Positions 1 through 64,000 are shown, counted from the stretch's first letter. The stretch is 64,000 bases of DNA from Bacteroidota bacterium (GCA_017303895.1 JAFLBF010000006.1:78618-142617), one strand, 5' to 3'. The notes: generated by a model not told the origin, from the sequence alone. Numbers and translations: made by a program.

Positions 1-939
1 GGTATAACTCACGTTGAGTAATTCCATGCGTGCATTGGTGTAATAGTAAACATCAGGACCTTTTGCGATGACGTATTGATAGGCCTTGATAGCGATGTCA
101 TACGCTTCGTTTTGAGCAAACAGTTGAGCTAAAGCCATTACCCGGTTTCCTTCTTCTTTCTTTCTTTTGTCGAGTGCTTTTCCTTGTACAAATGCTCCCT
201 CCCAATCTTTTAATTGTATCTGCATCCAGATCAATAACTCTGAAAGAATGGTTTTGTCCGGACTTTTGGAAATACGTTTAAGCAATTCTGTTTTTAGAAG
301 TTCATTTTGCTTGGCATCAGCATCATTTCCAAAACTAGTTTGTAAGGCATTTTGTACACTTTGAATATATGATTCGTTTATTTCAAGTGCATCCAGCAAT
401 TCATTGATCATAGCCATCCTGTCACCTTTTATTTTATATACTTCAGCCAGTTCGAAACTGTAAGGATAGTTTGTTTGAGAGATCTTTCTGCCACGCATGT
501 AGGTGGCAACCGTATGATCATATTGGCGTATGGAGTTAAAAGAGTTGGCCAATGTAAACACCTGATCATCTGTTTTGATCATTTTTACTGCTTGATCCCA
601 TGTACTCTTCGCTTTGTCAGGATCCTCATTTTTAGCATAAACAGTACCAAGATCCACCTGAAAATTGAGTTGTTCCGGATTTTGTTTGATGTGTTTCTTA
701 ACGATCTTTTCTGCCTTTTTGAAGTCTTTAGTTTCCAGTAGACAATTCAAATAGGGTGTATAAAAAAGCTGAGGAGATTTTCTATTATAAAGCTTTTCAT
801 AATAATCCAATGCTTTATCAAATTCTTTGTTTTGATAGAACTGTAAAGCTAGTTGTTCATCTGTGCTTGGTTGTGCAAAACTAATTGCGCTGCTAAGAAC
901 AAATGAACAAATGAAAAGTATGTGTTTGATGTATTTCAA
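1..939 (-). CDS. TPR-repeat protein with an N-terminal signal peptide. The C-terminus lies outside the window, and the start is a TTG at 937-939 that overlaps the stop of the downstream ORF (TTGA).
   Basis: The minus-strand frame is open for more than 310 codons to the window edge. The translation begins LKYIKHILFICSFVLSSAISFAQ (signal peptide) and continues with TPR-like helices (EQLALQFYQNKEFDKALDYYEKLY...). It is absent from the ORF track only because it runs off the edge. Confidence 0.55.
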   Translation of the reverse strand, partial: MKYIKHILFICSFVLSSAISFAQPSTDEQLALQFYQNKEFDKALDYYEKLYNRKSPQLFYTPYLNCLLETKDFKKAEKIVKKHIKQNPEQLNFQVDLGTVYAKNEDPDKAKSTWDQAVKMIKTDDQVFTLANSFNSIRQYDHTVATYMRGRKISQTNYPYSFELAEVYKIKGDRMAMINELLDALEINESYIQSVQNALQTSFGNDADAKQNELLKTELLKRISKSPDKTILSELLIWMQIQLKDWEGAFVQGKALDKRKKEEGNRVMALAQLFAQNEAYDIAIKAYQYVIAKGPDVYYYTNARMELLNVSYT

Positions 940-1235
940 TAGCCTATTATTTCAAGGACAACTGCTTTTGCTTCAATGTCCAATCCGTTACGTAAAGTTA
1001 ATAAACTTCCTGTAACTAAATGCTCCCCATATCCATGTGGTGCATATAAAACGGCAGTCATTACCTCTGATTTGCCAGGTTCAATAGGCTTTTTGAAGAG
1101 TTCTATCTGGCATTCGGTACAGTATTTTTCCGCTCCCTGAAGATAGGCTTGAGGTCGATAAATACCCATCAACTCGTATTTCGCCAAATTTTCGATCAGC
1201 AACTTTACTTTGAGGTATTTTTTGTGATAGAACAT
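936..1235 (-). CDS. Hypothetical 99-aa protein
   Basis: ORF on the same strand as kmo and 66 nt downstream of it. It has one CxxC (CTEC) and an HGYGEH motif. I do not recognise a family. Confidence 0.4.
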   Translation of the reverse strand: MFYHKKYLKVKLLIENLAKYELMGIYRPQAYLQGAEKYCTECQIELFKKPIEPGKSEVMTAVLYAPHGYGEHLVTGSLLTLRNGLDIEAKAVVLEIIGY

Positions 1236-1301
1236 TTATGGTGTATCAAGTATTAGGTATCAAGTACTATGAATTTAAATCCTTGTACTTAATACATTGT
1301 A

Positions 1302-2645
1302 CTAAATACTTTTCAAAATTTCCTTTTCAACTTCTTCGCTATCCCATACTTTTTCAATATCCGGAAATTTAGCCATTACCGCTTTCATGATCTCATCTTG
1401 TCTGTTTCCTGCTTTAAAAGCATCGGAATAGCGGATGTGGCTGAAGGTAACCTGACTGTAAACCGGCATCCATTTGTCAGGGTGTTTTTCTGAAAAGCGG
1501 GCTTCTATTTTCTTTTGTAGTTGGAACATTGGGTCAGCAACATAGTCACGCATCACATGATAGTTTTGTAGTGAAAGGTCTTGAACTCCATCACCATCAG
1601 GTTTGCGAAGGATCTGATATTCTTCAAATACTTTCGGCCAGTCTTCCTTATGTTTTTGCATCAACTCCCACATGACAGTACAGTCTTCAAATCCACAATT
1701 CATTCCTTGCCCATAAAATGGAACAGTTGCATGAGCAGCATCACCCATCAATGCAGTTTTTCCATGTGTCCATGGATAACAGCGGATGATCGCTAATGCG
1801 GATAAAGGATGGTTTTCCCAGGCATCAGCAATATTAGGCATCATCTTATAAAAGTCAGGGAAGGTAGTTTGGAAGAATTCGTTTACATCAGCTTTTGTTT
1901 TTAATCTTTCAAACGATTTCTCTCCTTTCATTGGCATAAAGAGTGTGCAGGTAAATGAGCCATTCTCATTCGCAAGAGCTATTAACATGAATCTGCCACG
2001 TGGCCAAATGTGTAATGCATTTTTTTCCAATGGATAAGAGCCATCACTATTAGCAGGTAATAAGATCTCACGGTATCCGTCCTCAATGTATTTCTGGCTG
2101 TAATCAAATCTGTCAAGTGTTTGCATTGAATTGTAACGCACTGCAGAAAATGCTCCATCAGCAGCAAAAACAACATCAGAATGATATACTTTTTTCTCTT
2201 TTGTTTCGGAGTGTTCAGTATATACGATGCCTTTTTCAAGGTCAACACCTGTGCAACGTTCATTATAGAATATTTGTGCATTGCCAACTTGTTCGGCAAT
2301 GTCCATCATTTTCGCATTCAAGCCGCCACGTGATACGGAGAAGATGGCTTGTCCTTCTTTTCCATAGGGTTGGTAGGATAGATTTCCCTGAAGGTCATGC
2401 ATCATTCGTCCGTACATAGGGATCGCCATTTTACGGATCTCATCACCAACTCCCACTGTGTCCAGTGCTTTCCATCCTCGGGTTGACAATGCAAGATTGA
2501 TCGATTTGCCTGCTGATATATCTGCTTTGCGGATATCCGGTCTGCGTTCTACGATCGTTACTTTGTACCCTGCTTTAGAAAGATATACAGCCCAAAGCGA
2601 TCCTACTAATCCTGCTCCTACAATTGTTGCGGTTTTATTACTCAT
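1302..2645 (-). CDS. kmo: Kynurenine 3-monooxygenase (FAD-dependent)
   Basis: 447 aa. N-terminal FAD-binding GxGxxG (IVGAGLVGSL), a DG motif (FAADGAFS) and a C-terminal GD motif (LMGDAAHATVPFYGQGMN). The overall layout is typical of bacterial KMO, and the gene is adjacent to kynureninase. Confidence 0.9.
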   Translation of the reverse strand: MSNKTATIVGAGLVGSLWAVYLSKAGYKVTIVERRPDIRKADISAGKSINLALSTRGWKALDTVGVGDEIRKMAIPMYGRMMHDLQGNLSYQPYGKEGQAIFSVSRGGLNAKMMDIAEQVGNAQIFYNERCTGVDLEKGIVYTEHSETKEKKVYHSDVVFAADGAFSAVRYNSMQTLDRFDYSQKYIEDGYREILLPANSDGSYPLEKNALHIWPRGRFMLIALANENGSFTCTLFMPMKGEKSFERLKTKADVNEFFQTTFPDFYKMMPNIADAWENHPLSALAIIRCYPWTHGKTALMGDAAHATVPFYGQGMNCGFEDCTVMWELMQKHKEDWPKVFEEYQILRKPDGDGVQDLSLQNYHVMRDYVADPMFQLQKKIEARFSEKHPDKWMPVYSQVTFSHIRYSDAFKAGNRQDEIMKAVMAKFPDIEKVWDSEEVEKEILKSI

Positions 2646-2699
2646 AATGTTTTTTATTTCAAATAAAGTTGAATATTCAAAAATACGAAATGATAAGCA

Positions 2700-3317
2700 T
2701 CATTTCTTTATATATTTATCGTTTAGTCCTTGCTTTTGAATGATCTTTTCTATTGCCTGATTCATTCGTTTAATTTTTGTGCTTTCCTGTTTTGCGCCAA
2801 CTATCCACTGCACATAATCTTTTCTACGTGAATAACTCATCGCTTCAAAATTTTTGAGGGCTTTATGTTTGACCAATAATTTTTTAAAATCAGAAGGTAT
2901 GGTTACCGTTTTGTCTTTTGCCTCTGTGATCTTTAAACCTTTTTCATTATTGATGACCGCTTCCGTGATATATTCGATTAACAACTTTTCATTAATTTGG
3001 TTTACGTCAGTGAACTTTAAATGTCTATTATGCAGATTCCCTTCATTTTTTAATAGAATTTTCTTTTTGTCTTTTAGCAATGCTCCCTGATAAAAAATAA
3101 AAGTGCAATGCTTTTTAAAGTACCAAAAACCACATACCATTCCGTCTTTATAATAATTCGGCCCCCATTTCCAGTCTTCAATAATTCCGGGTTCGGCTTT
3201 AAATATGATGGAACGTAATTTTTTACAAATGGCTTGAGCAAAAGGCTCTGCGTTCGCAATACCTTCATCTATCAGTCGCGATGCATCAGGATTATGTTTA
3301 ACCTTTTTTGAAGCCAT
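2700..3317 (-). CDS. DUF1801 / YdeI-OmpD-associated family protein
   Basis: 205 aa with no signal peptide. Composition and motifs (WKWGPNYY, ...FEAMSYSRRKDYVQWI) resemble the DUF1801 plus YdeI bacteriocin-protection family. It sits between kynU and kmo. Confidence 0.55.
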   Translation of the reverse strand: MASKKVKHNPDASRLIDEGIANAEPFAQAICKKLRSIIFKAEPGIIEDWKWGPNYYKDGMVCGFWYFKKHCTFIFYQGALLKDKKKILLKNEGNLHNRHLKFTDVNQINEKLLIEYITEAVINNEKGLKITEAKDKTVTIPSDFKKLLVKHKALKNFEAMSYSRRKDYVQWIVGAKQESTKIKRMNQAIEKIIQKQGLNDKYIKK

Positions 3318-3324
3318 TGGTTGT

Positions 3325-4593
3325 TTATAATGCGTTTTTTAGAATTTCTCCAAATCGGTATGCATCTTCAAATGAATTATACAATGGAACAGGAGCACAA
3401 CGGATCACATTGGGTTCGCGCCAATCGCTGATCACTCCTGCATCTGTAAGTTTGTTGAATAATTCTTTTCCTCTGCCATGAGCTACAATTGAAAGCTGAC
3501 AGCCTCTTTGTTTTTTATCACGTGGAGTAATGATCTCTAATTTTTTATCTAGGGTTTTATTGATATCATCAATGATGAATTCTAAATAACCGGTTAGTTT
3601 TTCAGCTTTAGCAACCAATGCATCCATTCCCACTTCGTCAAAAATATCCACGGATGCTTTGTGCGCTGCCATCGACAAAACAGGGGCATTGCTCATCTGC
3701 CAGGCTTCTGCTGTTGGCATAGGAACAAAGCCTTTATCCATTTTAAAACGGGTGTTCTTATCATGTCCCCACCATCCTGCAAAGCGAGGAATTTCAGGTT
3801 TGTTTAAATGACGCTCATTGATAAATACTCCGGAAACACCTCCAGGACCCGAGTTTAAGTATTTATAACTGCACCAGCATGCAAAATCAACATTCCAGTT
3901 ATGCAGTTCTAATTTCAAATTTCCTGCAGCATGTGCCAGATCAAACCCAACGAGTGCTCCAATTTTATGCCCCGCCTCTGTAATGGCTTTCATGTCAAAC
4001 ACCTGACCGTTATAATAGTTTACTCCACCGATCATGATCGTTGCGATCGAGTCTTTGTTCTTTTCAATGGCAGCGATGATGTCTTCGTGACGAATACAAA
4101 CCTCTCCTTCACGGGGTGATACTTCAATGATCGCATCATTAGGGTCATATCCATGATATCGAACCTGTGATTCAAGTGCATATTGATCGGATGGAAAGGC
4201 TTTTGCTTCACATAGAATTTTATAACGTTTCTCAGTTGGACGATAGAAGCTTACTAGAAGCAAGTGTAGGTTCACGGTTAGCTGGTTCATCACCACTACT
4301 TCTTCCGGTTTGGCACCTACAATTTTTGCTACCGGTTCCGCGAATTGCTCATGGTATGGCATCCAGGGCTTACGAGCATGAAAGTGGCCTTCCACACCAA
4401 ATGTAGCCCAATCTTCCAATTCATTTAAAATGTAGTCTTGTGTTGCTTTTGGTTGTAAGCCAAGAGAATTTCCGGTAAAATATATTGTTTCGCGACCGTG
4501 CATCATCGGAAAATAAAATTTTTCACGGTAACTTCTTAATGGGTCGATCGCATCTTGTTGTTTCGCAAAATCTAATGTGTTTTCGTAATTCAT
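3325..4593 (-). CDS. kynU: Kynureninase (PLP-dependent)
   Basis: 422 aa. [10 protein letters not shown] near the N-terminus, a class-V aminotransferase fold, and a lysine region ([11 protein letters not shown]) typical of kynureninase. Confidence 0.9.
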
Positions 4594-4643
4594 AGCTCTT
4601 TATTTTCTTCAGTATTGGAAGCGTTTATTAACACTCAAAGATA

Positions 4644-4651
4644 TATATTTG
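4644..4651 (+). promoter_or_regulatory. Bacteroidota-type -7 promoter element (TAnnTTTG) upstream of hemL
   Basis: TATATTTG ends 19 nt before the hemL ATG at 4671. Confidence 0.3.
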
Positions 4652-4670
4652 CATGAAATAATTTCGAGTT

Positions 4671-5963
4671 ATGAAAAGAGAAAAATCAGAAGCATTATTT
4701 GAGAAGGCAAAAACCTATTTCCCTGGTGGTGTAAACAGTCCGGTGAGGGCGTTTCGATCGGTTGGAGGAACACCACTTTTTATTCAGAAGGGAAAAGGAG
4801 CACATATTTGGGATGCAGATGGAAATGAGTTTATTGATTATTGTGGTTCCTGGGGACCATTGATCCTTGGGCATGCTAATCCAAAAGTAGTGGATGCGAT
4901 AAAAAAAACAGTTGAAAATGGAAGTTCATTTGGTGCCCCAACAGCATTAGAGAATGAATTAGCAGAATTGATCCTTGCCAATAATAAGTACATTGAAAAA
5001 TTACGTTTTGTGAGCTCCGGAACGGAGGCGGTAATGAGTGCGATCCGTTTGGCAAGAGGATACACAAAGCGAAATAAGATCCTGAAATTTGAAGGTTGTT
5101 ATCATGGGCATAGTGATTCTCTATTGGTAAAGGCAGGATCAGGATTGGTAACATTTGGAAATACATCTTCAGCAGGTGTGCCTGAAGGGGTTGTGAATGA
5201 CACGATTGTGGTTTCATTAAATAATGAAGAGGCCGTAAAACAAGCATTTGCTGAATTTAAAGATCAGATAGCCTGTGTGATCATTGAACCTGTTCCGGCA
5301 AACAACGGTTTGTTATTACAACGTAAGGAATACTTACAATTTCTACGCGATATTTGTACAGAGAATAAAACACTATTGATCTTTGATGAAGTGATCAACG
5401 GATTCAGGATTGGTTTTGATGGTGCTGCAGGCTATTACAAGATCCAGCCGGATATCATTACCTATGGTAAGATCATAGGAGGCGGATTGCCAGTAGGAAT
5501 GTATGGTGCAAGCGCTGAGATCATGGGGCATATTTCACCGGAAGGAGGCGTTTATCAAGCAGGAACACTAAGTGGTAATCCAGTAGCGATGGCAGCTGGA
5601 ATTGCTCAATTAACAGAATGCTTGAAGCCAAATTTTTATCAGGATTTGGAGAAGAAAACAAGTTTCTTGATCGATTCCATTTTCAAGAACCTTTCCACTC
5701 CAATTGCAAATTTTAAAATTTTTCAAATTGGTTCGATCTTCTGGATTGCTTTTACCGACAAAGAATTTGTTCGTTCTGCCGAAGAGATCGATGGCGATTC
5801 AATGAAATATTTTAGAATTTTACACAAAGAATTACTGGAACGAGGCGTTTATTTAGGACCATCAGGATATGAAGTTGGATTTGTTTGTGAAGCACACACC
5901 ATGGATGATCTTGAAAGAACAGCAAAAGCATTTGCTGAAGCATTGGCTGTTGCGATGAAATAG
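4671..5963 (+). CDS. hemL: Glutamate-1-semialdehyde 2,1-aminomutase
   Basis: 430 aa. GGVNSPVRAFRSVGG motif and a class-III aminotransferase with the PLP lysine region (ITYGKIIGGG). Confidence 0.92.
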   Translation: MKREKSEALFEKAKTYFPGGVNSPVRAFRSVGGTPLFIQKGKGAHIWDADGNEFIDYCGSWGPLILGHANPKVVDAIKKTVENGSSFGAPTALENELAELILANNKYIEKLRFVSSGTEAVMSAIRLARGYTKRNKILKFEGCYHGHSDSLLVKAGSGLVTFGNTSSAGVPEGVVNDTIVVSLNNEEAVKQAFAEFKDQIACVIIEPVPANNGLLLQRKEYLQFLRDICTENKTLLIFDEVINGFRIGFDGAAGYYKIQPDIITYGKIIGGGLPVGMYGASAEIMGHISPEGGVYQAGTLSGNPVAMAAGIAQLTECLKPNFYQDLEKKTSFLIDSIFKNLSTPIANFKIFQIGSIFWIAFTDKEFVRSAEEIDGDSMKYFRILHKELLERGVYLGPSGYEVGFVCEAHTMDDLERTAKAFAEALAVAMK

Positions 5964-5984
5964 GAGCATAGTAAACATAAATAA

Positions 5985-6022
5985 AAAGAGCCCGGCTAAA
6001 ATTTTAGCCGGGCTCTTTGTTG
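5985..6022. terminator. Bidirectional rho-independent terminator between hemL (+) and the PiT gene (-)
   Basis: Perfect palindrome AGAGCCCGGCTAAAATTTTAGCCGGGCTCT flanked by A/T runs on both sides. Confidence 0.7.
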
Positions 6023-6033
6023 TTTGTTAATTA

Positions 6034-7689
6034 TTAAAGCGCAATTAAGTTATAGATCCAGAATACTAATCCGCCTAACAAGGCACTGATCGGAATCGTT
6101 AATACCCAAGCCCATAATAAACTTACGGTAACTCCCCAACGAACAGCTGATAGACGTTTTGTAACACCAACACCAATGATCGCACCGGTGATGGTATGTG
6201 TTGTACTCACAGGGATACCCATCTGTTCTGTTAAGAATAATGTAGTGGCACCTGCAGTTTCTGCTGAAACTCCTTCCAATGGAGTTACTTTGGTGATCTT
6301 TGTTCCCATTGTTTTTACGATCTTCCATCCACCACTTAAGGTACCAATACCTATTGCTAAATAGCAGGATAATGGAACCCAATCAGGCATCGCTTTTATA
6401 TCAACAATATCTCCATGAGCGATCAATGCTGCTGCAATGATACCCATTACTTTTTGAGCATCGTTACCTCCATGACCAATACTGAAGGCAGCAGATGAAA
6501 GCAATTGTAATTTCTTGAACATGTTACCTGTTCTAGTCGCAGTCGGTTCTTTGATCTTTTCATTGTAAATGAAAATTAAGCAGAATAATAAAAGTGCTCC
6601 GATCAAACCCCAACGCACGACCTTGTTGTCTGCTTTATCCAATTCTTTGGCAAGATCAGCCTTTGCATCAACAGTTACTGCTTTTTTGAACTCTTTCAAA
6701 TTGTCAGCTCCTACAGGATACTTCGCATTCATTTCTGCTACCATTGAGTCTAATCCAATGTCAAAGAATTTTTTCGCAATTGGTTTTAAACTGTCTACAT
6801 GCTCCTGGGCGACTTCATAATCATGTTTGAATGTAGGGTCAACTTTAGATTTGTTTTTTAACTGGTCTAATTTGTAATACTTTTTTAGACCATCTTCGAT
6901 TTTGCTAATGGTAACTTCTTTCAAGCTTACATTTTTAGCAATTTCTTCTGCAACAGCTTTTGCTCCATTTGATTCATAGCTGGAAAGGTAAGGTGCACAT
7001 AATTTTGCATTTTCTTTAGCTTTCTCTAATTTTTTGATCTTCGATTCATCGTGTTTTACTTCTACCTCATACGTGTATTTGTCAACACGGAAGAATTTTT
7101 TCGCACTCTCGTTTAATTTATCTTCCTGAAAATCGATGAATAAGAACCAAAGCGCTACAGAAGTCGCTAATAGGATCCCTACTTTTAACCATGTTTTATT
7201 TTGAATGAAGATCAATGTAAAGAACATGGAGATGATCATACCGACTACGGGAGCAAGGAAAATAAATGCAACCGTTTTCCCGATCTTTCCGCCATCAATG
7301 ATCTCATTGATAGGCATCATTCCTTTGCTGATAAAGGCATAAGCAAGAGCCGATCCTGCGAAACCACCGATAAGCGTGTGTGAAGAGGAGGATGGGATTC
7401 CGTACCACCATGTTAATAAATTCCAAATGATAGCAGCGATCAATCCGCTGAAGATCACAGGTAAAGTAATAAAGTCGGAATACACCGTTTTCCCAATTGT
7501 ATTGGCAACAGCATGATCCTTGAAAATTAAGAATGCAACGAAGTTGAAGAACGCAGCCCAAAGAACAGCTTGGAATGGTGTTAAAACTTTTGTTGATACG
7601 ATAGTTGCAATAGAGTTGGCTGCATCATGAAATCCGTTAATAAAATCGAAGATCAGCGCTAACGCTATTACTATAATTAATAATGTCAT
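6034..7689 (-). CDS. pit: Inorganic phosphate transporter of the PiT family, carrying a large K/E-rich central hydrophilic loop
   Basis: 551 aa. N-terminal FINGFHDAANSIAT and C-terminal GHGGNDAQKVMGII PiT signature repeats. Hydrophobic TM blocks flank a hydrophilic insert of roughly 180-200 aa. Confidence 0.85.
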   Translation of the reverse strand: MTLLIIVIALALIFDFINGFHDAANSIATIVSTKVLTPFQAVLWAAFFNFVAFLIFKDHAVANTIGKTVYSDFITLPVIFSGLIAAIIWNLLTWWYGIPSSSSHTLIGGFAGSALAYAFISKGMMPINEIIDGGKIGKTVAFIFLAPVVGMIISMFFTLIFIQNKTWLKVGILLATSVALWFLFIDFQEDKLNESAKKFFRVDKYTYEVEVKHDESKIKKLEKAKENAKLCAPYLSSYESNGAKAVAEEIAKNVSLKEVTISKIEDGLKKYYKLDQLKNKSKVDPTFKHDYEVAQEHVDSLKPIAKKFFDIGLDSMVAEMNAKYPVGADNLKEFKKAVTVDAKADLAKELDKADNKVVRWGLIGALLLFCLIFIYNEKIKEPTATRTGNMFKKLQLLSSAAFSIGHGGNDAQKVMGIIAAALIAHGDIVDIKAMPDWVPLSCYLAIGIGTLSGGWKIVKTMGTKITKVTPLEGVSAETAGATTLFLTEQMGIPVSTTHTITGAIIGVGVTKRLSAVRWGVTVSLLWAWVLTIPISALLGGLVFWIYNLIAL

Positions 7690-7731
7690 TGAATAGTAAT
7701 TAAATGGTTGTACTTGTTATGAGTTGATCTA

Positions 7732-8376
7732 CTAGGAATGTTTTACTAGTATAGAACCAATAACGTTTGCTGCATCTTCACATTTATCAGTAGCCGTTTC
7801 AAGCGCTGATAACACATCTTTCATTTTGATTACCTCTACTGCATTTTTTTCTGTTTCAAATAAATTGGCAATAGCCGTATCAAATACATCATCTGCATGA
7901 TTTTCGATGCTGTTGATTCTCACCGTTGCTTCTTTGATCTTAGAGATATTTTTCAAATTCTTTAATTCAACAACTGCAGTATGTAATTCTTCTGAAGATT
8001 TTTGGATCAATTCAGCCAATTTGATAATTGGTGGTGTCATTTGATCTACTTTGTATAGTTCCATTCTTTTTACAGAACCATGGATGTAATCTACAACATC
8101 ATCTACTGATGATACCAAAGCGTGAATGTCTTCACGGTCGAATGGAGTGATAAAGTTGGCACTTAATTCATGAAATGTCTCGTGCGTAATGCTATCTCCA
8201 ACATGCTCAAGGCGTTCTATCTCTTTGTATAGTTCACGTTTTTTTTCCGGGCTACTGGTATTTACTAATTCAACCAACACTTTGGATGTTTGAACTAAGT
8301 TAGAAGATGCTCTTTCAAACAGTGGGAAGAACTTTTTGTCTTTTGGCTGAAAGTATTGAAAAATGTTTAAGCTCAT
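7732..8376 (-). CDS. PhoU-like phosphate transport regulator (DUF47 / PhoU_div family)
   Basis: 214 aa all-helical protein lying 42 nt upstream of pit. The canonical pit–DUF47 pairing supports the call. Confidence 0.8.
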   Translation of the reverse strand: MSLNIFQYFQPKDKKFFPLFERASSNLVQTSKVLVELVNTSSPEKKRELYKEIERLEHVGDSITHETFHELSANFITPFDREDIHALVSSVDDVVDYIHGSVKRMELYKVDQMTPPIIKLAELIQKSSEELHTAVVELKNLKNISKIKEATVRINSIENHADDVFDTAIANLFETEKNAVEVIKMKDVLSALETATDKCEDAANVIGSILVKHS

Positions 8377-8409
8377 TTTGATTGTTTTATGATAATTATG
8401 GTAACAAAA

Positions 8410-8449
8410 GTAACCCTGAAGCCTTTATTAAACGTTTTTGCAGGGTTAC
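8410..8449 (-). terminator. Stem-loop (9-bp stem, 22-nt loop) followed by a U-tract on the minus strand, between the porin and PhoU-like genes. Putative terminator or attenuator.
   Basis: GTAACCCTG ... CAGGGTTAC. On the minus strand it is followed by TTTTGTTACC. Confidence 0.35.
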
Positions 8450-8485
8450 TCTTGTATTAATTTAATGTTAAGGGAATGTTAAGAG

Positions 8486-9730
8486 CTAGAAGTTGAACTG
8501 TGCTTGAAGACGTAAGAGGTTGCCTTTCTGTTTGTTATCTTTTAGCACAGCATCCTCAAATCTTCTTTCTGACATGGTATACATAGCTACAAACTCAAAG
8601 TTTTTGATCGGTTGCCATTCAATTCCCATCTCTAATTCATTTACGGTATAGCTTCTGGCGTCCAACTCATGCTTTTTGCCACCATCATACATTTGATATT
8701 TTACAAAAGGGAAAATAACTTGCTTCTTGATTTTTAGCATATAGTTGATCATGGCATAGCCACCCATTAGGTCTTGTTGCATAACCATATTGCTGTCCAC
8801 ATTGTATTCGGGACCTGTTCCAATGTTGTATTCTGCCTGAAAACCAAATGGTTGTGGGTATAGAATGATGCTTGCGGCAGCACGTTGATCTAAGAATTCA
8901 GCTTTTTCCATAGGAACATTTTTAGACAGGGTAGTAACTACATAATTCCCTGTATAACCTTGGATACCGGCCTCTAAAATTTGACCATTTTTGAACATAA
9001 ACGGATACGTTAGTCTGGCAACCATGTGCTGATTATCATTTGCTTCCGGCTTGTTGGCGGTTTGACCATTGTAAATTCCGAATGCGAAGACACCATAGTC
9101 GCCCGACCCTTTTAATCCATCATTTACAAGATCTGAGAAGCGTTTGCGAATCTTTTTTGGAGCCCAATAAAAGAATACACCTAAGTCACGTTCATTAGCT
9201 ACTGCACTATTGAGCGCATCGTTACGGTCTAATGTTAAACGGTTCTGGCTGGATTGCATATTCTCAAATCCAAAAGGAATTTTACTTTGCCCGAATCGAA
9301 GTCTGAATTCTTTATTTTTATCTAAGGAAAGATCCATATACGCATCTCTTAGCTGTCCAAAGTGCAAGCCGGTTGTAGAAGCAGAGGAAGCAAAGTCGGG
9401 TTGAATGTAAATATAAACACGTTCATGAACATTTCCGTATAGAATTACACGCATACGTCTTAGGAACAAGCCTCCCCCTTTTCCCCATGACTTATCACAT
9501 TGTTCACAATTAAGGTCTGGATTGGTTTCTAAAAAGCGGTTGTAACGGACTTGTGCATACCCTCTTATAGAGATGTTTTCATACCAGTGCTTTTTTGCCT
9601 CTGCCGGTTTGCTCTGTTCTACTGGTTTTGTAGTGATTTCATTTTTGGTAGAATCGGTTTGAGCCTGTGTAGTCAGTAGTCCCGAAAGGACGATTGAGAT
9701 TGTTAAAAAAAGGTGTCCGCTTGTTTTCAT
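8486..9730 (-). CDS. Outer-membrane porin, probably of the phosphate-selective porin O/P family
   Basis: 414 aa with a signal peptide and a beta-rich sequence ending in a C-terminal aromatic residue (…QAQFNF). It sits in a phosphate-gene context. Confidence 0.5.
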   Translation of the reverse strand: MKTSGHLFLTISIVLSGLLTTQAQTDSTKNEITTKPVEQSKPAEAKKHWYENISIRGYAQVRYNRFLETNPDLNCEQCDKSWGKGGGLFLRRMRVILYGNVHERVYIYIQPDFASSASTTGLHFGQLRDAYMDLSLDKNKEFRLRFGQSKIPFGFENMQSSQNRLTLDRNDALNSAVANERDLGVFFYWAPKKIRKRFSDLVNDGLKGSGDYGVFAFGIYNGQTANKPEANDNQHMVARLTYPFMFKNGQILEAGIQGYTGNYVVTTLSKNVPMEKAEFLDQRAAASIILYPQPFGFQAEYNIGTGPEYNVDSNMVMQQDLMGGYAMINYMLKIKKQVIFPFVKYQMYDGGKKHELDARSYTVNELEMGIEWQPIKNFEFVAMYTMSERRFEDAVLKDNKQKGNLLRLQAQFNF

Positions 9731-9830
9731 TATAGTTAACTGTAGGTTAAATAAATATTATACAGCGGCAAAAGTATTTTAACAATTAATTTACAGTGTT
9801 ATGGCAATGTTAAGTAATGGTAAATTTTAG

Positions 9831-9862
9831 GTAATAAAAAAGGCGGAGCAATTGCTCCGCCT
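9831..9862 (-). terminator. Rho-independent terminator downstream of the T9SS cargo gene
   Basis: AGGCGGAGC aatt GCTCCGCCT hairpin. A TTTTTTATTAC run follows on the minus strand. Confidence 0.65.
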
Positions 9863-9886
9863 TGTAAACTCTTATTGATGATATTT

Positions 9887-11539
9887 TTATTTTGCTACAA
9901 CAAATTTTACTGTTTTGCTGGTACCATCTACTTGGATAGTTGCGAAATATAATCCTGCTGATATAGTTGATGCATCGAACTTAACGATTGATCTACCTGA
10001 GTTCATGTTTTCATTTAAAGGTTGTGCGATCAATTTTCCTGTAATATCGTAAATGTTTACGATAACATCAGAAGAATGATTCAGATTGATCGCTATTGAA
10101 ATAGACTCTTTAGCCGGATTTGGGAATAATGATACATTGCTTAATGCAGCTTCATTTTCTTCCACTCCAATTAATTGTCCATTGAATTTTGGATCAGTAA
10201 ATGATGCTCCTGTTGCAGCAGTTGATCCTGCTTGTAAACGGTAGTCAGGTGTGCTGTTCAAATTTGACGGGAATGCATTTACCCATGCAACTTGTGCTAC
10301 TGTATTTGTTGAATCATTATTATCTCCTGTAAAGATTGTTGAATAGAATGACAATGAGTTATTTGCATCCAATGTTATTACTCTAGGTGACATATCTGCT
10401 AAAAGTAAGTTGTTTGCAAATACGGCAGAATCATTAGTAGTAAAATTATCTACAGTTCCGGCATCTTTAATATAGATACCTTTTTCCCATGATGTATGGA
10501 TAGAATTGAAGATAGATACCGCAGAATTTCTTCTTAAATAAATAGCACGTTCAAATTTTTCTCCGGCAGGTAATGTTACTGTTCCGTTTCTTTTTGGTCC
10601 AATGTTCGTAACGTTTGAGAATATTGGTTGTGTTCTTGGAAATGCAGCAGAACCTGTCGCATCGTTATCACACTCAAAACCATTTGAATCTCCGGCAGCA
10701 TCAGAAAGATCAGAATCTCTAATGATCAAACCAAATTGTACACGACCTCTCCATCCAAAATCGCAGTCGAAATCATCATCAAGATTTCTGAAGGAGATCA
10801 AATATTTTGCATCTACTTTCCCACCAAACCACTCAAATCCATCATCTCCACCGAAGGAAACTTGTAAGTGATTTAAAACTGTTTTAGAGCCAACCGATCC
10901 GAATGTGATACCATTTGTTTCTTTATTTGGTTGTAAGGCGATCCCTGAAAATTCAACTCTGCAATAGGATAATACACCTGAACTGTCTGCATCGTCTGTT
11001 CCACCATATTCTGTATCTGAAGAAACCGCTAATCCTTCAATATTAGCAACACCACCAGGTTGATTGTTTTGACCTTTACCTAATATTACTAATCCACCCC
11101 AGTCACCTTCTGCTCTTACACCTGCTGCTTCTCCTGAAGTAAATACGATCGGATTGCTTGATGTTCCTTGTGCAACAATTTTTGCTCCTTTTGTGATGAT
11201 CAAGGTTCCTTGTGTTGCTTTATCACCTCGAACTATTACTCCCGGCTGAATTGTTAATACGGCATTATTCTTAACATAAACTTTGTTTTGTAAGTTTACG
11301 ATGGTTCCAGTTGTCCATGTTGTGTTAGTCGTAATGTCGGAACTAACTGTAGTTGTAGGATTGCCATAATTTGTATTTTCAGGATCCCAGTTTGCCCAAC
11401 CGCTTGTCCAATCGGTTGCAGCTGTATTATCAGTAACAGGGAAAGCTCCTTTATAAGTTGTCGGAGTCCAGAACGCTGTTTGCGCATTTAAACTACCAGC
11501 AACAATACTTGCGATAGCTAATGAGTAAATTTTTTTCAT
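9887..11539 (-). CDS. Secreted protein with a T9SS C-terminal sorting domain and unknown core function. The start is probably the internal MKKIYSL; the ORF track extends it to 11569.
   Basis: Signal peptide MKKIYSLAIASIVAGSLNAQ and a Gly/Asp-rich beta-solenoid-like core. The C-terminal ~80 aa (LFPNPAKESISI…GLYFATIQVDGTSKTVKFVVAK) is a typical Por/T9SS CTD. Confidence 0.6.
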   Translation of the reverse strand: MKKIYSLAIASIVAGSLNAQTAFWTPTTYKGAFPVTDNTAATDWTSGWANWDPENTNYGNPTTTVSSDITTNTTWTTGTIVNLQNKVYVKNNAVLTIQPGVIVRGDKATQGTLIITKGAKIVAQGTSSNPIVFTSGEAAGVRAEGDWGGLVILGKGQNNQPGGVANIEGLAVSSDTEYGGTDDADSSGVLSYCRVEFSGIALQPNKETNGITFGSVGSKTVLNHLQVSFGGDDGFEWFGGKVDAKYLISFRNLDDDFDCDFGWRGRVQFGLIIRDSDLSDAAGDSNGFECDNDATGSAAFPRTQPIFSNVTNIGPKRNGTVTLPAGEKFERAIYLRRNSAVSIFNSIHTSWEKGIYIKDAGTVDNFTTNDSAVFANNLLLADMSPRVITLDANNSLSFYSTIFTGDNNDSTNTVAQVAWVNAFPSNLNSTPDYRLQAGSTAATGASFTDPKFNGQLIGVEENEAALSNVSLFPNPAKESISIAINLNHSSDVIVNIYDITGKLIAQPLNENMNSGRSIVKFDASTISAGLYFATIQVDGTSKTVKFVVAK

Positions 11540-11659
11540 TTTTTTAGTATTTAAATTTATTTGATACAAAATTAGATGTGTGTTATTGTGCTAAGATTAT
11601 GGTCGGGTTATGCGTTTTTTATATGTATATTAATAGAACATTATGTTGTTAACTTAAAA

Positions 11660-11690
11660 TAAAAAGAGCCGCATTTGCGGCTCTTTTTAT
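11660..11690 (-). terminator. Rho-independent terminator immediately downstream of the TonB-dependent receptor gene
   Basis: AAAGAGCCGCATTTGCGGCTCTTT hairpin with T-runs on both strands. Confidence 0.7.
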
Positions 11691-11693
11691 TTA

Positions 11694-14549
11694 TCAAAAT
11701 TTGTAGGATAGTGAGATCGATATGGTTTGTCCATTTTTCGTATCCACCATCGTGTTGTCTTTTTCTTTATCATACTTTTTGTTTTTATCAATATCCTGAT
11801 AAAGAATGGCGTTTTGTGCCAATACATCTTTAATGTTCAATTTTACCTCAAATTTTTCTTTGAAACGTTTAGAGAATTGTAAGTCTAATAAGTGTCTTGG
11901 ATTTTCCCAATAATCAGGTTCACTAGTACTTCCTATCAGATATAGTCTTCTGCCAACATAGTTGTAAGACACTGCTGCACTAAATCCATTGCTTGGATGT
12001 GAGTAGAAAAGTCCTGCATTTACAAGAAGTGGCGACTGCCCTTGCAATGGACGCTCCTCTGCAGTTGATCCATTGATCTTGCTTACATCTACCTTCGAAA
12101 TGATATACGCAAAATTACTGAAGAAAGTAATTGAATTTAACACTTCATTTGAATCAGCTTTGAATAAGGATGATAATTTTACTCTGTATTCAAGTTCGAA
12201 TCCAACATTGGTAGCATTCGGTGCGTTGATGTAATATTGTTCGCGTAATACATCCGGTCGGTTAGCCATTTCAATTGGATTGCTGAAATTTTTGTAAAAT
12301 GCCGAAACGGAGAATAATTGTCCTACTCCAGGATACCACTCATATCTTAGATCATAGTTATCAACGATCGTTCTCTGCAGGTTTAAATTTCCTGAAACAG
12401 CAAAGTCTGTTAAGAAATCGAAAAAGATGAAAGGTGCTAATTCCCTGAACTCCGGACGAGCTACCGTTCTGTAGTAACTCGCTCTTAAATTCATTTTGTC
12501 GTTTAAGGAATAAACAATGTTTAATGATGGTAAAATGTCATTTACAGTAGTATCCACCACAATAGGTTCACTTGTTCCATCTTTGATCGTTTCAATGCGT
12601 TGATTATATGATTCAAGTCTTGCTCCATAGATAAAACGTAATTTTTCAAGTGCTTTCGTGTCGAACATCAAAAAACCAGCATTAAGCATGGAGGAAGCCT
12701 GGTAGCTATCGCTTGTTTTTGTTGCTTCATCCAGTTTGAATCCACCATTATATGGTCCGGCTTGATCCGTTAAGCCCATATTCTCAGCAGAGAATATTTG
12801 ATCTTCCGGCAAATAAAGTAGTTCACTGTCAAATTTAACGGCACTACCTCTTCTGTATTTAGAAAAGCCTAAGCTTCTAGAGCTGAATTCACGATCTCTA
12901 AATTGGTGAAATCCACCGATCTTAATATCTGTTTTTGTCTTCTTGATCTCTACCGGCAATGTGGCATCGTATTTTAAACTAAGGATGTTTTCTTTGGTAT
13001 TGGAGAAAAACATATTTCCAGCAGCGTTAGGGATAGTTCCTTCATTTTGTACAACAGCAGCATATTGTGCACTTGGATCGGCTTCGGTTGCTGATACTTT
13101 TTGATATACCATTCTTCGCATATTAGGAACATCTCTACTGATATTACTTAATCCTCCTATCCAATTGATCTTGATCTTGCTTTTAGGAAGCAAGTGTGTT
13201 CCAATCAATTGTGAGCTTAATAAGTTGTTTTGGGTATACCATCTTAAGGATGCTTTTTCCCAATATTTTTCGGGTTGATCATATTCTCTAGCGCCACCTC
13301 TGATCGCTACTTTATCATCGGTATTGATACTATAAATGTTTTTTAAACTTAATTGATTGTTGTCGTTTAACTTAAGAGATAAATTCCACATGGCGCTAGC
13401 TAATATGCTCTGAGTGAAAAGTGTATCTTGAAGTTCCATTCTTTTTACAACACCAGTTGTTTGTTCTTCATATTCTCTTCTGGTGATCTCATTTCTTGAA
13501 AAATTATTGTTATAAGTGATTGCAAATAAACTCCCCGCTTCTCTCTTAAATACCTTTCCTACATTGGCCATGCTATATTGTAATGAAAGGTTTGGAAGTG
13601 CAGTAGTATTATTGATCTTCCAAGAGCCTGTCATTTTTTTCCCATATTCTGCTTTTTCATCTATGGTCGCATGTTCGTAATCAGCAGTTGACGGTATTCC
13701 GCCTGGAATAGAGCGTGATCCATCATCTACTCCTAAAAAATCTGTTTTGCCACCTTCGTAAGTTTTGAAATTTTTAAAGGTGGTAACAGTGTTAAATCCT
13801 GTTCCAATAGAGATCGTTTGTTCATTTTTTTCGGGAATACTCTTCGTGTTTATTTGAATGATACCACCGGCAAATTCTCCTGGAAGATCAGGCGTTGCGG
13901 TTTTAATAATGATCAAATTGTCCAACATGTTTGATGGAAAAATGTCAAATGCAAATGCTTTTCTATCCGATTCAGAACTTGGAAGTGGTGCCCCATTAAT
14001 ATAAGCTGAATTATATCTGTCGTTTAATCCACGGATAATTGCAAACTTATTATCCTGAATACTTGCTCCACTAACACGTTTTAATACATCGCTTGTGCTT
14101 CGGTCGGGTGTTCTTCTTATTGATTCGGAAGAGATTCCGTCAGAGACAGAAGCATTGTTCTTCTGCATTACAAATAGAGCATTGTTTGTTTCCTTGCTCA
14201 TGGTAGCTGTTACTTCCACTACCCCAAGATCAGTAGAAGCGCTGCCTAAACTAATAGTAACAATTGTGGGTTCTCCTGCCTTTACAATAACATCAGTAAG
14301 ATTTTTTGTGTTGTAGGAAATTAATTTGCAAACTAGATTATATGTTCCTGGTGCAACATTGTTAATAGAGAAATTTCCATCGAAGTCCGTGTTGCCTCCT
14401 GTGGTTGTTCCATTGATCATAACAACTGCTCCGGGAAGTGTTTCTCCTGTTTTTTCATCTATCACTTTCCCCTTTATACTGGAGTTTTGAGAAATTGCTA
14501 CCTTTGTAACTATAATTATTGCTAGCGTAAAAAATAATCTGAAATTCAT
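11694..14549 (-). CDS. TonB-dependent outer-membrane receptor with an N-terminal CarbopepD_reg-like domain
   Basis: 951 aa. Signal peptide, a KGKVIDEKTGETLPGAVVMI CarbopepD_reg domain, plug and barrel regions, and a C-terminal …SISLSYKF. No SusD-like partner gene is present. Confidence 0.85.
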   Translation of the reverse strand: MNFRLFFTLAIIIVTKVAISQNSSIKGKVIDEKTGETLPGAVVMINGTTTGGNTDFDGNFSINNVAPGTYNLVCKLISYNTKNLTDVIVKAGEPTIVTISLGSASTDLGVVEVTATMSKETNNALFVMQKNNASVSDGISSESIRRTPDRSTSDVLKRVSGASIQDNKFAIIRGLNDRYNSAYINGAPLPSSESDRKAFAFDIFPSNMLDNLIIIKTATPDLPGEFAGGIIQINTKSIPEKNEQTISIGTGFNTVTTFKNFKTYEGGKTDFLGVDDGSRSIPGGIPSTADYEHATIDEKAEYGKKMTGSWKINNTTALPNLSLQYSMANVGKVFKREAGSLFAITYNNNFSRNEITRREYEEQTTGVVKRMELQDTLFTQSILASAMWNLSLKLNDNNQLSLKNIYSINTDDKVAIRGGAREYDQPEKYWEKASLRWYTQNNLLSSQLIGTHLLPKSKIKINWIGGLSNISRDVPNMRRMVYQKVSATEADPSAQYAAVVQNEGTIPNAAGNMFFSNTKENILSLKYDATLPVEIKKTKTDIKIGGFHQFRDREFSSRSLGFSKYRRGSAVKFDSELLYLPEDQIFSAENMGLTDQAGPYNGGFKLDEATKTSDSYQASSMLNAGFLMFDTKALEKLRFIYGARLESYNQRIETIKDGTSEPIVVDTTVNDILPSLNIVYSLNDKMNLRASYYRTVARPEFRELAPFIFFDFLTDFAVSGNLNLQRTIVDNYDLRYEWYPGVGQLFSVSAFYKNFSNPIEMANRPDVLREQYYINAPNATNVGFELEYRVKLSSLFKADSNEVLNSITFFSNFAYIISKVDVSKINGSTAEERPLQGQSPLLVNAGLFYSHPSNGFSAAVSYNYVGRRLYLIGSTSEPDYWENPRHLLDLQFSKRFKEKFEVKLNIKDVLAQNAILYQDIDKNKKYDKEKDNTMVDTKNGQTISISLSYKF

Positions 14550-14602
14550 TCTAATTCTGTTTAATTTAATACTGCAAAGTAAGTTCAGCTATTGAAATGC
14601 GG

Positions 14603-14685
14603 TGTTAATCAAAAATTAAACTAGTGTTAATTAAAATGGATTGTTGAGAAGGTTTGTTAATGTTATGTTAATTGCAAATTAACAT
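14603..14685. promoter_or_regulatory. Four TGTTAAT direct repeats at roughly 11/22/30-bp phasing plus a 21-bp perfect palindrome (ATGTTAATTGCAAATTAACAT). They lie in the divergent TBDR/response-regulator intergenic region and are a candidate Pho-box-like operator.
   Basis: TGTTAAT begins at 14603, 14625, 14655 and 14666. The palindrome spans 14665-14685. TGTTA(A/T) pairs at 11-bp spacing also occur at 8466/8477 and 9797/9808. Confidence 0.4.
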
Positions 14686-14734
14686 TGCGGTTAAGTCTAA
14701 TAACGAACTTTACCGTAAATAAAAAAAGAAAAAA

Positions 14735-15424
14735 ATGAGTAACAATAGTGATTACAGAATATTATTGGTTGATGACGAACCGGATATTATTGAATTTTTA
14801 AGTTATAACTTAAAAAAAGAAGGATTTAATGTGTATACAGCTAACAATGGGAAAGAAGCTATTGCAGTGGCGAAGAGAGAGAATCCGCATGTTATTATTC
14901 TGGATGTGATGATGCCTGATATGGATGGTATAGAAACCTGCAGAGAGATAAGAGAGATCCCCGGCTTGAAAGATGTGATGATCGCATTCTTAACAGCTAG
15001 AAATGAAGATTATTCTCAGATAGCCGGATTTGAAGTGGGTGCAGATGATTATATTAACAAGCCCATCAAACCAAGAGTATTGATCAGTAGGATCAAAGCC
15101 TTATTGAGAAGGGGAGGAAGTGTTGAGACAACTGCTAACGAAAAGGTGGATATGGGTGGAATTAAGATTGACAGAGAACGTTACCTTGTTGTGCAGAATG
15201 AAAAAGAGATCAATTTGCCTAAAAAAGAATTTGAATTACTTGCTTTGTTGGCTTCTAAGCCCGGGAAAGTATTTACCAGAGAAACAATATTGGATAAAGT
15301 TTGGGGTGGGGAAGTAGTAGTTGGTGACAGAACAATAGATGTACATGTTCGTAAATTAAGAGAGAAATTGGGTGAAGATTATATCAAAACGGTAAAAGGT
15401 ATTGGTTACAAGTTTGAATTTTAG
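14735..15424 (+). CDS. OmpR/PhoB-family response regulator (receiver plus winged-helix domain)
   Basis: 229 aa. LLVDDEP acidic pocket, phospho-acceptor Asp (ILDVMMPDMDG), a conserved Lys (LTAR…), and a C-terminal trans_reg_C domain (…DVHVRKLREKLG…GYKF). Confidence 0.85.
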   Translation: MSNNSDYRILLVDDEPDIIEFLSYNLKKEGFNVYTANNGKEAIAVAKRENPHVIILDVMMPDMDGIETCREIREIPGLKDVMIAFLTARNEDYSQIAGFEVGADDYINKPIKPRVLISRIKALLRRGGSVETTANEKVDMGGIKIDRERYLVVQNEKEINLPKKEFELLALLASKPGKVFTRETILDKVWGGEVVVGDRTIDVHVRKLREKLGEDYIKTVKGIGYKFEF

Positions 15425-15439
15425 TATTTTCGTTATTAG

Positions 15440-16471
15440 ATGAAAGATACTTCTCCAAAGATCACCTTGATCATTATTTCGATTATGCTTGCTGTTTTAA
15501 TTGCAGCGGGCATTTTTATTTTTAATGAAGAACATTCCTATTATTACGCAATAGAAGCATTTGTTATTTCTATTCTTTCCTCCTTTGTTCTGTTGTATTT
15601 TGTGAATGCAATTTTGGTGTCAAAGATCAGGTCTCTTTCAAATACAGTTAAAACTTTTCGTGCGCAGAGTGATGATAAGCAAATTGCAAAAGTTGATAAT
15701 AGCCTTAATGAGGTAACGGCACTAAACAATGAGATCATGGCCTGGGCAGAAGACAGGAAGAATGAGATCGAACGATTAAAAAAATTAGAAGTTTATCGCA
15801 AGGAGTTTCTTGGGAATGTGTCTCATGAACTAAAAACTCCCATTTTTAATATTCAGGGTTATGTGCTTACACTATTAGATGGAGGTCTGGAAGATGAAAC
15901 GATCAATCGCGATTATTTGCAGCGGGCTGAACGGAGTATAGATAGAATGATCACCATTATTGATGACCTGGAAGCGATCTCTCAATTGGAAACAGGGGAA
16001 CTGCAAATTGAGCCGGAACGATTCGATATTGTTGCTTTGGCAAAAGATGTAGCAGAAGCGCAAGAGTTAAAAGCTAAAAGCAAAGGAATTTTGTTGAATG
16101 TACAAAATGACGATAAATCCATCTTCGTATATGCGGATAGATTTAGAATTCGTCAAGTGATCGTTAATTTGATCGTCAATTCAATCAAATATGGCAAACA
16201 AAATGGCGAAACAAAGATCCGAATCTACGATATGGGTGAAAATGTTTCCATTGAAGTAGCTGATAATGGATTGGGAATTGCTGCAGAGCATCTACCTCGT
16301 TTGTTTGAACGTTTTTACCGTGTGGATAAAAGCCGTTCAAGGGAGCAGGGAGGAACCGGTTTGGGATTAGCCATTGTAAAACATATTATAGAAGCGCATA
16401 ATCAAACCATTAATGTAATGAGTACTGTCGGTGCCGGAACAGTTTTTTCATTTACTCTGAAGAAAGGATAA
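15440..16471 (+). CDS. PhoR-like sensor histidine kinase (2 TM, HisKA, HATPase_c)
   Basis: 343 aa. H-box NVSHELKTPIFNI, N-box (LIVNSIKYG), G1 (DNGLGI) and G2 (GTGLGLAIV). Confidence 0.8.
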   Translation: MKDTSPKITLIIISIMLAVLIAAGIFIFNEEHSYYYAIEAFVISILSSFVLLYFVNAILVSKIRSLSNTVKTFRAQSDDKQIAKVDNSLNEVTALNNEIMAWAEDRKNEIERLKKLEVYRKEFLGNVSHELKTPIFNIQGYVLTLLDGGLEDETINRDYLQRAERSIDRMITIIDDLEAISQLETGELQIEPERFDIVALAKDVAEAQELKAKSKGILLNVQNDDKSIFVYADRFRIRQVIVNLIVNSIKYGKQNGETKIRIYDMGENVSIEVADNGLGIAAEHLPRLFERFYRVDKSRSREQGGTGLGLAIVKHIIEAHNQTINVMSTVGAGTVFSFTLKKG

Positions 16472-17522
16472 GATCAACTCTTTCTTCTAATAAATTCTTC
16501 ATGTCTTGTCTAGGAAATCCTTTGAATTTTGCAGATTCAGCTATTGATTTTTGTAGATCAAATTCAGATTGCTTTTGATAATAGGCAATATTCTTCTTGA
16601 AAAGTTCTTTGGCTAAATACTCTTGTTCTGTTTGTCCCGGTGTAGGAATAAATATTGCTTTCTTTTGAAGGGCTGAAAGGTCCATAATGGTTGAATATCC
16701 ACTTCTTGAGATGATCAAATTTGATCGGTCGATCATCTGTTCCATGTCATCCGAACTCAAATGAGAGATCATCGTAACATTTCCTTTTTGCTCTATTTTT
16801 TTTGTCCTTTCCGGTAACCCGAACACGACCAGTGACCTTAATCCACTTTTAAATAATTGTTCGGATACAATTCTTTCAAATAGCGTTCGTTGAGGTTCCG
16901 GTCCGGATATGATTGCCATTACATCATATTCTATTTGATGTTGATCCCGGTCAGGTTTAAAGCGTGTTAATGGTCCAATAAAAAAAGTTTTTTCAGTTAA
17001 GGGGTATTTGTGTGAAAGATCGCCAGATAGATTGGGTTCTTTTTCATGATCGGGCACCCAGCACTCATCAAATTGATCAATGTATTTTGAAACGATTCGG
17101 TGAAGTGTATTTTCTCCAAATGGAGACTTGATCATCAGTTGATGGGTAATGAAAATGTTCTTTGTGTTTGCATTCCAGCAGCCGTAACGGTTATCGGAAA
17201 TAACGACATTGATCTGGTGCTTTTTAATGATCTCACTTAAGTCTTCGTTTTCAGCCTTTATTCCTTTAATAATTTTTGGAATAGAGCGAAGCATCGCAAA
17301 GATCATTGATCCCTTTTTAGGATATTGGATCTCGTATCCTTTAAGAAGAATGTGTTTCAAATGTGGAAACTCCTTTTTGAGCAGTTCGGCAGGACGTTTA
17401 TCGGCAGCAATGATCACTTCAGCTCCCTTTTGCTGTAACAGCCGGATAATGGGGATGCACCTGGTGGCATGGCCTAATCCCCAATCGAGCGGACAAATTA
17501 ATATACGTTTACCTTTAGCCAT
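16452..17522 (-). CDS. Glycosyltransferase (GT28 / MGT-like fold). The likely start is MAKGKRIL.
   Basis: N-terminal ILICPLDWGLGHATRC glycosyltransferase motif and a C-terminal GxSGxST-like nucleotide-sugar-binding region (ISRSGYSTIMDL). The gene converges on the HK gene with a 20-nt overlap. Confidence 0.6.
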   Translation of the reverse strand: MAKGKRILICPLDWGLGHATRCIPIIRLLQQKGAEVIIAADKRPAELLKKEFPHLKHILLKGYEIQYPKKGSMIFAMLRSIPKIIKGIKAENEDLSEIIKKHQINVVISDNRYGCWNANTKNIFITHQLMIKSPFGENTLHRIVSKYIDQFDECWVPDHEKEPNLSGDLSHKYPLTEKTFFIGPLTRFKPDRDQHQIEYDVMAIISGPEPQRTLFERIVSEQLFKSGLRSLVVFGLPERTKKIEQKGNVTMISHLSSDDMEQMIDRSNLIISRSGYSTIMDLSALQKKAIFIPTPGQTEQEYLAKELFKKNIAYYQKQSEFDLQKSIAESAKFKGFPRQDMKNLLEERVDLILSSE

Positions 17523-17528
17523 TATTCT

Positions 17529-17536
17529 TAACTTTG
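17529..17536 (+). promoter_or_regulatory. TAnnTTTG -7 promoter element upstream of trmB
   Basis: TAACTTTG lies 39 nt upstream of the trmB ATG. Confidence 0.3.
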
Positions 17537-17574
17537 CAAAGTTAATCAATAAAAGTATTAAGGAGTAGCAGGAT

Positions 17575-18246
17575 ATGGCTAAGCGTAAATTAAAAAAGTT
17601 TGCAGAGGTATCATCTTTTCATAATTGTTTTTTCTTATCGTTTGAACAATCAAAAGGGGAAGGGTTGCCTTTAAAAGGAAAATGGAATAAGGAATTTTTT
17701 AAGAATGATCATCCAATTGTTTTAGAGTTGGGGTGTGGTAAAGGGGAATACACAGTAGGTTTGGCTAAACGCTATCCTGATAAAAATTTTATAGGTGTAG
17801 ATATTAAAGGAAATCGTATTTGGACAGGAGCCAAAGAAGCTGTTGTTAATACCATGAATAATGTTGCTTTTGTGAGAACACGAATAGATTTTATTGAAGC
17901 ATGTTTCGATAAGAATGAAATTAGTGAGATATGGATCACTTTTCCTGATCCTCAGCCTCAAAAGACAAGAGAGCGTAAGCGTCTAACAAATATGATGTTT
18001 ATCAACAGATACCGTAATATATTAAAATCATCGGGTACTGTTAATCTGAAGACGGATAATGAACCTTTTTATGATTATACCCGTGAAGTGATCAAGGAGA
18101 ATAATTTGGTTGAATTGGACGCTACTAACGATCTCTATGCAAACGTTGGTTTGCGTGATGAAGCATTGACAAATATTAAAACGTATTACGAGAAATTATT
18201 TTCTGAAAAAGGATTTAAGATCTGTTATCTCAAATTCAAAATTTGA
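17575..18246 (+). CDS. trmB: tRNA (guanine46-N7)-methyltransferase
   Basis: 223 aa. SAM-binding motif VLELGCGKGEYT and the TrmB-family layout. Confidence 0.85.
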   Translation: MAKRKLKKFAEVSSFHNCFFLSFEQSKGEGLPLKGKWNKEFFKNDHPIVLELGCGKGEYTVGLAKRYPDKNFIGVDIKGNRIWTGAKEAVVNTMNNVAFVRTRIDFIEACFDKNEISEIWITFPDPQPQKTRERKRLTNMMFINRYRNILKSSGTVNLKTDNEPFYDYTREVIKENNLVELDATNDLYANVGLRDEALTNIKTYYEKLFSEKGFKICYLKFKI

Positions 18247-18587
18247 TCATGAAACAGCACGAAGATTTTTTTCAGATGGTGTTTGACGTTGTTCGCCTCA
18301 TTCCTAAAGGCCGAGTTACGAATTATGGTGCTATTGCAAAATATCTGGGTGCTGCACGTTCCTCAAGGATGGTTGGATGGGCAATGAATGCATCACATGC
18401 TCAAAAAAAGAAAGTGCCTGCACATCGTGTTGTAAATAGAAATGGCGAACTTACCGGGAAACATCATTTTGCTACCCCTTTCCTGATGCAGGAGCTTTTA
18501 GAAAAAGAAGGTGTTGTAGTTAAGAACGATAAAATCAAAGATTTCAATAAATACTTCTGGGATCCTACAAAGGAATTGGAACTTTAA
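18243..18587 (+). CDS. MGMT-family DNA-binding protein lacking the catalytic cysteine (alkyltransferase-like, ATL)
   Basis: 114 aa. HTH of the methylated-DNA-protein-cysteine methyltransferase DNA-binding domain (NYGAIAKYLG). The active-site motif is PAHRVV instead of PCHRV. The start overlaps the trmB stop (ATGA). Confidence 0.7.
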   Translation: MIMKQHEDFFQMVFDVVRLIPKGRVTNYGAIAKYLGAARSSRMVGWAMNASHAQKKKVPAHRVVNRNGELTGKHHFATPFLMQELLEKEGVVVKNDKIKDFNKYFWDPTKELEL

Positions 18588-18784
18588 TTTATAGGGGAAT
18601 CCCTCTATTTTTAATGTTTTAATCTATTCAACTTTGCATTGAAATAGATTTTGCAATGACACGCTTATTTAAAAAACGAATTGTTTATAAGATCAAAGAG
18701 GTACCACAACTCCATGAGTTTATGTTTTGGATATCGTTAACCGGATTTTTAACAGATTTACTAGTGATCTTGATCAATACTGAT

Positions 18785-20140
18785 CTATACAATAGAGCTG
18801 AATATTTGTGATTGTGGAAGATTTCTCCATAGTCGGGCATCGAAAGCCATGCAGATATTTCTTACGAATGGTCGTGCAGACTTTTTTACTTTTAAATGAA
18901 ATGGATTTAATTCGATTAAATTATCTTTTTCTATTTCTTCCAATTTCTCAACAGCATTATAAACGGCTTCGCACTGCACTTCTTTTTGTTCCCAACTTGT
19001 TTCGAATTTGCACATGATATTGAGAATGTGTTTTCGAACAATCAGATCCTCTTCATTTAGAAGATGCCCTTTAAAAATGGGTAACTGTCCTTTGTTGATC
19101 AATTCATAATACTCTTCTACTTTCTTTACATTTTGTGCGTAAGCATACCATGTATCGCCAATCGAACTCACACCTAATCCGATCATAAGTTGCGTGTAAG
19201 AATGAGTGTAGCCCATAAAATTTCTATGCAATTTCCCTTTTTCAGCTGCTTTGTATAATGTGTCAGATTTTAAAGAGAAGTGATCCATTCCTATTTCTAC
19301 ATAATCATTTTCAGAAAAATTTTCTTTCCCGATCTCATAAAGTGCTCTTTTTTCCTCGTCAATAGGCAGATCTGCTTCAGTAAACTTTCTTTGGCCGGGT
19401 TTTACCCATGGAATATGAGCATAACTGTAAAATGCGATGCGATCGGGCTTAAGAATATTTACTTTGTTGATGGTATCAATTACACTTTTTCTTGTTTGAA
19501 GAGGTAGTCCGTAAATGAGATCAAAATTAATAGATTCATATCCGATCTCTCTAGCGGCATTCACTACTTTTTCGACACTTTCGAATGGTTGAATGCGATT
19601 AACGATCTCTTGCACTTTGGGATCAAAATCCTGTATGCCTAAACTCAATCTTCTAAATCCTACACTATACAATGCTTTTAGATGTTCCTTCGTTGTGTTG
19701 TTCGGATGTGCTTCAAAGCTAAATTCGGATTCTTCGCAAACCTCTGAATTCTCAAGGATACCGTTTATGAGTTTCTTTAAATTATCCGGAGAGAAAAAGG
19801 TTGGAGTGCCTCCTCCCAGGTGGATCTCTTTTATTCTGGGTTTTGTACCAAAAATAGTTTGATACATTTTCCATTCTTTTAGAACAGCATCTATATATGG
19901 ATTTTCAACGTTATGATTAATAGTAATTCTAGTGTTGCAACCGCAATAGGTACAAAGACTTTCACAAAAAGGTAAATGTATATAGAGGGCAATTCCATCT
20001 TTCTGATTGGTTTCCTCGAACGATCGTTTTACGCTGCTTGTCCATTGTTCTATTGATGGAGGTGTTGTATCCCAATATGGAACAGTTGGATAGCTTGTAT
20101 AACGTGGACCGGCTACATTGTATTTTTTGATCAAATTCAT
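18785..20140 (-). CDS. hemN: Oxygen-independent coproporphyrinogen III oxidase (radical SAM). The start is chosen at MNLIKKYN; the ORF track extends it 38 codons upstream into queD.
   Basis: CxxxCxxC radical-SAM motif (FCESLCTYCGC), the LIKKYNVAGPRYTSYPT N-terminal signature, and a HemN_C domain. With this start it ends 1 nt before the queD stop. Confidence 0.85.
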   Translation of the reverse strand: MNLIKKYNVAGPRYTSYPTVPYWDTTPPSIEQWTSSVKRSFEETNQKDGIALYIHLPFCESLCTYCGCNTRITINHNVENPYIDAVLKEWKMYQTIFGTKPRIKEIHLGGGTPTFFSPDNLKKLINGILENSEVCEESEFSFEAHPNNTTKEHLKALYSVGFRRLSLGIQDFDPKVQEIVNRIQPFESVEKVVNAAREIGYESINFDLIYGLPLQTRKSVIDTINKVNILKPDRIAFYSYAHIPWVKPGQRKFTEADLPIDEEKRALYEIGKENFSENDYVEIGMDHFSLKSDTLYKAAEKGKLHRNFMGYTHSYTQLMIGLGVSSIGDTWYAYAQNVKKVEEYYELINKGQLPIFKGHLLNEEDLIVRKHILNIMCKFETSWEQKEVQCEAVYNAVEKLEEIEKDNLIELNPFHLKVKKSARPFVRNICMAFDARLWRNLPQSQIFSSIV

Positions 20141-20141
20141 T

Positions 20142-20612
20142 TTAGAGCGTATTGTCTTCTGCATACCATTCAGCATATGACGTAGGAGTCTCCTGCAATA
20201 ATAGATGATGAAGTTGAATATGAGAAGGGAGTTGTGCTTTAATTCGTCCTGCAATGTCGATTAGCATGTTTTCACATGTGGGTTGATAATCAACAAGAAC
20301 CAATTTTTGGAATAACAAATTTTCTTGTGCTAATGCCTTATGTGGTGATGTTCCGTTAAGTATGGTGGAATGATCCAACTCTTCAACAATTGGTTTCACG
20401 ATGGCTTTAAGATCGGTAAAATCCATGATCATCCCATGTTTTGGATTGCTTGAATCTTTTATTGGTTGACCTTTAACTGTCACTTCCAAATGATAGGAAT
20501 GGCCATGAACATTTTTACATGCCCCATCGTACCCGTAAAGTGCATGTGCCATTTCAAAATTAAATTTCTTTGTAATTCGAATATTATTCATTGGATCTGC
20601 TTTAGACAGCAA
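20142..20612 (-). CDS. queD: 6-carboxy-5,6,7,8-tetrahydropterin synthase (QueD / 6-pyruvoyl-tetrahydropterin synthase family). The start may instead be the internal MNNIRI.
   Basis: 156 aa. CxxxHGH motif (CKNVHGHSYHLEV), catalytic Glu/His, and typical size. Confidence 0.8.
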   Translation of the reverse strand: MLSKADPMNNIRITKKFNFEMAHALYGYDGACKNVHGHSYHLEVTVKGQPIKDSSNPKHGMIMDFTDLKAIVKPIVEELDHSTILNGTSPHKALAQENLLFQKLVLVDYQPTCENMLIDIAGRIKAQLPSHIQLHHLLLQETPTSYAEWYAEDNTL

Positions 20613-20655
20613 AAATAACTAAATCATTTCATTGTGAGGAATACTTTTGAGGTAT

Positions 20656-21366
20656 TCATTTGTGGCAGCATTTGCTGCATTCCGGTTTGCTAGCCGACAT
20701 TTCCGGACTGATATAAGGGATGCCAAGGTTCATTCCTCTTAAGATAAGGAGTAAAGCCATAGCAACCACAAATACAGGAATGGCTTTATTGATCTTGTTT
20801 CTGAAGTTAATGCTGATCGAATTTCCAAGCATTCCCAATACGAACATTGCAGGTAAGGTGCCAAGGCCGAACATTGCCATAAACAATGCTCCCTCTAAAC
20901 TACTGCCTGTAGCAATTGCTCCTGTAATTCCTAAATAAACCAATCCGCATGGTAAGAGTCCATTCAATGTGCCGATAAAGAAAAGAGAAGAATAGCTTCT
21001 TTTTTGAAACAACACCCCTAATTTTTGTTTTAGCTTACCTATATACGAATAGATAAATGCAGTTATTTTAAATCGCCCATACGCGCTACTTGGTAATAAA
21101 ACCATGATCAAAATAATTACTCCCAAAGTAATGGATAATGCTTGCTGATAGCCAGCTATTACAACACTTTGTCCTAATAATCCAAATAAGCTTCCAAATA
21201 AGGCATAGGTGAACATTCTTCCGAAGTTATACAATAGAGCACCTGCTATTTTTGAAGTGATTGAATTATGATTTAATGGCAGGGCTAGTGCAATAGGTCC
21301 GCACATTCCTACACAGTGAAAACTTCCTAAAAATCCTAATGTTATGGCAGCCCAAATAAATGTCAT
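20656..21366 (-). CDS. DsbD_2 / TauE-SafE-like membrane protein associated with cbb3 oxidase biogenesis
   Basis: 236 aa polytopic membrane protein with an HCVGMCGP motif, immediately downstream of ccoH. Confidence 0.6.
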   Translation of the reverse strand: MTFIWAAITLGFLGSFHCVGMCGPIALALPLNHNSITSKIAGALLYNFGRMFTYALFGSLFGLLGQSVVIAGYQQALSITLGVIILIMVLLPSSAYGRFKITAFIYSYIGKLKQKLGVLFQKRSYSSLFFIGTLNGLLPCGLVYLGITGAIATGSSLEGALFMAMFGLGTLPAMFVLGMLGNSISINFRNKINKAIPVFVVAMALLLILRGMNLGIPYISPEMSASKPECSKCCHK

Positions 21367-21368
21367 GA

Positions 21369-21815
21369 TTACGGCAATACGATGATCGATTCGTTAAAAT
21401 AATTTTTCCCCTCAACTGTCCAAGAAATTTGCATCTTGTACATTCCACTGCTTAATACAGATTTTGAAATGGTCTGTTTCAGATCAGCATTTAGTTGAAC
21501 CGGTGTTTTATAATCTTTCGATGCGTCAGAAGGTTTGAAGAATAGGATCTCACCGGCAATTTTTTTGTTTTTAAAGTCAATAGGGAATTGGATTTCTAAT
21601 TGATTTGCACCAATGGTATGTTTGATCTGATCGGATAATGCATTAGCATTATTCATCTCATTGATCTTGTCCTGATATTTTAGCTCTTTAGCATAATAAT
21701 CACTGCTTACCAATTCAATTTTTTGATTCATGCTAAATGTTACCATTACAATTACCAGTCCTACAAAACTGATATAAAGTGCAGCGATCTTTGTTCCCCA
21801 GCTAATTTGTGTCAT
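21369..21815 (-). CDS. ccoH: FixH/CcoH cbb3 oxidase assembly protein
   Basis: 148 aa with a single N-terminal TM segment and the FixH-family layout. It sits between ccoG and the DsbD_2 gene. Confidence 0.75.
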   Translation of the reverse strand: MTQISWGTKIAALYISFVGLVIVMVTFSMNQKIELVSSDYYAKELKYQDKINEMNNANALSDQIKHTIGANQLEIQFPIDFKNKKIAGEILFFKPSDASKDYKTPVQLNADLKQTISKSVLSSGMYKMQISWTVEGKNYFNESIIVLP

Positions 21816-21830
21816 GATATTTTGTTTTTT

Positions 21831-23246
21831 TTATTTTGGATTAATTTTAAATGGCCCTAAAAAGCTAGCATCAATACTTTCCAGTTTTTTGCCATTTGCG
21901 TATACACCAATTGTAATTTCCGTTTTTCTTTCTTTTACATCTTTTTTATCTAACTCTACAAAAAAGATGGCACCTCCCAAGCTTTGATCTTCAATCTTAA
22001 TACTGTCATCGCCTACTAATCGAATACTGCCTTGGTGTGATTCAAGAACAAGATCGATGTTTAGTTTTTCATGTGTTTTATTTACCAATTTAACATTGTA
22101 TAAGTTAGTGATCTTATTGTTAGGTTGATCCTGAAACAACATGCCGGGTGTTCTTAAAATGGTGGTCTCCACATCCGTTCTGCTTACAAGTAATGTCACC
22201 AATATGCCCAGTAAAACTAATAATACAACTGAATAGGCCACCATTCTTCCTGTGATCGAAAGTTTTTGTTTTTCAGCAATGCCTTTTTCAGAATCGTATC
22301 TGATCAAACCTTTAGGTAAACCAACACTATCCATCATGTGGTCGCAAGCATCAATACAAGCAGTGCAATTAACACATTCTAATTGGGTGCCATTTCTGAT
22401 ATCAATTCCGGTTGGACAAACCTTAACACATTGTGCACAATCAATACAGTCGCCTTTCTCTCTGGTTTCATTTTTTTTGTATTTAGCTCTTGGTTCTCCT
22501 CGTACATAATCATATGCTACAACAATAGAGTTTTTATCTAAGAGTACCCCTTGTAATCGCCCGTATGGACAAACAACAATACATGCCTGTTCACGAAACC
22601 ATAAGTAAACAAAAAAGAAAACAGTAGTAAAGATCAAAAGTGAAATGAATGTTCCAATATTTTTTGCCAGTCCTTCATGATACATTTTGAACAACTCATC
22701 CACACTGATGATATAAGCTAAAAATGTATTTGCTATTATGAATGAAACTATGAAAAAGGTAAAGGTTTTTCCTCCTCTTCTCATTATCTTATCAGCATCC
22801 CACTTCTTCTTGTTTAATGCTTTTTGGTGACTGGCATCACCTTCAAACCAATATTCGATCTTCCTGAAAACCATTTCCATGAAAATGGTTTGAGGGCATG
22901 CCCAACCACAAAATACCCTTCCGAATACCACCGTAAATAAAACAACAAATACAATGAACGTTAACATTCCTAATACAAATAGGAACAGATCCTGTGGCCA
23001 AAAGATAGCACCAAAAAGAATGAATTTTCTTTCGGGAATATTGATCAGAAAAAGAGGCTCCCCATCGTACTCTATAAATGGTAGTGTAAAAAACACTACC
23101 AGATATAGAATGCTTAGAATTGTTCGTTTGTTATATAATGCACCTTTGGGCTTTTGTGCAAAGATCCAATTTCTCTTCCCGTCTTTTATTGTTGCAATGG
23201 AGTCTCTAAATGATTCTTCTTCCTGCAACTTACTATCAGATTCCAT
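21831..23246 (-). CDS. ccoG: CcoG/FixG 4Fe-4S ferredoxin-type cbb3 oxidase accessory protein
   Basis: 471 aa. CGWACPQT motif and two 4Fe-4S CxxCxxCxxxCP clusters (CIDCAQCVKVCP; CVNCTACIDACD), followed by a C-terminal Ig-like domain. Confidence 0.85.
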   Translation of the reverse strand: MESDSKLQEEESFRDSIATIKDGKRNWIFAQKPKGALYNKRTILSILYLVVFFTLPFIEYDGEPLFLINIPERKFILFGAIFWPQDLFLFVLGMLTFIVFVVLFTVVFGRVFCGWACPQTIFMEMVFRKIEYWFEGDASHQKALNKKKWDADKIMRRGGKTFTFFIVSFIIANTFLAYIISVDELFKMYHEGLAKNIGTFISLLIFTTVFFFVYLWFREQACIVVCPYGRLQGVLLDKNSIVVAYDYVRGEPRAKYKKNETREKGDCIDCAQCVKVCPTGIDIRNGTQLECVNCTACIDACDHMMDSVGLPKGLIRYDSEKGIAEKQKLSITGRMVAYSVVLLVLLGILVTLLVSRTDVETTILRTPGMLFQDQPNNKITNLYNVKLVNKTHEKLNIDLVLESHQGSIRLVGDDSIKIEDQSLGGAIFFVELDKKDVKERKTEITIGVYANGKKLESIDASFLGPFKINPK

Positions 23247-23249
23247 AAT

Positions 23250-24458
23250 TTATTTTTTTACTTCTACTTTCGCGCTATCTACTACTGCTGCAACTGCTGT
23301 ACTATCAGTTGCTGTAGAATCAGCAACTGGGGCAACACCTTCTTCTACATAGAGGTCACCTTGTTTTTCTTTTCCGTTTGGAGGGTTTGTGCCTCTTATA
23401 CTTTTAACATAGGATGCTAGCATTTGTATTTCTGCTGGCGAGTATTGTGCTTGCCAAGACTGCATCCCCTTATCCGGGTATCCGTATTTAATTGTTTTAA
23501 AGATGTCTTTTATGCTTCCTCCATGTAACCAATAATCATCCGTTAAGTTTGGTCCAATCTGATTTCCTTCACCTAAACTGCCATGACAAGGAGCACATGT
23601 TGATTTGAAAATGTTCTCTCCTTCAGCAATTTTAGCTTTGTCTTCCAACATTGTAACAGATGTTTCATCCACATTGTTAGCACTAAGTTTTGCATATTCT
23701 TCTTTTGCAATTTTTGCCGCTTCAATTGACTTGTTATATTCTGTTGCTTGAAGATCTCCGGTTGCTGTTACGTGATAATGAACTAAATAAATAAAAGCAA
23801 AGATGATGGTAACATAGAATCCATATTTCCACCATGGTGGTAGATCGTTATCCAATTCTTTAATGCCATCATAATTGTGATCCATTAGAATGTCCGCTTC
23901 TTTTTCAAGTGAAACGGAAGCGTTTAATTTTTCCAATAAACTTGGTTCTGCTGCTATCACTTTTGCAGCGATCATTTCTTCAATTTCAGGTTTTACCATT
24001 AGCTGGATGCTATTAACCAAAACAAAAATGATCAGAATCTCAAATGCGATCACCGCTAAAAGACTATAGAATAATCCGCTGCTCAGTCCCATGTATCCAC
24101 TAACTGCCACAGCTGAAGTAGCTTCTTGAGCCATTACAGACTTAGCAGAGGACATAAGTGCGATCAGTGCAACAATACTAAGGATCTTTTTTCCATTATT
24201 GTTTTTCTCTTTTGTTGCATATGCAACGTTTTTCAAAACTCCTGCTAATACAGAAATAACGATCATTAGCAAAACAATAATGCTGAATAGACCAATGAAT
24301 AAAGGATTAGAGAATGCAGCAAACGTATCCTCTTCAGCTTTAGTCGCTGCATTTTGTGCATACACACTTAGTCCAAAGAACATGGATAACATCGTTAGCA
24401 AATACTTGCTGCCTGGAGCAAGTTTTTTGAATAGATTATTGATGGTTGAATATTTCAT
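23250..24458 (-). CDS. ccoP: cbb3 oxidase subunit III (CcoP/FixP) with a single c-type haem site
   Basis: 402 aa. FixP_N signature (DHNYDGIKELDNDLPPWW), one CxxCH (CAPCHG), and N-terminal TM segments. Confidence 0.7.
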   Translation of the reverse strand: MKYSTINNLFKKLAPGSKYLLTMLSMFFGLSVYAQNAATKAEEDTFAAFSNPLFIGLFSIIVLLMIVISVLAGVLKNVAYATKEKNNNGKKILSIVALIALMSSAKSVMAQEATSAVAVSGYMGLSSGLFYSLLAVIAFEILIIFVLVNSIQLMVKPEIEEMIAAKVIAAEPSLLEKLNASVSLEKEADILMDHNYDGIKELDNDLPPWWKYGFYVTIIFAFIYLVHYHVTATGDLQATEYNKSIEAAKIAKEEYAKLSANNVDETSVTMLEDKAKIAEGENIFKSTCAPCHGSLGEGNQIGPNLTDDYWLHGGSIKDIFKTIKYGYPDKGMQSWQAQYSPAEIQMLASYVKSIRGTNPPNGKEKQGDLYVEEGVAPVADSTATDSTAVAAVVDSAKVEVKK

Positions 24459-24469
24459 AATGATAGAGA

Positions 24470-24652
24470 TTAAAAATTGTTTTTATCATTTTTATCATCG
24501 AATGGCAAATTCTCTAATTCAATGATATGTTGCTTATTTACTTTTGCTACATAGATCAACAGTCCAATAAAGAATGCGAAAAATATAGTTAGTGATATCA
24601 TTGGGAAGATGCTTACTCCCGCAATTGATTCTAAATAGTTTATAAATTTCAT
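24470..24652 (-). CDS. ccoQ: CcoQ/FixQ-like small membrane subunit
   Basis: 60 aa single-TM protein between ccoNO and ccoP. Confidence 0.55.
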   Translation of the reverse strand: MKFINYLESIAGVSIFPMISLTIFFAFFIGLLIYVAKVNKQHIIELENLPFDDKNDKNNF

Positions 24653-24660
24653 GTGCTTTC

Positions 24661-26790
24661 TTATTTAGTTGTTACTACTTCGCTTGCTTTGATGTCTTTT
24701 CCTAATCTTTGTAGGTATGCGATCAATGCAATGATCTCTCTATCATTTGGTGTTTCAATTTTGTCTTTTTTCAAGCTCTCCGTAATTTCATCTGCTTGTT
24801 TGATCAAGTCGATATTCGCAATTTTATCATACCCATCAGGATAAGGAACGCCTAATTTTTGCATTGCTCTTATCTTTGCAGGAGTGGATGCTGTATCTAA
24901 AGCATCTTCTAACAACCAAGGGTATTGAGGCATGATAGAGTGCTCTGACACTGATGTAGGTGAATACATATGGTTGTAATGCCATGTGTTAGATCTTAAT
25001 CCTCCTTCACGAGCTAAATCCGGACCGGTACGTTTTGATCCCCATTGGAATGGATGGTCGTAAACAAATTCGCCAGCCTTTGAATATTCCCCGTAACGTT
25101 CAGTTTCGAAACGTAATGGACGGATCATTTGTGAATGACAGGTGTAACATCCCTCTCTGATATATATATCACGACCTTGAAGTTCAAGTGGAGTGTACGG
25201 TTTTACACTTGAGATCGTTGGAATGTTTGATTTTACTAAGAATGTAGGGATCATTTCTGCAATACCACCGATCAAGATAACCACTAAACTTACGATAAGC
25301 ATTTGGATAGGCTTGCGTTCGATCCATCTGTGCCAGTGTTCGCCTGCATGTGAACCATCGTGTGCTTTATCCAATGCAGGTGCTTCTGCTTCTTCATTGG
25401 CTAAGAACGATCCCGCTTTAACAGTTTTGATAATGTTGTAAGCCATCATTACGAAACCAACTAGGTACATCGTTCCACCGAGTGAACGCATGATGTACAT
25501 TGGGCGTAATTGAGTTACTGTTTCAAGGAAGTTAGTGTATTGTAAGAATCCGTTTGGTTTGAATTCTTGCCACATTAGATATTGCGTAAATCCAGCCCAA
25601 TACATTGGAATAGCATAGAATAAGATACCCAATGACCCTAACCAGAAATGCCAGTTAGCTAATTTAGTTGACCATAAATTGGTGCGGAACATTTTAGGTA
25701 CTAACCAATATAAGATACCAAAAGTTAAGAACCCATTCCAACCCAAGGCTCCAACGTGAACGTGAGCAATGATCCAGTCTGTAAAGTGTGCAATTGAATT
25801 TACTTTTTTCAATGATAACATTGGCCCTTCAAATGTTGCCATACCATAGGCAGTAACTGCCACCACCATGAATTTTAGCACAACGCTTTCACGCACTTTA
25901 TCCCAAGCACCACGTAATGTTAATAATCCATTGATCATTCCTCCCCATGATGGGGCGATCAACATAACAGAGAATACAACACCAAGTGATTGAGCCCAAT
26001 CAGGAAGTGCAGTGTATAATAAGTGGTGAGGACCAGCCCAAATATATAAGAAGATCAAAGCCCAAAAGTGGATGATCGATAAGCGATAAGAGTACACCGG
26101 ACGTTCAGCAGCTTTAGGAATAAAGTAATACATTAAACCTAAATACGGTGTAGTTAAGAAGAATGCTACTGCATTGTGTCCATACCACCATTGTACTAAG
26201 GCATCTTGTACACCTGCATACCAAGAATAACTTTTTAAGAAAGATACAGGCATCTCAAAAGAGTTCACAATGTGTAATACGGCAACAGTTACAAATGTGG
26301 CGATATAGAACCATATACCTACATATAAGTGGCGCTCTCTTCTTTTGATGATCGTTCCGAACATATTCCAACCGAACACCACCCAAATTAATGCAATCGC
26401 GATGTCAATTGGCCACTCTAATTCTGCATATTCTTTACCAGTTGTAATACCGAAAGGAATGGTTAGTGCAGCAGCAACAATGATCATCTGCCATCCCCAG
26501 AAATGGACCTTGCTTAAGGCATCACTGAACATACGCGCTTTACATAAACGTTGTAAAGAGTAATACACTCCCATAAAGATACCATTCCCCACAAAAGCGA
26601 AAATAACTGCATTTGTGTGCAGTGGTCTTAATCTACCAAATGTGGTGTACGACATCACATTCAGTTCCGGGAAAATAAATTGCAAGGCTACCCATAAGCC
26701 TACCAGCATACCCACAAACCCCCATAATATGGTGGCATAGGCAAATTGCTTTACAATTTTGTTGTCATAGGAAAATTTTTCTACTTCCAT
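24661..26790 (-). CDS. ccoNO: cbb3-type cytochrome c oxidase subunits I and II, fused (CcoN-CcoO)
   Basis: 709 aa. A haem-copper oxidase subunit I core with 12 TM segments and His ligands (…WAGPHHL…HFWLGS…HVHVG…). The C-terminal monohaem CcoO domain carries CYTCHS and RTGPDL. Confidence 0.92.
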   Translation of the reverse strand: MEVEKFSYDNKIVKQFAYATILWGFVGMLVGLWVALQFIFPELNVMSYTTFGRLRPLHTNAVIFAFVGNGIFMGVYYSLQRLCKARMFSDALSKVHFWGWQMIIVAAALTIPFGITTGKEYAELEWPIDIAIALIWVVFGWNMFGTIIKRRERHLYVGIWFYIATFVTVAVLHIVNSFEMPVSFLKSYSWYAGVQDALVQWWYGHNAVAFFLTTPYLGLMYYFIPKAAERPVYSYRLSIIHFWALIFLYIWAGPHHLLYTALPDWAQSLGVVFSVMLIAPSWGGMINGLLTLRGAWDKVRESVVLKFMVVAVTAYGMATFEGPMLSLKKVNSIAHFTDWIIAHVHVGALGWNGFLTFGILYWLVPKMFRTNLWSTKLANWHFWLGSLGILFYAIPMYWAGFTQYLMWQEFKPNGFLQYTNFLETVTQLRPMYIMRSLGGTMYLVGFVMMAYNIIKTVKAGSFLANEEAEAPALDKAHDGSHAGEHWHRWIERKPIQMLIVSLVVILIGGIAEMIPTFLVKSNIPTISSVKPYTPLELQGRDIYIREGCYTCHSQMIRPLRFETERYGEYSKAGEFVYDHPFQWGSKRTGPDLAREGGLRSNTWHYNHMYSPTSVSEHSIMPQYPWLLEDALDTASTPAKIRAMQKLGVPYPDGYDKIANIDLIKQADEITESLKKDKIETPNDREIIALIAYLQRLGKDIKASEVVTTK

Positions 26791-26794
26791 AATT

Positions 26795-27001
26795 TTAATT
26801 GTTATTGGTTAATTTTTCTTTTGTTGATATTGTTTTGTTTGATTCTTTTGAAGAAGGAGTAATTGTATCGTCAAAAAGCATACGTAGAGAAGGGGTGTAG
26901 TCATCGTCATATTGTCCATTCTTAACACTCCAGATGAACGCTAATAAAAAGCCAGCCGCCACCACAATGCTTACTGCTATTAAAATGATCAAAACGCTCA
27001 T
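26795..27001 (-). CDS. ccoS: CcoS/FixS cbb3 oxidase maturation protein
   Basis: 68 aa, single TM (LIILIAVSIVVAAGFLLAFIW) and then GQYDD. It lies 4 nt upstream of ccoNO. Confidence 0.7.
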   Translation of the reverse strand: MSVLIILIAVSIVVAAGFLLAFIWSVKNGQYDDDYTPSLRMLFDDTITPSSKESNKTISTKEKLTNNN

Positions 27002-27093
27002 GTGAAAATGCTTTTATTTATGCGTCAAAATTATTTTTTCGCGAATAGAGGAATTATGATAGCGGTCAGAAAAAAACATGATTAAAATCACAT

Positions 27094-27165
27094 TGCTATA
27101 AATAGCACAAAATCAATGATTTGCAATTGTTTTTCGTAAAGATTGCTAAAAATGATTTTTATCAT
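27094..27165. promoter_or_regulatory. Two palindromes in the ccoS upstream and divergent intergenic region: TGCTATAAATAGCA (27094-27107) and the Fnr/FixK-box-like ATGATTTTTATCAT (27152-27165, 5-4-5 spacing)
   Basis: Seen directly in the sequence. The second matches TTGAT-N4-ATCAA at 4 of 5 positions per half-site. Confidence 0.3.
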
Positions 27166-27239
27166 GGAAGTGGCTTGATAATGCTCATTTTAAATGAAAG
27201 TGAACGAGTCTACTTTTGCCCAAGATAAAACATAGTTAT

Positions 27240-27563
27240 ATGAAAAAACTGATAATAAGTATTGGGTTTATAATAGAAGCAGTTGCTGGGCTTGCTCAGA
27301 ATGGCATAGCTGTTAAAGTAGATGATTTAACGGTTGCTCAACATAAGGTTCTGCAAAGTGAATTGAGAGATTCCAAGATTTTGTATTCTTGTATTCCAGC
27401 CGGAATAATTGTGTTTCAAGAAAGTAGCAATCTGCCTGAATTGAAAAAGCAGGTTAACTCAGCTCTCAAAAAAGCAGAAATACTTGTCGAGCCTAAATTT
27501 ATCGAGAATTACTCGATAGCCTCAGCGGAGCAAGAATGCGCCACTTATAGAAAAATAGATTAA
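27240..27563 (+). CDS. Small secreted hypothetical protein, starting at the internal MKKLIISIGF. The ORF track begins at a TTG at 27216.
   Basis: Signal peptide followed by ~85 aa of mixed sequence. No family recognised. Confidence 0.4.
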   Translation: MKKLIISIGFIIEAVAGLAQNGIAVKVDDLTVAQHKVLQSELRDSKILYSCIPAGIIVFQESSNLPELKKQVNSALKKAEILVEPKFIENYSIASAEQECATYRKID

Positions 27564-27585
27564 TCACTCCTCAAAAAAATATTTT

Positions 27586-28059
27586 ATGAAACGTATTTAT
27601 GTTCTCGTTTTGCTTTTTATTTCATCGGTATTGATAAGCAATAAATTGTCTGCTCAGTTATTGGTAGATAATAGTTTAACGGCTCAACAATTGGCGCAAT
27701 TGATTTCAGGACAGGGAGTTCAAATCTTAAATCCTCAAGTTCATTGTGCCGCTACGGGGTACGGTAAGTATAATGCTACAAACAGTAATCTGAATATTAC
27801 GGAAGGACTGTTGCTTACCACCGGAACTATTAATAATGCTATAGGTCCAAATAATGTAGGAAACAAAACCACTTATTTTGGAGCACAGAATACTCCGAGT
27901 ACGTATCCACTTTTGAACAGTTATACTGGTCGTACAACATGGGAGTATTGTGAATTTGAATTTGATATTGTTCCACAAGGTGACACCATCAAATTTGATT
28001 TTGTGTTTGCATCTGAAGAATATGAAGAGTGGGTTGACTCACAATATGTAATTCAGTGA
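27586..28059 (+). CDS. N-terminal fragment (signal peptide plus choice-of-anchor-like domain ending FDFVFASEEYEEWV) that is out of frame with the following OmpA-family ORF. Probably a frameshifted 5' part of one gene.
   Basis: The 157-aa ORF stops at TGA 28057-59. The next ORF opens in the -1 frame from 28038 and has no signal peptide of its own. Confidence 0.5.
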   Translation: MKRIYVLVLLFISSVLISNKLSAQLLVDNSLTAQQLAQLISGQGVQILNPQVHCAATGYGKYNATNSNLNITEGLLLTTGTINNAIGPNNVGNKTTYFGAQNTPSTYPLLNSYTGRTTWEYCEFEFDIVPQGDTIKFDFVFASEEYEEWVDSQYVIQ

Positions 28060-29561
28060 ATCAATTTATGCGCGATACTACTTTGTATACATTAGAACAA
28101 ATTAATTTTTCAGAGTTTGAATCGGCATTTGGTCAAGTGCCCTACAAAGATGGAATGGTGTTTACTGCTGATAAAAAAGTGAAGATGGATGTTAAACAGG
28201 ATGAATGGACAGGTAAATCCTATTATGATCTATATTTTGCAGAGAAAGATAAAGATGGACATTGGTTAAGTCCTCAGTTATTAAAAGGTGAAATAAATGG
28301 TCGTTATCACGAGGGACCTGCTACTTTTAACAAAACAGGTGATGTAGCTTATTTTACACGTAGTAACTATTTCAAATATAATTTGCGAAAGAGTTCGAAA
28401 GATGAAAATAATTTAAAATTATTTAAAGCAAAGCTGGTTGATGGGAAATGGAAAGAATTAGAAGAGTTGCCATTTAATAGTGATGAGTATTCGGTGGGTC
28501 ATCCTAGTTTGTCGGTGGATGAAAAAACACTTTATTTTATTTCTGATATGCCCGGTGGACTTGGTGGGACTGATATTTACCGTTCTACTTTTGATGGAGT
28601 TGTTTGGTCAAAGCCAGAGAATTTAGGGAGCGTGATCAATACGCCTGGAAATGAAATGTTCCCTCACATGAGCGATGATGGAACCCTGTATTTTTCATCG
28701 GATGCGCATAACAATATGGGAGGAATGGATGTCTTTGCGAGTTCATATGATTTGAAAAATAAAAAATGGTTGCAGGTGGAAAATTTAAATTACCCCTTGA
28801 ATTCTACAAAAGATGATTTTGCATTTGTGCTGAATGCTGATAACAAAACAGGTTTTGTATCCTCTAATAGGAGCCAAAAAGACAAAGTATTCGAAATTCA
28901 AAAACATGATCCTACCTTTTGGTTGACGGGAACAGTAACTATTAAAGGCAAAAATTTACCATTCGAAGATGTGACAATTACATTAATTGATGAAACCAAT
29001 GATTCAAAGAATGCTAAAGTCTCTGTTCAAACGGATAAAAATGGTAAATATAGAATTAAGCTAAAGCCTAATTCTGATTATATTGTATATGGTTCTAAAG
29101 AAAATTATTTTACACAGAGTGTTGATTTGTCAACGAAAGGGAAAAAGTTTTCTGAAGACTATACAGTGAATTTTCAATTGGATGAGATCATTATCGAAAA
29201 GCCTATTGTGCTCGAAAATATTTATTACGATCTAGATAAATCAGAAATTCGTCCTGATGCCGCTGTTGAATTGGATAAATTGGTGAAATTATTAAACGAT
29301 AATCCCAAAGTAAATATTGAAATGGGGTCACATACAGATGCTCGTGCAGGCGACCACTATAATTTAGTTCTATCCGATAAACGTGCTAAGTCTACCGTTG
29401 ATTATTTGGTTTTCAAAGGAATTGATGTTAAGCGCTTAAAGTACAAGGGTTATGGTGAAACAAAATTAATTAATCGTTGTAAAAACGATGTTGAATGTAC
29501 AGAAGAGGAACATCAGCAAAATAGAAGAACAGAGTTTAAAGTTACAAAGGTGATCAAATAA
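28056..29561 (+). CDS. OmpA-family protein with TolB-like PD40 beta-propeller repeats and a C-terminal OmpA peptidoglycan-binding domain
   Basis: PD40-like repeats (…GHPSLSVDEKTLYFISDMPGGLGGTDIY…MFPHMSDDGTLYFSSD…). The OmpA_C domain carries NRRTEF and VLSDKRAKSTVDYL. Confidence 0.8.
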   Translation: MNQFMRDTTLYTLEQINFSEFESAFGQVPYKDGMVFTADKKVKMDVKQDEWTGKSYYDLYFAEKDKDGHWLSPQLLKGEINGRYHEGPATFNKTGDVAYFTRSNYFKYNLRKSSKDENNLKLFKAKLVDGKWKELEELPFNSDEYSVGHPSLSVDEKTLYFISDMPGGLGGTDIYRSTFDGVVWSKPENLGSVINTPGNEMFPHMSDDGTLYFSSDAHNNMGGMDVFASSYDLKNKKWLQVENLNYPLNSTKDDFAFVLNADNKTGFVSSNRSQKDKVFEIQKHDPTFWLTGTVTIKGKNLPFEDVTITLIDETNDSKNAKVSVQTDKNGKYRIKLKPNSDYIVYGSKENYFTQSVDLSTKGKKFSEDYTVNFQLDEIIIEKPIVLENIYYDLDKSEIRPDAAVELDKLVKLLNDNPKVNIEMGSHTDARAGDHYNLVLSDKRAKSTVDYLVFKGIDVKRLKYKGYGETKLINRCKNDVECTEEEHQQNRRTEFKVTKVIK

Positions 29562-29612
29562 TAAAATGAGGGGGTGATTGGTTTACTCCCTTTTTTTTTC
29601 TATCTTAATATA

Positions 29613-30311
29613 ATGGAAAATCTTAAAGATCGAATCTTACATCTGTTTTTGCCACTTCTATTCTTATCAAGTTGTGCACCCATCTACACACCAAATGTTG
29701 TTCATGCGCCATTGTTCTCTGAGAAGCATGATGCTGATTTACAATTCAGTATGGGAACCGCTGGATACGATGTGCAGGCAGCCTATGCACCCACTAATTA
29801 TTTGGGTGTAATGGTTAATTCATCCTACCAGTTTAAAGATGTAGCTGACACCAATAGTTTTCATAAGCACAATTTTGTGGAGGCCGGGATTGGTTACTAT
29901 GGAAAAATAGAAGAAGCGGGGAGATATGAATGTTTTGTGGGCTTTGGAAGTGGAGAGGCTAAAAGTTATAGTCGTGATTTTTGGGGTTATGTGACAGGAA
30001 ACTATAATCGTTTTTATATTCAGCCTTCTATTGGCGCTAAGATGGATGTGTTTGAAGGGGCTTTTTCTTGTAGAGTTGCTTATGTTGACATGTATCAATT
30101 CTCCGGAACAACTGATTATCGGAGATCGGAAATGAATACCTTTTATTTTGAACCGGTGCTAACAGCAAAAGCGGGATACAAATTTGTTAAATTTTTTGTC
30201 CAAGGCGGCTTGTCACTTCCAATCGAAAGTAATTTAAAATATACCGATCAGCCTTTTATTTTGAATTTCGGGTTAAACTTTAGTTTCTCAAAATCATATT
30301 TAAAAGAATAG
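29613..30311 (+). CDS. Putative lipoprotein or outer-membrane protein, starting at MENLKDRIL
   Basis: Lipobox-like LFLSSC, then a ~210-aa beta-rich sequence ending in aromatic residues. Confidence 0.5.
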   Translation: MENLKDRILHLFLPLLFLSSCAPIYTPNVVHAPLFSEKHDADLQFSMGTAGYDVQAAYAPTNYLGVMVNSSYQFKDVADTNSFHKHNFVEAGIGYYGKIEEAGRYECFVGFGSGEAKSYSRDFWGYVTGNYNRFYIQPSIGAKMDVFEGAFSCRVAYVDMYQFSGTTDYRRSEMNTFYFEPVLTAKAGYKFVKFFVQGGLSLPIESNLKYTDQPFILNFGLNFSFSKSYLKE

Positions 30312-30492
30312 TTAGGTCTCTCCTAACAATTGCCTGTAGGTACATATATTTTGAGCGTTTTTTTTCTGCCTTCTTTGTCTTTTTCTCTTGTTCTGATAAT
30401 CAGTTTGTTATGTCTTTTTGTATGACGAAAATCATTTTTTAGTAAAAATGGTGATTCTAATTTTACTAGAATTTTTCATAAAGACAATAACA

Positions 30493-31737
30493 ATGAGTAA
30501 ATTAGTCCCTAAACATACTATAAAGAAGACTAAATCTGTAAAGATGGATAGTAAAGAGGGGCTTCATGCATTATTTGCCTACGCTACAGAAGGCATTTTA
30601 ATAACCAATAGCAAGGGAGAGATCACAAAGATCAATCCGAGTGCAGAGCGTTTGTTTGGTTATGATGAAGGAGAGTTGGTAGGTAAAAAAATTGAATTGC
30701 TGGTCCCGCAAAAATACAGGGGAAATCATACTGATCACAGGGCAAAATATAATACGAATCCTCATCCCCGTTCAATGGGAAAAGGCATGACACTCTTTGG
30801 GGTGCGTAAAGATGGAAAAGAATTTCCGGTTGAGATCTCTTTAAGTAACTATACTACCAATGACGAGTTGTATGTGATCGCTTTTATCATTGATATTACA
30901 GAGCGCAAACAGGCGGAAGAAAAACTCAAATCATACTCTACAGAGTTAGAAAAGAGAGTGGAAGATAGAACATTGATGTTACGTGAAGCTATTGCTGAAC
31001 TCGAGAAGACAAAAGAAGAAATTCATGCGGCATTGGAAAAGGAAAAGGAACTGAATGATCTAAAGTCCCGGTTTGTTTCGATGGCATCTCACGAATTTAG
31101 AACTCCTTTGAGCACTATTTTGTCTTCGGTCTCACTAATTTCTAAATATAATTCACCGGATACTGAAGATAAAAAGCAAAAACATATTTCACGTGTGAAG
31201 TCATCTGTTAGCCATTTGACCGACCTGTTGAACGACTTTTTATCTCTGGGGAAATTGGAAGAGGGCGTAATAAAGGCTGCTCCTCAGCTTTTTAATATTG
31301 TTGAATTTTCAAAAGACGTTATTGTTGAATTGCAAGTAGTTGCTAAAGAAGGACAACAGATCAAATATGAACATACAGGAAGTATTCAGGAAGTTTATTT
31401 AGACAATAAACTCCTAAGAAATATTTATATAAACCTGTTATCCAATGCTATAAAATTTTCTCCAGAAAATGGACTGATCCTAATAAATACGGAGGTTGAT
31501 GAAAGGTTTATGCGCATAGAGGTAATTGATAGTGGAATCGGTATTTCAAAAGAAGATCAGGTGCATTTATTTGAACGTTTTTTTAGAGCTCAAAATGCTA
31601 CTAATATTCAAGGAACCGGTTTAGGATTAAACATTGTTGCAAAATATGTGGAGTTGATGGGTGGCGAGATCACTTTCACAAGCGAGCTAAATAAAGGAAC
31701 TACATTTTCTATAAAATTTCCTCTTGAGTTAAATTAA
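30493..31737 (+). CDS. PAS-domain sensor histidine kinase (cytoplasmic, FixL-like layout). The start is chosen at MSKLVP; the ORF track starts at 30418.
   Basis: PAS domain with an RKDGKEFPVEISLS beta-strand and a His-rich F-helix region (YRGNHTDHRAKY). H-box MASHEFRTPLSTI; HATPase N, G1 (DSGIGI) and G2 (GTGLGLNIV). No TM segments. Confidence 0.8.
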   Translation: MSKLVPKHTIKKTKSVKMDSKEGLHALFAYATEGILITNSKGEITKINPSAERLFGYDEGELVGKKIELLVPQKYRGNHTDHRAKYNTNPHPRSMGKGMTLFGVRKDGKEFPVEISLSNYTTNDELYVIAFIIDITERKQAEEKLKSYSTELEKRVEDRTLMLREAIAELEKTKEEIHAALEKEKELNDLKSRFVSMASHEFRTPLSTILSSVSLISKYNSPDTEDKKQKHISRVKSSVSHLTDLLNDFLSLGKLEEGVIKAAPQLFNIVEFSKDVIVELQVVAKEGQQIKYEHTGSIQEVYLDNKLLRNIYINLLSNAIKFSPENGLILINTEVDERFMRIEVIDSGIGISKEDQVHLFERFFRAQNATNIQGTGLGLNIVAKYVELMGGEITFTSELNKGTTFSIKFPLELN

Positions 31738-31753
31738 TTTAAAAATAAAGAAC

Positions 31754-32812
31754 ATGAAAACAATTTTACTGATCGAAGATAATGACGAAATGCGTGAGAA
31801 TACGACTGAGATTTTAGAGTTGGATAATTATAAGGTTCTTGCTGCTCCTAATGGAAAAATAGGGGTGGAATTAGCACAAAAAAACAAAGTGGATCTGATC
31901 ATTTGTGATGTAATGATGCCGGTTTTGGATGGTTATGGTGTTCTTCATTTACTTAGTAAGAATCCGGAAACAGCAAGTATTCCCTTTATATTTTTAACGG
32001 CAAAGGCCGAGAGAAATGATTTTAGAAAAGGAATGGAAATGGGGGCTGATGATTATATCACTAAGCCATTTGATGACATTGAACTATTGAATGCTGTTCA
32101 AGGACGTTTGAAAAAAACAGAAATGTTGAAAATGGAATTTGCTAAGAATATAGAAGGACTTGATGAGTTTTTTAGTGAAATAAAAAATTTGGAAGACTTG
32201 GCAAAATTATCGAACGAACGCAAAACAAAAACATACAAGAAGAAAGAAACGATCTTTTCAGAAGATAGCTATCCGAATGGAATTTATTTCATCAACAAAG
32301 GGAAAGTCAAAACATTCAAGACCAATGCAGATGGTAAAGAATTTATTACTGGTTTGCATAAAGAAGGCGATTTTATTGGGTATCTAGCTCTCCTAGAGGA
32401 TAGTAAGTATAATGAATCAGCAGCTGCCTTGGAAGATGCAGAGATCTGTTTGATCTCCAAAGACGATTTTTTCACATTGATCTATAAGAATAGCGAAGTT
32501 TCAAAAAAATTCATCAGAATGCTTTCTGATAATCTTGCCGAAAAAGAAGAAGCATTGCTAAAATTAGCTTATAATTCAGTTCGTAAGCGCGTGGCAGAAG
32601 CATTGGTTACTTTGAAAAGCCGTTATCAAAAAGATGATTCAAAAAATTTCTCCATGTCTATTTCCCGTGAGGATCTGGCTAATATGGCCGGTACATCTCC
32701 GGAAACAGCAATTCGTACCTTAAGTGATTTTAAAGAAGAGAAACTGATCGAGATCCATGGCGGAAATATCACTTTACTAAACGCTGAGAAATTGGCAAAA
32801 ATGAAGAATTAA
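31754..32812 (+). CDS. Response-regulator receiver fused to a cNMP-binding Crp/Fnr-type domain and HTH (REC–Crp fusion)
   Basis: 352 aa. REC domain: LLIEDND, phospho-acceptor Asp in LIICDVMMP, and LTAK. A beta-roll cNMP-binding domain follows (ETIFSEDSYPNGIYFINKGKVK…GDFIGYLALLED), then a C-terminal Crp-type HTH (REDLANMAGTSPETAIRTL). Confidence 0.8.
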   Translation: MKTILLIEDNDEMRENTTEILELDNYKVLAAPNGKIGVELAQKNKVDLIICDVMMPVLDGYGVLHLLSKNPETASIPFIFLTAKAERNDFRKGMEMGADDYITKPFDDIELLNAVQGRLKKTEMLKMEFAKNIEGLDEFFSEIKNLEDLAKLSNERKTKTYKKKETIFSEDSYPNGIYFINKGKVKTFKTNADGKEFITGLHKEGDFIGYLALLEDSKYNESAAALEDAEICLISKDDFFTLIYKNSEVSKKFIRMLSDNLAEKEEALLKLAYNSVRKRVAEALVTLKSRYQKDDSKNFSMSISREDLANMAGTSPETAIRTLSDFKEEKLIEIHGGNITLLNAEKLAKMKN

Positions 32813-35220
32813 AGTCCTTTTCTTTTTGCAATTAAATTGCTTACTCCGGTTGTGAACAAAACAATCGTAATTGAGCTTAAAGGCATTAGGATGGCAGCCA
32901 TTACCGGAGATAAGGTGCCTTGTACCGCTAATCCTAGTCCAATTGAATTATAGATTAGTGATACTCCAAAGCTAGCAATAATGATCTTTTTCCCGGCTTT
33001 AGCAAATTGAATAAATGTTGTCAGATCATTGAATTTTGAACCGTCAATTATTGCATCACAAGCAGGAGAAAAATTATTTACATCATCTGATACTGCAATA
33101 CCAACATCACTCTGTTTTAGAGCTCCTGCATCATTTAATCCATCACCGATCATGATCACTTTGTGTTCATTTTCTTGCAGTTGTTTGATGTAATTTAATT
33201 TGTCAGCCGGACTTTGATTAAAATTCAGGTCGCTGTTCAATGGAAATAATTTTTCTAAAACCTTTTTCTCGGCATCATTATCACCTGATAGTAATGCCAG
33301 GCTGTAGTCACTTTCCAATGATCCAATGAGAGGAACTAATCCCTCACGATATTGATTTTTGATAGTGAATTTGCCATACACTTCTCCTTCGATCTCTAGA
33401 AAAACAGAACTTGCAGCATTGTTTACGGTCGATGATGTGCTGCTTTGTGTAATAAAACTCTCAGAACCTAATCTAACCTTATACCCATCAACAATAGCTT
33501 CGATCCCTTTTCCGGTGATCTCTCTATAATCTTTAGGTTCAATTATTTTAGAAAGTGGAAGGGATTCCAAAATACGCTTACTCAGAGGATGTGTAGATTG
33601 GATCACTAATGAGCGGATCAATTGCTGTTCAACTTCAGTTAAACGTTTCCCGGAGTATTCAACAAGAGCTTCTTTGTTTTGAGTGATGGTTCCTGTTTTA
33701 TCGAAAACAATAGTATCGGATTCCGCTATTTTTTCAATGATATCAGCATTCTTTAAATAGAATTTGTTTCGTCCTAATATTCTTAAAATGTTTCCATTCG
33801 TAAATGTGGATGATAATAGTAGTGCACACTGACAAGCAACGATCAAAACAGATGTAAATGCATTTAGTGCTCTGGAAAAATCCGATGGTAACCAATATAA
33901 AAAGCCTCCTGTTGCTAATATGAAAATTCCGTATGTAATATACTTTCCGGCTCTGTTTACAAATGTGTCGGTGTTTTCCTGCTCATTGGTAAATGCATCA
34001 TTGTTCCATAGTTGTGTCAAATAACTTTGTGAGGTTTCTTTGATCACCTCTAATTCAATAGCGCTTCCCACCTGTTTTCCTCCTGCATAAATGATCTCAC
34101 CTAATGTCTTTTGAACGGGAACAGATTCTCCGGTTACAAAGCTGTAATCAATACTCGCATTGCCTTTAAACAGAATTGCATCAGCAGGGATCAATTCTCC
34201 ATTTTTAATGATGATCCGGTCACCCACCTTGATGTTTGTAACAGGCATGGTGCTTTCTGCATCATTTTTTAAAACAGTAACTGCAATCGGGAAATAGGAT
34301 TTGTAATCTCTTTCAAAGGAAAGTGTATTATAGGTCTTATTTTGAAATAACCTTCCAAGTAGCATGAAGAATACGATGCCACTCATAGAATCAAAATATC
34401 CGGCACCGGTTCCACTTATGATCTCATATACACTTCTGCTGAATGTAACGAGAATCGCTAATGCAATAGGAGCATCAATATTCAGATATTTCTGTTGAAG
34501 ACTTTTCCAGGCGGAGACAAAAAAGTCAGATGCACTGTAAAAGAATACCGGCAGTGCTAAAAACAAATTTAGATAGCTGAATAAGGTTTTTAAGCTTTCT
34601 TCCTGAATGCTGCTGACTGCAAAATAGTCGGGCAAGCTTAACATCATGATGTTGCCAAAACAAAAGCCTGCTACTCCGATTTTAAATAGTTGTTTCCGGT
34701 TGTATTTGCTTGTTTTTGGTTTTTCAACATCATTTAAACTGATGTGTGGCTCATATCCTATAAAGGCTAATAATTCTACTGCTTTTCGTAAAGTGATCTC
34801 TTTTTCTTTGTAATAGATGCTAACTTCCTTCTTTAAAAAATTAACTTGTGATTTGATCACAGCAGGATTGATGCGATGTAGATTTTCTAATAGCCAAACA
34901 CAGGATGCACAATGTACTTGAGGAAGATAAAATGTAACATGTGTTTGTTCACCGTTGGTAAACGTGATCAGTTTTTGTTTGATCTTTTGATCATCTAAAT
35001 ACGTGTACTTTTCGGAATTAAATTTTCCTTTTGCAGTAATGCCCGGATTTTTCGATATGTCGTAATACTGGCAGAGATTATTTTCATTAATGATCTCGTA
35101 CACCAATTTACATCCATCACAACAGAATACTTTCTCTTCTATATGAAGATCGTGGGAAGTACAATCATTACCACAATGATAACATTTGGTTTCAGTTGTG
35201 TTATGTAATGATGTTTGCAT
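32809..35220 (-). CDS. ccoI: Copper-translocating P-type ATPase of the CcoI/FixI type
   Basis: 803 aa. N-terminal CYHCGNDC and CCDGC metal-binding motifs, TM CPC-type region (ACQCAL), DKTGT phosphorylation motif and GDGLND hinge. Confidence 0.85.
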   Translation of the reverse strand: MQTSLHNTTETKCYHCGNDCTSHDLHIEEKVFCCDGCKLVYEIINENNLCQYYDISKNPGITAKGKFNSEKYTYLDDQKIKQKLITFTNGEQTHVTFYLPQVHCASCVWLLENLHRINPAVIKSQVNFLKKEVSIYYKEKEITLRKAVELLAFIGYEPHISLNDVEKPKTSKYNRKQLFKIGVAGFCFGNIMMLSLPDYFAVSSIQEESLKTLFSYLNLFLALPVFFYSASDFFVSAWKSLQQKYLNIDAPIALAILVTFSRSVYEIISGTGAGYFDSMSGIVFFMLLGRLFQNKTYNTLSFERDYKSYFPIAVTVLKNDAESTMPVTNIKVGDRIIIKNGELIPADAILFKGNASIDYSFVTGESVPVQKTLGEIIYAGGKQVGSAIELEVIKETSQSYLTQLWNNDAFTNEQENTDTFVNRAGKYITYGIFILATGGFLYWLPSDFSRALNAFTSVLIVACQCALLLSSTFTNGNILRILGRNKFYLKNADIIEKIAESDTIVFDKTGTITQNKEALVEYSGKRLTEVEQQLIRSLVIQSTHPLSKRILESLPLSKIIEPKDYREITGKGIEAIVDGYKVRLGSESFITQSSTSSTVNNAASSVFLEIEGEVYGKFTIKNQYREGLVPLIGSLESDYSLALLSGDNDAEKKVLEKLFPLNSDLNFNQSPADKLNYIKQLQENEHKVIMIGDGLNDAGALKQSDVGIAVSDDVNNFSPACDAIIDGSKFNDLTTFIQFAKAGKKIIIASFGVSLIYNSIGLGLAVQGTLSPVMAAILMPLSSITIVLFTTGVSNLIAKRKGL

Positions 35221-35317
35221 AAGAAAAATTAAAAGCGGCAGCCGGTATTTCTCTAAACCCTAAATGCTATGAAACATTCTACGGATACCTGCCAGCCGCT
35301 TTTTTTATGGTTGGTAA

Positions 35318-35539
35318 TTAGTGTTTTTTTGCGTGAGCTTCTCCTTCTGTCATGGTGCTAAATACCGCATAAAGGATACCAGCCATTGAAATTAGGAAGT
35401 AAACAATATACTCAATACGTCCACCATCAATCAAGGTGTTGTTTACATTAACATTTGCAGGGTATTCCATAAACGCCCATCTGAAAGGGAATATAAATAC
35501 CAATAGAACAACGATGAATCCAATTACTTTCTTTTGCAT
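35318..35539 (-). CDS. Small two-TM membrane protein (hypothetical)
   Basis: 73 aa with two hydrophobic helices, 97 nt upstream of ccoI. Confidence 0.35.
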   Translation of the reverse strand: MQKKVIGFIVVLLVFIFPFRWAFMEYPANVNVNNTLIDGGRIEYIVYFLISMAGILYAVFSTMTEGEAHAKKH

Positions 35540-35632
35540 AGCTGTGAGTTTTTAGTTTGATACTTCAAAAGTATTTCTGTTTGTATTTTTAAAATATGAT
35601 AATGGTCAGTTTTCCTGCTGATTCCTGTCAGA

Positions 35633-36007
35633 TTAGTCTTCTACAGGCTTACTGAACTCCAATGCTTGTTCATTTTGTTTGGCTAGTGTCCAATCATCCG
35701 TGGAAGTTGTTTCTAACCAAACCTTCCCCGATTTTCTGAATACCTGAGCCGACAAGCCGAAATGCTCTTGCAGCATTTGTTCTAATTCTGATACTTTTTG
35801 TTTAGCACTGATCTTTAATGAACCGTTGCTATGAGTTTTTCTACACTCTCCTAAAGTTTTGGAATTGTTACGTATTAAACTTTTTGGCGAAGCCTCGCCT
35901 TTTCCATGTGATCTGGAAAAAAATTCGATTTTCAGGAAAGGGAATAATTTATTGAATTCGTCCTGAAGGTTTTTGATTGTTTTATTGTCTGAAATAAGTA
36001 GTTCCAT
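35633..36007 (-). CDS. Hypothetical protein (124 aa)
   Basis: ORF 7 nt downstream of the USP gene on the same strand. No recognisable family. Confidence 0.4.
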   Translation of the reverse strand: MELLISDNKTIKNLQDEFNKLFPFLKIEFFSRSHGKGEASPKSLIRNNSKTLGECRKTHSNGSLKISAKQKVSELEQMLQEHFGLSAQVFRKSGKVWLETTSTDDWTLAKQNEQALEFSKPVED

Positions 36008-36014
36008 TGTAATA

Positions 36015-36839
36015 TTAATCGTGTATTGTTAATAAAGGGATGTGTGTATGAAATGCCATTTTTTTTGTGTTGCTGGCATGAAAGAGGCTACTGATGATAT
36101 TGTGTTTGCGTGGGATCATGATCACCAGATCAATATTATGTTTTTCAACAAAATCATTGATTGCATAGGTGATATCATCATTCTCCGGGAAAAATAAACT
36201 GTGATTGATATTATCGAATATTGATTCAAGTTGAACTCCTGCAATTGCCTTTTCAAAATTCGGTTTTTCATCCGGTGCTACAATGTTCAGAATGTGTAAA
36301 TGGGCATTGAATGTTTTCGCCCACATTTTGATCTTTTCCATTGCAGCAGTATCTTTCACTTTTATTAGATCGCATGCAAACGCAATGTTAGAGATAGGTT
36401 TGAATATGCTGTCATTCGGAACCACTAAAACCGGACAATTGATGTTATGGATTGCAATGGTTGCATTGCTACCTATCAGGATCTCGGCCATTTTACCAAG
36501 TCCATTGATACCCATGATCACCAGATCAATATTGTTTTCCGAAATATATTCTTTCATTTCATCAATCAAAAATCCTGGCTTAACCACGCAGCTAGTTTGA
36601 CCTGTGAACCCGTGTGCTAGCTTTAAGTCATTTTCAAACTTTTGTAAAGCTCCCAAGCTATCGCTTTCTAGATTTTCATAGGTCGGCATCACAATTGCCG
36701 CTTCACTCGTGATCATTGGAATATGATACACGTGGAAAAAGGTGATCTTTGCATTGGCTATCTTAGCCAATGCAATGGCATAGGAAGCAGCAGCTTTAGA
36801 ACTATCCGAAAAATCAGTTGGTACCAGAATGTTTTTCAT
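36015..36839 (-). CDS. Tandem universal stress protein (UspA family)
   Basis: 274 aa with two Usp repeats (MKNILVPTDFSDSS… and a second domain with GSNA-type ATP-binding glycines, DLVIMG…G…GS). Confidence 0.8.
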   Translation of the reverse strand: MKNILVPTDFSDSSKAAASYAIALAKIANAKITFFHVYHIPMITSEAAIVMPTYENLESDSLGALQKFENDLKLAHGFTGQTSCVVKPGFLIDEMKEYISENNIDLVIMGINGLGKMAEILIGSNATIAIHNINCPVLVVPNDSIFKPISNIAFACDLIKVKDTAAMEKIKMWAKTFNAHLHILNIVAPDEKPNFEKAIAGVQLESIFDNINHSLFFPENDDITYAINDFVEKHNIDLVIMIPRKHNIISSLFHASNTKKMAFHTHIPLLTIHD

Positions 36840-37381
36840 TAGATGATGTTTTTAAGTTCGTTTAATTTAGGATACAGATAGTTTACCTCAATGAATGAAT
36901 ACACGAGGTAAACATGTTTGAGTTTACCTAATTGATGATATACACCTTTTAAGGTAGCTGAGCTATTGGCTTTTATTTCAAATCCCTTGGTAAGATCATC
37001 CAGCTGATCTAAATTTGATTTAATCCTTTTATGCTCATTTTCAATATTTTTGATCACTTTATCCAGGATCTCTAACTTCACCCCATTGATCCCTTTTTTA
37101 TTCAGAATATTTTTAATGAAAGGGAACATAATATGCTGCTCTTCTCCTTTGTGCTGTTCCAGAATATCTCTGAATTTTGCAAAGCTATTGTAGATCTCAG
37201 GCATATTAGTTACTTCCGGTTGATCTACTTTCACACATGCATGTAGCTGTGTGTCAATTACAGGGAGATTCTCTGAAAAATAATCATGAAATTCGCTGGT
37301 AATGAATTTCATTAATTTATTCAGATCAAGATCCGATACGTCCTCAGCAAAACTGATATTGATATTATTTACTAATTGCAT
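36839..37381 (-). CDS. Hemerythrin-like (HHE / RIC-type) domain protein, putative
   Basis: 180 aa helical protein with EFHDYFSEN and HKGEEQHIMFP motifs resembling the HxxxE … H-K-x-E-E-x-x-L-F-P motifs of hemerythrin/RIC domains. Its stop overlaps the USP start (TAATG). Confidence 0.45.
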   Translation of the reverse strand: MQLVNNINISFAEDVSDLDLNKLMKFITSEFHDYFSENLPVIDTQLHACVKVDQPEVTNMPEIYNSFAKFRDILEQHKGEEQHIMFPFIKNILNKKGINGVKLEILDKVIKNIENEHKRIKSNLDQLDDLTKGFEIKANSSATLKGVYHQLGKLKHVYLVYSFIEVNYLYPKLNELKNII

Positions 37382-37537
37382 GAAACAAAATTATTCCAAG
37401 CCCTATTTTTAAAGCATGATTTGAGTCAATTCAAAACATGATAATTATCATACAATTTTGCCCTTAAGCTCAAAAATATCTTGCCGACTCAGTGGATTTC
37501 TATTACTTTTGCCCTGATTTTTAAAAGGAAAAAGATT

Positions 37538-38194
37538 ATGATGAAAGTTTTAAAGTTTTACATTCTATACCGCTTGCCTATTATTGCGGTATTAGTGGCT
37601 TTGGGCGTGGTGGCGCATATATACGATGATCCTATCAGTGCCTGGATCTGCTATATTTTGGCATTTATCTCCATTTTACTATATTTTATGATGGGAACCA
37701 TGCGATTAGTGCAAGAGGCTGTTTCTGAGGGAGATGTGGATCAGGCCATGGTTTATTTAAAAATGATCAAATTTCCCCGTTTATTACTAAAACCCATCCG
37801 TGCAGGGTATTATATGCTTCAAAGTAACCTTTCTCTGGCTTCTAACGACCTTTCAACTGCCGAAGAGAGTATCCGTAAGAGTTTGAAGACCAAATCCTCT
37901 ATTGTGGGTGATGTAAAAGGAACCAATTTGATGCAATTAGGGTTTATTCAATTGAAAAAAGGCAATTCTAAAGAAGCCCGTGCTACTTTATTGGAGGCTG
38001 TAAAGGCCGGAATTCCTGATAACGACAGTTTAGCTGCTGTTTATTTGCAGTTATCTTCTTTAGAGATACAACGTAACCAGAACAGAGTGGGGAAGGAATA
38101 TTTCAGAAGAGCAAAAGCTTTAAAACCTAAGGCTGCTGAAATTGTGGATCAACTCAAACAAATGGAAAAACATATTGCCCGTATACCGGGATAA
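37538..38194 (+). CDS. Membrane protein with a TPR-like C-terminal region (hypothetical), starting at MMKVLKF
   Basis: Two N-terminal TM helices, then a soluble helical region with Sel1/TPR-like hairpins. Confidence 0.45.
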   Translation: MMKVLKFYILYRLPIIAVLVALGVVAHIYDDPISAWICYILAFISILLYFMMGTMRLVQEAVSEGDVDQAMVYLKMIKFPRLLLKPIRAGYYMLQSNLSLASNDLSTAEESIRKSLKTKSSIVGDVKGTNLMQLGFIQLKKGNSKEARATLLEAVKAGIPDNDSLAAVYLQLSSLEIQRNQNRVGKEYFRRAKALKPKAAEIVDQLKQMEKHIARIPG

Positions 38195-38215
38195 ATGTAT
38201 CTAGATTAATTCTTG

Positions 38216-38246
38216 AAGGCTTTGCATTAGCAAAGCCTTTTTTGTT
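38216..38246 (+). terminator. Rho-independent terminator after the membrane-TPR gene
   Basis: AAGGCTTTGC atta GCAAAGCCTT followed by TTTTTGTTT. Confidence 0.7.
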
Positions 38247-38444
38247 TACCCTATTCATAATCAGATTTTTATAGTCAGTTGCATATTGGCCAACCTTGTC
38301 CTTTGTTTGAAAAAAATATTAGGATAAATTTAAAAAAATAAAATTTTTATTTTTTTAAAAAAAGCAATTTTTTATTGTTTTCAACATCGAAATAATTCTT
38401 AAGAAAAATCTTCTACTTCGTTCGATAAATTTAAATTTTTTGCG

Positions 38445-41400
38445 ATGAAAAATATTGTGCTCATTTGTTTGGTTTTGATATCAAATATTCTTTTTGGTCA
38501 ATCTAATCCTAATGTCTTTGAAGATTGGCGGACAACAACAGGCGTTCAAGCCTTTTTTCATAAAAGTGTTACAAAGACAGATGTTAATAATAATGTTTAT
38601 GTTGCTGGTGCCACTTTAAACGGGAGTGGAAATTATGATGTTTTGGTTGCCAAGTACGATGTAAATGGTATTCAGCAATGGATTCATCAAATCAACGGAG
38701 CAGCAAATGATCAAGATTTTGCAACAGCATTAGCACTGGATAACAATTCAAATGTTTATATCACAGGTGCGATAACGGATTCAATAACAAATCTGTCAGA
38801 CATATTTACTATAAAATATAATTCAAATGGAGTGTTGCAGTGGATGAAACGGTATGATAGCGGTGATAATTTGTATGATTCAGGCACAGATTTAATTATT
38901 GATGATGGAGGAGTAGTTTATGTGACAGGCTCAGTACAAAATGCAAATGCGGATATGGATTTTGTTACTCTTGCTTATAAACCATCTGGGACTCTTATGT
39001 GGGCTAGCCAATATAATTCTATGTATGGATTAAATGATGCAGGGGTAAAGATTAATTTTGGAGAAAATCAAAATCAAGTATGTGTTGTTGGTGTTTGTCA
39101 AATTAACCCTACTAAATATATCGCGGCAGTTTTAAAGTACAAAAATAATGGAGACTTATTGGATTCAGTTTTTACAAATAGCAATTCAACTGAAATAAAC
39201 ATGATTCATGGTTTTACGAGAGATTCATTTGGGAATTTATATTTTGCAGGAATTTATGATGCCGTTGGAGAAGGGAAGAACATCGATGTTGTTAAGCTAG
39301 ATACCGCTTTGAATATTGAGTGGGAAATTACCGCTGATTATTCAACCTTAGATGACGAAGCTAAATCAATTGCCGTAGACTTGTTAGGTAATGTATATGT
39401 AGGGGGGTATTTTACAACTAATACGCAAGGAAAAGATGCATTTATAAGACAGTATGATAGTTATGGGAATATGAATTGGGAGAAAGTATATGATAGTGGA
39501 ATGAACTTAGATGATGAAATAAATGCTATAGTAGTTGACGGACAGAATAATGTTATCATTTCTGGCTATGTTACAAAACAAAATAATGTAGATTATTATA
39601 CTGCAAAGTACGATATTAATGGGAATAAAAAATGGGAAATATTTTCTGATGGTGGTTATAATTTAGAAGATAAAATTACAAACACAGCAATAGATGAATT
39701 AGGAGGTATAATTGTCACCGGAATGAGTAAAATAAATTCTAATAATTATAAATATACTACTATTAGATATATAGAAAATTTAAATCACCCATTACCATCT
39801 GAATTAGGTTTAACATATTATAATGGCCAGCCTTCTCACATAAAGTCAGCTGTTTTAGTTAGGTTTAATCCCGACTACTTGTATATGGACAAAATAGATA
39901 ATAGATATTTACATTGCTCATATGCTGCTACATTTATAAAAGATACAGTTATTTCTTTGTTGGCTGATAAATTATTTACGGGAACACCTGCCGAAAGGAT
40001 AAATAAAATGAAAAAAATAAAAGTGAAAAAAGTATTTCCTTTTATGGCTTCTGAAGATTCAATTAGCGTAACAAGGAGTGGTGAAAAAATAGGCGTGCCT
40101 ATATTTTGGGCAACATTACAATTGTTTTTTCCAGAAGGTACTAATGAATTATTGATTTGTGATAGTATAAATACTTTATACCCATATGTTTTTTATGTTC
40201 ATCCTAATTATGTTGGTCGTTTTGAGTCGGTTGTCAATGACTCTATGTATACCCAACAGGCCTCACTAGCACCAACGTCACAATATGCAAATGGTAATAT
40301 AAACATTGAGGAAGCATGGGATGTAGAAGTAGGAAAACCAAATGTTCGCGTTGGAATCTATGATACAGGTGTTGACTCTTTACATCAAGATTTGGAGGTA
40401 TATAAGAGAGTAGATATTGAAACATCAATTTTAGATGTATTATCAAGTCAGGGAGTTGGGGCACATGGAACTGCTGTAGCAGGCATAATAGCAGCTAAAC
40501 GAAATAATATGTTTGGTATTGCTGGTATTGCTGGAGGGAATGGGGTAGACACTTTAGGCTGTCGGATATATGACTTTGACACTGGTGATGATGTTGAGGG
40601 CTTACTTTTAGATGGGGCAGCAAGTGGTATTGTTGTCGGTGCAGCCCAGTGGTTTTATAATAATAGTAATTTTATTAATGATGTACCGGAAAGTAGTGGA
40701 CAAAGTTTAAATATTATTAATGCTAGTTGGGTTGCAAATATCTATCAAGACTTAATAGATGATAGTGTGGGAATTCCATGGCCTCCAGATCCATATGAAT
40801 GTAAATTGTGTCACGAAGCTGTTGAATTTGCTTTTAGAAATGAGTGTGTTTTGTCGGCTTCCAGAGGGAATTACCCCCATACAAATCCAACTAATTATAC
40901 GCCAGAGCGATATTTGTTCCCCGCCTGTGAGAAAGATGAATTTGTTATAAGTGTCGGTGCTAGCGGATTTGATGGGGAGCACAAGATTTGGGGTAATGGA
41001 CTCCAAATACCAAGTGACGGTTATGAGTCAATGTATGGAAAAGGTGTTGATATAATAGCTCCAGGAACAAAAGCAACAGTGTTTACTACAAAATCACAAA
41101 CAGAATCTCCGTCAAATATTGGTTATAAAAGTTTTAATGGGACTTCTGCCTCAGCTCCCCATGTTTCGGGTGTAGCAGCATTAATGTTAAGTCATGTAAA
41201 TACACCATGTCCTTCAAAGAAAAATTTGGCTCCAGAGGATGTTGAGTATATTTTGCAAAAAACAGCAGATGATAAAGAAACATTTGGCTATAATCAAAAG
41301 ACTGGATGGGGGCATTTGAATGCAGGTAAAGCATTAAAAGCTATTCAAGAGCCTAAATATCAAATTATTCATATTGATAATGTTCCTATTTCAGTTACAT

Positions 41401-42182
41401 CAGTATTATATGACACAGGAAGTGTGTATATTAGGAATCCTTATCAAGGAACAACAGGTCCTTATTCTAGTGCATTAGGAATTATTCCTGATGGACTATA
41501 TAATGTAGATATATATAAAACTACTGCTGTTATAGACCATTCCACAAATCTATCTCATTTGTCGAGTTCAAAACAGATTATTGATAGATGGGCAAGGAAT
41601 AGTTCTTCAATTGGTTGGGATCTGAATAAAAATTATATGTTGGGTCCATTTTGGATAAAAGACACTATAGATGTAACAACAAATGTTTTTATAGATTCAG
41701 CTTCCTTTAGTGAAACATCGGCTACTATTACTGCGTACAATTATTTCGTAAAAGGTACTGTTGACAGTACTGTGGTGGTAAATATGTGGTATCCAAGATC
41801 AAGTAGTGAAATGAGATTTGAGTATAGTATTTACGTATACGATTCTCTAGCAGTATCAGTTCCGTATTATCCTTGTGATAGCAGTGTTGACATCTCAGAA
41901 GCATCTTTTAATGATAATAATGTTTTAAATATTACTAATACTTATCCTAACCCTTTTGGAAATAGCTTAACAGTTGAATATTATTCCCCTTTTGGTGAAA
42001 ATTGCTATATTTATGTTACTGATTTATTAGGAAGGATTGTATTTCCTTTAGAACTTACTTCCACTAAAAAAGGGAATTATAAAGTTAATATAGATCTTTC
42101 AAAAATTTCAAATGGGGTCTATTTTCTTGTGCTATCCACAAAGGACAGTCGTGTATGTAAGAGAGTGCTAAAAGTATATTAA
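38445..42182 (+). CDS. Subtilisin-like S8 serine peptidase with an N-terminal SBBP beta-propeller repeat region and a T9SS C-terminal sorting domain
   Basis: 1245 aa. Signal peptide and ~8 SBBP-type repeats (…NNNVYVAGAT…YDVLVAKYDVNGIQQW…). S8 triad contexts: D (GIYDTGVD), H (HGTAVAGIIAA) and S (FNGTSASAPHVSGVAALM). The C-terminus is a Por/T9SS CTD (TYPNPFGNSLTVEY…GVYFLVLSTKD). Confidence 0.85.
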   Translation: MKNIVLICLVLISNILFGQSNPNVFEDWRTTTGVQAFFHKSVTKTDVNNNVYVAGATLNGSGNYDVLVAKYDVNGIQQWIHQINGAANDQDFATALALDNNSNVYITGAITDSITNLSDIFTIKYNSNGVLQWMKRYDSGDNLYDSGTDLIIDDGGVVYVTGSVQNANADMDFVTLAYKPSGTLMWASQYNSMYGLNDAGVKINFGENQNQVCVVGVCQINPTKYIAAVLKYKNNGDLLDSVFTNSNSTEINMIHGFTRDSFGNLYFAGIYDAVGEGKNIDVVKLDTALNIEWEITADYSTLDDEAKSIAVDLLGNVYVGGYFTTNTQGKDAFIRQYDSYGNMNWEKVYDSGMNLDDEINAIVVDGQNNVIISGYVTKQNNVDYYTAKYDINGNKKWEIFSDGGYNLEDKITNTAIDELGGIIVTGMSKINSNNYKYTTIRYIENLNHPLPSELGLTYYNGQPSHIKSAVLVRFNPDYLYMDKIDNRYLHCSYAATFIKDTVISLLADKLFTGTPAERINKMKKIKVKKVFPFMASEDSISVTRSGEKIGVPIFWATLQLFFPEGTNELLICDSINTLYPYVFYVHPNYVGRFESVVNDSMYTQQASLAPTSQYANGNINIEEAWDVEVGKPNVRVGIYDTGVDSLHQDLEVYKRVDIETSILDVLSSQGVGAHGTAVAGIIAAKRNNMFGIAGIAGGNGVDTLGCRIYDFDTGDDVEGLLLDGAASGIVVGAAQWFYNNSNFINDVPESSGQSLNIINASWVANIYQDLIDDSVGIPWPPDPYECKLCHEAVEFAFRNECVLSASRGNYPHTNPTNYTPERYLFPACEKDEFVISVGASGFDGEHKIWGNGLQIPSDGYESMYGKGVDIIAPGTKATVFTTKSQTESPSNIGYKSFNGTSASAPHVSGVAALMLSHVNTPCPSKKNLAPEDVEYILQKTADDKETFGYNQKTGWGHLNAGKALKAIQEPKYQIIHIDNVPISVTSVLYDTGSVYIRNPYQGTTGPYSSALGIIPDGLYNVDIYKTTAVIDHSTNLSHLSSSKQIIDRWARNSSSIGWDLNKNYMLGPFWIKDTIDVTTNVFIDSASFSETSATITAYNYFVKGTVDSTVVVNMWYPRSSSEMRFEYSIYVYDSLAVSVPYYPCDSSVDISEASFNDNNVLNITNTYPNPFGNSLTVEYYSPFGENCYIYVTDLLGRIVFPLELTSTKKGNYKVNIDLSKISNGVYFLVLSTKDSRVCKRVLKVY

Positions 42183-42184
42183 AG

Positions 42185-43426
42185 ATGAAAAAAAATATTT
42201 TTTTTTATTTGTTTATTGTATTTAAAACCTGTTTTTCACAAAACTGGCAAGTGTATTCAGTTGCCAACTCTCCCAATCCATATGATTCTTATAGTCATCT
42301 CACGATAGATACAAATAATGTCAAATGGTTTGTAAAAATTCAAGGGATTGGTGATAAAACAGTAGCTTATTCTGGAGTTTCGAATTGGGTGTCATATAAT
42401 AATGTTTACAATAGTACTCTTTTTAATTGTCGCCAGACAAATGCTGATTTGAGAAGTTTGTTATGGTTAATCTCACTTGACAATAAAATATATAGTTTAA
42501 AAGCTGGTGTTTGGTATAAATACGACCCTGTAACCACTGGAATTGCAAATCTACATGGGTTTTATGATGTTGCAATTGATAGTAAAAATAATAAATGGTT
42601 TTGTGGGGTGAATGGTTTAGCGAAGTATAATGATACGTTGTTTACATTACTTGATACAGTCAATTCCAATCTTCCCTTTCAGCCTATCTATAAAGTAATA
42701 ACTGATATAAATGATGATGTTTTGATAATTGGAGCCGGTGGTCTAGCAAAATTATCTAACAATATTTGGGAAGTGCATCCCGTTCCTTTTTCTGTAGCAA
42801 GTAATATTGTTTCCGACTACAGAATGGTTGTTGACTCAACAAATAATTTATGGGTGGCAAGAGGGAATTCTGGAGGAGGATTACTCATGTTTGATGGAGT
42901 CTCTTGGACTAATTTTATTAAAACAAATTCGGATATTGCAAGTGATTCAATTTACGGAGTAGATGTTGATCAACAAAACAAAATTTGGTGTTCTTTTTTA
43001 GGAAAAGGTATAATAAAATTTGATGGGACAACATGGACGACTTACGGTGTTTTAAATGGTTATCCCGTTTCTACTGGTTCAATAGAGATTTCTGTTGATG
43101 GTTTTGGTAATAAGTGGTTTATTACAGGTAATGGTGTTGTGGAATTTAATGAGAATGGTATTGTTGGCAGGGATGATCTTTTTATGAATGAAAATAACAT
43201 TTTGATTTTTCCCAACCCTAACAATGGAAAATTTGAATTGAGATCAAACATAAATGATCGGTTGCAAAGCCTTGAAATATATAATATTTTAGGAGATAGA
43301 ATTAGTGTAGTGAATGATATTTCTCCGCTAATGGTATTTGATATCAGCAATTGCCCATCAGGAATATACATTGTCAAAGTATATACTCATGAAGGTGTTG
43401 TTTGTAAAAAAATTATCAAGGAGTAA
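42185..43426 (+). CDS. T9SS-sorted beta-propeller protein (two-component-regulator-propeller / Y_Y_Y-like repeats), function unknown
   Basis: 413 aa with a signal peptide and repeated NxxW(F/V) blades (NKWFCGVNGLAKY; NLWVARGNSGGGLLMFDGVSWTNF; NKIWCSFLGKGIIKFDGTTWTTY). C-terminal CTD (IFPNPNNGKFELR…GIYIVKVY). It starts 2 nt after the S8 peptidase stop. Confidence 0.6.
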   Translation: MKKNIFFYLFIVFKTCFSQNWQVYSVANSPNPYDSYSHLTIDTNNVKWFVKIQGIGDKTVAYSGVSNWVSYNNVYNSTLFNCRQTNADLRSLLWLISLDNKIYSLKAGVWYKYDPVTTGIANLHGFYDVAIDSKNNKWFCGVNGLAKYNDTLFTLLDTVNSNLPFQPIYKVITDINDDVLIIGAGGLAKLSNNIWEVHPVPFSVASNIVSDYRMVVDSTNNLWVARGNSGGGLLMFDGVSWTNFIKTNSDIASDSIYGVDVDQQNKIWCSFLGKGIIKFDGTTWTTYGVLNGYPVSTGSIEISVDGFGNKWFITGNGVVEFNENGIVGRDDLFMNENNILIFPNPNNGKFELRSNINDRLQSLEIYNILGDRISVVNDISPLMVFDISNCPSGIYIVKVYTHEGVVCKKIIKE

Positions 43427-43427
43427 T

Positions 43428-44150
43428 TTACAAACTCATCATATCTTTTAGTTTAGCCGCTTGTCTGCGGGAGATCTCTACCTGTTCGCCTCCTTTTAAT
43501 TTTACCATTAACCCTCCATTGAACCAGTTTTCGATCGACTCTACCCATTTCAGATTGACAATGTGCTTACGGCTTGCTCGAAAGAATGTCTTATTATTTA
43601 AGCGTTCATCCAAATTGTTCAGAGAACGCAAGATCAATGGGCGGTTTTTATCAAAATGTACCCTCACATAATTTCCTTCCGACTCAAACAAACGGATATC
43701 ACTCAGTTTTACAAACCAGCATTTGTCACCATCTTTTACAAACACCTGATCATCATCATTCAACGCTTGTGTTTGTTCTTTGTTCTCTGACTTTTCGCTG
43801 CTGTCTTTGTTCAATAGCTTTTTTATTGTTTCGCCCAAGCGGTTGGGTTGTACCGGTTTTAACAGATAGTCCAGTGCATTTACTTCAAAAGCACGGATGG
43901 CATATTCATCGTAGGCCGTTACAAAAACAACCTCAGGAACACCACTGATCTCTTCCAATAGTTCGAACCCATTCTTGCCCGGCATTTGAATGTCCAAAAA
44001 GATGACATCGGGTTTTAATTGTTTGATCTGCTCAACTGCAGCTTCAGCATTATTTGCTTCGCCAACAATTTGGATCTCACTGTAAGCACTTAATAAATTT
44101 TTTAATTCCTGACGTGCTAAACGTTCGTCATCAATGATGATTGCTTTCAT
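43428..44150 (-). CDS. LytTR-family response regulator
   Basis: 240 aa. REC (IIDDERLAR…IFLDIQMPGKNG) plus a C-terminal LytTR DNA-binding domain. Confidence 0.85.
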   Translation of the reverse strand: MKAIIIDDERLARQELKNLLSAYSEIQIVGEANNAEAAVEQIKQLKPDVIFLDIQMPGKNGFELLEEISGVPEVVFVTAYDEYAIRAFEVNALDYLLKPVQPNRLGETIKKLLNKDSSEKSENKEQTQALNDDDQVFVKDGDKCWFVKLSDIRLFESEGNYVRVHFDKNRPLILRSLNNLDERLNNKTFFRASRKHIVNLKWVESIENWFNGGLMVKLKGGEQVEISRRQAAKLKDMMSL

Positions 44151-45189
44151 AGCTCAATACATTTTTAGGGATGATCAATTCGGTTAAAACAAATTCATTA
44201 TCTAAATTCCGGATACTCATATTGGCATCTTTGCCGTATAACAATTGCAAGCGTTGAAGTGTGTTCTTAATTCCGAAGCCGCTATCACTTTCGTTTGTGC
44301 TTTGCAACTGACCGCTATTTTTAATTTTGATGATCAATTGCTCTTTTTCTATTTTCGTTTGGATTTCAATGATTCCGCCTTTGGTGAGTTTAGAGATGCC
44401 ATGTTTAATGGCATTTTCAACCAGTGTTTGTATCATTAAAGGTGGGACCTGAAATTGTTTGCTATCGGGATGAATATCCAAGCTTACCTTTAGTCGCTCT
44501 TCATAACGGATAGATTCTAAAGCCAAATAATCATTAATGATACGCAGTTCTTCATCAAACGGAATGACTTTGTTCTTTCCCATTTGAAGCGTATTGCGAA
44601 GGATATTTGAAAGTTGTGTGATTGCTTCCTTTGATTTTCCGGGATTTTCATCTACCAATGCACGAATGCTGTTCATGGCATTGAACATAAAGTGTGGATT
44701 GAGTTGCGATTTTAGTTTGTTTAACTCTATCTCATTGATGGAAGCCGACCATTTTAAATTTTCTATTTCCGCTTTTTTATAATTTTCAATGTAATGAACA
44801 AGGAAGTAGATCAATGACCAAAAGAATAAAACGAATGAAAAGTTTAGGATACTGACAATCGTACTTACTATATTCTCATGTTTATTGCCTTCAATTTGTA
44901 GTTGTGATTCCACAAGATACTGTAGATATTCAATACAAGCTGCAAATACAACTGTTGAAACAACAACACGGGGAATGAGTGGTAGAATCTTTAATTTTAA
45001 CCATCCGGCTCTAACGATCAATGTGCGATACAGATGCGAAATGCTTATGCCAATTAAGAACATGGATAAATGTCCCAATGCGATCGTAGTATTGAATGCA
45101 TTGTTCAGTTGCAGAAACAAGCTATTCAGCAATACGAAGAATGCCCATCCACCGATCTGACAGATCCAATATAGATTTTTTTTGTTCAT
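44131..45189 (-). CDS. LytS/YehU-type sensor histidine kinase (His_kinase PF06580-like)
   Basis: 352 aa. N-terminal multi-TM region, a conserved LNPHFMFNAMNSI H-box typical of LytS-type kinases, and a C-terminal ATPase. It overlaps the RR gene by 20 nt. Confidence 0.8.
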   Translation of the reverse strand: MNKKNLYWICQIGGWAFFVLLNSLFLQLNNAFNTTIALGHLSMFLIGISISHLYRTLIVRAGWLKLKILPLIPRVVVSTVVFAACIEYLQYLVESQLQIEGNKHENIVSTIVSILNFSFVLFFWSLIYFLVHYIENYKKAEIENLKWSASINEIELNKLKSQLNPHFMFNAMNSIRALVDENPGKSKEAITQLSNILRNTLQMGKNKVIPFDEELRIINDYLALESIRYEERLKVSLDIHPDSKQFQVPPLMIQTLVENAIKHGISKLTKGGIIEIQTKIEKEQLIIKIKNSGQLQSTNESDSGFGIKNTLQRLQLLYGKDANMSIRNLDNEFVLTELIIPKNVLSYESNHH

Positions 45190-47034
45190 TTATTTTCCTA
45201 TCCAGCTGCTTCGTATCTGCATTTGTTGTTGACTCGCATTGTTAACAGGCGCCAGGTTAAACTTGTTAGGTTCTGTTACCATGAACACTTTCGTTTTCAA
45301 TTTTACTTTTTTCCCTTTAGGATGTTGATTCGACCTGCGCAGAACGCTTATTTTTAGAACATCACCTTCTTTGGCATTCATTAAATAATTACCCAATACA
45401 TCTTGAGCATTGTTAATGTTGATCTTTTTACCATTAAACTTTAATAATTCATCATATTCCTGATATCCGATCGCTTTCCCAAAATCATCCATGCCGGCAG
45501 TATTTACTACAAGCAAATGATTATTGGCCGCGTTTAAACCTACTTGTATTCCCCCAAAAGAAATTGATTTTTCAGTACTTGGTTTTCCAAATCCAATACC
45601 AGCCATTTCCAGATACTCTTTTAATGGCAATGGCTCTGACCCTTCCACATACCGTTTGAAAAATTCTCTGATCTCCGGAAAGCTTAATTTGCTGATCTCG
45701 TCAAAAAGTTCCTCATCCTTAAATGATGTTTCTTTACCATATTTTTTTGACAGATCGGTCATCATTTCCTGTACGCCATATTTGCCACCGGAGAGCGCTC
45801 GTAATTTGATGTCTAAACATAAACCGATCAGTGCTCCTTTTTGATAAACATTGGTGTATTCATCTTTGTATTTATCTAAACAGCCTTCACTCATTACAGT
45901 GAATGGCAAGGAATCGTTGTAATATTTTGCAGTTTTTATTTTTTCATCGATCACCTTTAAATATTCTTCCAAGGTCATGCTGCCATATTTTACTTGTACT
46001 AAGCCGGCTGCGTATTCAGTAATGCCTTCATACAGCCATAGGTGTTTCGACATTTTGGGATTGCTGTAATCAAAATTACCGATCTGTTCGGCATGAATAT
46101 TTAATGGTGTTACAATGTGAAAGAACTCATGTGCAGAAACATCACGCATGGTTTGTGCTAAATACTTTTCATCCATTTCAGGCATAAAATACATGGAAGA
46201 ATAAGAGTGTTCCAATGCTCCATTTGATCCCGACCCTCCGGTATTGGCTGTTAAATAGATCAGATAAGCATACTTTTTTATCGGTAAACTGCCACCTAAG
46301 TATTTTTGTTGTGCAATTAAAATGTCTTTAATATTTTCTCCAATGAATTTTGAACTGGACACCTTGTTCGGAGAATATACCGAGATCAAGATCTGTGCTC
46401 CCCCTACATTCAGTATAGTTGTGTCAGGGGCATTATACATGATCGGAGCATCCTGAAAATCATAATAGTTTTTGATCGTATAGGTGTCTGTATTATTTTG
46501 TGTTGTGACTTCTGTTAAGCTACTGGATCCGTAAAAGTTAGAAGGACGTGTAACATTTAATTTGTAGGTAGTATTCAGCATCCCTTCAAAAAAACCAAAC
46601 ATGCAATGAATGTTCAGTACAAAATTTTTGTCTTTTTCGAAATTACTTCCAGCAGGTTCAAACACAAAGGATTCCTTTTGTTTGGTGTCCCATGTGTCTT
46701 CTACTTTATAGGTGATCTTGTGCAATTTTTTGGCATCGCTAATTTTCCAACTGTTTGCATCTACTTTCTCTGTTGTTAAATTTTTCCCGGTGCTATCGGT
46801 AGCTTCAAACTCAGAAGCAAATCGTCCAAAGTTGTAGATCTCATAGGTGCCGGGAACCATTTTGGGCAACCTATAGAGAATCTCATCCGATTCTATTTTT
46901 GGGGCAATAAGTTCTACCGTTAAGAGGTCGTTCTCACATTTATTAAGATCAATAAAAAACTGATATTCACTTTGAGCAAAAATTGAAAAACTCAAGCAAA
47001 ATGTGAATGAAAGTAGGAGTATGTATTTTTTCAT
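45190..47034 (-). CDS. M61-family (glycyl aminopeptidase-like) zinc metallopeptidase with a C-terminal PDZ-like domain
   Basis: 614 aa. Signal peptide, HEFFH zinc motif and a C-terminal PDZ-like segment. It ends directly adjacent to the LytS kinase start (0-nt gap). Confidence 0.75.
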   Translation of the reverse strand: MKKYILLLSFTFCLSFSIFAQSEYQFFIDLNKCENDLLTVELIAPKIESDEILYRLPKMVPGTYEIYNFGRFASEFEATDSTGKNLTTEKVDANSWKISDAKKLHKITYKVEDTWDTKQKESFVFEPAGSNFEKDKNFVLNIHCMFGFFEGMLNTTYKLNVTRPSNFYGSSSLTEVTTQNNTDTYTIKNYYDFQDAPIMYNAPDTTILNVGGAQILISVYSPNKVSSSKFIGENIKDILIAQQKYLGGSLPIKKYAYLIYLTANTGGSGSNGALEHSYSSMYFMPEMDEKYLAQTMRDVSAHEFFHIVTPLNIHAEQIGNFDYSNPKMSKHLWLYEGITEYAAGLVQVKYGSMTLEEYLKVIDEKIKTAKYYNDSLPFTVMSEGCLDKYKDEYTNVYQKGALIGLCLDIKLRALSGGKYGVQEMMTDLSKKYGKETSFKDEELFDEISKLSFPEIREFFKRYVEGSEPLPLKEYLEMAGIGFGKPSTEKSISFGGIQVGLNAANNHLLVVNTAGMDDFGKAIGYQEYDELLKFNGKKININNAQDVLGNYLMNAKEGDVLKISVLRRSNQHPKGKKVKLKTKVFMVTEPNKFNLAPVNNASQQQMQIRSSWIGK

Positions 47035-47047
47035 GTTTTTAAATTAA

Positions 47048-47077
47048 TAAGGGAATGGTTGCTACATACCATTCCCT
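47048..47077 (-). terminator. Stem-loop (10-bp stem) about 130 nt downstream of the cyclophilin gene. Possible terminator.
   Basis: AAGGGAATGG ttgctacata CCATTCCCTT. There is no strong U-tract. Confidence 0.3.
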
Positions 47078-47204
47078 TTAAGAAAAGAACTTTACACGTC
47101 TAACCTTTGTGTATAAGTATGTTTTCGATACAAATTTACGCAGGTAACATTCGCTGGGTTGTATTTATTACACGAGTGGCAATAGAACACTACCAACGGA
47201 ATAC

Positions 47205-47645
47205 TTATGCATTTTCATTGATGGTGATCTTTACAATCTTGTCTCCTTGTCGGATCGTGTCAATGATATCAAGGCCTTCTACTACTTTACCAAAACAAGT
47301 ATGACGTCTATCAAGGTGGGCAGTTTGTGCGCGACTTAAAACAATGAAGAATTGTGAGCCACCTGTGTCTCTTCCTGCGTGAGCCATAGATAGAACACCT
47401 CTATCATGGAATTGGTTGCCACCATCTAATTCACATTTAATTTTGTAACCCGGACCACCTGTACCTGTTCCATTCGGACAACCTCCTTGAACAACAAATC
47501 CCGGGATCACACGATGAAATGTTAATCCATCATAAAATCCTTTCTTTGCTAGATCACAAAAATTTTTAACTGTTCCCGGAGCATCCTTATCATAAAACTC
47601 CACTTTCATTGTTCCCTTTTCGGTTACTATTTCTGCTGTTGACAT
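47205..47645 (-). CDS. ppiB: Cyclophilin-type peptidyl-prolyl cis-trans isomerase, starting at the internal MSTAEIV
   Basis: HRVIPGFVVQGGCP and SMAHAGRDTGGSQFFI cyclophilin signatures. Confidence 0.85.
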   Translation of the reverse strand: MSTAEIVTEKGTMKVEFYDKDAPGTVKNFCDLAKKGFYDGLTFHRVIPGFVVQGGCPNGTGTGGPGYKIKCELDGGNQFHDRGVLSMAHAGRDTGGSQFFIVLSRAQTAHLDRRHTCFGKVVEGLDIIDTIRQGDKIVKITINENA

Positions 47646-47740
47646 AAAATGTATTTTTAATTTATACAAATATAATGAATTCACTTATTTGTAATGAATA
47701 TAAATTGATTGAGAAGCAACTGAAATGTTTTTATTCCAAT

Positions 47741-47748
47741 TAATTTTG
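47741..47748 (+). promoter_or_regulatory. TAnnTTTG -7 promoter element upstream of the cytochrome c peroxidase gene
   Basis: TAATTTTG lies 20 nt before the ATG at 47769. Confidence 0.3.
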
Positions 47749-47768
47749 TTCCACTAAATTAGAATATC

Positions 47769-48740
47769 ATGAAACGTATTGCACTTATATTTTTGATCGT
47801 ATCCACTATAATCTTTGTGCGTTGCTCCGGATCGCAAGAGGAAGAGGCAACATTTGAACTTCCTGTAACAAAAGAAGAATTAGGTGGACGACTCTTTCTA
47901 GATCCCATTTTATCTAGTGATGGAAAGGTCAGCTGCGCTTCTTGCCATATTCCTGCTTACGCTTTTGCCGATACAGTTGCTTTGAGCAAAGGTGTGGGAG
48001 GGCAATTGGGTTCGCGAAATACACCGAGTGCAATGAACTTAAGTGCACACGATATCTTTTTTCATGATGGTAGAGCAGAGTCTTTGGAGCAGCAAGCAGC
48101 CGGTCCTATCGAAAATCCTGTTGAAATGAACTTGCCTATTTCAGAAGCGGTAAAGAAACTGAGTTCCAACAAAAATTATTTAGCAGCATTTAAGAAACTT
48201 TATAATGAAGCACCTAATAGAGATAATTTATTGGATGCATTGGCCAGTTTTGAGCGCACATTAGAAACTAGCAATACTCCTTTTGATAAATTCATGCATG
48301 ATGATACAACAGCTATCAGTGAATCAGCGAAGCGTGGACAAAAGATATTTAATATTAAAGGAAAATGTTTCGACTGTCATTTCGGTCCCGATTTTACTCG
48401 TGATGATTTCAAGAATATAGGTTTATATAATGGTAAAGATCTGAATGATGTAGGTAGATATGGAGTAACAAAAGATACCGCTGATATTGGAAAATTTAAA
48501 GTTCCCGGCCTAAGAAACGTTGCTGTAACGGCTCCTTATATGCATAATGGAATGTTTAAAACATTAACAGAGGTGATCGATTATTATAATGAACCTCAAA
48601 AATTTGTTAAGGGAAGTATCAATATGGATACAACCATGTTAACGCCATTAAATTTGACTGATCAAGATAAAACGGATTTGCTGGAATTTCTGAAAACCCT
48701 TACTGATGAGCAGTTCAAGGGTGTAGCAAAAAATAAATAA
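47769..48740 (+). CDS. Dihaem cytochrome c peroxidase (CCP/MauG family)
   Basis: 323 aa. Signal peptide and two CxxCH motifs (CASCHI; CFDCHF), plus a conserved PxLRN motif. Confidence 0.85.
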   Translation: MKRIALIFLIVSTIIFVRCSGSQEEEATFELPVTKEELGGRLFLDPILSSDGKVSCASCHIPAYAFADTVALSKGVGGQLGSRNTPSAMNLSAHDIFFHDGRAESLEQQAAGPIENPVEMNLPISEAVKKLSSNKNYLAAFKKLYNEAPNRDNLLDALASFERTLETSNTPFDKFMHDDTTAISESAKRGQKIFNIKGKCFDCHFGPDFTRDDFKNIGLYNGKDLNDVGRYGVTKDTADIGKFKVPGLRNVAVTAPYMHNGMFKTLTEVIDYYNEPQKFVKGSINMDTTMLTPLNLTDQDKTDLLEFLKTLTDEQFKGVAKNK

Positions 48741-48866
48741 GAATTCATTGTGAATAACTTGTTTTGATTAACAAATATTAACACTTGCTTTTTTTGAAAA
48801 AATGCACATATTTGCAAATCTTAAAAATTAAGATGGATCCTGATAATAGTGATAATTGTAAATTAA

Positions 48867-49805
48867 TTGATGAAAAGAACCTTTTCAATACTTCTTCTTT
48901 TTACACTTTTGCGTATAGCACTTGCTGCTAATACGGATTATCACTTTATTTCTACTGTATATTCTCAAGATACCAGCATTGTTGCCGACACGATTCCTTT
49001 TGTAATGGAAGATGAAGAGGACGAAGAAGGAGAGATGGATGCTGTGAGTGATTCATTGGTTTATTTGCCATCTTCGGATCTTTATTCCAGCTGGGATACT
49101 GCACATATTCATACTCCTAAATTTGATATTGCCAGCTTGAAAGATGATGAAAAAGAACTCTTGCTATTTGCTGAAGGCAGTTGCGGATATTATCATCCTT
49201 TCAATGGTAAAGTAACCAGTGCATTTGGTCCAAGAAGAAAACGCTATCACTATGGTGTTGATATTGATTTGGAAACGGGCGATGGTGTTTCTGCCGCTTT
49301 TGATGGCAAGGTTCGTATCGCTAAAAAAAGTAAGAGTTATGGAAATGTGATCGTGATTCGTCATAACAATGGCTTAGAAACCTATTATGCACATCTTTCA
49401 AAGATCAGCGTTGAGATCGGTCAGGATGTTTTTGCCGGTGATATTATTGGCTTGGGCGGAAATACAGGACGTTCAAGAGGAAGCCATCTTCATTTTGAAG
49501 TGAGATATCTCGGTCAACCGATCGATCCAAGCGAGATCATTTCATTTGACAATCAACAGTTACTTTCTGAAACCTATTGTTTAAGTAAAAAAACATTTGA
49601 TTATGTTGCAGCTGCAAAGAAGGCTGCTGCGAAAAATATTGCATCATCCAAGAATAAAAAGGGTGCTCGTGTGCATGTAGTTAGAAAAGGTGATACGCTT
49701 TCCGCAATAGCACGAAAATATGGTACTACTACAAAAGTTCTTTGTAAAAAGAATGGTATCAAATCGACAAGTATTCTTCGTTTAGGTCAGAAAATTAAGA
49801 TCTAA
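48867..49805 (+). CDS. M23-family peptidase with a C-terminal LysM domain
   Basis: HYGVDID…YAHLS…GSHLHFEV M23 motifs and a LysM domain (HVVRKGDTLSAIARKYGTT…). Confidence 0.8.
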   Translation: MMKRTFSILLLFTLLRIALAANTDYHFISTVYSQDTSIVADTIPFVMEDEEDEEGEMDAVSDSLVYLPSSDLYSSWDTAHIHTPKFDIASLKDDEKELLLFAEGSCGYYHPFNGKVTSAFGPRRKRYHYGVDIDLETGDGVSAAFDGKVRIAKKSKSYGNVIVIRHNNGLETYYAHLSKISVEIGQDVFAGDIIGLGGNTGRSRGSHLHFEVRYLGQPIDPSEIISFDNQQLLSETYCLSKKTFDYVAAAKKAAAKNIASSKNKKGARVHVVRKGDTLSAIARKYGTTTKVLCKKNGIKSTSILRLGQKIKI

Positions 49806-51371
49806 TTAATTCTTTATTACACTCCCGTTTGACGTTTTTCCATTTGAGGTAACATGAATAATGTAGGTGCCTTTCTTTTCAGCACTTATATTTATTTCAG
49901 TAGTTGCTGAATTTGGTCGTTCTGTCCGGAGCAGTTTCCCCTGTATATCATAAATTTTTATTTCTTCTATTCTGGAGTTGCTTTTTGATTCAACTTTGAA
50001 GACACCATTTGTTGGATTTGGAAAAAGAAGAATTTCATTTTTTGAACTTTCAACAAGCGACATCTGAGTTACTGTTGCTGTAGGAGCATGCATTCTAACA
50101 TACCACACATCCAATGAGCCATCGCGTGTATTCGCCCATGTTGCGCTCAATGTATCGTTTGCAATTGCTACCGACATAAAATCATTACCGTCTTGTGCTA
50201 ATATATTATGATAGGCAACCAGTGAATCGGAGATCATGAAATTAGGAGCAAAGCTTGCGGAATCCTTATCGCGATAGGCAGCATAAAATTCAGATGCCGT
50301 TATAAATCCACTTCCACTTGCATTTCTACGGTCTCTCCAGGAAACAATGATGTCACCATCATTATCAAAATCTGCCCACAGCATATCTTGCATTTTTCCA
50401 TTGGCTGTCGGGTCATCATTGATCCTTACAGGTGAAGTCCACGTGCTTCCATCATTATAACTTTCGATCATCATAATGTCAATATCACCAAAAATATTTT
50501 GTGGAAAGAAAAGAACTAAGTGATTGCTGTTTGTTGGATCCGCTATTAATTGGTATGCTAATTTTGCACTATCATTATTGGCAAATGAATTACTTGCATA
50601 CACATTTTTATAAGACATACTTGTTCCATTATTTGTGCTGGACGCCAATATAAATTGAGGTAAGATATTTTGAGATGGAACATAGCTTGGATACACGGTG
50701 TGAAATTTATTATTGGAAGCAACAGTAGGGGTTGAGAATGGCGCTGCGATCAATGATCCCACTAAATATCCTGTACTATCAACGTATCTCCAGGGCTGCC
50801 AGGTAGTTCCTCCATTTGTTGAACATACAAAATAGGGGCGATTCGGAGCGGGGACCCATGGAGCCGGTTTGGTTGTAATATAAATTTTAGAACCATCGCT
50901 CGATACAGAAATGAAAGGTCTGTCAACAGGCAATTTTGTTCCATCAGCGTGCGCATCGATCGCTTTAACAGGAGTACTCCAATTTAATCCTCCATTGATA
51001 GATTTTGTAACATACACACCTCCGGAGTCAGGGCTTTCGCGGTGATCGATATAACTTAGGAATAAGTTTCCATTACTATCGAATGCCATAGATGGGTCAG
51101 CCGATTTATAACTGCTTTGTATGTGAGGCATATTTACCGCACTGCTCCAGGTTTGTCCACCATTAAATGAGCTTTTTACTTTAATGGTTAAACCCGTTCC
51201 ACTGCCAAAAACATAACCCTGCCAGGCAATTACTATATTTTGAGAGTTTGTAGGATTAATAGCAATGAAGGGTTCTCCGTCAAAAACATTCCCGTTTGAT
51301 ATGTTTACATTCTGTGCATGTAAAGTAAAACTCAAGAATATCGAAATTGTAAATAGATAGATGTATTTCAT
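49806..51371 (-). CDS. BNR (sialidase-like) repeat protein with a T9SS C-terminal sorting domain, starting at MKYIYLF
   Basis: At least five S-x-(D/N)-x-G-x-(T/S)-W BNR motifs (SSFNGGQTWS, SINGGLNWS, STNGGTTWQ, STNNGTSMS, SYNDGSTWT) and a CTD (LFPNPTNGVFKVE…GTYIIHVTSNGK). Confidence 0.7.
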   Translation of the reverse strand: MKYIYLFTISIFLSFTLHAQNVNISNGNVFDGEPFIAINPTNSQNIVIAWQGYVFGSGTGLTIKVKSSFNGGQTWSSAVNMPHIQSSYKSADPSMAFDSNGNLFLSYIDHRESPDSGGVYVTKSINGGLNWSTPVKAIDAHADGTKLPVDRPFISVSSDGSKIYITTKPAPWVPAPNRPYFVCSTNGGTTWQPWRYVDSTGYLVGSLIAAPFSTPTVASNNKFHTVYPSYVPSQNILPQFILASSTNNGTSMSYKNVYASNSFANNDSAKLAYQLIADPTNSNHLVLFFPQNIFGDIDIMMIESYNDGSTWTSPVRINDDPTANGKMQDMLWADFDNDGDIIVSWRDRRNASGSGFITASEFYAAYRDKDSASFAPNFMISDSLVAYHNILAQDGNDFMSVAIANDTLSATWANTRDGSLDVWYVRMHAPTATVTQMSLVESSKNEILLFPNPTNGVFKVESKSNSRIEEIKIYDIQGKLLRTERPNSATTEINISAEKKGTYIIHVTSNGKTSNGSVIKN

Positions 51372-51427
51372 AGTAGTTTTTTGTATTATAAAATTAATCT
51401 TTTTTTTGATAGTTATAAAAAACAAAA

Positions 51428-51450
51428 AAGTCCCGCATGTTGCAGGACTT
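51428..51450 (-). terminator. Rho-independent terminator downstream of the endonuclease-I gene
   Basis: AAGTCCCGCA tgt TGCAGGACTT with T/A runs on both sides. Confidence 0.65.
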
Positions 51451-51473
51451 TTTTGTTCTAAATAAACCTAAAA

Positions 51474-53726
51474 TTAATCAATTATCAACTTCTCTGATTT
51501 TCTACCACTGTCTGTAACTATCTCAATGCTGTAAAGGCCTTTGCTTAAACCTTCTAAGTTCATCTCAATAGTATTGTTCCCATTGGAAACAGTTGTTTGC
51601 TTACGAGCAACCACTCTTCCAAAAATATCATATACGTTTACATTCAAATTTTGATTGTTGGATGAATTAAACAATATTTTAAAGTTTCCTGTTGTTGGAT
51701 TTGGTGCGATCAAAAACTTGTCATTGCTTTTTTGATTATCAAAAATCCCAACGGTATTACAAGGAACGTTTGGTGTAGCAATTTTTGTCATCGTGCTGAA
51801 ATCAATATAGCAAACATAGTTTGCACTATCGATAAATGGATTTCTGTTTCCTTGTAATGAATCAACATAATCGTTACGTGCAATTTCCCAATTATCAGGA
51901 GGGTCTTGATAATGCCAAATCTTTAATACATTTTGATCTTGTGCGTAATTAATGGTACTGTTTATTGTTAGTGGCAATGACCAGCTTCCTCCGTATGTTG
52001 CATTTGTATTCGGTGCACCTGCATAAGTAACTCCGGTATAGCAAATTGTTTGGTACAACATACAACGTGCAGCATCACCTTTGTCAGAGTCTCTAGGTTC
52101 AAAAACCGTTTTTCCATTTGCATCCGGTCCAAGCTTACATCCTAAATAAGTGTAGGTTGGAGTGCCAACTACTTCTCCTAATGGATAGTTACTTCTAATC
52201 CCATTTACGTTATTTTGGTTGGCTTGAACGATCATGTGATAGTCGCTATACTCAGGTCGGCTTGTGAAATTAGCATCATTCACTGTTGGCATCCAGCTTT
52301 GACAAAAGGTATGTTCGCGTGCAAAATCGTTTGTTGTCCAGTCAAAAGGCTCCGAATATACTTTGTTCAATCCGCTATACGAGCAGGTGATCACTCGTTG
52401 ATCATTCACTGTATCACGTGCTAAAAATTTAGCAACCATGTACGGACCATAGTTACTATAGAATTGTGTGGTATGTGGATTGATCTTGTTGTGCAGGTCA
52501 GTTACAAATGAAGAAGATGAAGTTGAGACTGTATTGTAGTAATTGCTTGGCTGCATAGAACCGGAGCTCGTTACATTGCCTGTTAATGGAGCTGTTGTTA
52601 AATAATTTCTGAACGTACTTGTTCCATTGTATGCAAATACTGCAAAATGATATGTTGTGTTAGCAACAATATTATTAGGGAAAAATCCGGTCACATTACC
52701 AACTGCTACTACTTGCGATGATCCGATCAAATCCCCTCTTTTGTAAACTGTTCCATCAATAGGAACATCTGTTACTGCAGAACCTGTTTTACGAAGAATG
52801 ATATAACCATCAGGACTGCCCGATGCCGCAGTATATGAACCGGTGATATGATATGATTTTACGTTCGAAAAGGTAAGATTTGTAGCTTGAGCTGTTGGCT
52901 CTGTTGCTAGTGTTCCACCAATTCCATCTAAGTTGATGATGTATGGATTTGCATTGACATCATCATTCGCAATGGTTAAAATAGCATCACGTGTTCCTGA
53001 CGAAGAAGGTGTAAAATTAACAACCAATGAAGTATTACTTTGACCACTAACAGTAAATGGGGTAGCTGTAGCGACTGAATAATCAGCAGCTGCAGGTCCG
53101 CTGATTGAAGCGGAAGACACATTCAATATTGCCAATCCTAAATTATATACCGTGAATGTTACCGGTGTTAAAGTGCTAACAGGTGATGAAAAAGAATATG
53201 TTCCTCCGTTAACGATTGTAGTAGTTCCTTGTTTAATACTTATTTCTTGCGCAGCAGATACACCTGCTGTGATAGAAACATTATCCAATCCAATGTTTCC
53301 TGAAACCTTATTTTGATAGTAAAAACGTACATATCGACTTGCACTGTTCAATGTTTCAGTGTAAGGTGCATAAGATGCTCCGGGAGCAGTGATTGTTCGT
53401 AATGTATTCCATGTTGAACCATTTGCAGATTCCTGGATCAAAAATGTACCACCTGAAAAGCTGTTTCCGGTAAGATCATAAGTTAAGTTTCCGGGAGTAG
53501 AGGCAACATTCACCATCAAAATATCTCCAGTTGCATCCAGTTTATAAGCAGGAGCAGGATTTCCGGAGCCTGTATAGTAAGGTTGACTGGTTGTATTTAC
53601 ATTTGTTTCCGACCATCCAGTTGGTAGGGTAGTGGTTGCAAAATTCCAGGAAGTTGGTAATACTGCCTGTGCAAATGCCGATGCAGTAATTGTTACTGCG
53701 ATCAATAAAGAGTAGATCTTTTTCAT
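51474..53726 (-). CDS. T9SS-sorted extracellular nuclease with an Endonuclease-I (EndA/Vvn-type) domain
   Basis: 750 aa. Signal peptide and N-terminal beta-rich domains. The nuclease region carries AREHTFCQSW, DYHMIV and the highly characteristic LQGNRNPFID ending motif. C-terminal CTD (IAPNPTTGNFKIL…GLYSIEIVTD). Confidence 0.7.
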   Translation of the reverse strand: MKKIYSLLIAVTITASAFAQAVLPTSWNFATTTLPTGWSETNVNTTSQPYYTGSGNPAPAYKLDATGDILMVNVASTPGNLTYDLTGNSFSGGTFLIQESANGSTWNTLRTITAPGASYAPYTETLNSASRYVRFYYQNKVSGNIGLDNVSITAGVSAAQEISIKQGTTTIVNGGTYSFSSPVSTLTPVTFTVYNLGLAILNVSSASISGPAAADYSVATATPFTVSGQSNTSLVVNFTPSSSGTRDAILTIANDDVNANPYIINLDGIGGTLATEPTAQATNLTFSNVKSYHITGSYTAASGSPDGYIILRKTGSAVTDVPIDGTVYKRGDLIGSSQVVAVGNVTGFFPNNIVANTTYHFAVFAYNGTSTFRNYLTTAPLTGNVTSSGSMQPSNYYNTVSTSSSSFVTDLHNKINPHTTQFYSNYGPYMVAKFLARDTVNDQRVITCSYSGLNKVYSEPFDWTTNDFAREHTFCQSWMPTVNDANFTSRPEYSDYHMIVQANQNNVNGIRSNYPLGEVVGTPTYTYLGCKLGPDANGKTVFEPRDSDKGDAARCMLYQTICYTGVTYAGAPNTNATYGGSWSLPLTINSTINYAQDQNVLKIWHYQDPPDNWEIARNDYVDSLQGNRNPFIDSANYVCYIDFSTMTKIATPNVPCNTVGIFDNQKSNDKFLIAPNPTTGNFKILFNSSNNQNLNVNVYDIFGRVVARKQTTVSNGNNTIEMNLEGLSKGLYSIEIVTDSGRKSEKLIID

Positions 53727-53745
53727 TTGTTGTTTTATTTAATTA

Positions 53746-56598
53746 TTAAAATCCTATTCGTAATGACACATTCATTCTTCTGCCCATGCCCATATACACC
53801 AATGCTGATGTAGCATTAAATTTTGTTCCATTCTGAGCATCGGATATATAAACAGTATCTAACAGATTGTTTACACCTGCAGTAACTGTAAATTTCATTT
53901 TCCAATATTTAAAATCATAACCTGCATATAGATCCAATAATCCATAATTCGGCATTTGCCATGATTCACGATCCTTATTGTTATTTACTAATGTTGTTGG
54001 ATCAAAATTGGCATAGTTCTTTGCAAAGTAAGTGTAACGTGGCTTTATATAAAGTCCTTTGATGATCTCGTAGCGGACACTTCCTGCGTATTGAATTTGC
54101 GCTGCATCACCTACATGAACATTCTTAGCGCTGAAATCTACCGTTGCTATTTTTGTTCCGTTTTCATCTGTTACATCAGCTGTAGTGCCCGATGTTGTTT
54201 TCCAGTCGCCAATAGATGCCAATCCTTCTACTTCCAAATTTTTCAAGATCTTGTAAATAAAATCGATCTCGATACCTTTGTGCAATGCATCCAATCCATT
54301 GATGTTATAATAGATCGTTCCATCAGGTCCGGGTACCGATGGTAAACTTGACGGTGGTTTGTTTTCCCATGATGTATAATATAAATTCAGATTCGCTGCA
54401 TATTTTTGATCATGTAGTCCATATCCTGCTTCGATGGCATATACTTTTTGATTTTTACTATCCAAAATTTCACGGTTGTTGTTATCAAAAACAACGTTCA
54501 TTCTTGGAGCCATACTTAAATGTCCGATATTCACGAACACATTATGATGATCATTAATGTTATAGTTAGCACCGCCTTTTAGCGTGTAACCTAAATACCA
54601 TTTTTGCTTGGTAGTTGCATGTCTAGCTTCGGAAGATTGATTTGTATAGGAAGTGGCATTCAAGATGTATTGCTGATTAACTCCGGTTCCAACAAAAGTA
54701 GTGTCGCCACTGTATGAAACATTGTTTGTTGTTGCAATTAAATAGCTTGTTCCGTTGTAGAAAAATTGATCTCCAGTACCCACTACTTGTTCAAATGTAT
54801 TGCCATCAATAACAAGGTCTTTCTTTTTATAATAATCAATTCTCTTATATCCTGTTTCTGAAATAGATGCTGTAAAGAATGTACTCCATTTATCCTTTTT
54901 ATATTCGATCTGTCCAAATGCTCCACCCCACATTACTTTGGCATCATTGTAATAACTTATTTTATCGCCAACTTTTCTCACTGCATTCTGAAAATTTGGA
55001 TCGCCCAAATAGGCACCATTGATCTGATTTTCATCTGAACTATTGTCTAATGCATAATCTGCACCCATTAGATCATAGATTGATTGATAGTGTGTGCCTT
55101 TATAATATCGTGCATCCACCCCAAATAGTGTTGAGACCTTGTCGTTTACTTTGTAATTCCAGGAAGAAAGAATTCCATACCATAGATGATCGTTGTTGCT
55201 GGCGCGTAAATAATTCGTAGCCGGACGCTCAGTCGGACTATAAAGAATAGAAGGATTAGCGTTTAGGTTAGCATCATAAACAGATTGAATGTTCAATTGC
55301 CCGGTTACTTTATCTCTTGCAACTGCATTCTTCAGACCGGTTCCGCCTCCTTTGCCAAGTGACAGGTATGCTATGGTTGATACAGATAATTTATCATTTG
55401 GTGTCCAGAAATGTGAAAGATTGAATTGTGGTTTGTGATAATAGTTTACACGATCATTAAACTGATCTTCATTGCCAATTGGAGGGATAGGATTGCCTCT
55501 GTAATTTACATCATAACTGGTTGTTCCCCAATTCGGATTGTATGCAGTTCCTCTTTCGATCTGATTCCAGGAATTTAATATAGAATCGGAGTTGATGCCT
55601 AGAGCATCTGACATTTTTTTGCTGTATATAGCCAGCGGTAAACGGTCTAATCGCTGTCCATGCTTTTGCGGTGCACCATTGGCACTGATACTGAATAAGT
55701 GTTTATTGAAACGTTTTTGAATCTTCACAAAGTATGACCATGCATCCGTGAATGTTGCATCGGCCCAATTGGTTCCCCATTTGCGTGAACCGGCAAGTGT
55801 TACTCCCCAACCGCCTTTCAATTGTCCTGAATTATAACCGAATGATGTTTTGTATAATCCGTAATTATTGATCTCTTGCTTAATGTTTGCTCCTGCTTTT
55901 TGATCGATCCCTTTCGTTAAGATATTGATCGTTCCCCCAACGGAAGCGATGGCAAGTTTGGACGCTCCCAAACCTCTTTGTACTTGCATTGTTCGAGTTA
56001 TATCACTCAATCCATCCCAATTACTCCAATACACTTGTCCATTTTCCATGTCATTCACAGGAACTCCATCTACCATTACAGCTACATTCCGTTGGTCAAA
56101 TCCTCGAATAGTAACCCGTGCATCACCGCTACCGCCACCTTGTTCTGTGGCGTAAGCACCTGGGGTGCTGTTCAATACCATCGGAAGATCACGTGTTCCA
56201 AGTTCTTCCTGGATCTGTTTTACGGTAATATTGGAAAATGCAATAGGCGTTTCACGGGTTTTCGCTACATCGGCTACTACTTCCACCTCTTCCAGCATTT
56301 TTGTTTTTAATGAAAAATTAACTGAGACAGGTTTGTTGCCTACTTTTACTTTTACTTTTACTTTCTGGGTTTCATAGCCAACAAAAGAAACGGTGACGGT
56401 ATATGTTCCGGAATCAGCTTTAATGGAATAATTACCATTTATATCTGTTACCACGCCCTTTCCTTCAGCGATCATAACAGTAGCACCAATTACTGTTTCA
56501 CCGGTAGCTTCGTCCTTAATGACTCCTTTGATCTCGCCATTTTGGGAAAATACAGCGGTAGAAAAAATAATAAGGAGTAGCGTAAAAAAATGTTTCAT
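53746..56598 (-). CDS. TonB-dependent receptor with an N-terminal CarbopepD_reg-like domain
   Basis: 950 aa. Signal peptide, IKGVIKDEATGETVIGATVMI, plug and 22-strand barrel regions, and a C-terminal …SLRIGF. Confidence 0.85.
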   Translation of the reverse strand: MKHFFTLLLIIFSTAVFSQNGEIKGVIKDEATGETVIGATVMIAEGKGVVTDINGNYSIKADSGTYTVTVSFVGYETQKVKVKVKVGNKPVSVNFSLKTKMLEEVEVVADVAKTRETPIAFSNITVKQIQEELGTRDLPMVLNSTPGAYATEQGGGSGDARVTIRGFDQRNVAVMVDGVPVNDMENGQVYWSNWDGLSDITRTMQVQRGLGASKLAIASVGGTINILTKGIDQKAGANIKQEINNYGLYKTSFGYNSGQLKGGWGVTLAGSRKWGTNWADATFTDAWSYFVKIQKRFNKHLFSISANGAPQKHGQRLDRLPLAIYSKKMSDALGINSDSILNSWNQIERGTAYNPNWGTTSYDVNYRGNPIPPIGNEDQFNDRVNYYHKPQFNLSHFWTPNDKLSVSTIAYLSLGKGGGTGLKNAVARDKVTGQLNIQSVYDANLNANPSILYSPTERPATNYLRASNNDHLWYGILSSWNYKVNDKVSTLFGVDARYYKGTHYQSIYDLMGADYALDNSSDENQINGAYLGDPNFQNAVRKVGDKISYYNDAKVMWGGAFGQIEYKKDKWSTFFTASISETGYKRIDYYKKKDLVIDGNTFEQVVGTGDQFFYNGTSYLIATTNNVSYSGDTTFVGTGVNQQYILNATSYTNQSSEARHATTKQKWYLGYTLKGGANYNINDHHNVFVNIGHLSMAPRMNVVFDNNNREILDSKNQKVYAIEAGYGLHDQKYAANLNLYYTSWENKPPSSLPSVPGPDGTIYYNINGLDALHKGIEIDFIYKILKNLEVEGLASIGDWKTTSGTTADVTDENGTKIATVDFSAKNVHVGDAAQIQYAGSVRYEIIKGLYIKPRYTYFAKNYANFDPTTLVNNNKDRESWQMPNYGLLDLYAGYDFKYWKMKFTVTAGVNNLLDTVYISDAQNGTKFNATSALVYMGMGRRMNVSLRIGF

Positions 56599-56609
56599 TG
56601 GAATTTAAA

Positions 56610-56641
56610 CAAAAAAAGATCGTCCCATTACAGGACGATCT
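56610..56641 (-). terminator. Rho-independent terminator between the lamin-tail-domain gene and the TBDR gene
   Basis: AGATCGTCC cattaca GGACGATCT. A TTTTTTTGTTT run follows on the minus strand. Confidence 0.7.
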
Positions 56642-56653
56642 TTGGGGTTTAGT

Positions 56654-57628
56654 TTATTGTACGGAGAGTTTTACAACAGTGCTTTTATTGTTTTCGAATG
56701 AAACCTTTACAAAATATACTCCACTAGTTAATTTTAGTGTTTCTAATCTTAATTTCTTGTCGTTGTTATTCCCTTTTTCAGAGATCACTTTTTGTCCCAT
56801 TACATTGTAAACTTCAACTGTCTCGATCACTTCTGTTGCAGTTACATTGAATGTTCCAGAGTTAGTAGGGTTAGGGAACACCTTCACTGATACTTGATTA
56901 TCAATATCATTTACCGAAGCTGTCGGGCAGTTGCAAGTATGTGATCCTAATCCGGAATAGGTATTTACTGGTAATGAATCCCATTCTGTAGTAACGATGA
57001 AATAAGGTGTAGGATTAGATGTAACGCCTGACATAACGGTTGGTTTACGAACTAATGTTTGATTGACAGTCCACCATGCACCTGCTGATCCATCGTATGG
57101 GAAAGCATCACTCCAAGCAGTTCCAGATACCATGGCAGGATCACCGATCATTCCAAAGATATCTACATATTGCCAAGAGGTTCCACCATTGCTGGTTTTT
57201 TGCAAAGAAACAGCATCGTTTCCGTTGAAATACATTGCGTAACTGATGTTGTAGTCAGGGCACAGGAATACATCTGCTTTTGCTTGAAGGGCAGAATCTA
57301 CTGCACATTCGTTGCCTGGACAAGGCTGGTTAGCATCACGTTTATCGATCACAATAACGTATGTTTGTCCTGATTGAATGGTTGGATTTCCTAAATTAAC
57401 CATTGCTTGTGCGTTAGCTTCACCGGCAGCGGCACCTGTTCCGTTATTGTAACGTACCAAACGGTAATTATTATTTAATGAAATAGCATTTGGAGTAGGG
57501 TTAAAAATCTCTAATGCTTTATTGTTACTTGTTCCTTCTACATACTCAGAAATGATCAAGTCAGTACACTGTGCATTTGCGATAATAGCAGACGCGAAAG
57601 CAAAAACTGAAAGTAATAGTTTTTTCAT
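56654..57628 (-). CDS. Lamin-tail-domain (LTD) protein with a T9SS C-terminal sorting domain
   Basis: 324 aa. Signal peptide and LTD signature (LIISEYVEGTSNNKALEIFNPT…YRLVRYNNG). CTD (VFPNPTNSGTFNV…GVYFVKVSFEN). Confidence 0.7.
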   Translation of the reverse strand: MKKLLLSVFAFASAIIANAQCTDLIISEYVEGTSNNKALEIFNPTPNAISLNNNYRLVRYNNGTGAAAGEANAQAMVNLGNPTIQSGQTYVIVIDKRDANQPCPGNECAVDSALQAKADVFLCPDYNISYAMYFNGNDAVSLQKTSNGGTSWQYVDIFGMIGDPAMVSGTAWSDAFPYDGSAGAWWTVNQTLVRKPTVMSGVTSNPTPYFIVTTEWDSLPVNTYSGLGSHTCNCPTASVNDIDNQVSVKVFPNPTNSGTFNVTATEVIETVEVYNVMGQKVISEKGNNNDKKLRLETLKLTSGVYFVKVSFENNKSTVVKLSVQ

Positions 57629-57829
57629 GTTTATTATTATTAAAATGGTTACAATTTGTTGTCGAAGTGGTTTCGGATTAACCTCCTTGTAGATAGGGAG
57701 GTCTCTTGTAGGATGATCACTTCTTTTAAAAGACGATACAAATGTACCACTTTTTTCCGTAAGTCAACAGGCAGTTATTAATAGTAATTAACAGATAATG
57801 AAATGGTAACGAAAAAATAATAGCGATGC

Positions 57830-60800
57830 TTAGAAGTATGCTCTAACCTGCGCGCCTCCTGTATGGATGGTTTTGCTCTTTTCAGAAGAACGTCCATCAT
57901 AGGTCAAACTCAGCTGTAAATTATTTGATAAATTACGTTGATAGGAGAGTCCCCAGGTAATATTCTGACCCACTTTAAGTGCATCCAACATCTCAAAAGC
58001 AAGTGAAGTGTTTTGTAGGCCATTAAACTGTATCTGAATATAATCCACCTTCGCATTCAAACTGCCTTTGTTCAAAACATTATATTTGATCTCAGCACCA
58101 TAATCCTGTAGGGTGGCTCTTTGTGCACCCAGTTCGGCTTTGTTCTGTTTATCTGTATATCTAAACGAAACACTTGCCCTGAAAGAGGTGTTGGGCTGGT
58201 AATTGATCTTAGGCTCTAACTCGTAAAAAGTGATCTCATAATCTCTGGAACTGAAAAATTGTGAACTGCTGGCTTTAATACCCGACTTACCGGATGCATT
58301 CAGGCTAAATTTTTGAGAAATATTCCATCGTAAGCGACCTTCATAATATTGGTTTTTTCGTGCCTCAAATCCATTTACGAGTAAAGATTTGTTCCTAACA
58401 TCCTGAAAAGTGATATCCAAACCAAATACGGGACTAAGTTGATTGATGAACAGGGTGTTTCTGAATAATGAATTGAGCGTCATTAATGTGCTATCATTTG
58501 TTTCAGCTAAAAAAGGATTATATGCTTTGCTGATATCATCCTCATTTGATTTTCTGTCGATTCGATAGGAAGTTTGATTGGAAAATCTTGAAATGAATTT
58601 TTTAAATCCTTTTTTATTGGCCCATATCACTCCCGGTTTGATGGTAAGCGTCTGGCTGAATTGATTCGTGTACGTCTTTACATATTCATTCGTGGGAGTA
58701 TACACTTTTATGTATGTTGCCTGATCGGGGAAGGCTGATATTTCAAACTCATTTAATTCTTTTATTCCGTTCTCATTATAGTCGATCCAGGTATAAATAC
58801 CTTGTCCGGGTGCTACCTCCAGGTAGGAAAATTCCTTTTTGATCTCTAAACCCGATCCAATTTCATAAAATGTATTTGAATAAATAACTCCCTTTAAAAG
58901 TCGAACATTGTATTCAATTCTTCCAACCAATGAATTATCCTGCTTTTGAGAAGTGATCGTAGAATCAATGATCTGCAGTCGTCTGTATGCTGCATTGATC
59001 TTTAATTGATTGTTTGGGTTTTTGATCAATTCAAAAAAGCCGCCATAGCTTTCTGCAAAAGCTGCACGCGAAAGCGTAGAGTTGGTAGCTGAATTTTTTA
59101 CGGCATGATCGGTGCGCTGTTTGTAGTTGATGCCATATCTGTTTTGGGTGGTATCGCTGTTTTGTGCAAACGCTTGCCATTCCCAGAATTGATAGCTGTT
59201 AACGAGTAATGAATCTTTTTTTGTTAGTGAGAATAAGTTTTGTTCAAATTCATCTTTTGCTCCGATTGTGATCCATTTTATTTTTTGTGAAACAAAACTT
59301 TTATGTCTGTAAAAAGTGGTGTTTTGATTGCTTGCAGAACTTAATAAGCTTCCATCATAGCGGATATTTAACCCTTTGTTCGAGTAGTTAAGGTTGGCCA
59401 TGTGTTTGTTGGCGCTGTAATTCGTTTCTTCTAAAAAGGCATTGAATTTATAACCAATGGCTCCCATTCCTTTTTGAACCAAACCAATTCCTGCTCCGAT
59501 AATATGCTGGTCTTTATTCGCAGCAGCGAGTGTTACCCTGTTCCAATCCCTTTCAAATTCAATGCTTCTAAAACGTTCTATTGGAGAAAAATATTTTTGT
59601 ACAAACTCGTAATTTACATTACTAACCAAATTCAGTTCATGTGATGTAGAATCAGCTGATTTTGTTTTTTGCAAAAGTAATGCATTGTCAAAATTTACTT
59701 TCAAACCATACCCAATATCATCGTTACTATTGTAGGAAGAGAAGGTGTTGATGTCATTATTCGTAAGAGCAGCTTCAATATTTAGTTTACTTTTTTTAGA
59801 AAAATCATAATCGATCCCGGCAGTTACCATTTGTTTTTTCTTAGGTGTGATCAGCTGTACAACAGGTTCGAAATTTCCTTGTGGTGTATTGGTGATGGTG
59901 TCGGGCATTACCCACTTAAATACTTTTCCGTTGGCACTTGAATTTATTTGAATATAATTTCCCCTGTTACTGCCAACATTACTAAACGTTACCCTGTAAC
60001 GAGCACTGTCGGCATTGGTGTTGTAAAAGAACACATTTTGAAATGTACGTGTGCCGATCGTGGTGTCAGTTTTAAAATATAACACTTCGCTATTTGTAAA
60101 TGCAACACTGTCAAAGCTTGGTGTTACTGCAAGCGATAAGGTGTCTCCGATATTTCCAAGTAAGGCTTTTTGCTCAGGAGTTAGATCCTGTTGCAAAGGT
60201 TGGTTTTTACTATCCTGTTCGGAATAAATATGTAGATGTAATTTTAATTTTCCTTGTTCATAGTCATTTCCAAAATGTACGAGTGAACGAGCATAGTTTT
60301 TGTCGGAGTATTGAAACTCCACTACGATCCTTTTGTCTTTGGTGATGAGTTGTTTTGCTGTAAATGTGATCTCAGCAGTGTTGTAATTTATGATGTAATC
60401 ATTTTCTTGTCCTCTATCCAATAGACGACCATCGATATACACTTTTTCTGTTCCGGATAAAACGATAATAAACAATTCATTTTCTGCTCCTCTTAAGCGG
60501 TATGGGCCTTGGTTGCTTTCAATTCCCTGTATTTGATTTCGTGCAAATTTACCTCTCGAAACTGCTGCACTTAAGCTCGTTGAATAAGTTCCCTGCTTTT
60601 CTTTTTTATTTTCATTGGTAGTGAGTGTTGTTGAGAAATTTAATCCCTGTGCTTTTTTATAGAAATTCATAAAATAGCTTTTAGGGCGGGTCATTTGGAA
60701 GTCGCCAGCAATCAATTTTGTTTTGTTTTTGGATAATTGGATAAATACTTTATCAAATTCCTGAAGTTGTTGGGTATTCCCATCGGGTTGAATAGGGATG

Positions 60801-61399
60801 TTGTTATCTGTTGCTGCCAATAAGATCTCAATATCGTTGTTTAGTTTTCCGGATAATTGTAAGTTCAAATTCGAATTAACAACCATATCCTGATTGCTAC
60901 CGATGGTAATTCCCCTTGAAATACTTCCGGTTTTATTTAAACCATCCATTTTAAAGATATCATCATTTTTATTGTCGATCGTATATGCGAAAGGGTTTAT
61001 AAATCCTTTGTTGTCGGGACGTATATTCTTAATGTCTTTGTGTTTTGTTTCCTGTGTAAATAAATGCGGGAATGTTTTGTATTCTGTATTGATCGAATCC
61101 AACACAAGGTTCTCCTTCGCTATTTTTTTTCTATTCAGTATGAGTTTTCCGTTAGCATAGTCAATATGAAACAAGCTGGTGTCGATCATTGTCCCATCGC
61201 TTTTTTTAATAGTTATACTACCTGGAATTAGGCTTAATGTATCCAATTGGATGGTGTCGGAATTGATCTTGATCGTTTTGGAATGCACATTCCCGTTTGC
61301 CTGTGAAAAACACAGGCCACTCAAGGAAAGGAAAAGAAATAACAATATAGATCTATGTGCAGTCACAAAATTAAAAGTACTAAATATGTTCAATAACAA
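57830..61399 (-). CDS. Large (1189 aa) outer-membrane beta-barrel-type protein of unknown function
   Basis: Signal peptide, alternating amphipathic beta-strand character throughout, and a C-terminal …GGAQVRAYF (aromatic terminal residue typical of OMPs). No recognisable catalytic motifs. Confidence 0.5.
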   Translation of the reverse strand: MLLNIFSTFNFVTAHRSILLFLFLSLSGLCFSQANGNVHSKTIKINSDTIQLDTLSLIPGSITIKKSDGTMIDTSLFHIDYANGKLILNRKKIAKENLVLDSINTEYKTFPHLFTQETKHKDIKNIRPDNKGFINPFAYTIDNKNDDIFKMDGLNKTGSISRGITIGSNQDMVVNSNLNLQLSGKLNNDIEILLAATDNNIPIQPDGNTQQLQEFDKVFIQLSKNKTKLIAGDFQMTRPKSYFMNFYKKAQGLNFSTTLTTNENKKEKQGTYSTSLSAAVSRGKFARNQIQGIESNQGPYRLRGAENELFIIVLSGTEKVYIDGRLLDRGQENDYIINYNTAEITFTAKQLITKDKRIVVEFQYSDKNYARSLVHFGNDYEQGKLKLHLHIYSEQDSKNQPLQQDLTPEQKALLGNIGDTLSLAVTPSFDSVAFTNSEVLYFKTDTTIGTRTFQNVFFYNTNADSARYRVTFSNVGSNRGNYIQINSSANGKVFKWVMPDTITNTPQGNFEPVVQLITPKKKQMVTAGIDYDFSKKSKLNIEAALTNNDINTFSSYNSNDDIGYGLKVNFDNALLLQKTKSADSTSHELNLVSNVNYEFVQKYFSPIERFRSIEFERDWNRVTLAAANKDQHIIGAGIGLVQKGMGAIGYKFNAFLEETNYSANKHMANLNYSNKGLNIRYDGSLLSSASNQNTTFYRHKSFVSQKIKWITIGAKDEFEQNLFSLTKKDSLLVNSYQFWEWQAFAQNSDTTQNRYGINYKQRTDHAVKNSATNSTLSRAAFAESYGGFFELIKNPNNQLKINAAYRRLQIIDSTITSQKQDNSLVGRIEYNVRLLKGVIYSNTFYEIGSGLEIKKEFSYLEVAPGQGIYTWIDYNENGIKELNEFEISAFPDQATYIKVYTPTNEYVKTYTNQFSQTLTIKPGVIWANKKGFKKFISRFSNQTSYRIDRKSNEDDISKAYNPFLAETNDSTLMTLNSLFRNTLFINQLSPVFGLDITFQDVRNKSLLVNGFEARKNQYYEGRLRWNISQKFSLNASGKSGIKASSSQFFSSRDYEITFYELEPKINYQPNTSFRASVSFRYTDKQNKAELGAQRATLQDYGAEIKYNVLNKGSLNAKVDYIQIQFNGLQNTSLAFEMLDALKVGQNITWGLSYQRNLSNNLQLSLTYDGRSSEKSKTIHTGGAQVRAYF

Positions 61400-61441
61400 A
61401 GCATTTTATACATTTGTTATCCTATCATAATACGTTTAAAA

Positions 61442-62209
61442 ATGACAAAAATTATAACTTATAATGTAAATGGCATCCGTTCGGCCATGAGTAAAGGATT
61501 TATGGATTGGATGAAGGCTGCAAATCCGGATATTGTTTGTTTGCAGGAAATAAAAGCAGAACCCGGGCAGATCGATGTGAGTATCTTTGAAAATGCGGGC
61601 TACCATCATTATTGGTATCCGGCTCAAAAAAAAGGATATAGTGGCGTAGCTATATTTACAAAGAAAAAACCCGATTATATTGAGTATGGCTGTGGGATAA
61701 AGGAATACGACCTGGAGGGCAGGGTGTTGAGGGCTGACTATGGCGATGTTTCGGTTATGAGTGTTTATCATCCCAGCGGTAGCAGTGGAGAAGATCGCCA
61801 GGCATTTAAAATGAAGTGGTTGGCTGATTTTCAGAAATATATTGATCAGCTGAAGAAAGAACGTCCAAAATTGATCATTTGCGGAGATTACAACATTTGC
61901 CATCAGCCGATCGATATTCATAATCCGAAAAGTAATGCCAATAGTAGTGGTTTTTTGCCCGAAGAGAGGGAGTGGATCGATAATTTCATGAAATCGGGAT
62001 TTGTTGATAGCTTCCGACATTTTAACAAAGAGCCTCATAATTACAGTTGGTGGAGCTTCAGAGCCAATGCCAGAGCTAAAAACCTGGGTTGGCGGATCGA
62101 TTATAACCTGGTCAGTAAAAACCTGGAGTCAAAAATGAAAAGAGCGGCAATTTTACCGGAGGCAAAGCATTCCGATCATTGTCCGGTGCTTTTGGAAATT
62201 GATTTTTAA
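61442..62209 (+). CDS. xth: Exodeoxyribonuclease III (AP endonuclease, EEP family)
   Basis: 255 aa. NVNGIRS, CLQE, and the catalytic Asp/His near the C-terminus (SDHCPV). Classic Xth layout. Confidence 0.9.
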   Translation: MTKIITYNVNGIRSAMSKGFMDWMKAANPDIVCLQEIKAEPGQIDVSIFENAGYHHYWYPAQKKGYSGVAIFTKKKPDYIEYGCGIKEYDLEGRVLRADYGDVSVMSVYHPSGSSGEDRQAFKMKWLADFQKYIDQLKKERPKLIICGDYNICHQPIDIHNPKSNANSSGFLPEEREWIDNFMKSGFVDSFRHFNKEPHNYSWWSFRANARAKNLGWRIDYNLVSKNLESKMKRAAILPEAKHSDHCPVLLEIDF

Positions 62210-62270
62210 TCATTCATCGTTAAAAAATCAGAAATTGTACGAAAACTGTATGATTTTTACAGATATTCTA

Positions 62271-62278
62271 TATATTTG
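62271..62278 (+). promoter_or_regulatory. TAnnTTTG -7 promoter element upstream of the substrate-binding-protein gene
   Basis: TATATTTG lies 33 nt before the ATG at 62312. Confidence 0.3.
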
Positions 62279-62311
62279 TGGTTCATGAAATTAAACTCAT
62301 AAACTATTAGT

Positions 62312-64000
62312 ATGAAAAAAGTAATTTATTTGTTATTTGCTGCCGGTTTGTTGGCATCTTGTGGAGGTGATAATAGTACTTCCGGAGAAGCTCGTAAAGC
62401 CAATGGTGGCGTATATTATGGTGGTGTATTTAGAACGAACGAGGTAGAAGATTTTAGAAATTTGTACCCACTAAACATTACAGAGGTAACTTCTCATCGT
62501 ATTGCCAATCAGGTGTATGAAGGGTTGGTGAAGTTAAATCAAGCCGATCTTACTGTTGTTCCTGCTTTAGCAGAAAAATGGGAAAAAAATGCAGATGCAT
62601 CTCAATGGACATTCCATTTAAGAAAAGGTGTTAAGTTTCATGATGATCCTTGCTTTGCTGACGGAAAAGGTCGTGAAGTAACTGCAAAAGATTTCAAATA
62701 CTGCTTTGATCTATTGTGTACAGCTAGTCCTGAGAACCAACAGTTCAACAACTCTTTCAAAGACAGAGTAGTAGGAGCAAATGAGTACTATCAGTCAACC
62801 GTTGATAAAAAGCCTATCACAGGTGGCGTTTCGGGAGTAAAAGTGATCGATGATTATACATTACAGATCAATTTGTCGACACCAAATGCCGGTTTCTTGA
62901 ATATCTTATCTACTCCTGGTGGATGGTTGTATCCTCAAGAAGCATATGAAAAATACGGTGTAGATATGCGTGTTAAATGCGTTGGTACAGGTCCTTTCCA
63001 AATGAAGAGTGTAAAAGAAGGAGAAGCTGTTATTTTGGAACGTAATCCTAACTACTGGAACGTAGATGAGCATGGTAATCAGTTGCCATACTTAGATGCC
63101 GTGAAGTATTCTTTTATCAAAGAAAAGAAATCGGAGTTAATGGAATTTAAACGTGGTAATTTGGATATGATCTTCCGTTTACCAATTGAAATGATCCCTG
63201 ATATTTTAGGTGAATTAGACAATGCAAAGCAAGGTAACCAACCGTTCGATATGCAAGTGGTTCCAGCGATGAGCGTTTTCTATTATGGTTTCCAGCATCA
63301 AAGTGATGTATTCAATAAGAAAGAAGTTCGTTTGGCATTTAACCATGCGATCGATCGTGAGAAGATCGTGAACTATACATTGCAAGGTGAAGGTATCCCG
63401 GGTAACTACGGTATCGTTCCTCCTTCTTTCAAGAACTACGATTCAAAATCTTTGAAAGGATATTCATTTGATGTTGATAAAGCTAGAAAGTATATGGCTC
63501 AGGCAGGTTTCCCTGATGGTAAAGGATTCCCTAAATTAACATTGCAGATCAATTCGGGTGGTGGAGACAGAAACGTTCAAACTGCCGAAGTGATCCAAAA
63601 AATGTTGAAGGAAAATTTGAATATTGATATTGATATCAATGTAATGCCATTTGCAGAACAGTTAGAAAGTGTTGAAACAGGAAAAGCATTATTTTGGAGA
63701 GCAGGATGGGTAGCAGATTACCCGGATCCGGAGATCTTCTTAACATTGTTCTACAGTAAACATATCCCTGCAAAATTAAGTGATAAGTCTTATTTGAATA
63801 CCACTCGTTATGTGAGTCCTAAATTCGATTCATTGTTTGTAGCTGCTCAAAAAGAAGTGGATGAAGCAAAACGTATGGCATTGTATTTACAAGCAGAACA
63901 AGTTTCTATTGATGATGCGGCTATCATGCCAATATTCTATGATGAGAACTACCGCTTAGTTCAAACGAACGTTAAAAATTTCCCTGCAAATGCAATGGAG
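62312..64000 (+). CDS. ABC transporter substrate-binding lipoprotein, family 5 (oligopeptide/dipeptide type). The 3' end lies beyond the window.
   Basis: Lipobox LLASCGG and SBP_bac_5-like sequence (…VPALAEKWE…GTGPFQ…). The frame is open to the window edge. Confidence 0.8.
   Translation, partial: MKKVIYLLFAAGLLASCGGDNSTSGEARKANGGVYYGGVFRTNEVEDFRNLYPLNITEVTSHRIANQVYEGLVKLNQADLTVVPALAEKWEKNADASQWTFHLRKGVKFHDDPCFADGKGREVTAKDFKYCFDLLCTASPENQQFNNSFKDRVVGANEYYQSTVDKKPITGGVSGVKVIDDYTLQINLSTPNAGFLNILSTPGGWLYPQEAYEKYGVDMRVKCVGTGPFQMKSVKEGEAVILERNPNYWNVDEHGNQLPYLDAVKYSFIKEKKSELMEFKRGNLDMIFRLPIEMIPDILGELDNAKQGNQPFDMQVVPAMSVFYYGFQHQSDVFNKKEVRLAFNHAIDREKIVNYTLQGEGIPGNYGIVPPSFKNYDSKSLKGYSFDVDKARKYMAQAGFPDGKGFPKLTLQINSGGGDRNVQTAEVIQKMLKENLNIDIDINVMPFAEQLESVETGKALFWRAGWVADYPDPEIFLTLFYSKHIPAKLSDKSYLNTTRYVSPKFDSLFVAAQKEVDEAKRMALYLQAEQVSIDDAAIMPIFYDENYRLVQTNVKNFPANAME

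What the first reader, a model, noticed from the sequence alone, without database searches (positions are those of the whole stretch)
49806..62209. Putative extracellular-DNA scavenging locus: T9SS endonuclease I, T9SS lamin-tail-domain protein, T9SS BNR protein, TonB-dependent receptor and giant OMP, divergent from exonuclease III
Five co-oriented minus-strand genes encode a secreted Endonuclease-I-domain protein (with the LQGNRNPFID signature), a lamin-tail-domain protein (ISEYVEG…NKALEIFNPT), a BNR-repeat protein, a CarbopepD_reg TonB-dependent receptor and a 1189-aa beta-barrel protein. LTD domains in bacteria are associated with extracellular nucleases and phosphoesterases. A TBDR next to a nuclease is the classic scheme of digesting outside and importing the fragments. 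Taken together this looks like a T9SS-dependent system for harvesting extracellular nucleic acid as a nutrient or phosphate source. I do not believe such a system has been defined.
Basis: inference. Interest (0 to 1): 0.7.

Follow-up and report, generated by a model that had tools for sequence, protein, structure and literature searches.

The report
T9SS-linked extracellular nucleic-acid uptake operon
Three of the six flagged genes (a secreted lamin-tail-domain protein, an outer-membrane TonB-dependent transporter and a secreted endonuclease) form an operon conserved across Bacteroidota that most likely digests extracellular DNA/RNA and imports the pieces. It is an environmental, type-IX-secretion variant of the DNA-utilization loci described in gut Bacteroides in 2025, and the other three genes are just neighbours.

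Summary
Comparative evidence cuts the proposed six-gene system down to three genes on the minus strand: LTD/T9SS protein (56654-57628), non-SusC TonB-dependent transporter (53746-56598) and modular T9SS Endonuclease I (51474-53726).

Around TBDR homologues in 80 genomes from different species:
- The LTD gene sits directly upstream in 72 of 73 informative loci.
- A T9SS-secreted nuclease sits next to the TBDR in 54 of 55. It is either Endonuclease I (33) or an unrelated Nuc/NucT-type PLD nuclease (21).
- A split periplasmic 5'-nucleotidase follows in 15 of 48.

The BNR protein, the 1189-aa protein and exonuclease III never co-occur outside near-identical strains.

The scavenging idea is therefore well supported for the core, by inference only. 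The claim that no such system has been defined is out of date: ddbABCDEF loci (PNAS 2025) and the Riemerella transformation genes (2021) use the same nuclease-plus-TBDT scheme.

New here are the LTD partner, T9SS export, swapping of the nuclease module and the phylum-wide spread.

Also found:
- A conserved promoter-proximal repeat box.
- A terminator-like hairpin after the LTD gene.
- A covarying 5'-leader RNA, absent from Rfam, that precedes diverse T9SS cargo genes.

The parts
57784..57813 (-). Promoter-proximal operator: three direct repeats at 11-bp phasing (TTCGTTAC cat TTCATTAT ctg TTAATTAC) containing the core TGTTAAT
   Evidence: One search gave an exact match plus an overlapping 1-mismatch match. 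The box is conserved upstream of LTD genes in two clades. Its function is inferred.
57739..57746 (-). Bacteroidetes-type -7 promoter box TACATTTG (consensus TAnnTTTG), with a TTG at 57765-57767 as the likely -33 element
   Evidence: Sequence read. The box is conserved at this position in all 9 related loci aligned with the window and in all 15. The consensus itself is from established knowledge of Bacteroidetes sigma-A promoters.
57662..57725 (-). Structured 5'-leader RNA: P1 (GAAGUG/CACUUC), internal loop AUCAUCCUACA, P2 hairpin, UAA bulge, UCC-GAAAC, P1'
   Evidence: Covariance model R2 scores 59.6 bits, E 5.5e-13, and this is the only hit in the window. P1 covaries. There is no Rfam family. 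The same motif precedes other T9SS cargo genes.
56654..57628 (-). Gene 1: lamin-tail-domain protein, 324 aa. It has an SPI signal peptide (mature N-terminus QC...), an acidic LTD core and a T9SS type A C-terminal domain.
   Evidence: It lies directly upstream of the TBDR in 72/73 informative loci.
56615..56643 (-). Terminator-like hairpin with a 12-13 bp stem followed by TTTTTGTTT, about 17 nt before the TBDR start codon. Probably a partial terminator or attenuator that makes LTD mRNA more abundant than the downstream genes.
   Evidence: Equivalent hairpins occur in 32/65 LTD-TBDR spacers, against 5/325 shuffles and 4/51 TBDR-nuclease spacers.
53746..56598 (-). Gene 2: TonB-dependent transporter, 950 aa, non-SusC. 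It has a CarboxypepD_reg N-terminal domain, a TonB-box-like EEVEVVA, a plug and a divergent barrel.
   Evidence: More than 7500 homologues.
51474..53726 (-). Gene 3: modular T9SS-secreted nuclease, 750 aa. N-terminal beta-sandwich, choice-of-anchor-D/ASH-like Ig domain, fn3, Endonuclease I and T9SS CTD.
   Evidence: The catalytic E-H, D.H, VN..R.N and QGNRNP motifs align with E. coli EndA and Vvn. A nuclease lies next to the TBDR in 54/55 informative loci.
49806..51425 (-). NOT a conserved part: T9SS cargo with a weak BNR/beta-propeller signal, 48 nt downstream of the nuclease. It may be co-transcribed here as a lineage-specific passenger.
   Evidence: BNR_2 below cutoff. Searches show it absent from related loci. 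One search shows it present only in relatives at about 96% identity.
57830..61399 (-). NOT part: 1178/1189-aa uncharacterised, probably outer-membrane, protein. It belongs to a very large unannotated Bacteroidota family and is a separate transcription unit.
   Evidence: It is never within 10 kb of TBDR homologues in the 80 genome loci.
61442..62209 (+). NOT part: cytoplasmic exodeoxyribonuclease III (Xth), a DNA-repair enzyme without a signal peptide
   Evidence: TIGR00633, 310.6 bits. Absent from related loci.

Best explanation
The real feature is a three-gene, PUL-like operon for using extracellular nucleic acid. It is built from type IX secretion cargo and a non-SusC TonB-dependent transporter.

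Transcription starts at a Bacteroidetes-type promoter, with an upstream repeat box and a structured leader. It runs through the LTD gene. A terminator-like hairpin then probably lets only part of the transcripts continue into the transporter and nuclease genes.

Proposed mechanism:
1. The T9SS exports the LTD protein and the Endonuclease I protein to the cell surface or medium.
2. The non-specific His-Me nuclease cuts extracellular DNA/RNA into oligonucleotides.
3. The TonB-dependent transporter imports these. The abundant LTD protein probably serves as its surface accessory, either capturing substrate or acting as a lid.
4. Periplasmic 5'-nucleotidases release phosphate and nucleosides. These are encoded inside the operon in other lineages, and presumably elsewhere in this genome.

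Shown here: gene content, domain identity, intact catalytic motifs, synteny, module swapping, and the RNA and DNA elements.

Inferred: the substrate, the role of LTD, partial termination, and the physiological purpose (phosphorus, nitrogen or nucleobase supply).
For: - Synteny across species: LTD is upstream of the TBDR in 72/73 informative loci. A T9SS nuclease is adjacent in 54/55.
- Non-orthologous replacement in the nuclease slot: 33 loci carry Endonuclease_1 and 21 carry tandem PLDc_2 domains. The closest solved relatives of the latter are the nucleases NucT, Zucchini/MitoPLD and Nuc. Nucleic acid is the substrate class the two families share.
- In 33 of the 55 loci the nuclease carries DUF5689. 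This is the domain of DdbD, for which Sharan et al. predicted a DNA-binding fold and a complex with the TBDT.
- In 15 of 48 loci the operon continues with a split 5'-nucleotidase: a lipoprotein 5_nucleotid_C subunit and a Tat-exported Metallophos subunit.
- The EndoI catalytic motifs are invariant and align with E. coli EndA and Vvn.
- The LTD region matches the N-terminus of the Shewanella extracellular nuclease ExeM (E 1.2e-18).
[quoted passage not shown] LTD-Endonuclease_1 proteins are induced by phosphate depletion in F. johnsoniae.
Against: - There is no experimental datum for this family.
- The LTD core is very acidic (pI about 4.2, net charge about -14), which argues against simple electrostatic DNA binding. 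Its role is a guess.
- The window's own nuclease has no detectable DUF5689, and no nucleotidase is adjacent in the window.
- Homology of this TBDR to DdbC or RA0C_RS04915 could not be tested.
- B. thetaiotaomicron used DNA poorly as a sole C, N or P source, so 'nutrient' may be too simple.
- The leader RNA is shared with unrelated T9SS cargo genes, so it says nothing about nucleic-acid sensing.
Confidence: 0.7

Rival explanations
1. DNA uptake for natural transformation. The TBDR with its surface partners imports long double-stranded DNA across the outer membrane for ComEC-dependent transformation, as proposed for Riemerella anatipestifer RA0C_RS04915/RS04920.
For: - A CarboxypepD_reg-type outer-membrane barrel and a DUF5689 protein are essential for transformation in R. 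anatipestifer.
- Sharan et al. relate that pair to DdbCD.
- Many loci related to the window fuse DUF5689 to the gene after the TBDR.
Against: - The invariant partner is a non-specific endonuclease.
- In 15/48 loci a periplasmic 5'-nucleotidase follows. These degrade DNA to nucleosides rather than preserve it.
- No competence genes were seen in the window ORFs annotated or recurrently beside the operon.
- The window's own proteins lack DUF5689.
Confidence: 0.12
2. Phosphate-starvation scavenging of phosphodiesters in general (phospholipid head groups, teichoic-acid-like polymers, cyclic nucleotides). Nucleic acid would be only one substrate, and the system would be a Pho-regulon member.
For: - F. 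johnsoniae LTD-Endonuclease_1 proteins and several orphan TBDTs are induced only under phosphate depletion.
- PLD-superfamily domains can be phospholipases.
- The TGTTAAT core of the operator is clustered five times in 82 bp upstream of a phosphate cluster elsewhere in the window. That cluster encodes a TBDR, a T9SS protein, porin O/P, a PhoU-like protein and a PHO4 transporter.
Against: - The PLD domains are closest to the nuclease clade, not to phospholipases.
- Endonuclease I acts on nucleic acids.
- TGTTAA-type boxes also occur at promoters of unrelated T9SS cargo genes, so they need not be Pho boxes.
- No Pho box is defined for Bacteroidota in the papers searched.
Confidence: 0.1
3. The secreted nuclease serves a non-nutritional role (remodelling of the eDNA biofilm matrix, escape from DNA traps, competition). 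The TBDR imports something unrelated such as an iron complex, as some automatic annotations say.
For: - Several homologues are labelled 'iron complex outermembrane receptor protein'.
- The ddbF homologue BT3563 was first linked to bile-dependent biofilm formation.
Against: - The labels are generic.
- The TBDR-nuclease adjacency survives down to 38-40% TBDR identity and across two nuclease folds, and it recruits 5'-nucleotidases. This is hard to explain without a shared substrate.
- No siderophore or haem genes recur in the neighbourhoods.
Confidence: 0.06

Closest known systems
ddbABCDEF DNA-utilization loci of Bacteroides thetaiotaomicron and gut Bacteroidales (Sharan et al., PNAS 2025, PMC12478041)
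   Same: - Both are PUL-like clusters in Bacteroidota that combine secreted nucleases with a non-SusC TonB-dependent transporter and a surface accessory protein encoded next to it.
- In many relatives of the window locus, DUF5689 sits in the gene directly after the TBDT.
   Different: - Ddb proteins are lipoproteins or SPI proteins. Here both extracellular components are T9SS type A cargo.
- The universal partner is an LTD protein upstream of the TBDT, and the Ddb paper does not mention LTD.
- DUF5689 is fused to the nuclease or, as in the window, absent.
- There is one nuclease rather than three.
- The carriers are environmental: Flavobacteriales, Saprospiraceae, Chitinophagales and non-gut Bacteroidales.
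- TBDR-DdbC homology is untested.
Riemerella anatipestifer natural-transformation genes RA0C_RS04915 and RA0C_RS04920 (PMC8459023)
   Same: A CarboxypepD_reg-type outer-membrane barrel is followed by a surface protein with DUF5689, next to a nuclease gene, and it acts on extracellular DNA.
   Different: - The function shown there is transformation, not degradation.
- No LTD or T9SS signal is reported.
- Only pfam13620 was detected in RS04915, whereas the window TBDR has a clear Plug domain.
- Homology is untested.
SusC/SusD polysaccharide utilization loci
   Same: The logic is the same: a surface enzyme cuts a polymer, a TonB-dependent transporter imports oligomers and periplasmic enzymes finish the job. 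Accessory surface proteins are encoded alongside.
   Different: - The TBDR is not SusC/RagA family and there is no SusD.
- The substrate is nucleic acid.
- Surface components are delivered by the T9SS rather than as lipoproteins.
Shewanella extracellular nucleases ExeM, ExeS and EndA, and eDNA as a phosphorus source
   Same: - An LTD-containing extracellular nuclease system is used to exploit eDNA.
- The window LTD matches the ExeM N-terminal region.
   Different: - In ExeM the LTD is fused to an EEP nuclease.
- No dedicated TBDT operon is known there.
- Secretion is not by the T9SS.
Flavobacterium johnsoniae EndA1/EndA2 (Fjoh_4721 and Fjoh_4723; Lidbury et al. 2020, PMC8115612)
   Same: These are large Bacteroidota outer-membrane or extracellular proteins with fn3 + LTD + Endonuclease_1. 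They are induced by phosphate depletion.
   Different: - There LTD and nuclease are fused in one protein, and the genes were classed as 'orphan' with no transporter link.
- Here LTD is a separate gene and the operon includes a TBDT.
Periplasmic Endonuclease I (E. coli EndA, Vibrio vulnificus Vvn)
   Same: The catalytic domain and motifs are the same.
   Different: The window protein is three times longer, with four extra domains and a T9SS export signal. Its domain carries insertions relative to Vvn.

Membership tests
Endonuclease I (PF04231; EndA/Vvn) | Domain match above the curated threshold | tested here: met
   97.7 bits against a cutoff of 25, covering model positions 7-234 of 235.
Endonuclease I (PF04231; EndA/Vvn) | His-Me finger catalytic residues (E-H dyad, Mg-binding Asn in VNG.R.N, C-terminal QGN.NP) | tested here: met
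   R75-E76-H77, D100, N113, R116 and Q230-N232-N234-P235 are invariant in 13 homologues and align with E. coli EndA and Vvn. Equating these with the Vvn residue numbers rests on my recollection of the Vvn literature.
Endonuclease I (PF04231; EndA/Vvn) | Nuclease activity on DNA/RNA | not testable with these tools
   Needs an enzyme assay.
TonB-dependent transporter | Plug domain and N-terminal extension | tested here: met
   Plug 55.3 bits (cutoff 23.9) and CarbopepD_reg_2 67.2 bits. A profile of the family matches the plug regions of solved TBDTs.
TonB-dependent transporter | 22-strand C-terminal barrel | tested here: inconclusive
   There is no TonB_dep_Rec Pfam hit. Only the last ~60 residues match the YncD/PqqU barrels, at E about 7e-7. 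No structure was predicted for it.
SusC/RagA-type TBDT with SusD partner (PUL) | SusC/RagA signature and an adjacent SusD gene | tested here: not met
   No SusC/RagA model among the NCBIfam hits. The neighbours are LTD and EndoI, not SusD.
T9SS type A cargo | C-terminal sorting domain (PF18962/TIGR04183) plus an N-terminal signal peptide | tested here: met
   By Pfam, LTD scores 48.4, EndoI 60.9 and BNR 53.3 bits (cutoff 27). TIGR04183 agrees. The AlphaFold model of the LTD protein's C-terminal domain superposes on T9SS substrate CTDs 8GL6_D and 8GL8_D. Actual secretion was not tested.
Ddb-type DNA-utilization locus | TBDT homologous to DdbC (WP_008762511.1) or RA0C_RS04915 | not testable with these tools
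Ddb-type DNA-utilization locus | DUF5689 protein encoded next to the TBDT | tested here: not met
   There is no DUF5689 hit in any window protein. It is met, as a fusion to the nuclease, in 33 of 55 related loci.
Ddb-type DNA-utilization locus | Secreted nuclease(s) in the same cluster | tested here: met
Lamin tail domain (PF00932) | Domain match above threshold | tested here: met
   45.7 bits against a cutoff of 34.3. The model is a beta-sandwich with medium confidence (pLDDT 75).
BNR/sialidase-like beta-propeller | BNR_2 match above threshold | tested here: not met
   27.0 bits against a cutoff of 31.4. No PDB relative apart from the CTD.
Known RNA families (riboswitches, leaders) for the 5'-leader | Match to an Rfam 15 covariance model | tested here: not met
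   No hit at the gathering threshold in the window. At E<=10 on 57560-57860 there are only two weak hits to unrelated families, far below gathering and not over the element itself.

The most novel reading that the evidence does not exclude
The LTD protein is a T9SS-delivered cell-surface partner (substrate catcher or lid) of a non-SusC TonB-dependent transporter. That would be a further way of equipping Bacteroidota transporters, beside SusD and the lipoprotein lids. It would make this a phylum-wide, T9SS-dependent oligonucleotide import machine distinct from Ddb. Its mRNA would begin with an undescribed structured RNA class that marks a subset of T9SS cargo genes and couples their expression to some signal or protein.
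Probability: 0.3. Interest if true: 0.8.

Novelty: new variant of a known kind. Interest (0 to 1): 0.55.

Why it matters
Extracellular DNA and RNA are major pools of organic phosphorus and nitrogen in soils, sediments and waters, and Bacteroidota are prominent degraders of them.

A conserved, easily recognised three-gene marker (LTD, TBDT, T9SS nuclease) would allow several things:
- Predicting eDNA-consuming Bacteroidota from metagenomes.
- Extending the 2025 gut 'DNA-utilization locus' concept to environmental lineages and to type IX secretion.
- Providing a test case for how a T9SS cargo protein cooperates with a TonB-dependent transporter.

The nuclease-module swapping is a clean natural experiment pointing to the substrate.

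Separately, the leader RNA shared by unrelated T9SS cargo genes could open the question of post-transcriptional control of T9SS substrates.

Tried and rejected
- Six-gene system. Rejected: tblastn of all six proteins against 80 loci found BNR, the 1189-aa protein and Xth in none. A relative at 77% identity has different flanks.
- Leader RNA as a nucleic-acid or nucleotide riboswitch specific to this operon. Rejected: the same motif precedes unrelated T9SS cargo genes (17 of 21 complete downstream ORFs, only about 7 of them LTD homologues).
- Operator as a Pho box. Not established: TGTTAA-type boxes also occur at promoters of other T9SS cargo genes, and no Bacteroidota Pho box was found in the papers searched.
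- Fold search of the LTD model. It gave only generic Ig-like and T9SS-CTD matches.
- AlphaFold of the 1189-aa protein. Too poor to search (pLDDT 52.3). A PDB profile search found nothing.
- RNAalifold on the mixed two-clade leader alignment. It failed because of a 1-nt register shift, so the clades were analysed separately. Model R1, built from clade 2, did not detect clade 1.
- First two hairpin-counting criteria. One was too lax (37% of shuffles passed) and one too strict or buggy. The version is the one used.
- Retrieving DdbC or RS04915 sequences. Not possible.
- Literature searches for an LTD-TBDR-nuclease operon or a T9SS leader RNA. They found nothing.

Full report
**1. What is in the window**

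Six ORFs lie at the stated coordinates. On the minus strand, in the direction of transcription, they are:
- an 1189-aa protein (57830-61399; NCBI calls it 1178 aa and 'hypothetical')
- a 324-aa LTD protein (56654-57628)
- a 950-aa TonB-dependent receptor (53746-56598)
- a 750-aa Endonuclease I protein (51474-53726)
- a 539-aa protein (49806-51425)

Exonuclease III lies on the plus strand (61442-62209).

Pfam and NCBIfam confirm:
- Endonuclease_1 at 97.7 bits
- LTD at 45.7 bits
- CarbopepD_reg_2 at 67.2 bits and Plug at 55.3 bits
- T9SS type A C-terminal domains on the LTD, EndoI and 539-aa proteins
- Xth at 310.6 bits

BNR_2 scores 27.0 bits, below its 31.4 cutoff. The 1189-aa 'beta-barrel' has no Pfam, NCBIfam or PDB relative, and its model is poor (pLDDT 52.3). 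That model is nonetheless rich in long beta-hairpins, and the protein ends in ...RAYF.

The window comes from a Bacteroidota MAG. NCBI names the core proteins 'T9SS type A sorting domain-containing protein', 'TonB-dependent receptor' and 'endonuclease'.

**2. Which genes belong together**

The TBDR has more than 7500 homologues. The best 80 loci were fetched with 10-kb flanks.

tblastn with the T9SS C-terminal domains removed, ORF clustering and domain probes gave these results:
- An LTD gene lies directly upstream on the same strand in 72 of 73 loci with more than 1 kb of upstream DNA. One search counts 70. L016 and L061 have it slightly further away. Only L077 lacks it.
- A T9SS nuclease gene lies next to the TBDR in 54 of 55 loci with more than 2.3 kb downstream.
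- The BNR-like protein, the 1189-aa protein and Xth occur in none of the 80 loci.

They accompany the trio only in strains whose TBDR is about 96% identical. At 77% identity the flanks are entirely different.

Homologues of the 1189-aa protein share contigs with TBDR homologues in some genomes, but not within 10 kb. The unit is therefore LTD-TBDR-nuclease.

**3. Evidence for the substrate**

The nuclease slot is filled by two unrelated catalytic folds:
- Thirty-three loci carry Endonuclease_1.
- Twenty-one loci carry tandem PLDc_2 domains in a T9SS protein of 710-1020 aa. Their closest solved relatives are NucT, Zucchini/MitoPLD and Salmonella Nuc, the nuclease branch of the PLD superfamily.

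Thirty-three of these nucleases also carry DUF5689.

In 15 of 48 loci the operon continues with a split 5'-nucleotidase. One part is a 235-aa 5_nucleotid_C lipoprotein with a lipobox. The other is a 300-aa Metallophos protein with a twin-arginine signal. Other recurrent neighbours are housekeeping genes.

In the window's nuclease the E-H dyad, the Mg-binding Asn motif and QGNRNP are invariant across homologues. They align with E. coli EndA and Vvn.

Taken together this is strong comparative support for the sequence: extracellular cleavage of nucleic acid, TonB-dependent import, then periplasmic dephosphorylation. No step has been shown experimentally for this family.

**4. The LTD protein**

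It has an SPI signal peptide followed by an invariant Q-C, two further invariant cysteines (HTCxC), and a type A C-terminal domain. The AlphaFold model has medium confidence (pLDDT 75.2). It is a beta-sandwich plus the C-terminal domain, and fold search returns only generic Ig-like folds and T9SS C-terminal domains. Its N-terminal region resembles that of the Shewanella nuclease ExeM (E 1.2e-18).

The family core is strongly acidic (median pI 4.2, net charge about -14). Direct electrostatic DNA binding is therefore unlikely. A role as accessory to the transporter, or cation-mediated binding, is a guess.

**5. The transporter**

It is not SusC-like. Only its N-terminal extension, plug and last ~60 residues match solved TBDTs. 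With the other TBDR in the window it shares only the N-terminal 240 residues, at 29% identity. A TonB-box-like EEVEVVA precedes the plug, and E104/V105 are invariant.

**6. Regulatory anatomy (new)**

- *Promoter and operator.* Upstream of the LTD gene is a Bacteroidetes -7 box, TACATTTG (57746-57739). Further upstream lie three 11-bp-phased repeats (57813-57784) with the core TGTTAAT. An equivalent box, aTGTTAACAATTa, is conserved in a second clade.
- *Hairpin after LTD.* Immediately after the LTD stop codon is a 12-13-bp hairpin followed by a T-run (56643-56615), 17 nt before the TBDR start. Comparable hairpins (dG <= -9 kcal/mol plus a T-run) occur in 32 of 65 LTD-TBDR spacers. The rates are 5 of 325 in shuffles and 4 of 51 in TBDR-nuclease spacers. 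This suggests partial termination and an excess of LTD.
- *Leader RNA.* The 5' leader (57725-57662) folds into P1, an 11-nt loop (AACAyCCUACA), a P2 hairpin, a UAA bulge, UCC-GAAAC and P1'.
  - P1 covaries. Nine of 11 pairs in one clade and 4 of 6 in the other show compensatory changes.
  - On a 34-sequence alignment 96.6% of P1 cells pair, with up to three pair types per position. The metagenome sequences were selected for P1 pairing, which inflates that percentage.
  - No Rfam family matches.

**7. The leader is not specific to this operon**

A pattern scan of metagenome contigs returned 120 stretches. Thirty-eight have P1 pairing at 5 or more of 6 positions.

| ORF set | Encode T9SS cargo |
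|---|---|
| Complete ORFs starting within 200 nt downstream of a true motif | 17 of 21 (14 type A, 3 type B CHU_C) |
| Other ORFs in the same loci | 12 of 138 |
| ORFs in loci where the match looks random | 2 of 325 |

Pfam confirmed 9 of 10 tested. Only about seven of the 17 are LTD homologues.

The motif also occurs in tandem before other cargo genes. In the window it occurs once, and not before the other T9SS genes there.

It is therefore an undescribed leader associated with a subset of T9SS cargo genes, not a nucleic-acid riboswitch. Its function is unknown.

**8. Comparison with what is known**

- Sharan et al. (PNAS 2025) defined ddbABCDEF. It comprises three nucleases, the TonB-dependent transporter DdbC and the DUF5689 protein DdbD, which is predicted to bind DNA and to cap DdbC. 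[quoted passage not shown]
- They related it to RA0C_RS04915/RS04920, which are essential for natural transformation in Riemerella.
- Lidbury et al. 2020 found fn3+LTD+Endonuclease_1 proteins induced by phosphate depletion in F. johnsoniae and classed them as orphans.
- Wasmund et al. 2021 implicated Bacteroidota in degrading sediment DNA.

None of these papers mentions a separate LTD gene, T9SS export or this operon. The scheme is therefore known. This T9SS/LTD architecture, its module swapping and its breadth appear to be a new variant.

Whether the TBDR is a DdbC homologue could not be tested, because no sequences were reachable.

**9. Rival explanations**

- Transformation-type DNA uptake is the main rival. 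A non-specific nuclease and in-operon 5'-nucleotidases argue for degradation.
- A Pho-regulated general phosphodiester scavenger is compatible with much of the data. It is hinted at by five TGTTAAT copies in 82 bp upstream of a phosphate cluster elsewhere in the window. Similar boxes at promoters of other T9SS cargo genes weaken that link.
- A nuclease with a non-nutritional role beside an unrelated transporter is hard to reconcile with the synteny.

**10. Verdict**

- The real feature is a three-gene operon plus its regulatory elements.
- Novelty: a new variant of a known kind.
- Confidence in the nucleic-acid uptake mechanism is about 0.7. It rests entirely on comparative inference.

Noticed in passing
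window 57662-57725 (minus strand); also L001:6433-6548, L002:6444-6562, L006:5080-5214 and about 38 metagenome loci among L086-L205: A covarying structured 5'-leader RNA (P1, AACAyCCUACA loop, P2, UCC-GAAAC, P1') that is absent from Rfam 15. It lies in front of many unrelated T9SS cargo genes (17 of 21 complete downstream ORFs, type A and type B CTDs), often as tandem copies. It looks like an undescribed cis-regulatory RNA class linked to T9SS substrates.
   Followed up: yes
window 56615-56643 (minus strand): Terminator-like hairpin plus T-run between the LTD stop codon and the TBDR start codon. The same kind of hairpin, with different sequences, occurs in 32/65 related loci against 5/325 shuffles. 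It suggests attenuation that makes the LTD transcript more abundant than the rest of the operon.
   Followed up: yes
window 57784-57813 (minus strand); window 14603-14684: Three 11-bp-phased repeats with core TGTTAAT lie upstream of the LTD promoter. Five TGTTAAT copies within 82 bp, including the palindrome TGTTAATTTGCAATTAACA, lie upstream of a second TBDR operon. TTAACA-ATT-TGTTAA boxes also occur at other promoters that carry the leader RNA. This is possibly the operator of one regulator, which is unidentified.
   Followed up: partly
window 6034-14549 (minus strand): A phosphate-acquisition cluster: TBDR (11694-14549), a 560-aa T9SS-CTD protein with no other domain (9887-11569), phosphate-selective porin O/P (8486-9730), a PhoU_div/DUF47 protein (7732-8376) and a PHO4-family phosphate transporter (6034-7689).
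   Followed up: partly
window 57830-61399 (minus strand): The 1178/1189-aa protein belongs to a very large Bacteroidota family (more than 7400 homologues, the listed top 120 at >=63% identity). The family is 'hypothetical' wherever a source names it, has no Pfam, NCBIfam or PDB match, and gave a poor AlphaFold model. It is beta-rich with a C-terminal ...RAYF, so it is probably an outer-membrane protein of unknown function.
   Followed up: partly
L012, L017, L019, L020, L025, L031, L036, L037, L050, L059 (gene after the TBDR); L061:12169-14373: The T9SS nuclease is a domain-shuffled module. Forms seen are DUF5689-fn3-2xPLDc_2-CTD, DUF5689-...-Endonuclease_1-CTD, Endonuclease_1-DUF5689-CTD, and the window type without DUF5689. 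In L014 and L018 the PLD gene lies upstream of LTD instead of downstream of the TBDR.
   Followed up: yes
L010, L011, L013, L035, L046, L049, L051, L058, L060, L063-L065, L067, L069, L072, L078 (downstream of the nuclease): A 5'-nucleotidase split into two genes: a lipoprotein with only the 5_nucleotid_C domain (about 235 aa) followed by a Tat-signal Metallophos protein (about 300 aa). They sit in the same operon as the nuclease.
   Followed up: partly
L001:6574-8646 and L002:6587-8659: A second, larger LTD+fn3 T9SS protein (690 aa) lies just upstream of the LTD-TBDR-EndoI trio. It is preceded by two tandem copies of the leader RNA.
   Followed up: partly
window 38445-43426 (plus strand): Two more T9SS cargo genes: a 1245-aa S8 subtilase with SBBP repeats and a 413-aa protein with only a CTD. 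Neither carries the leader RNA motif, so the leader marks only a subset of cargo genes.
   Followed up: partly
window 56654-57628 and homologues (alignment A2): The LTD family has an invariant Gln-Cys at the predicted mature N-terminus, an invariant H-T-C-x-C before the CTD linker, and a very acidic core (pI about 4.2). These are odd features for a supposed DNA-binding domain.
   Followed up: partly
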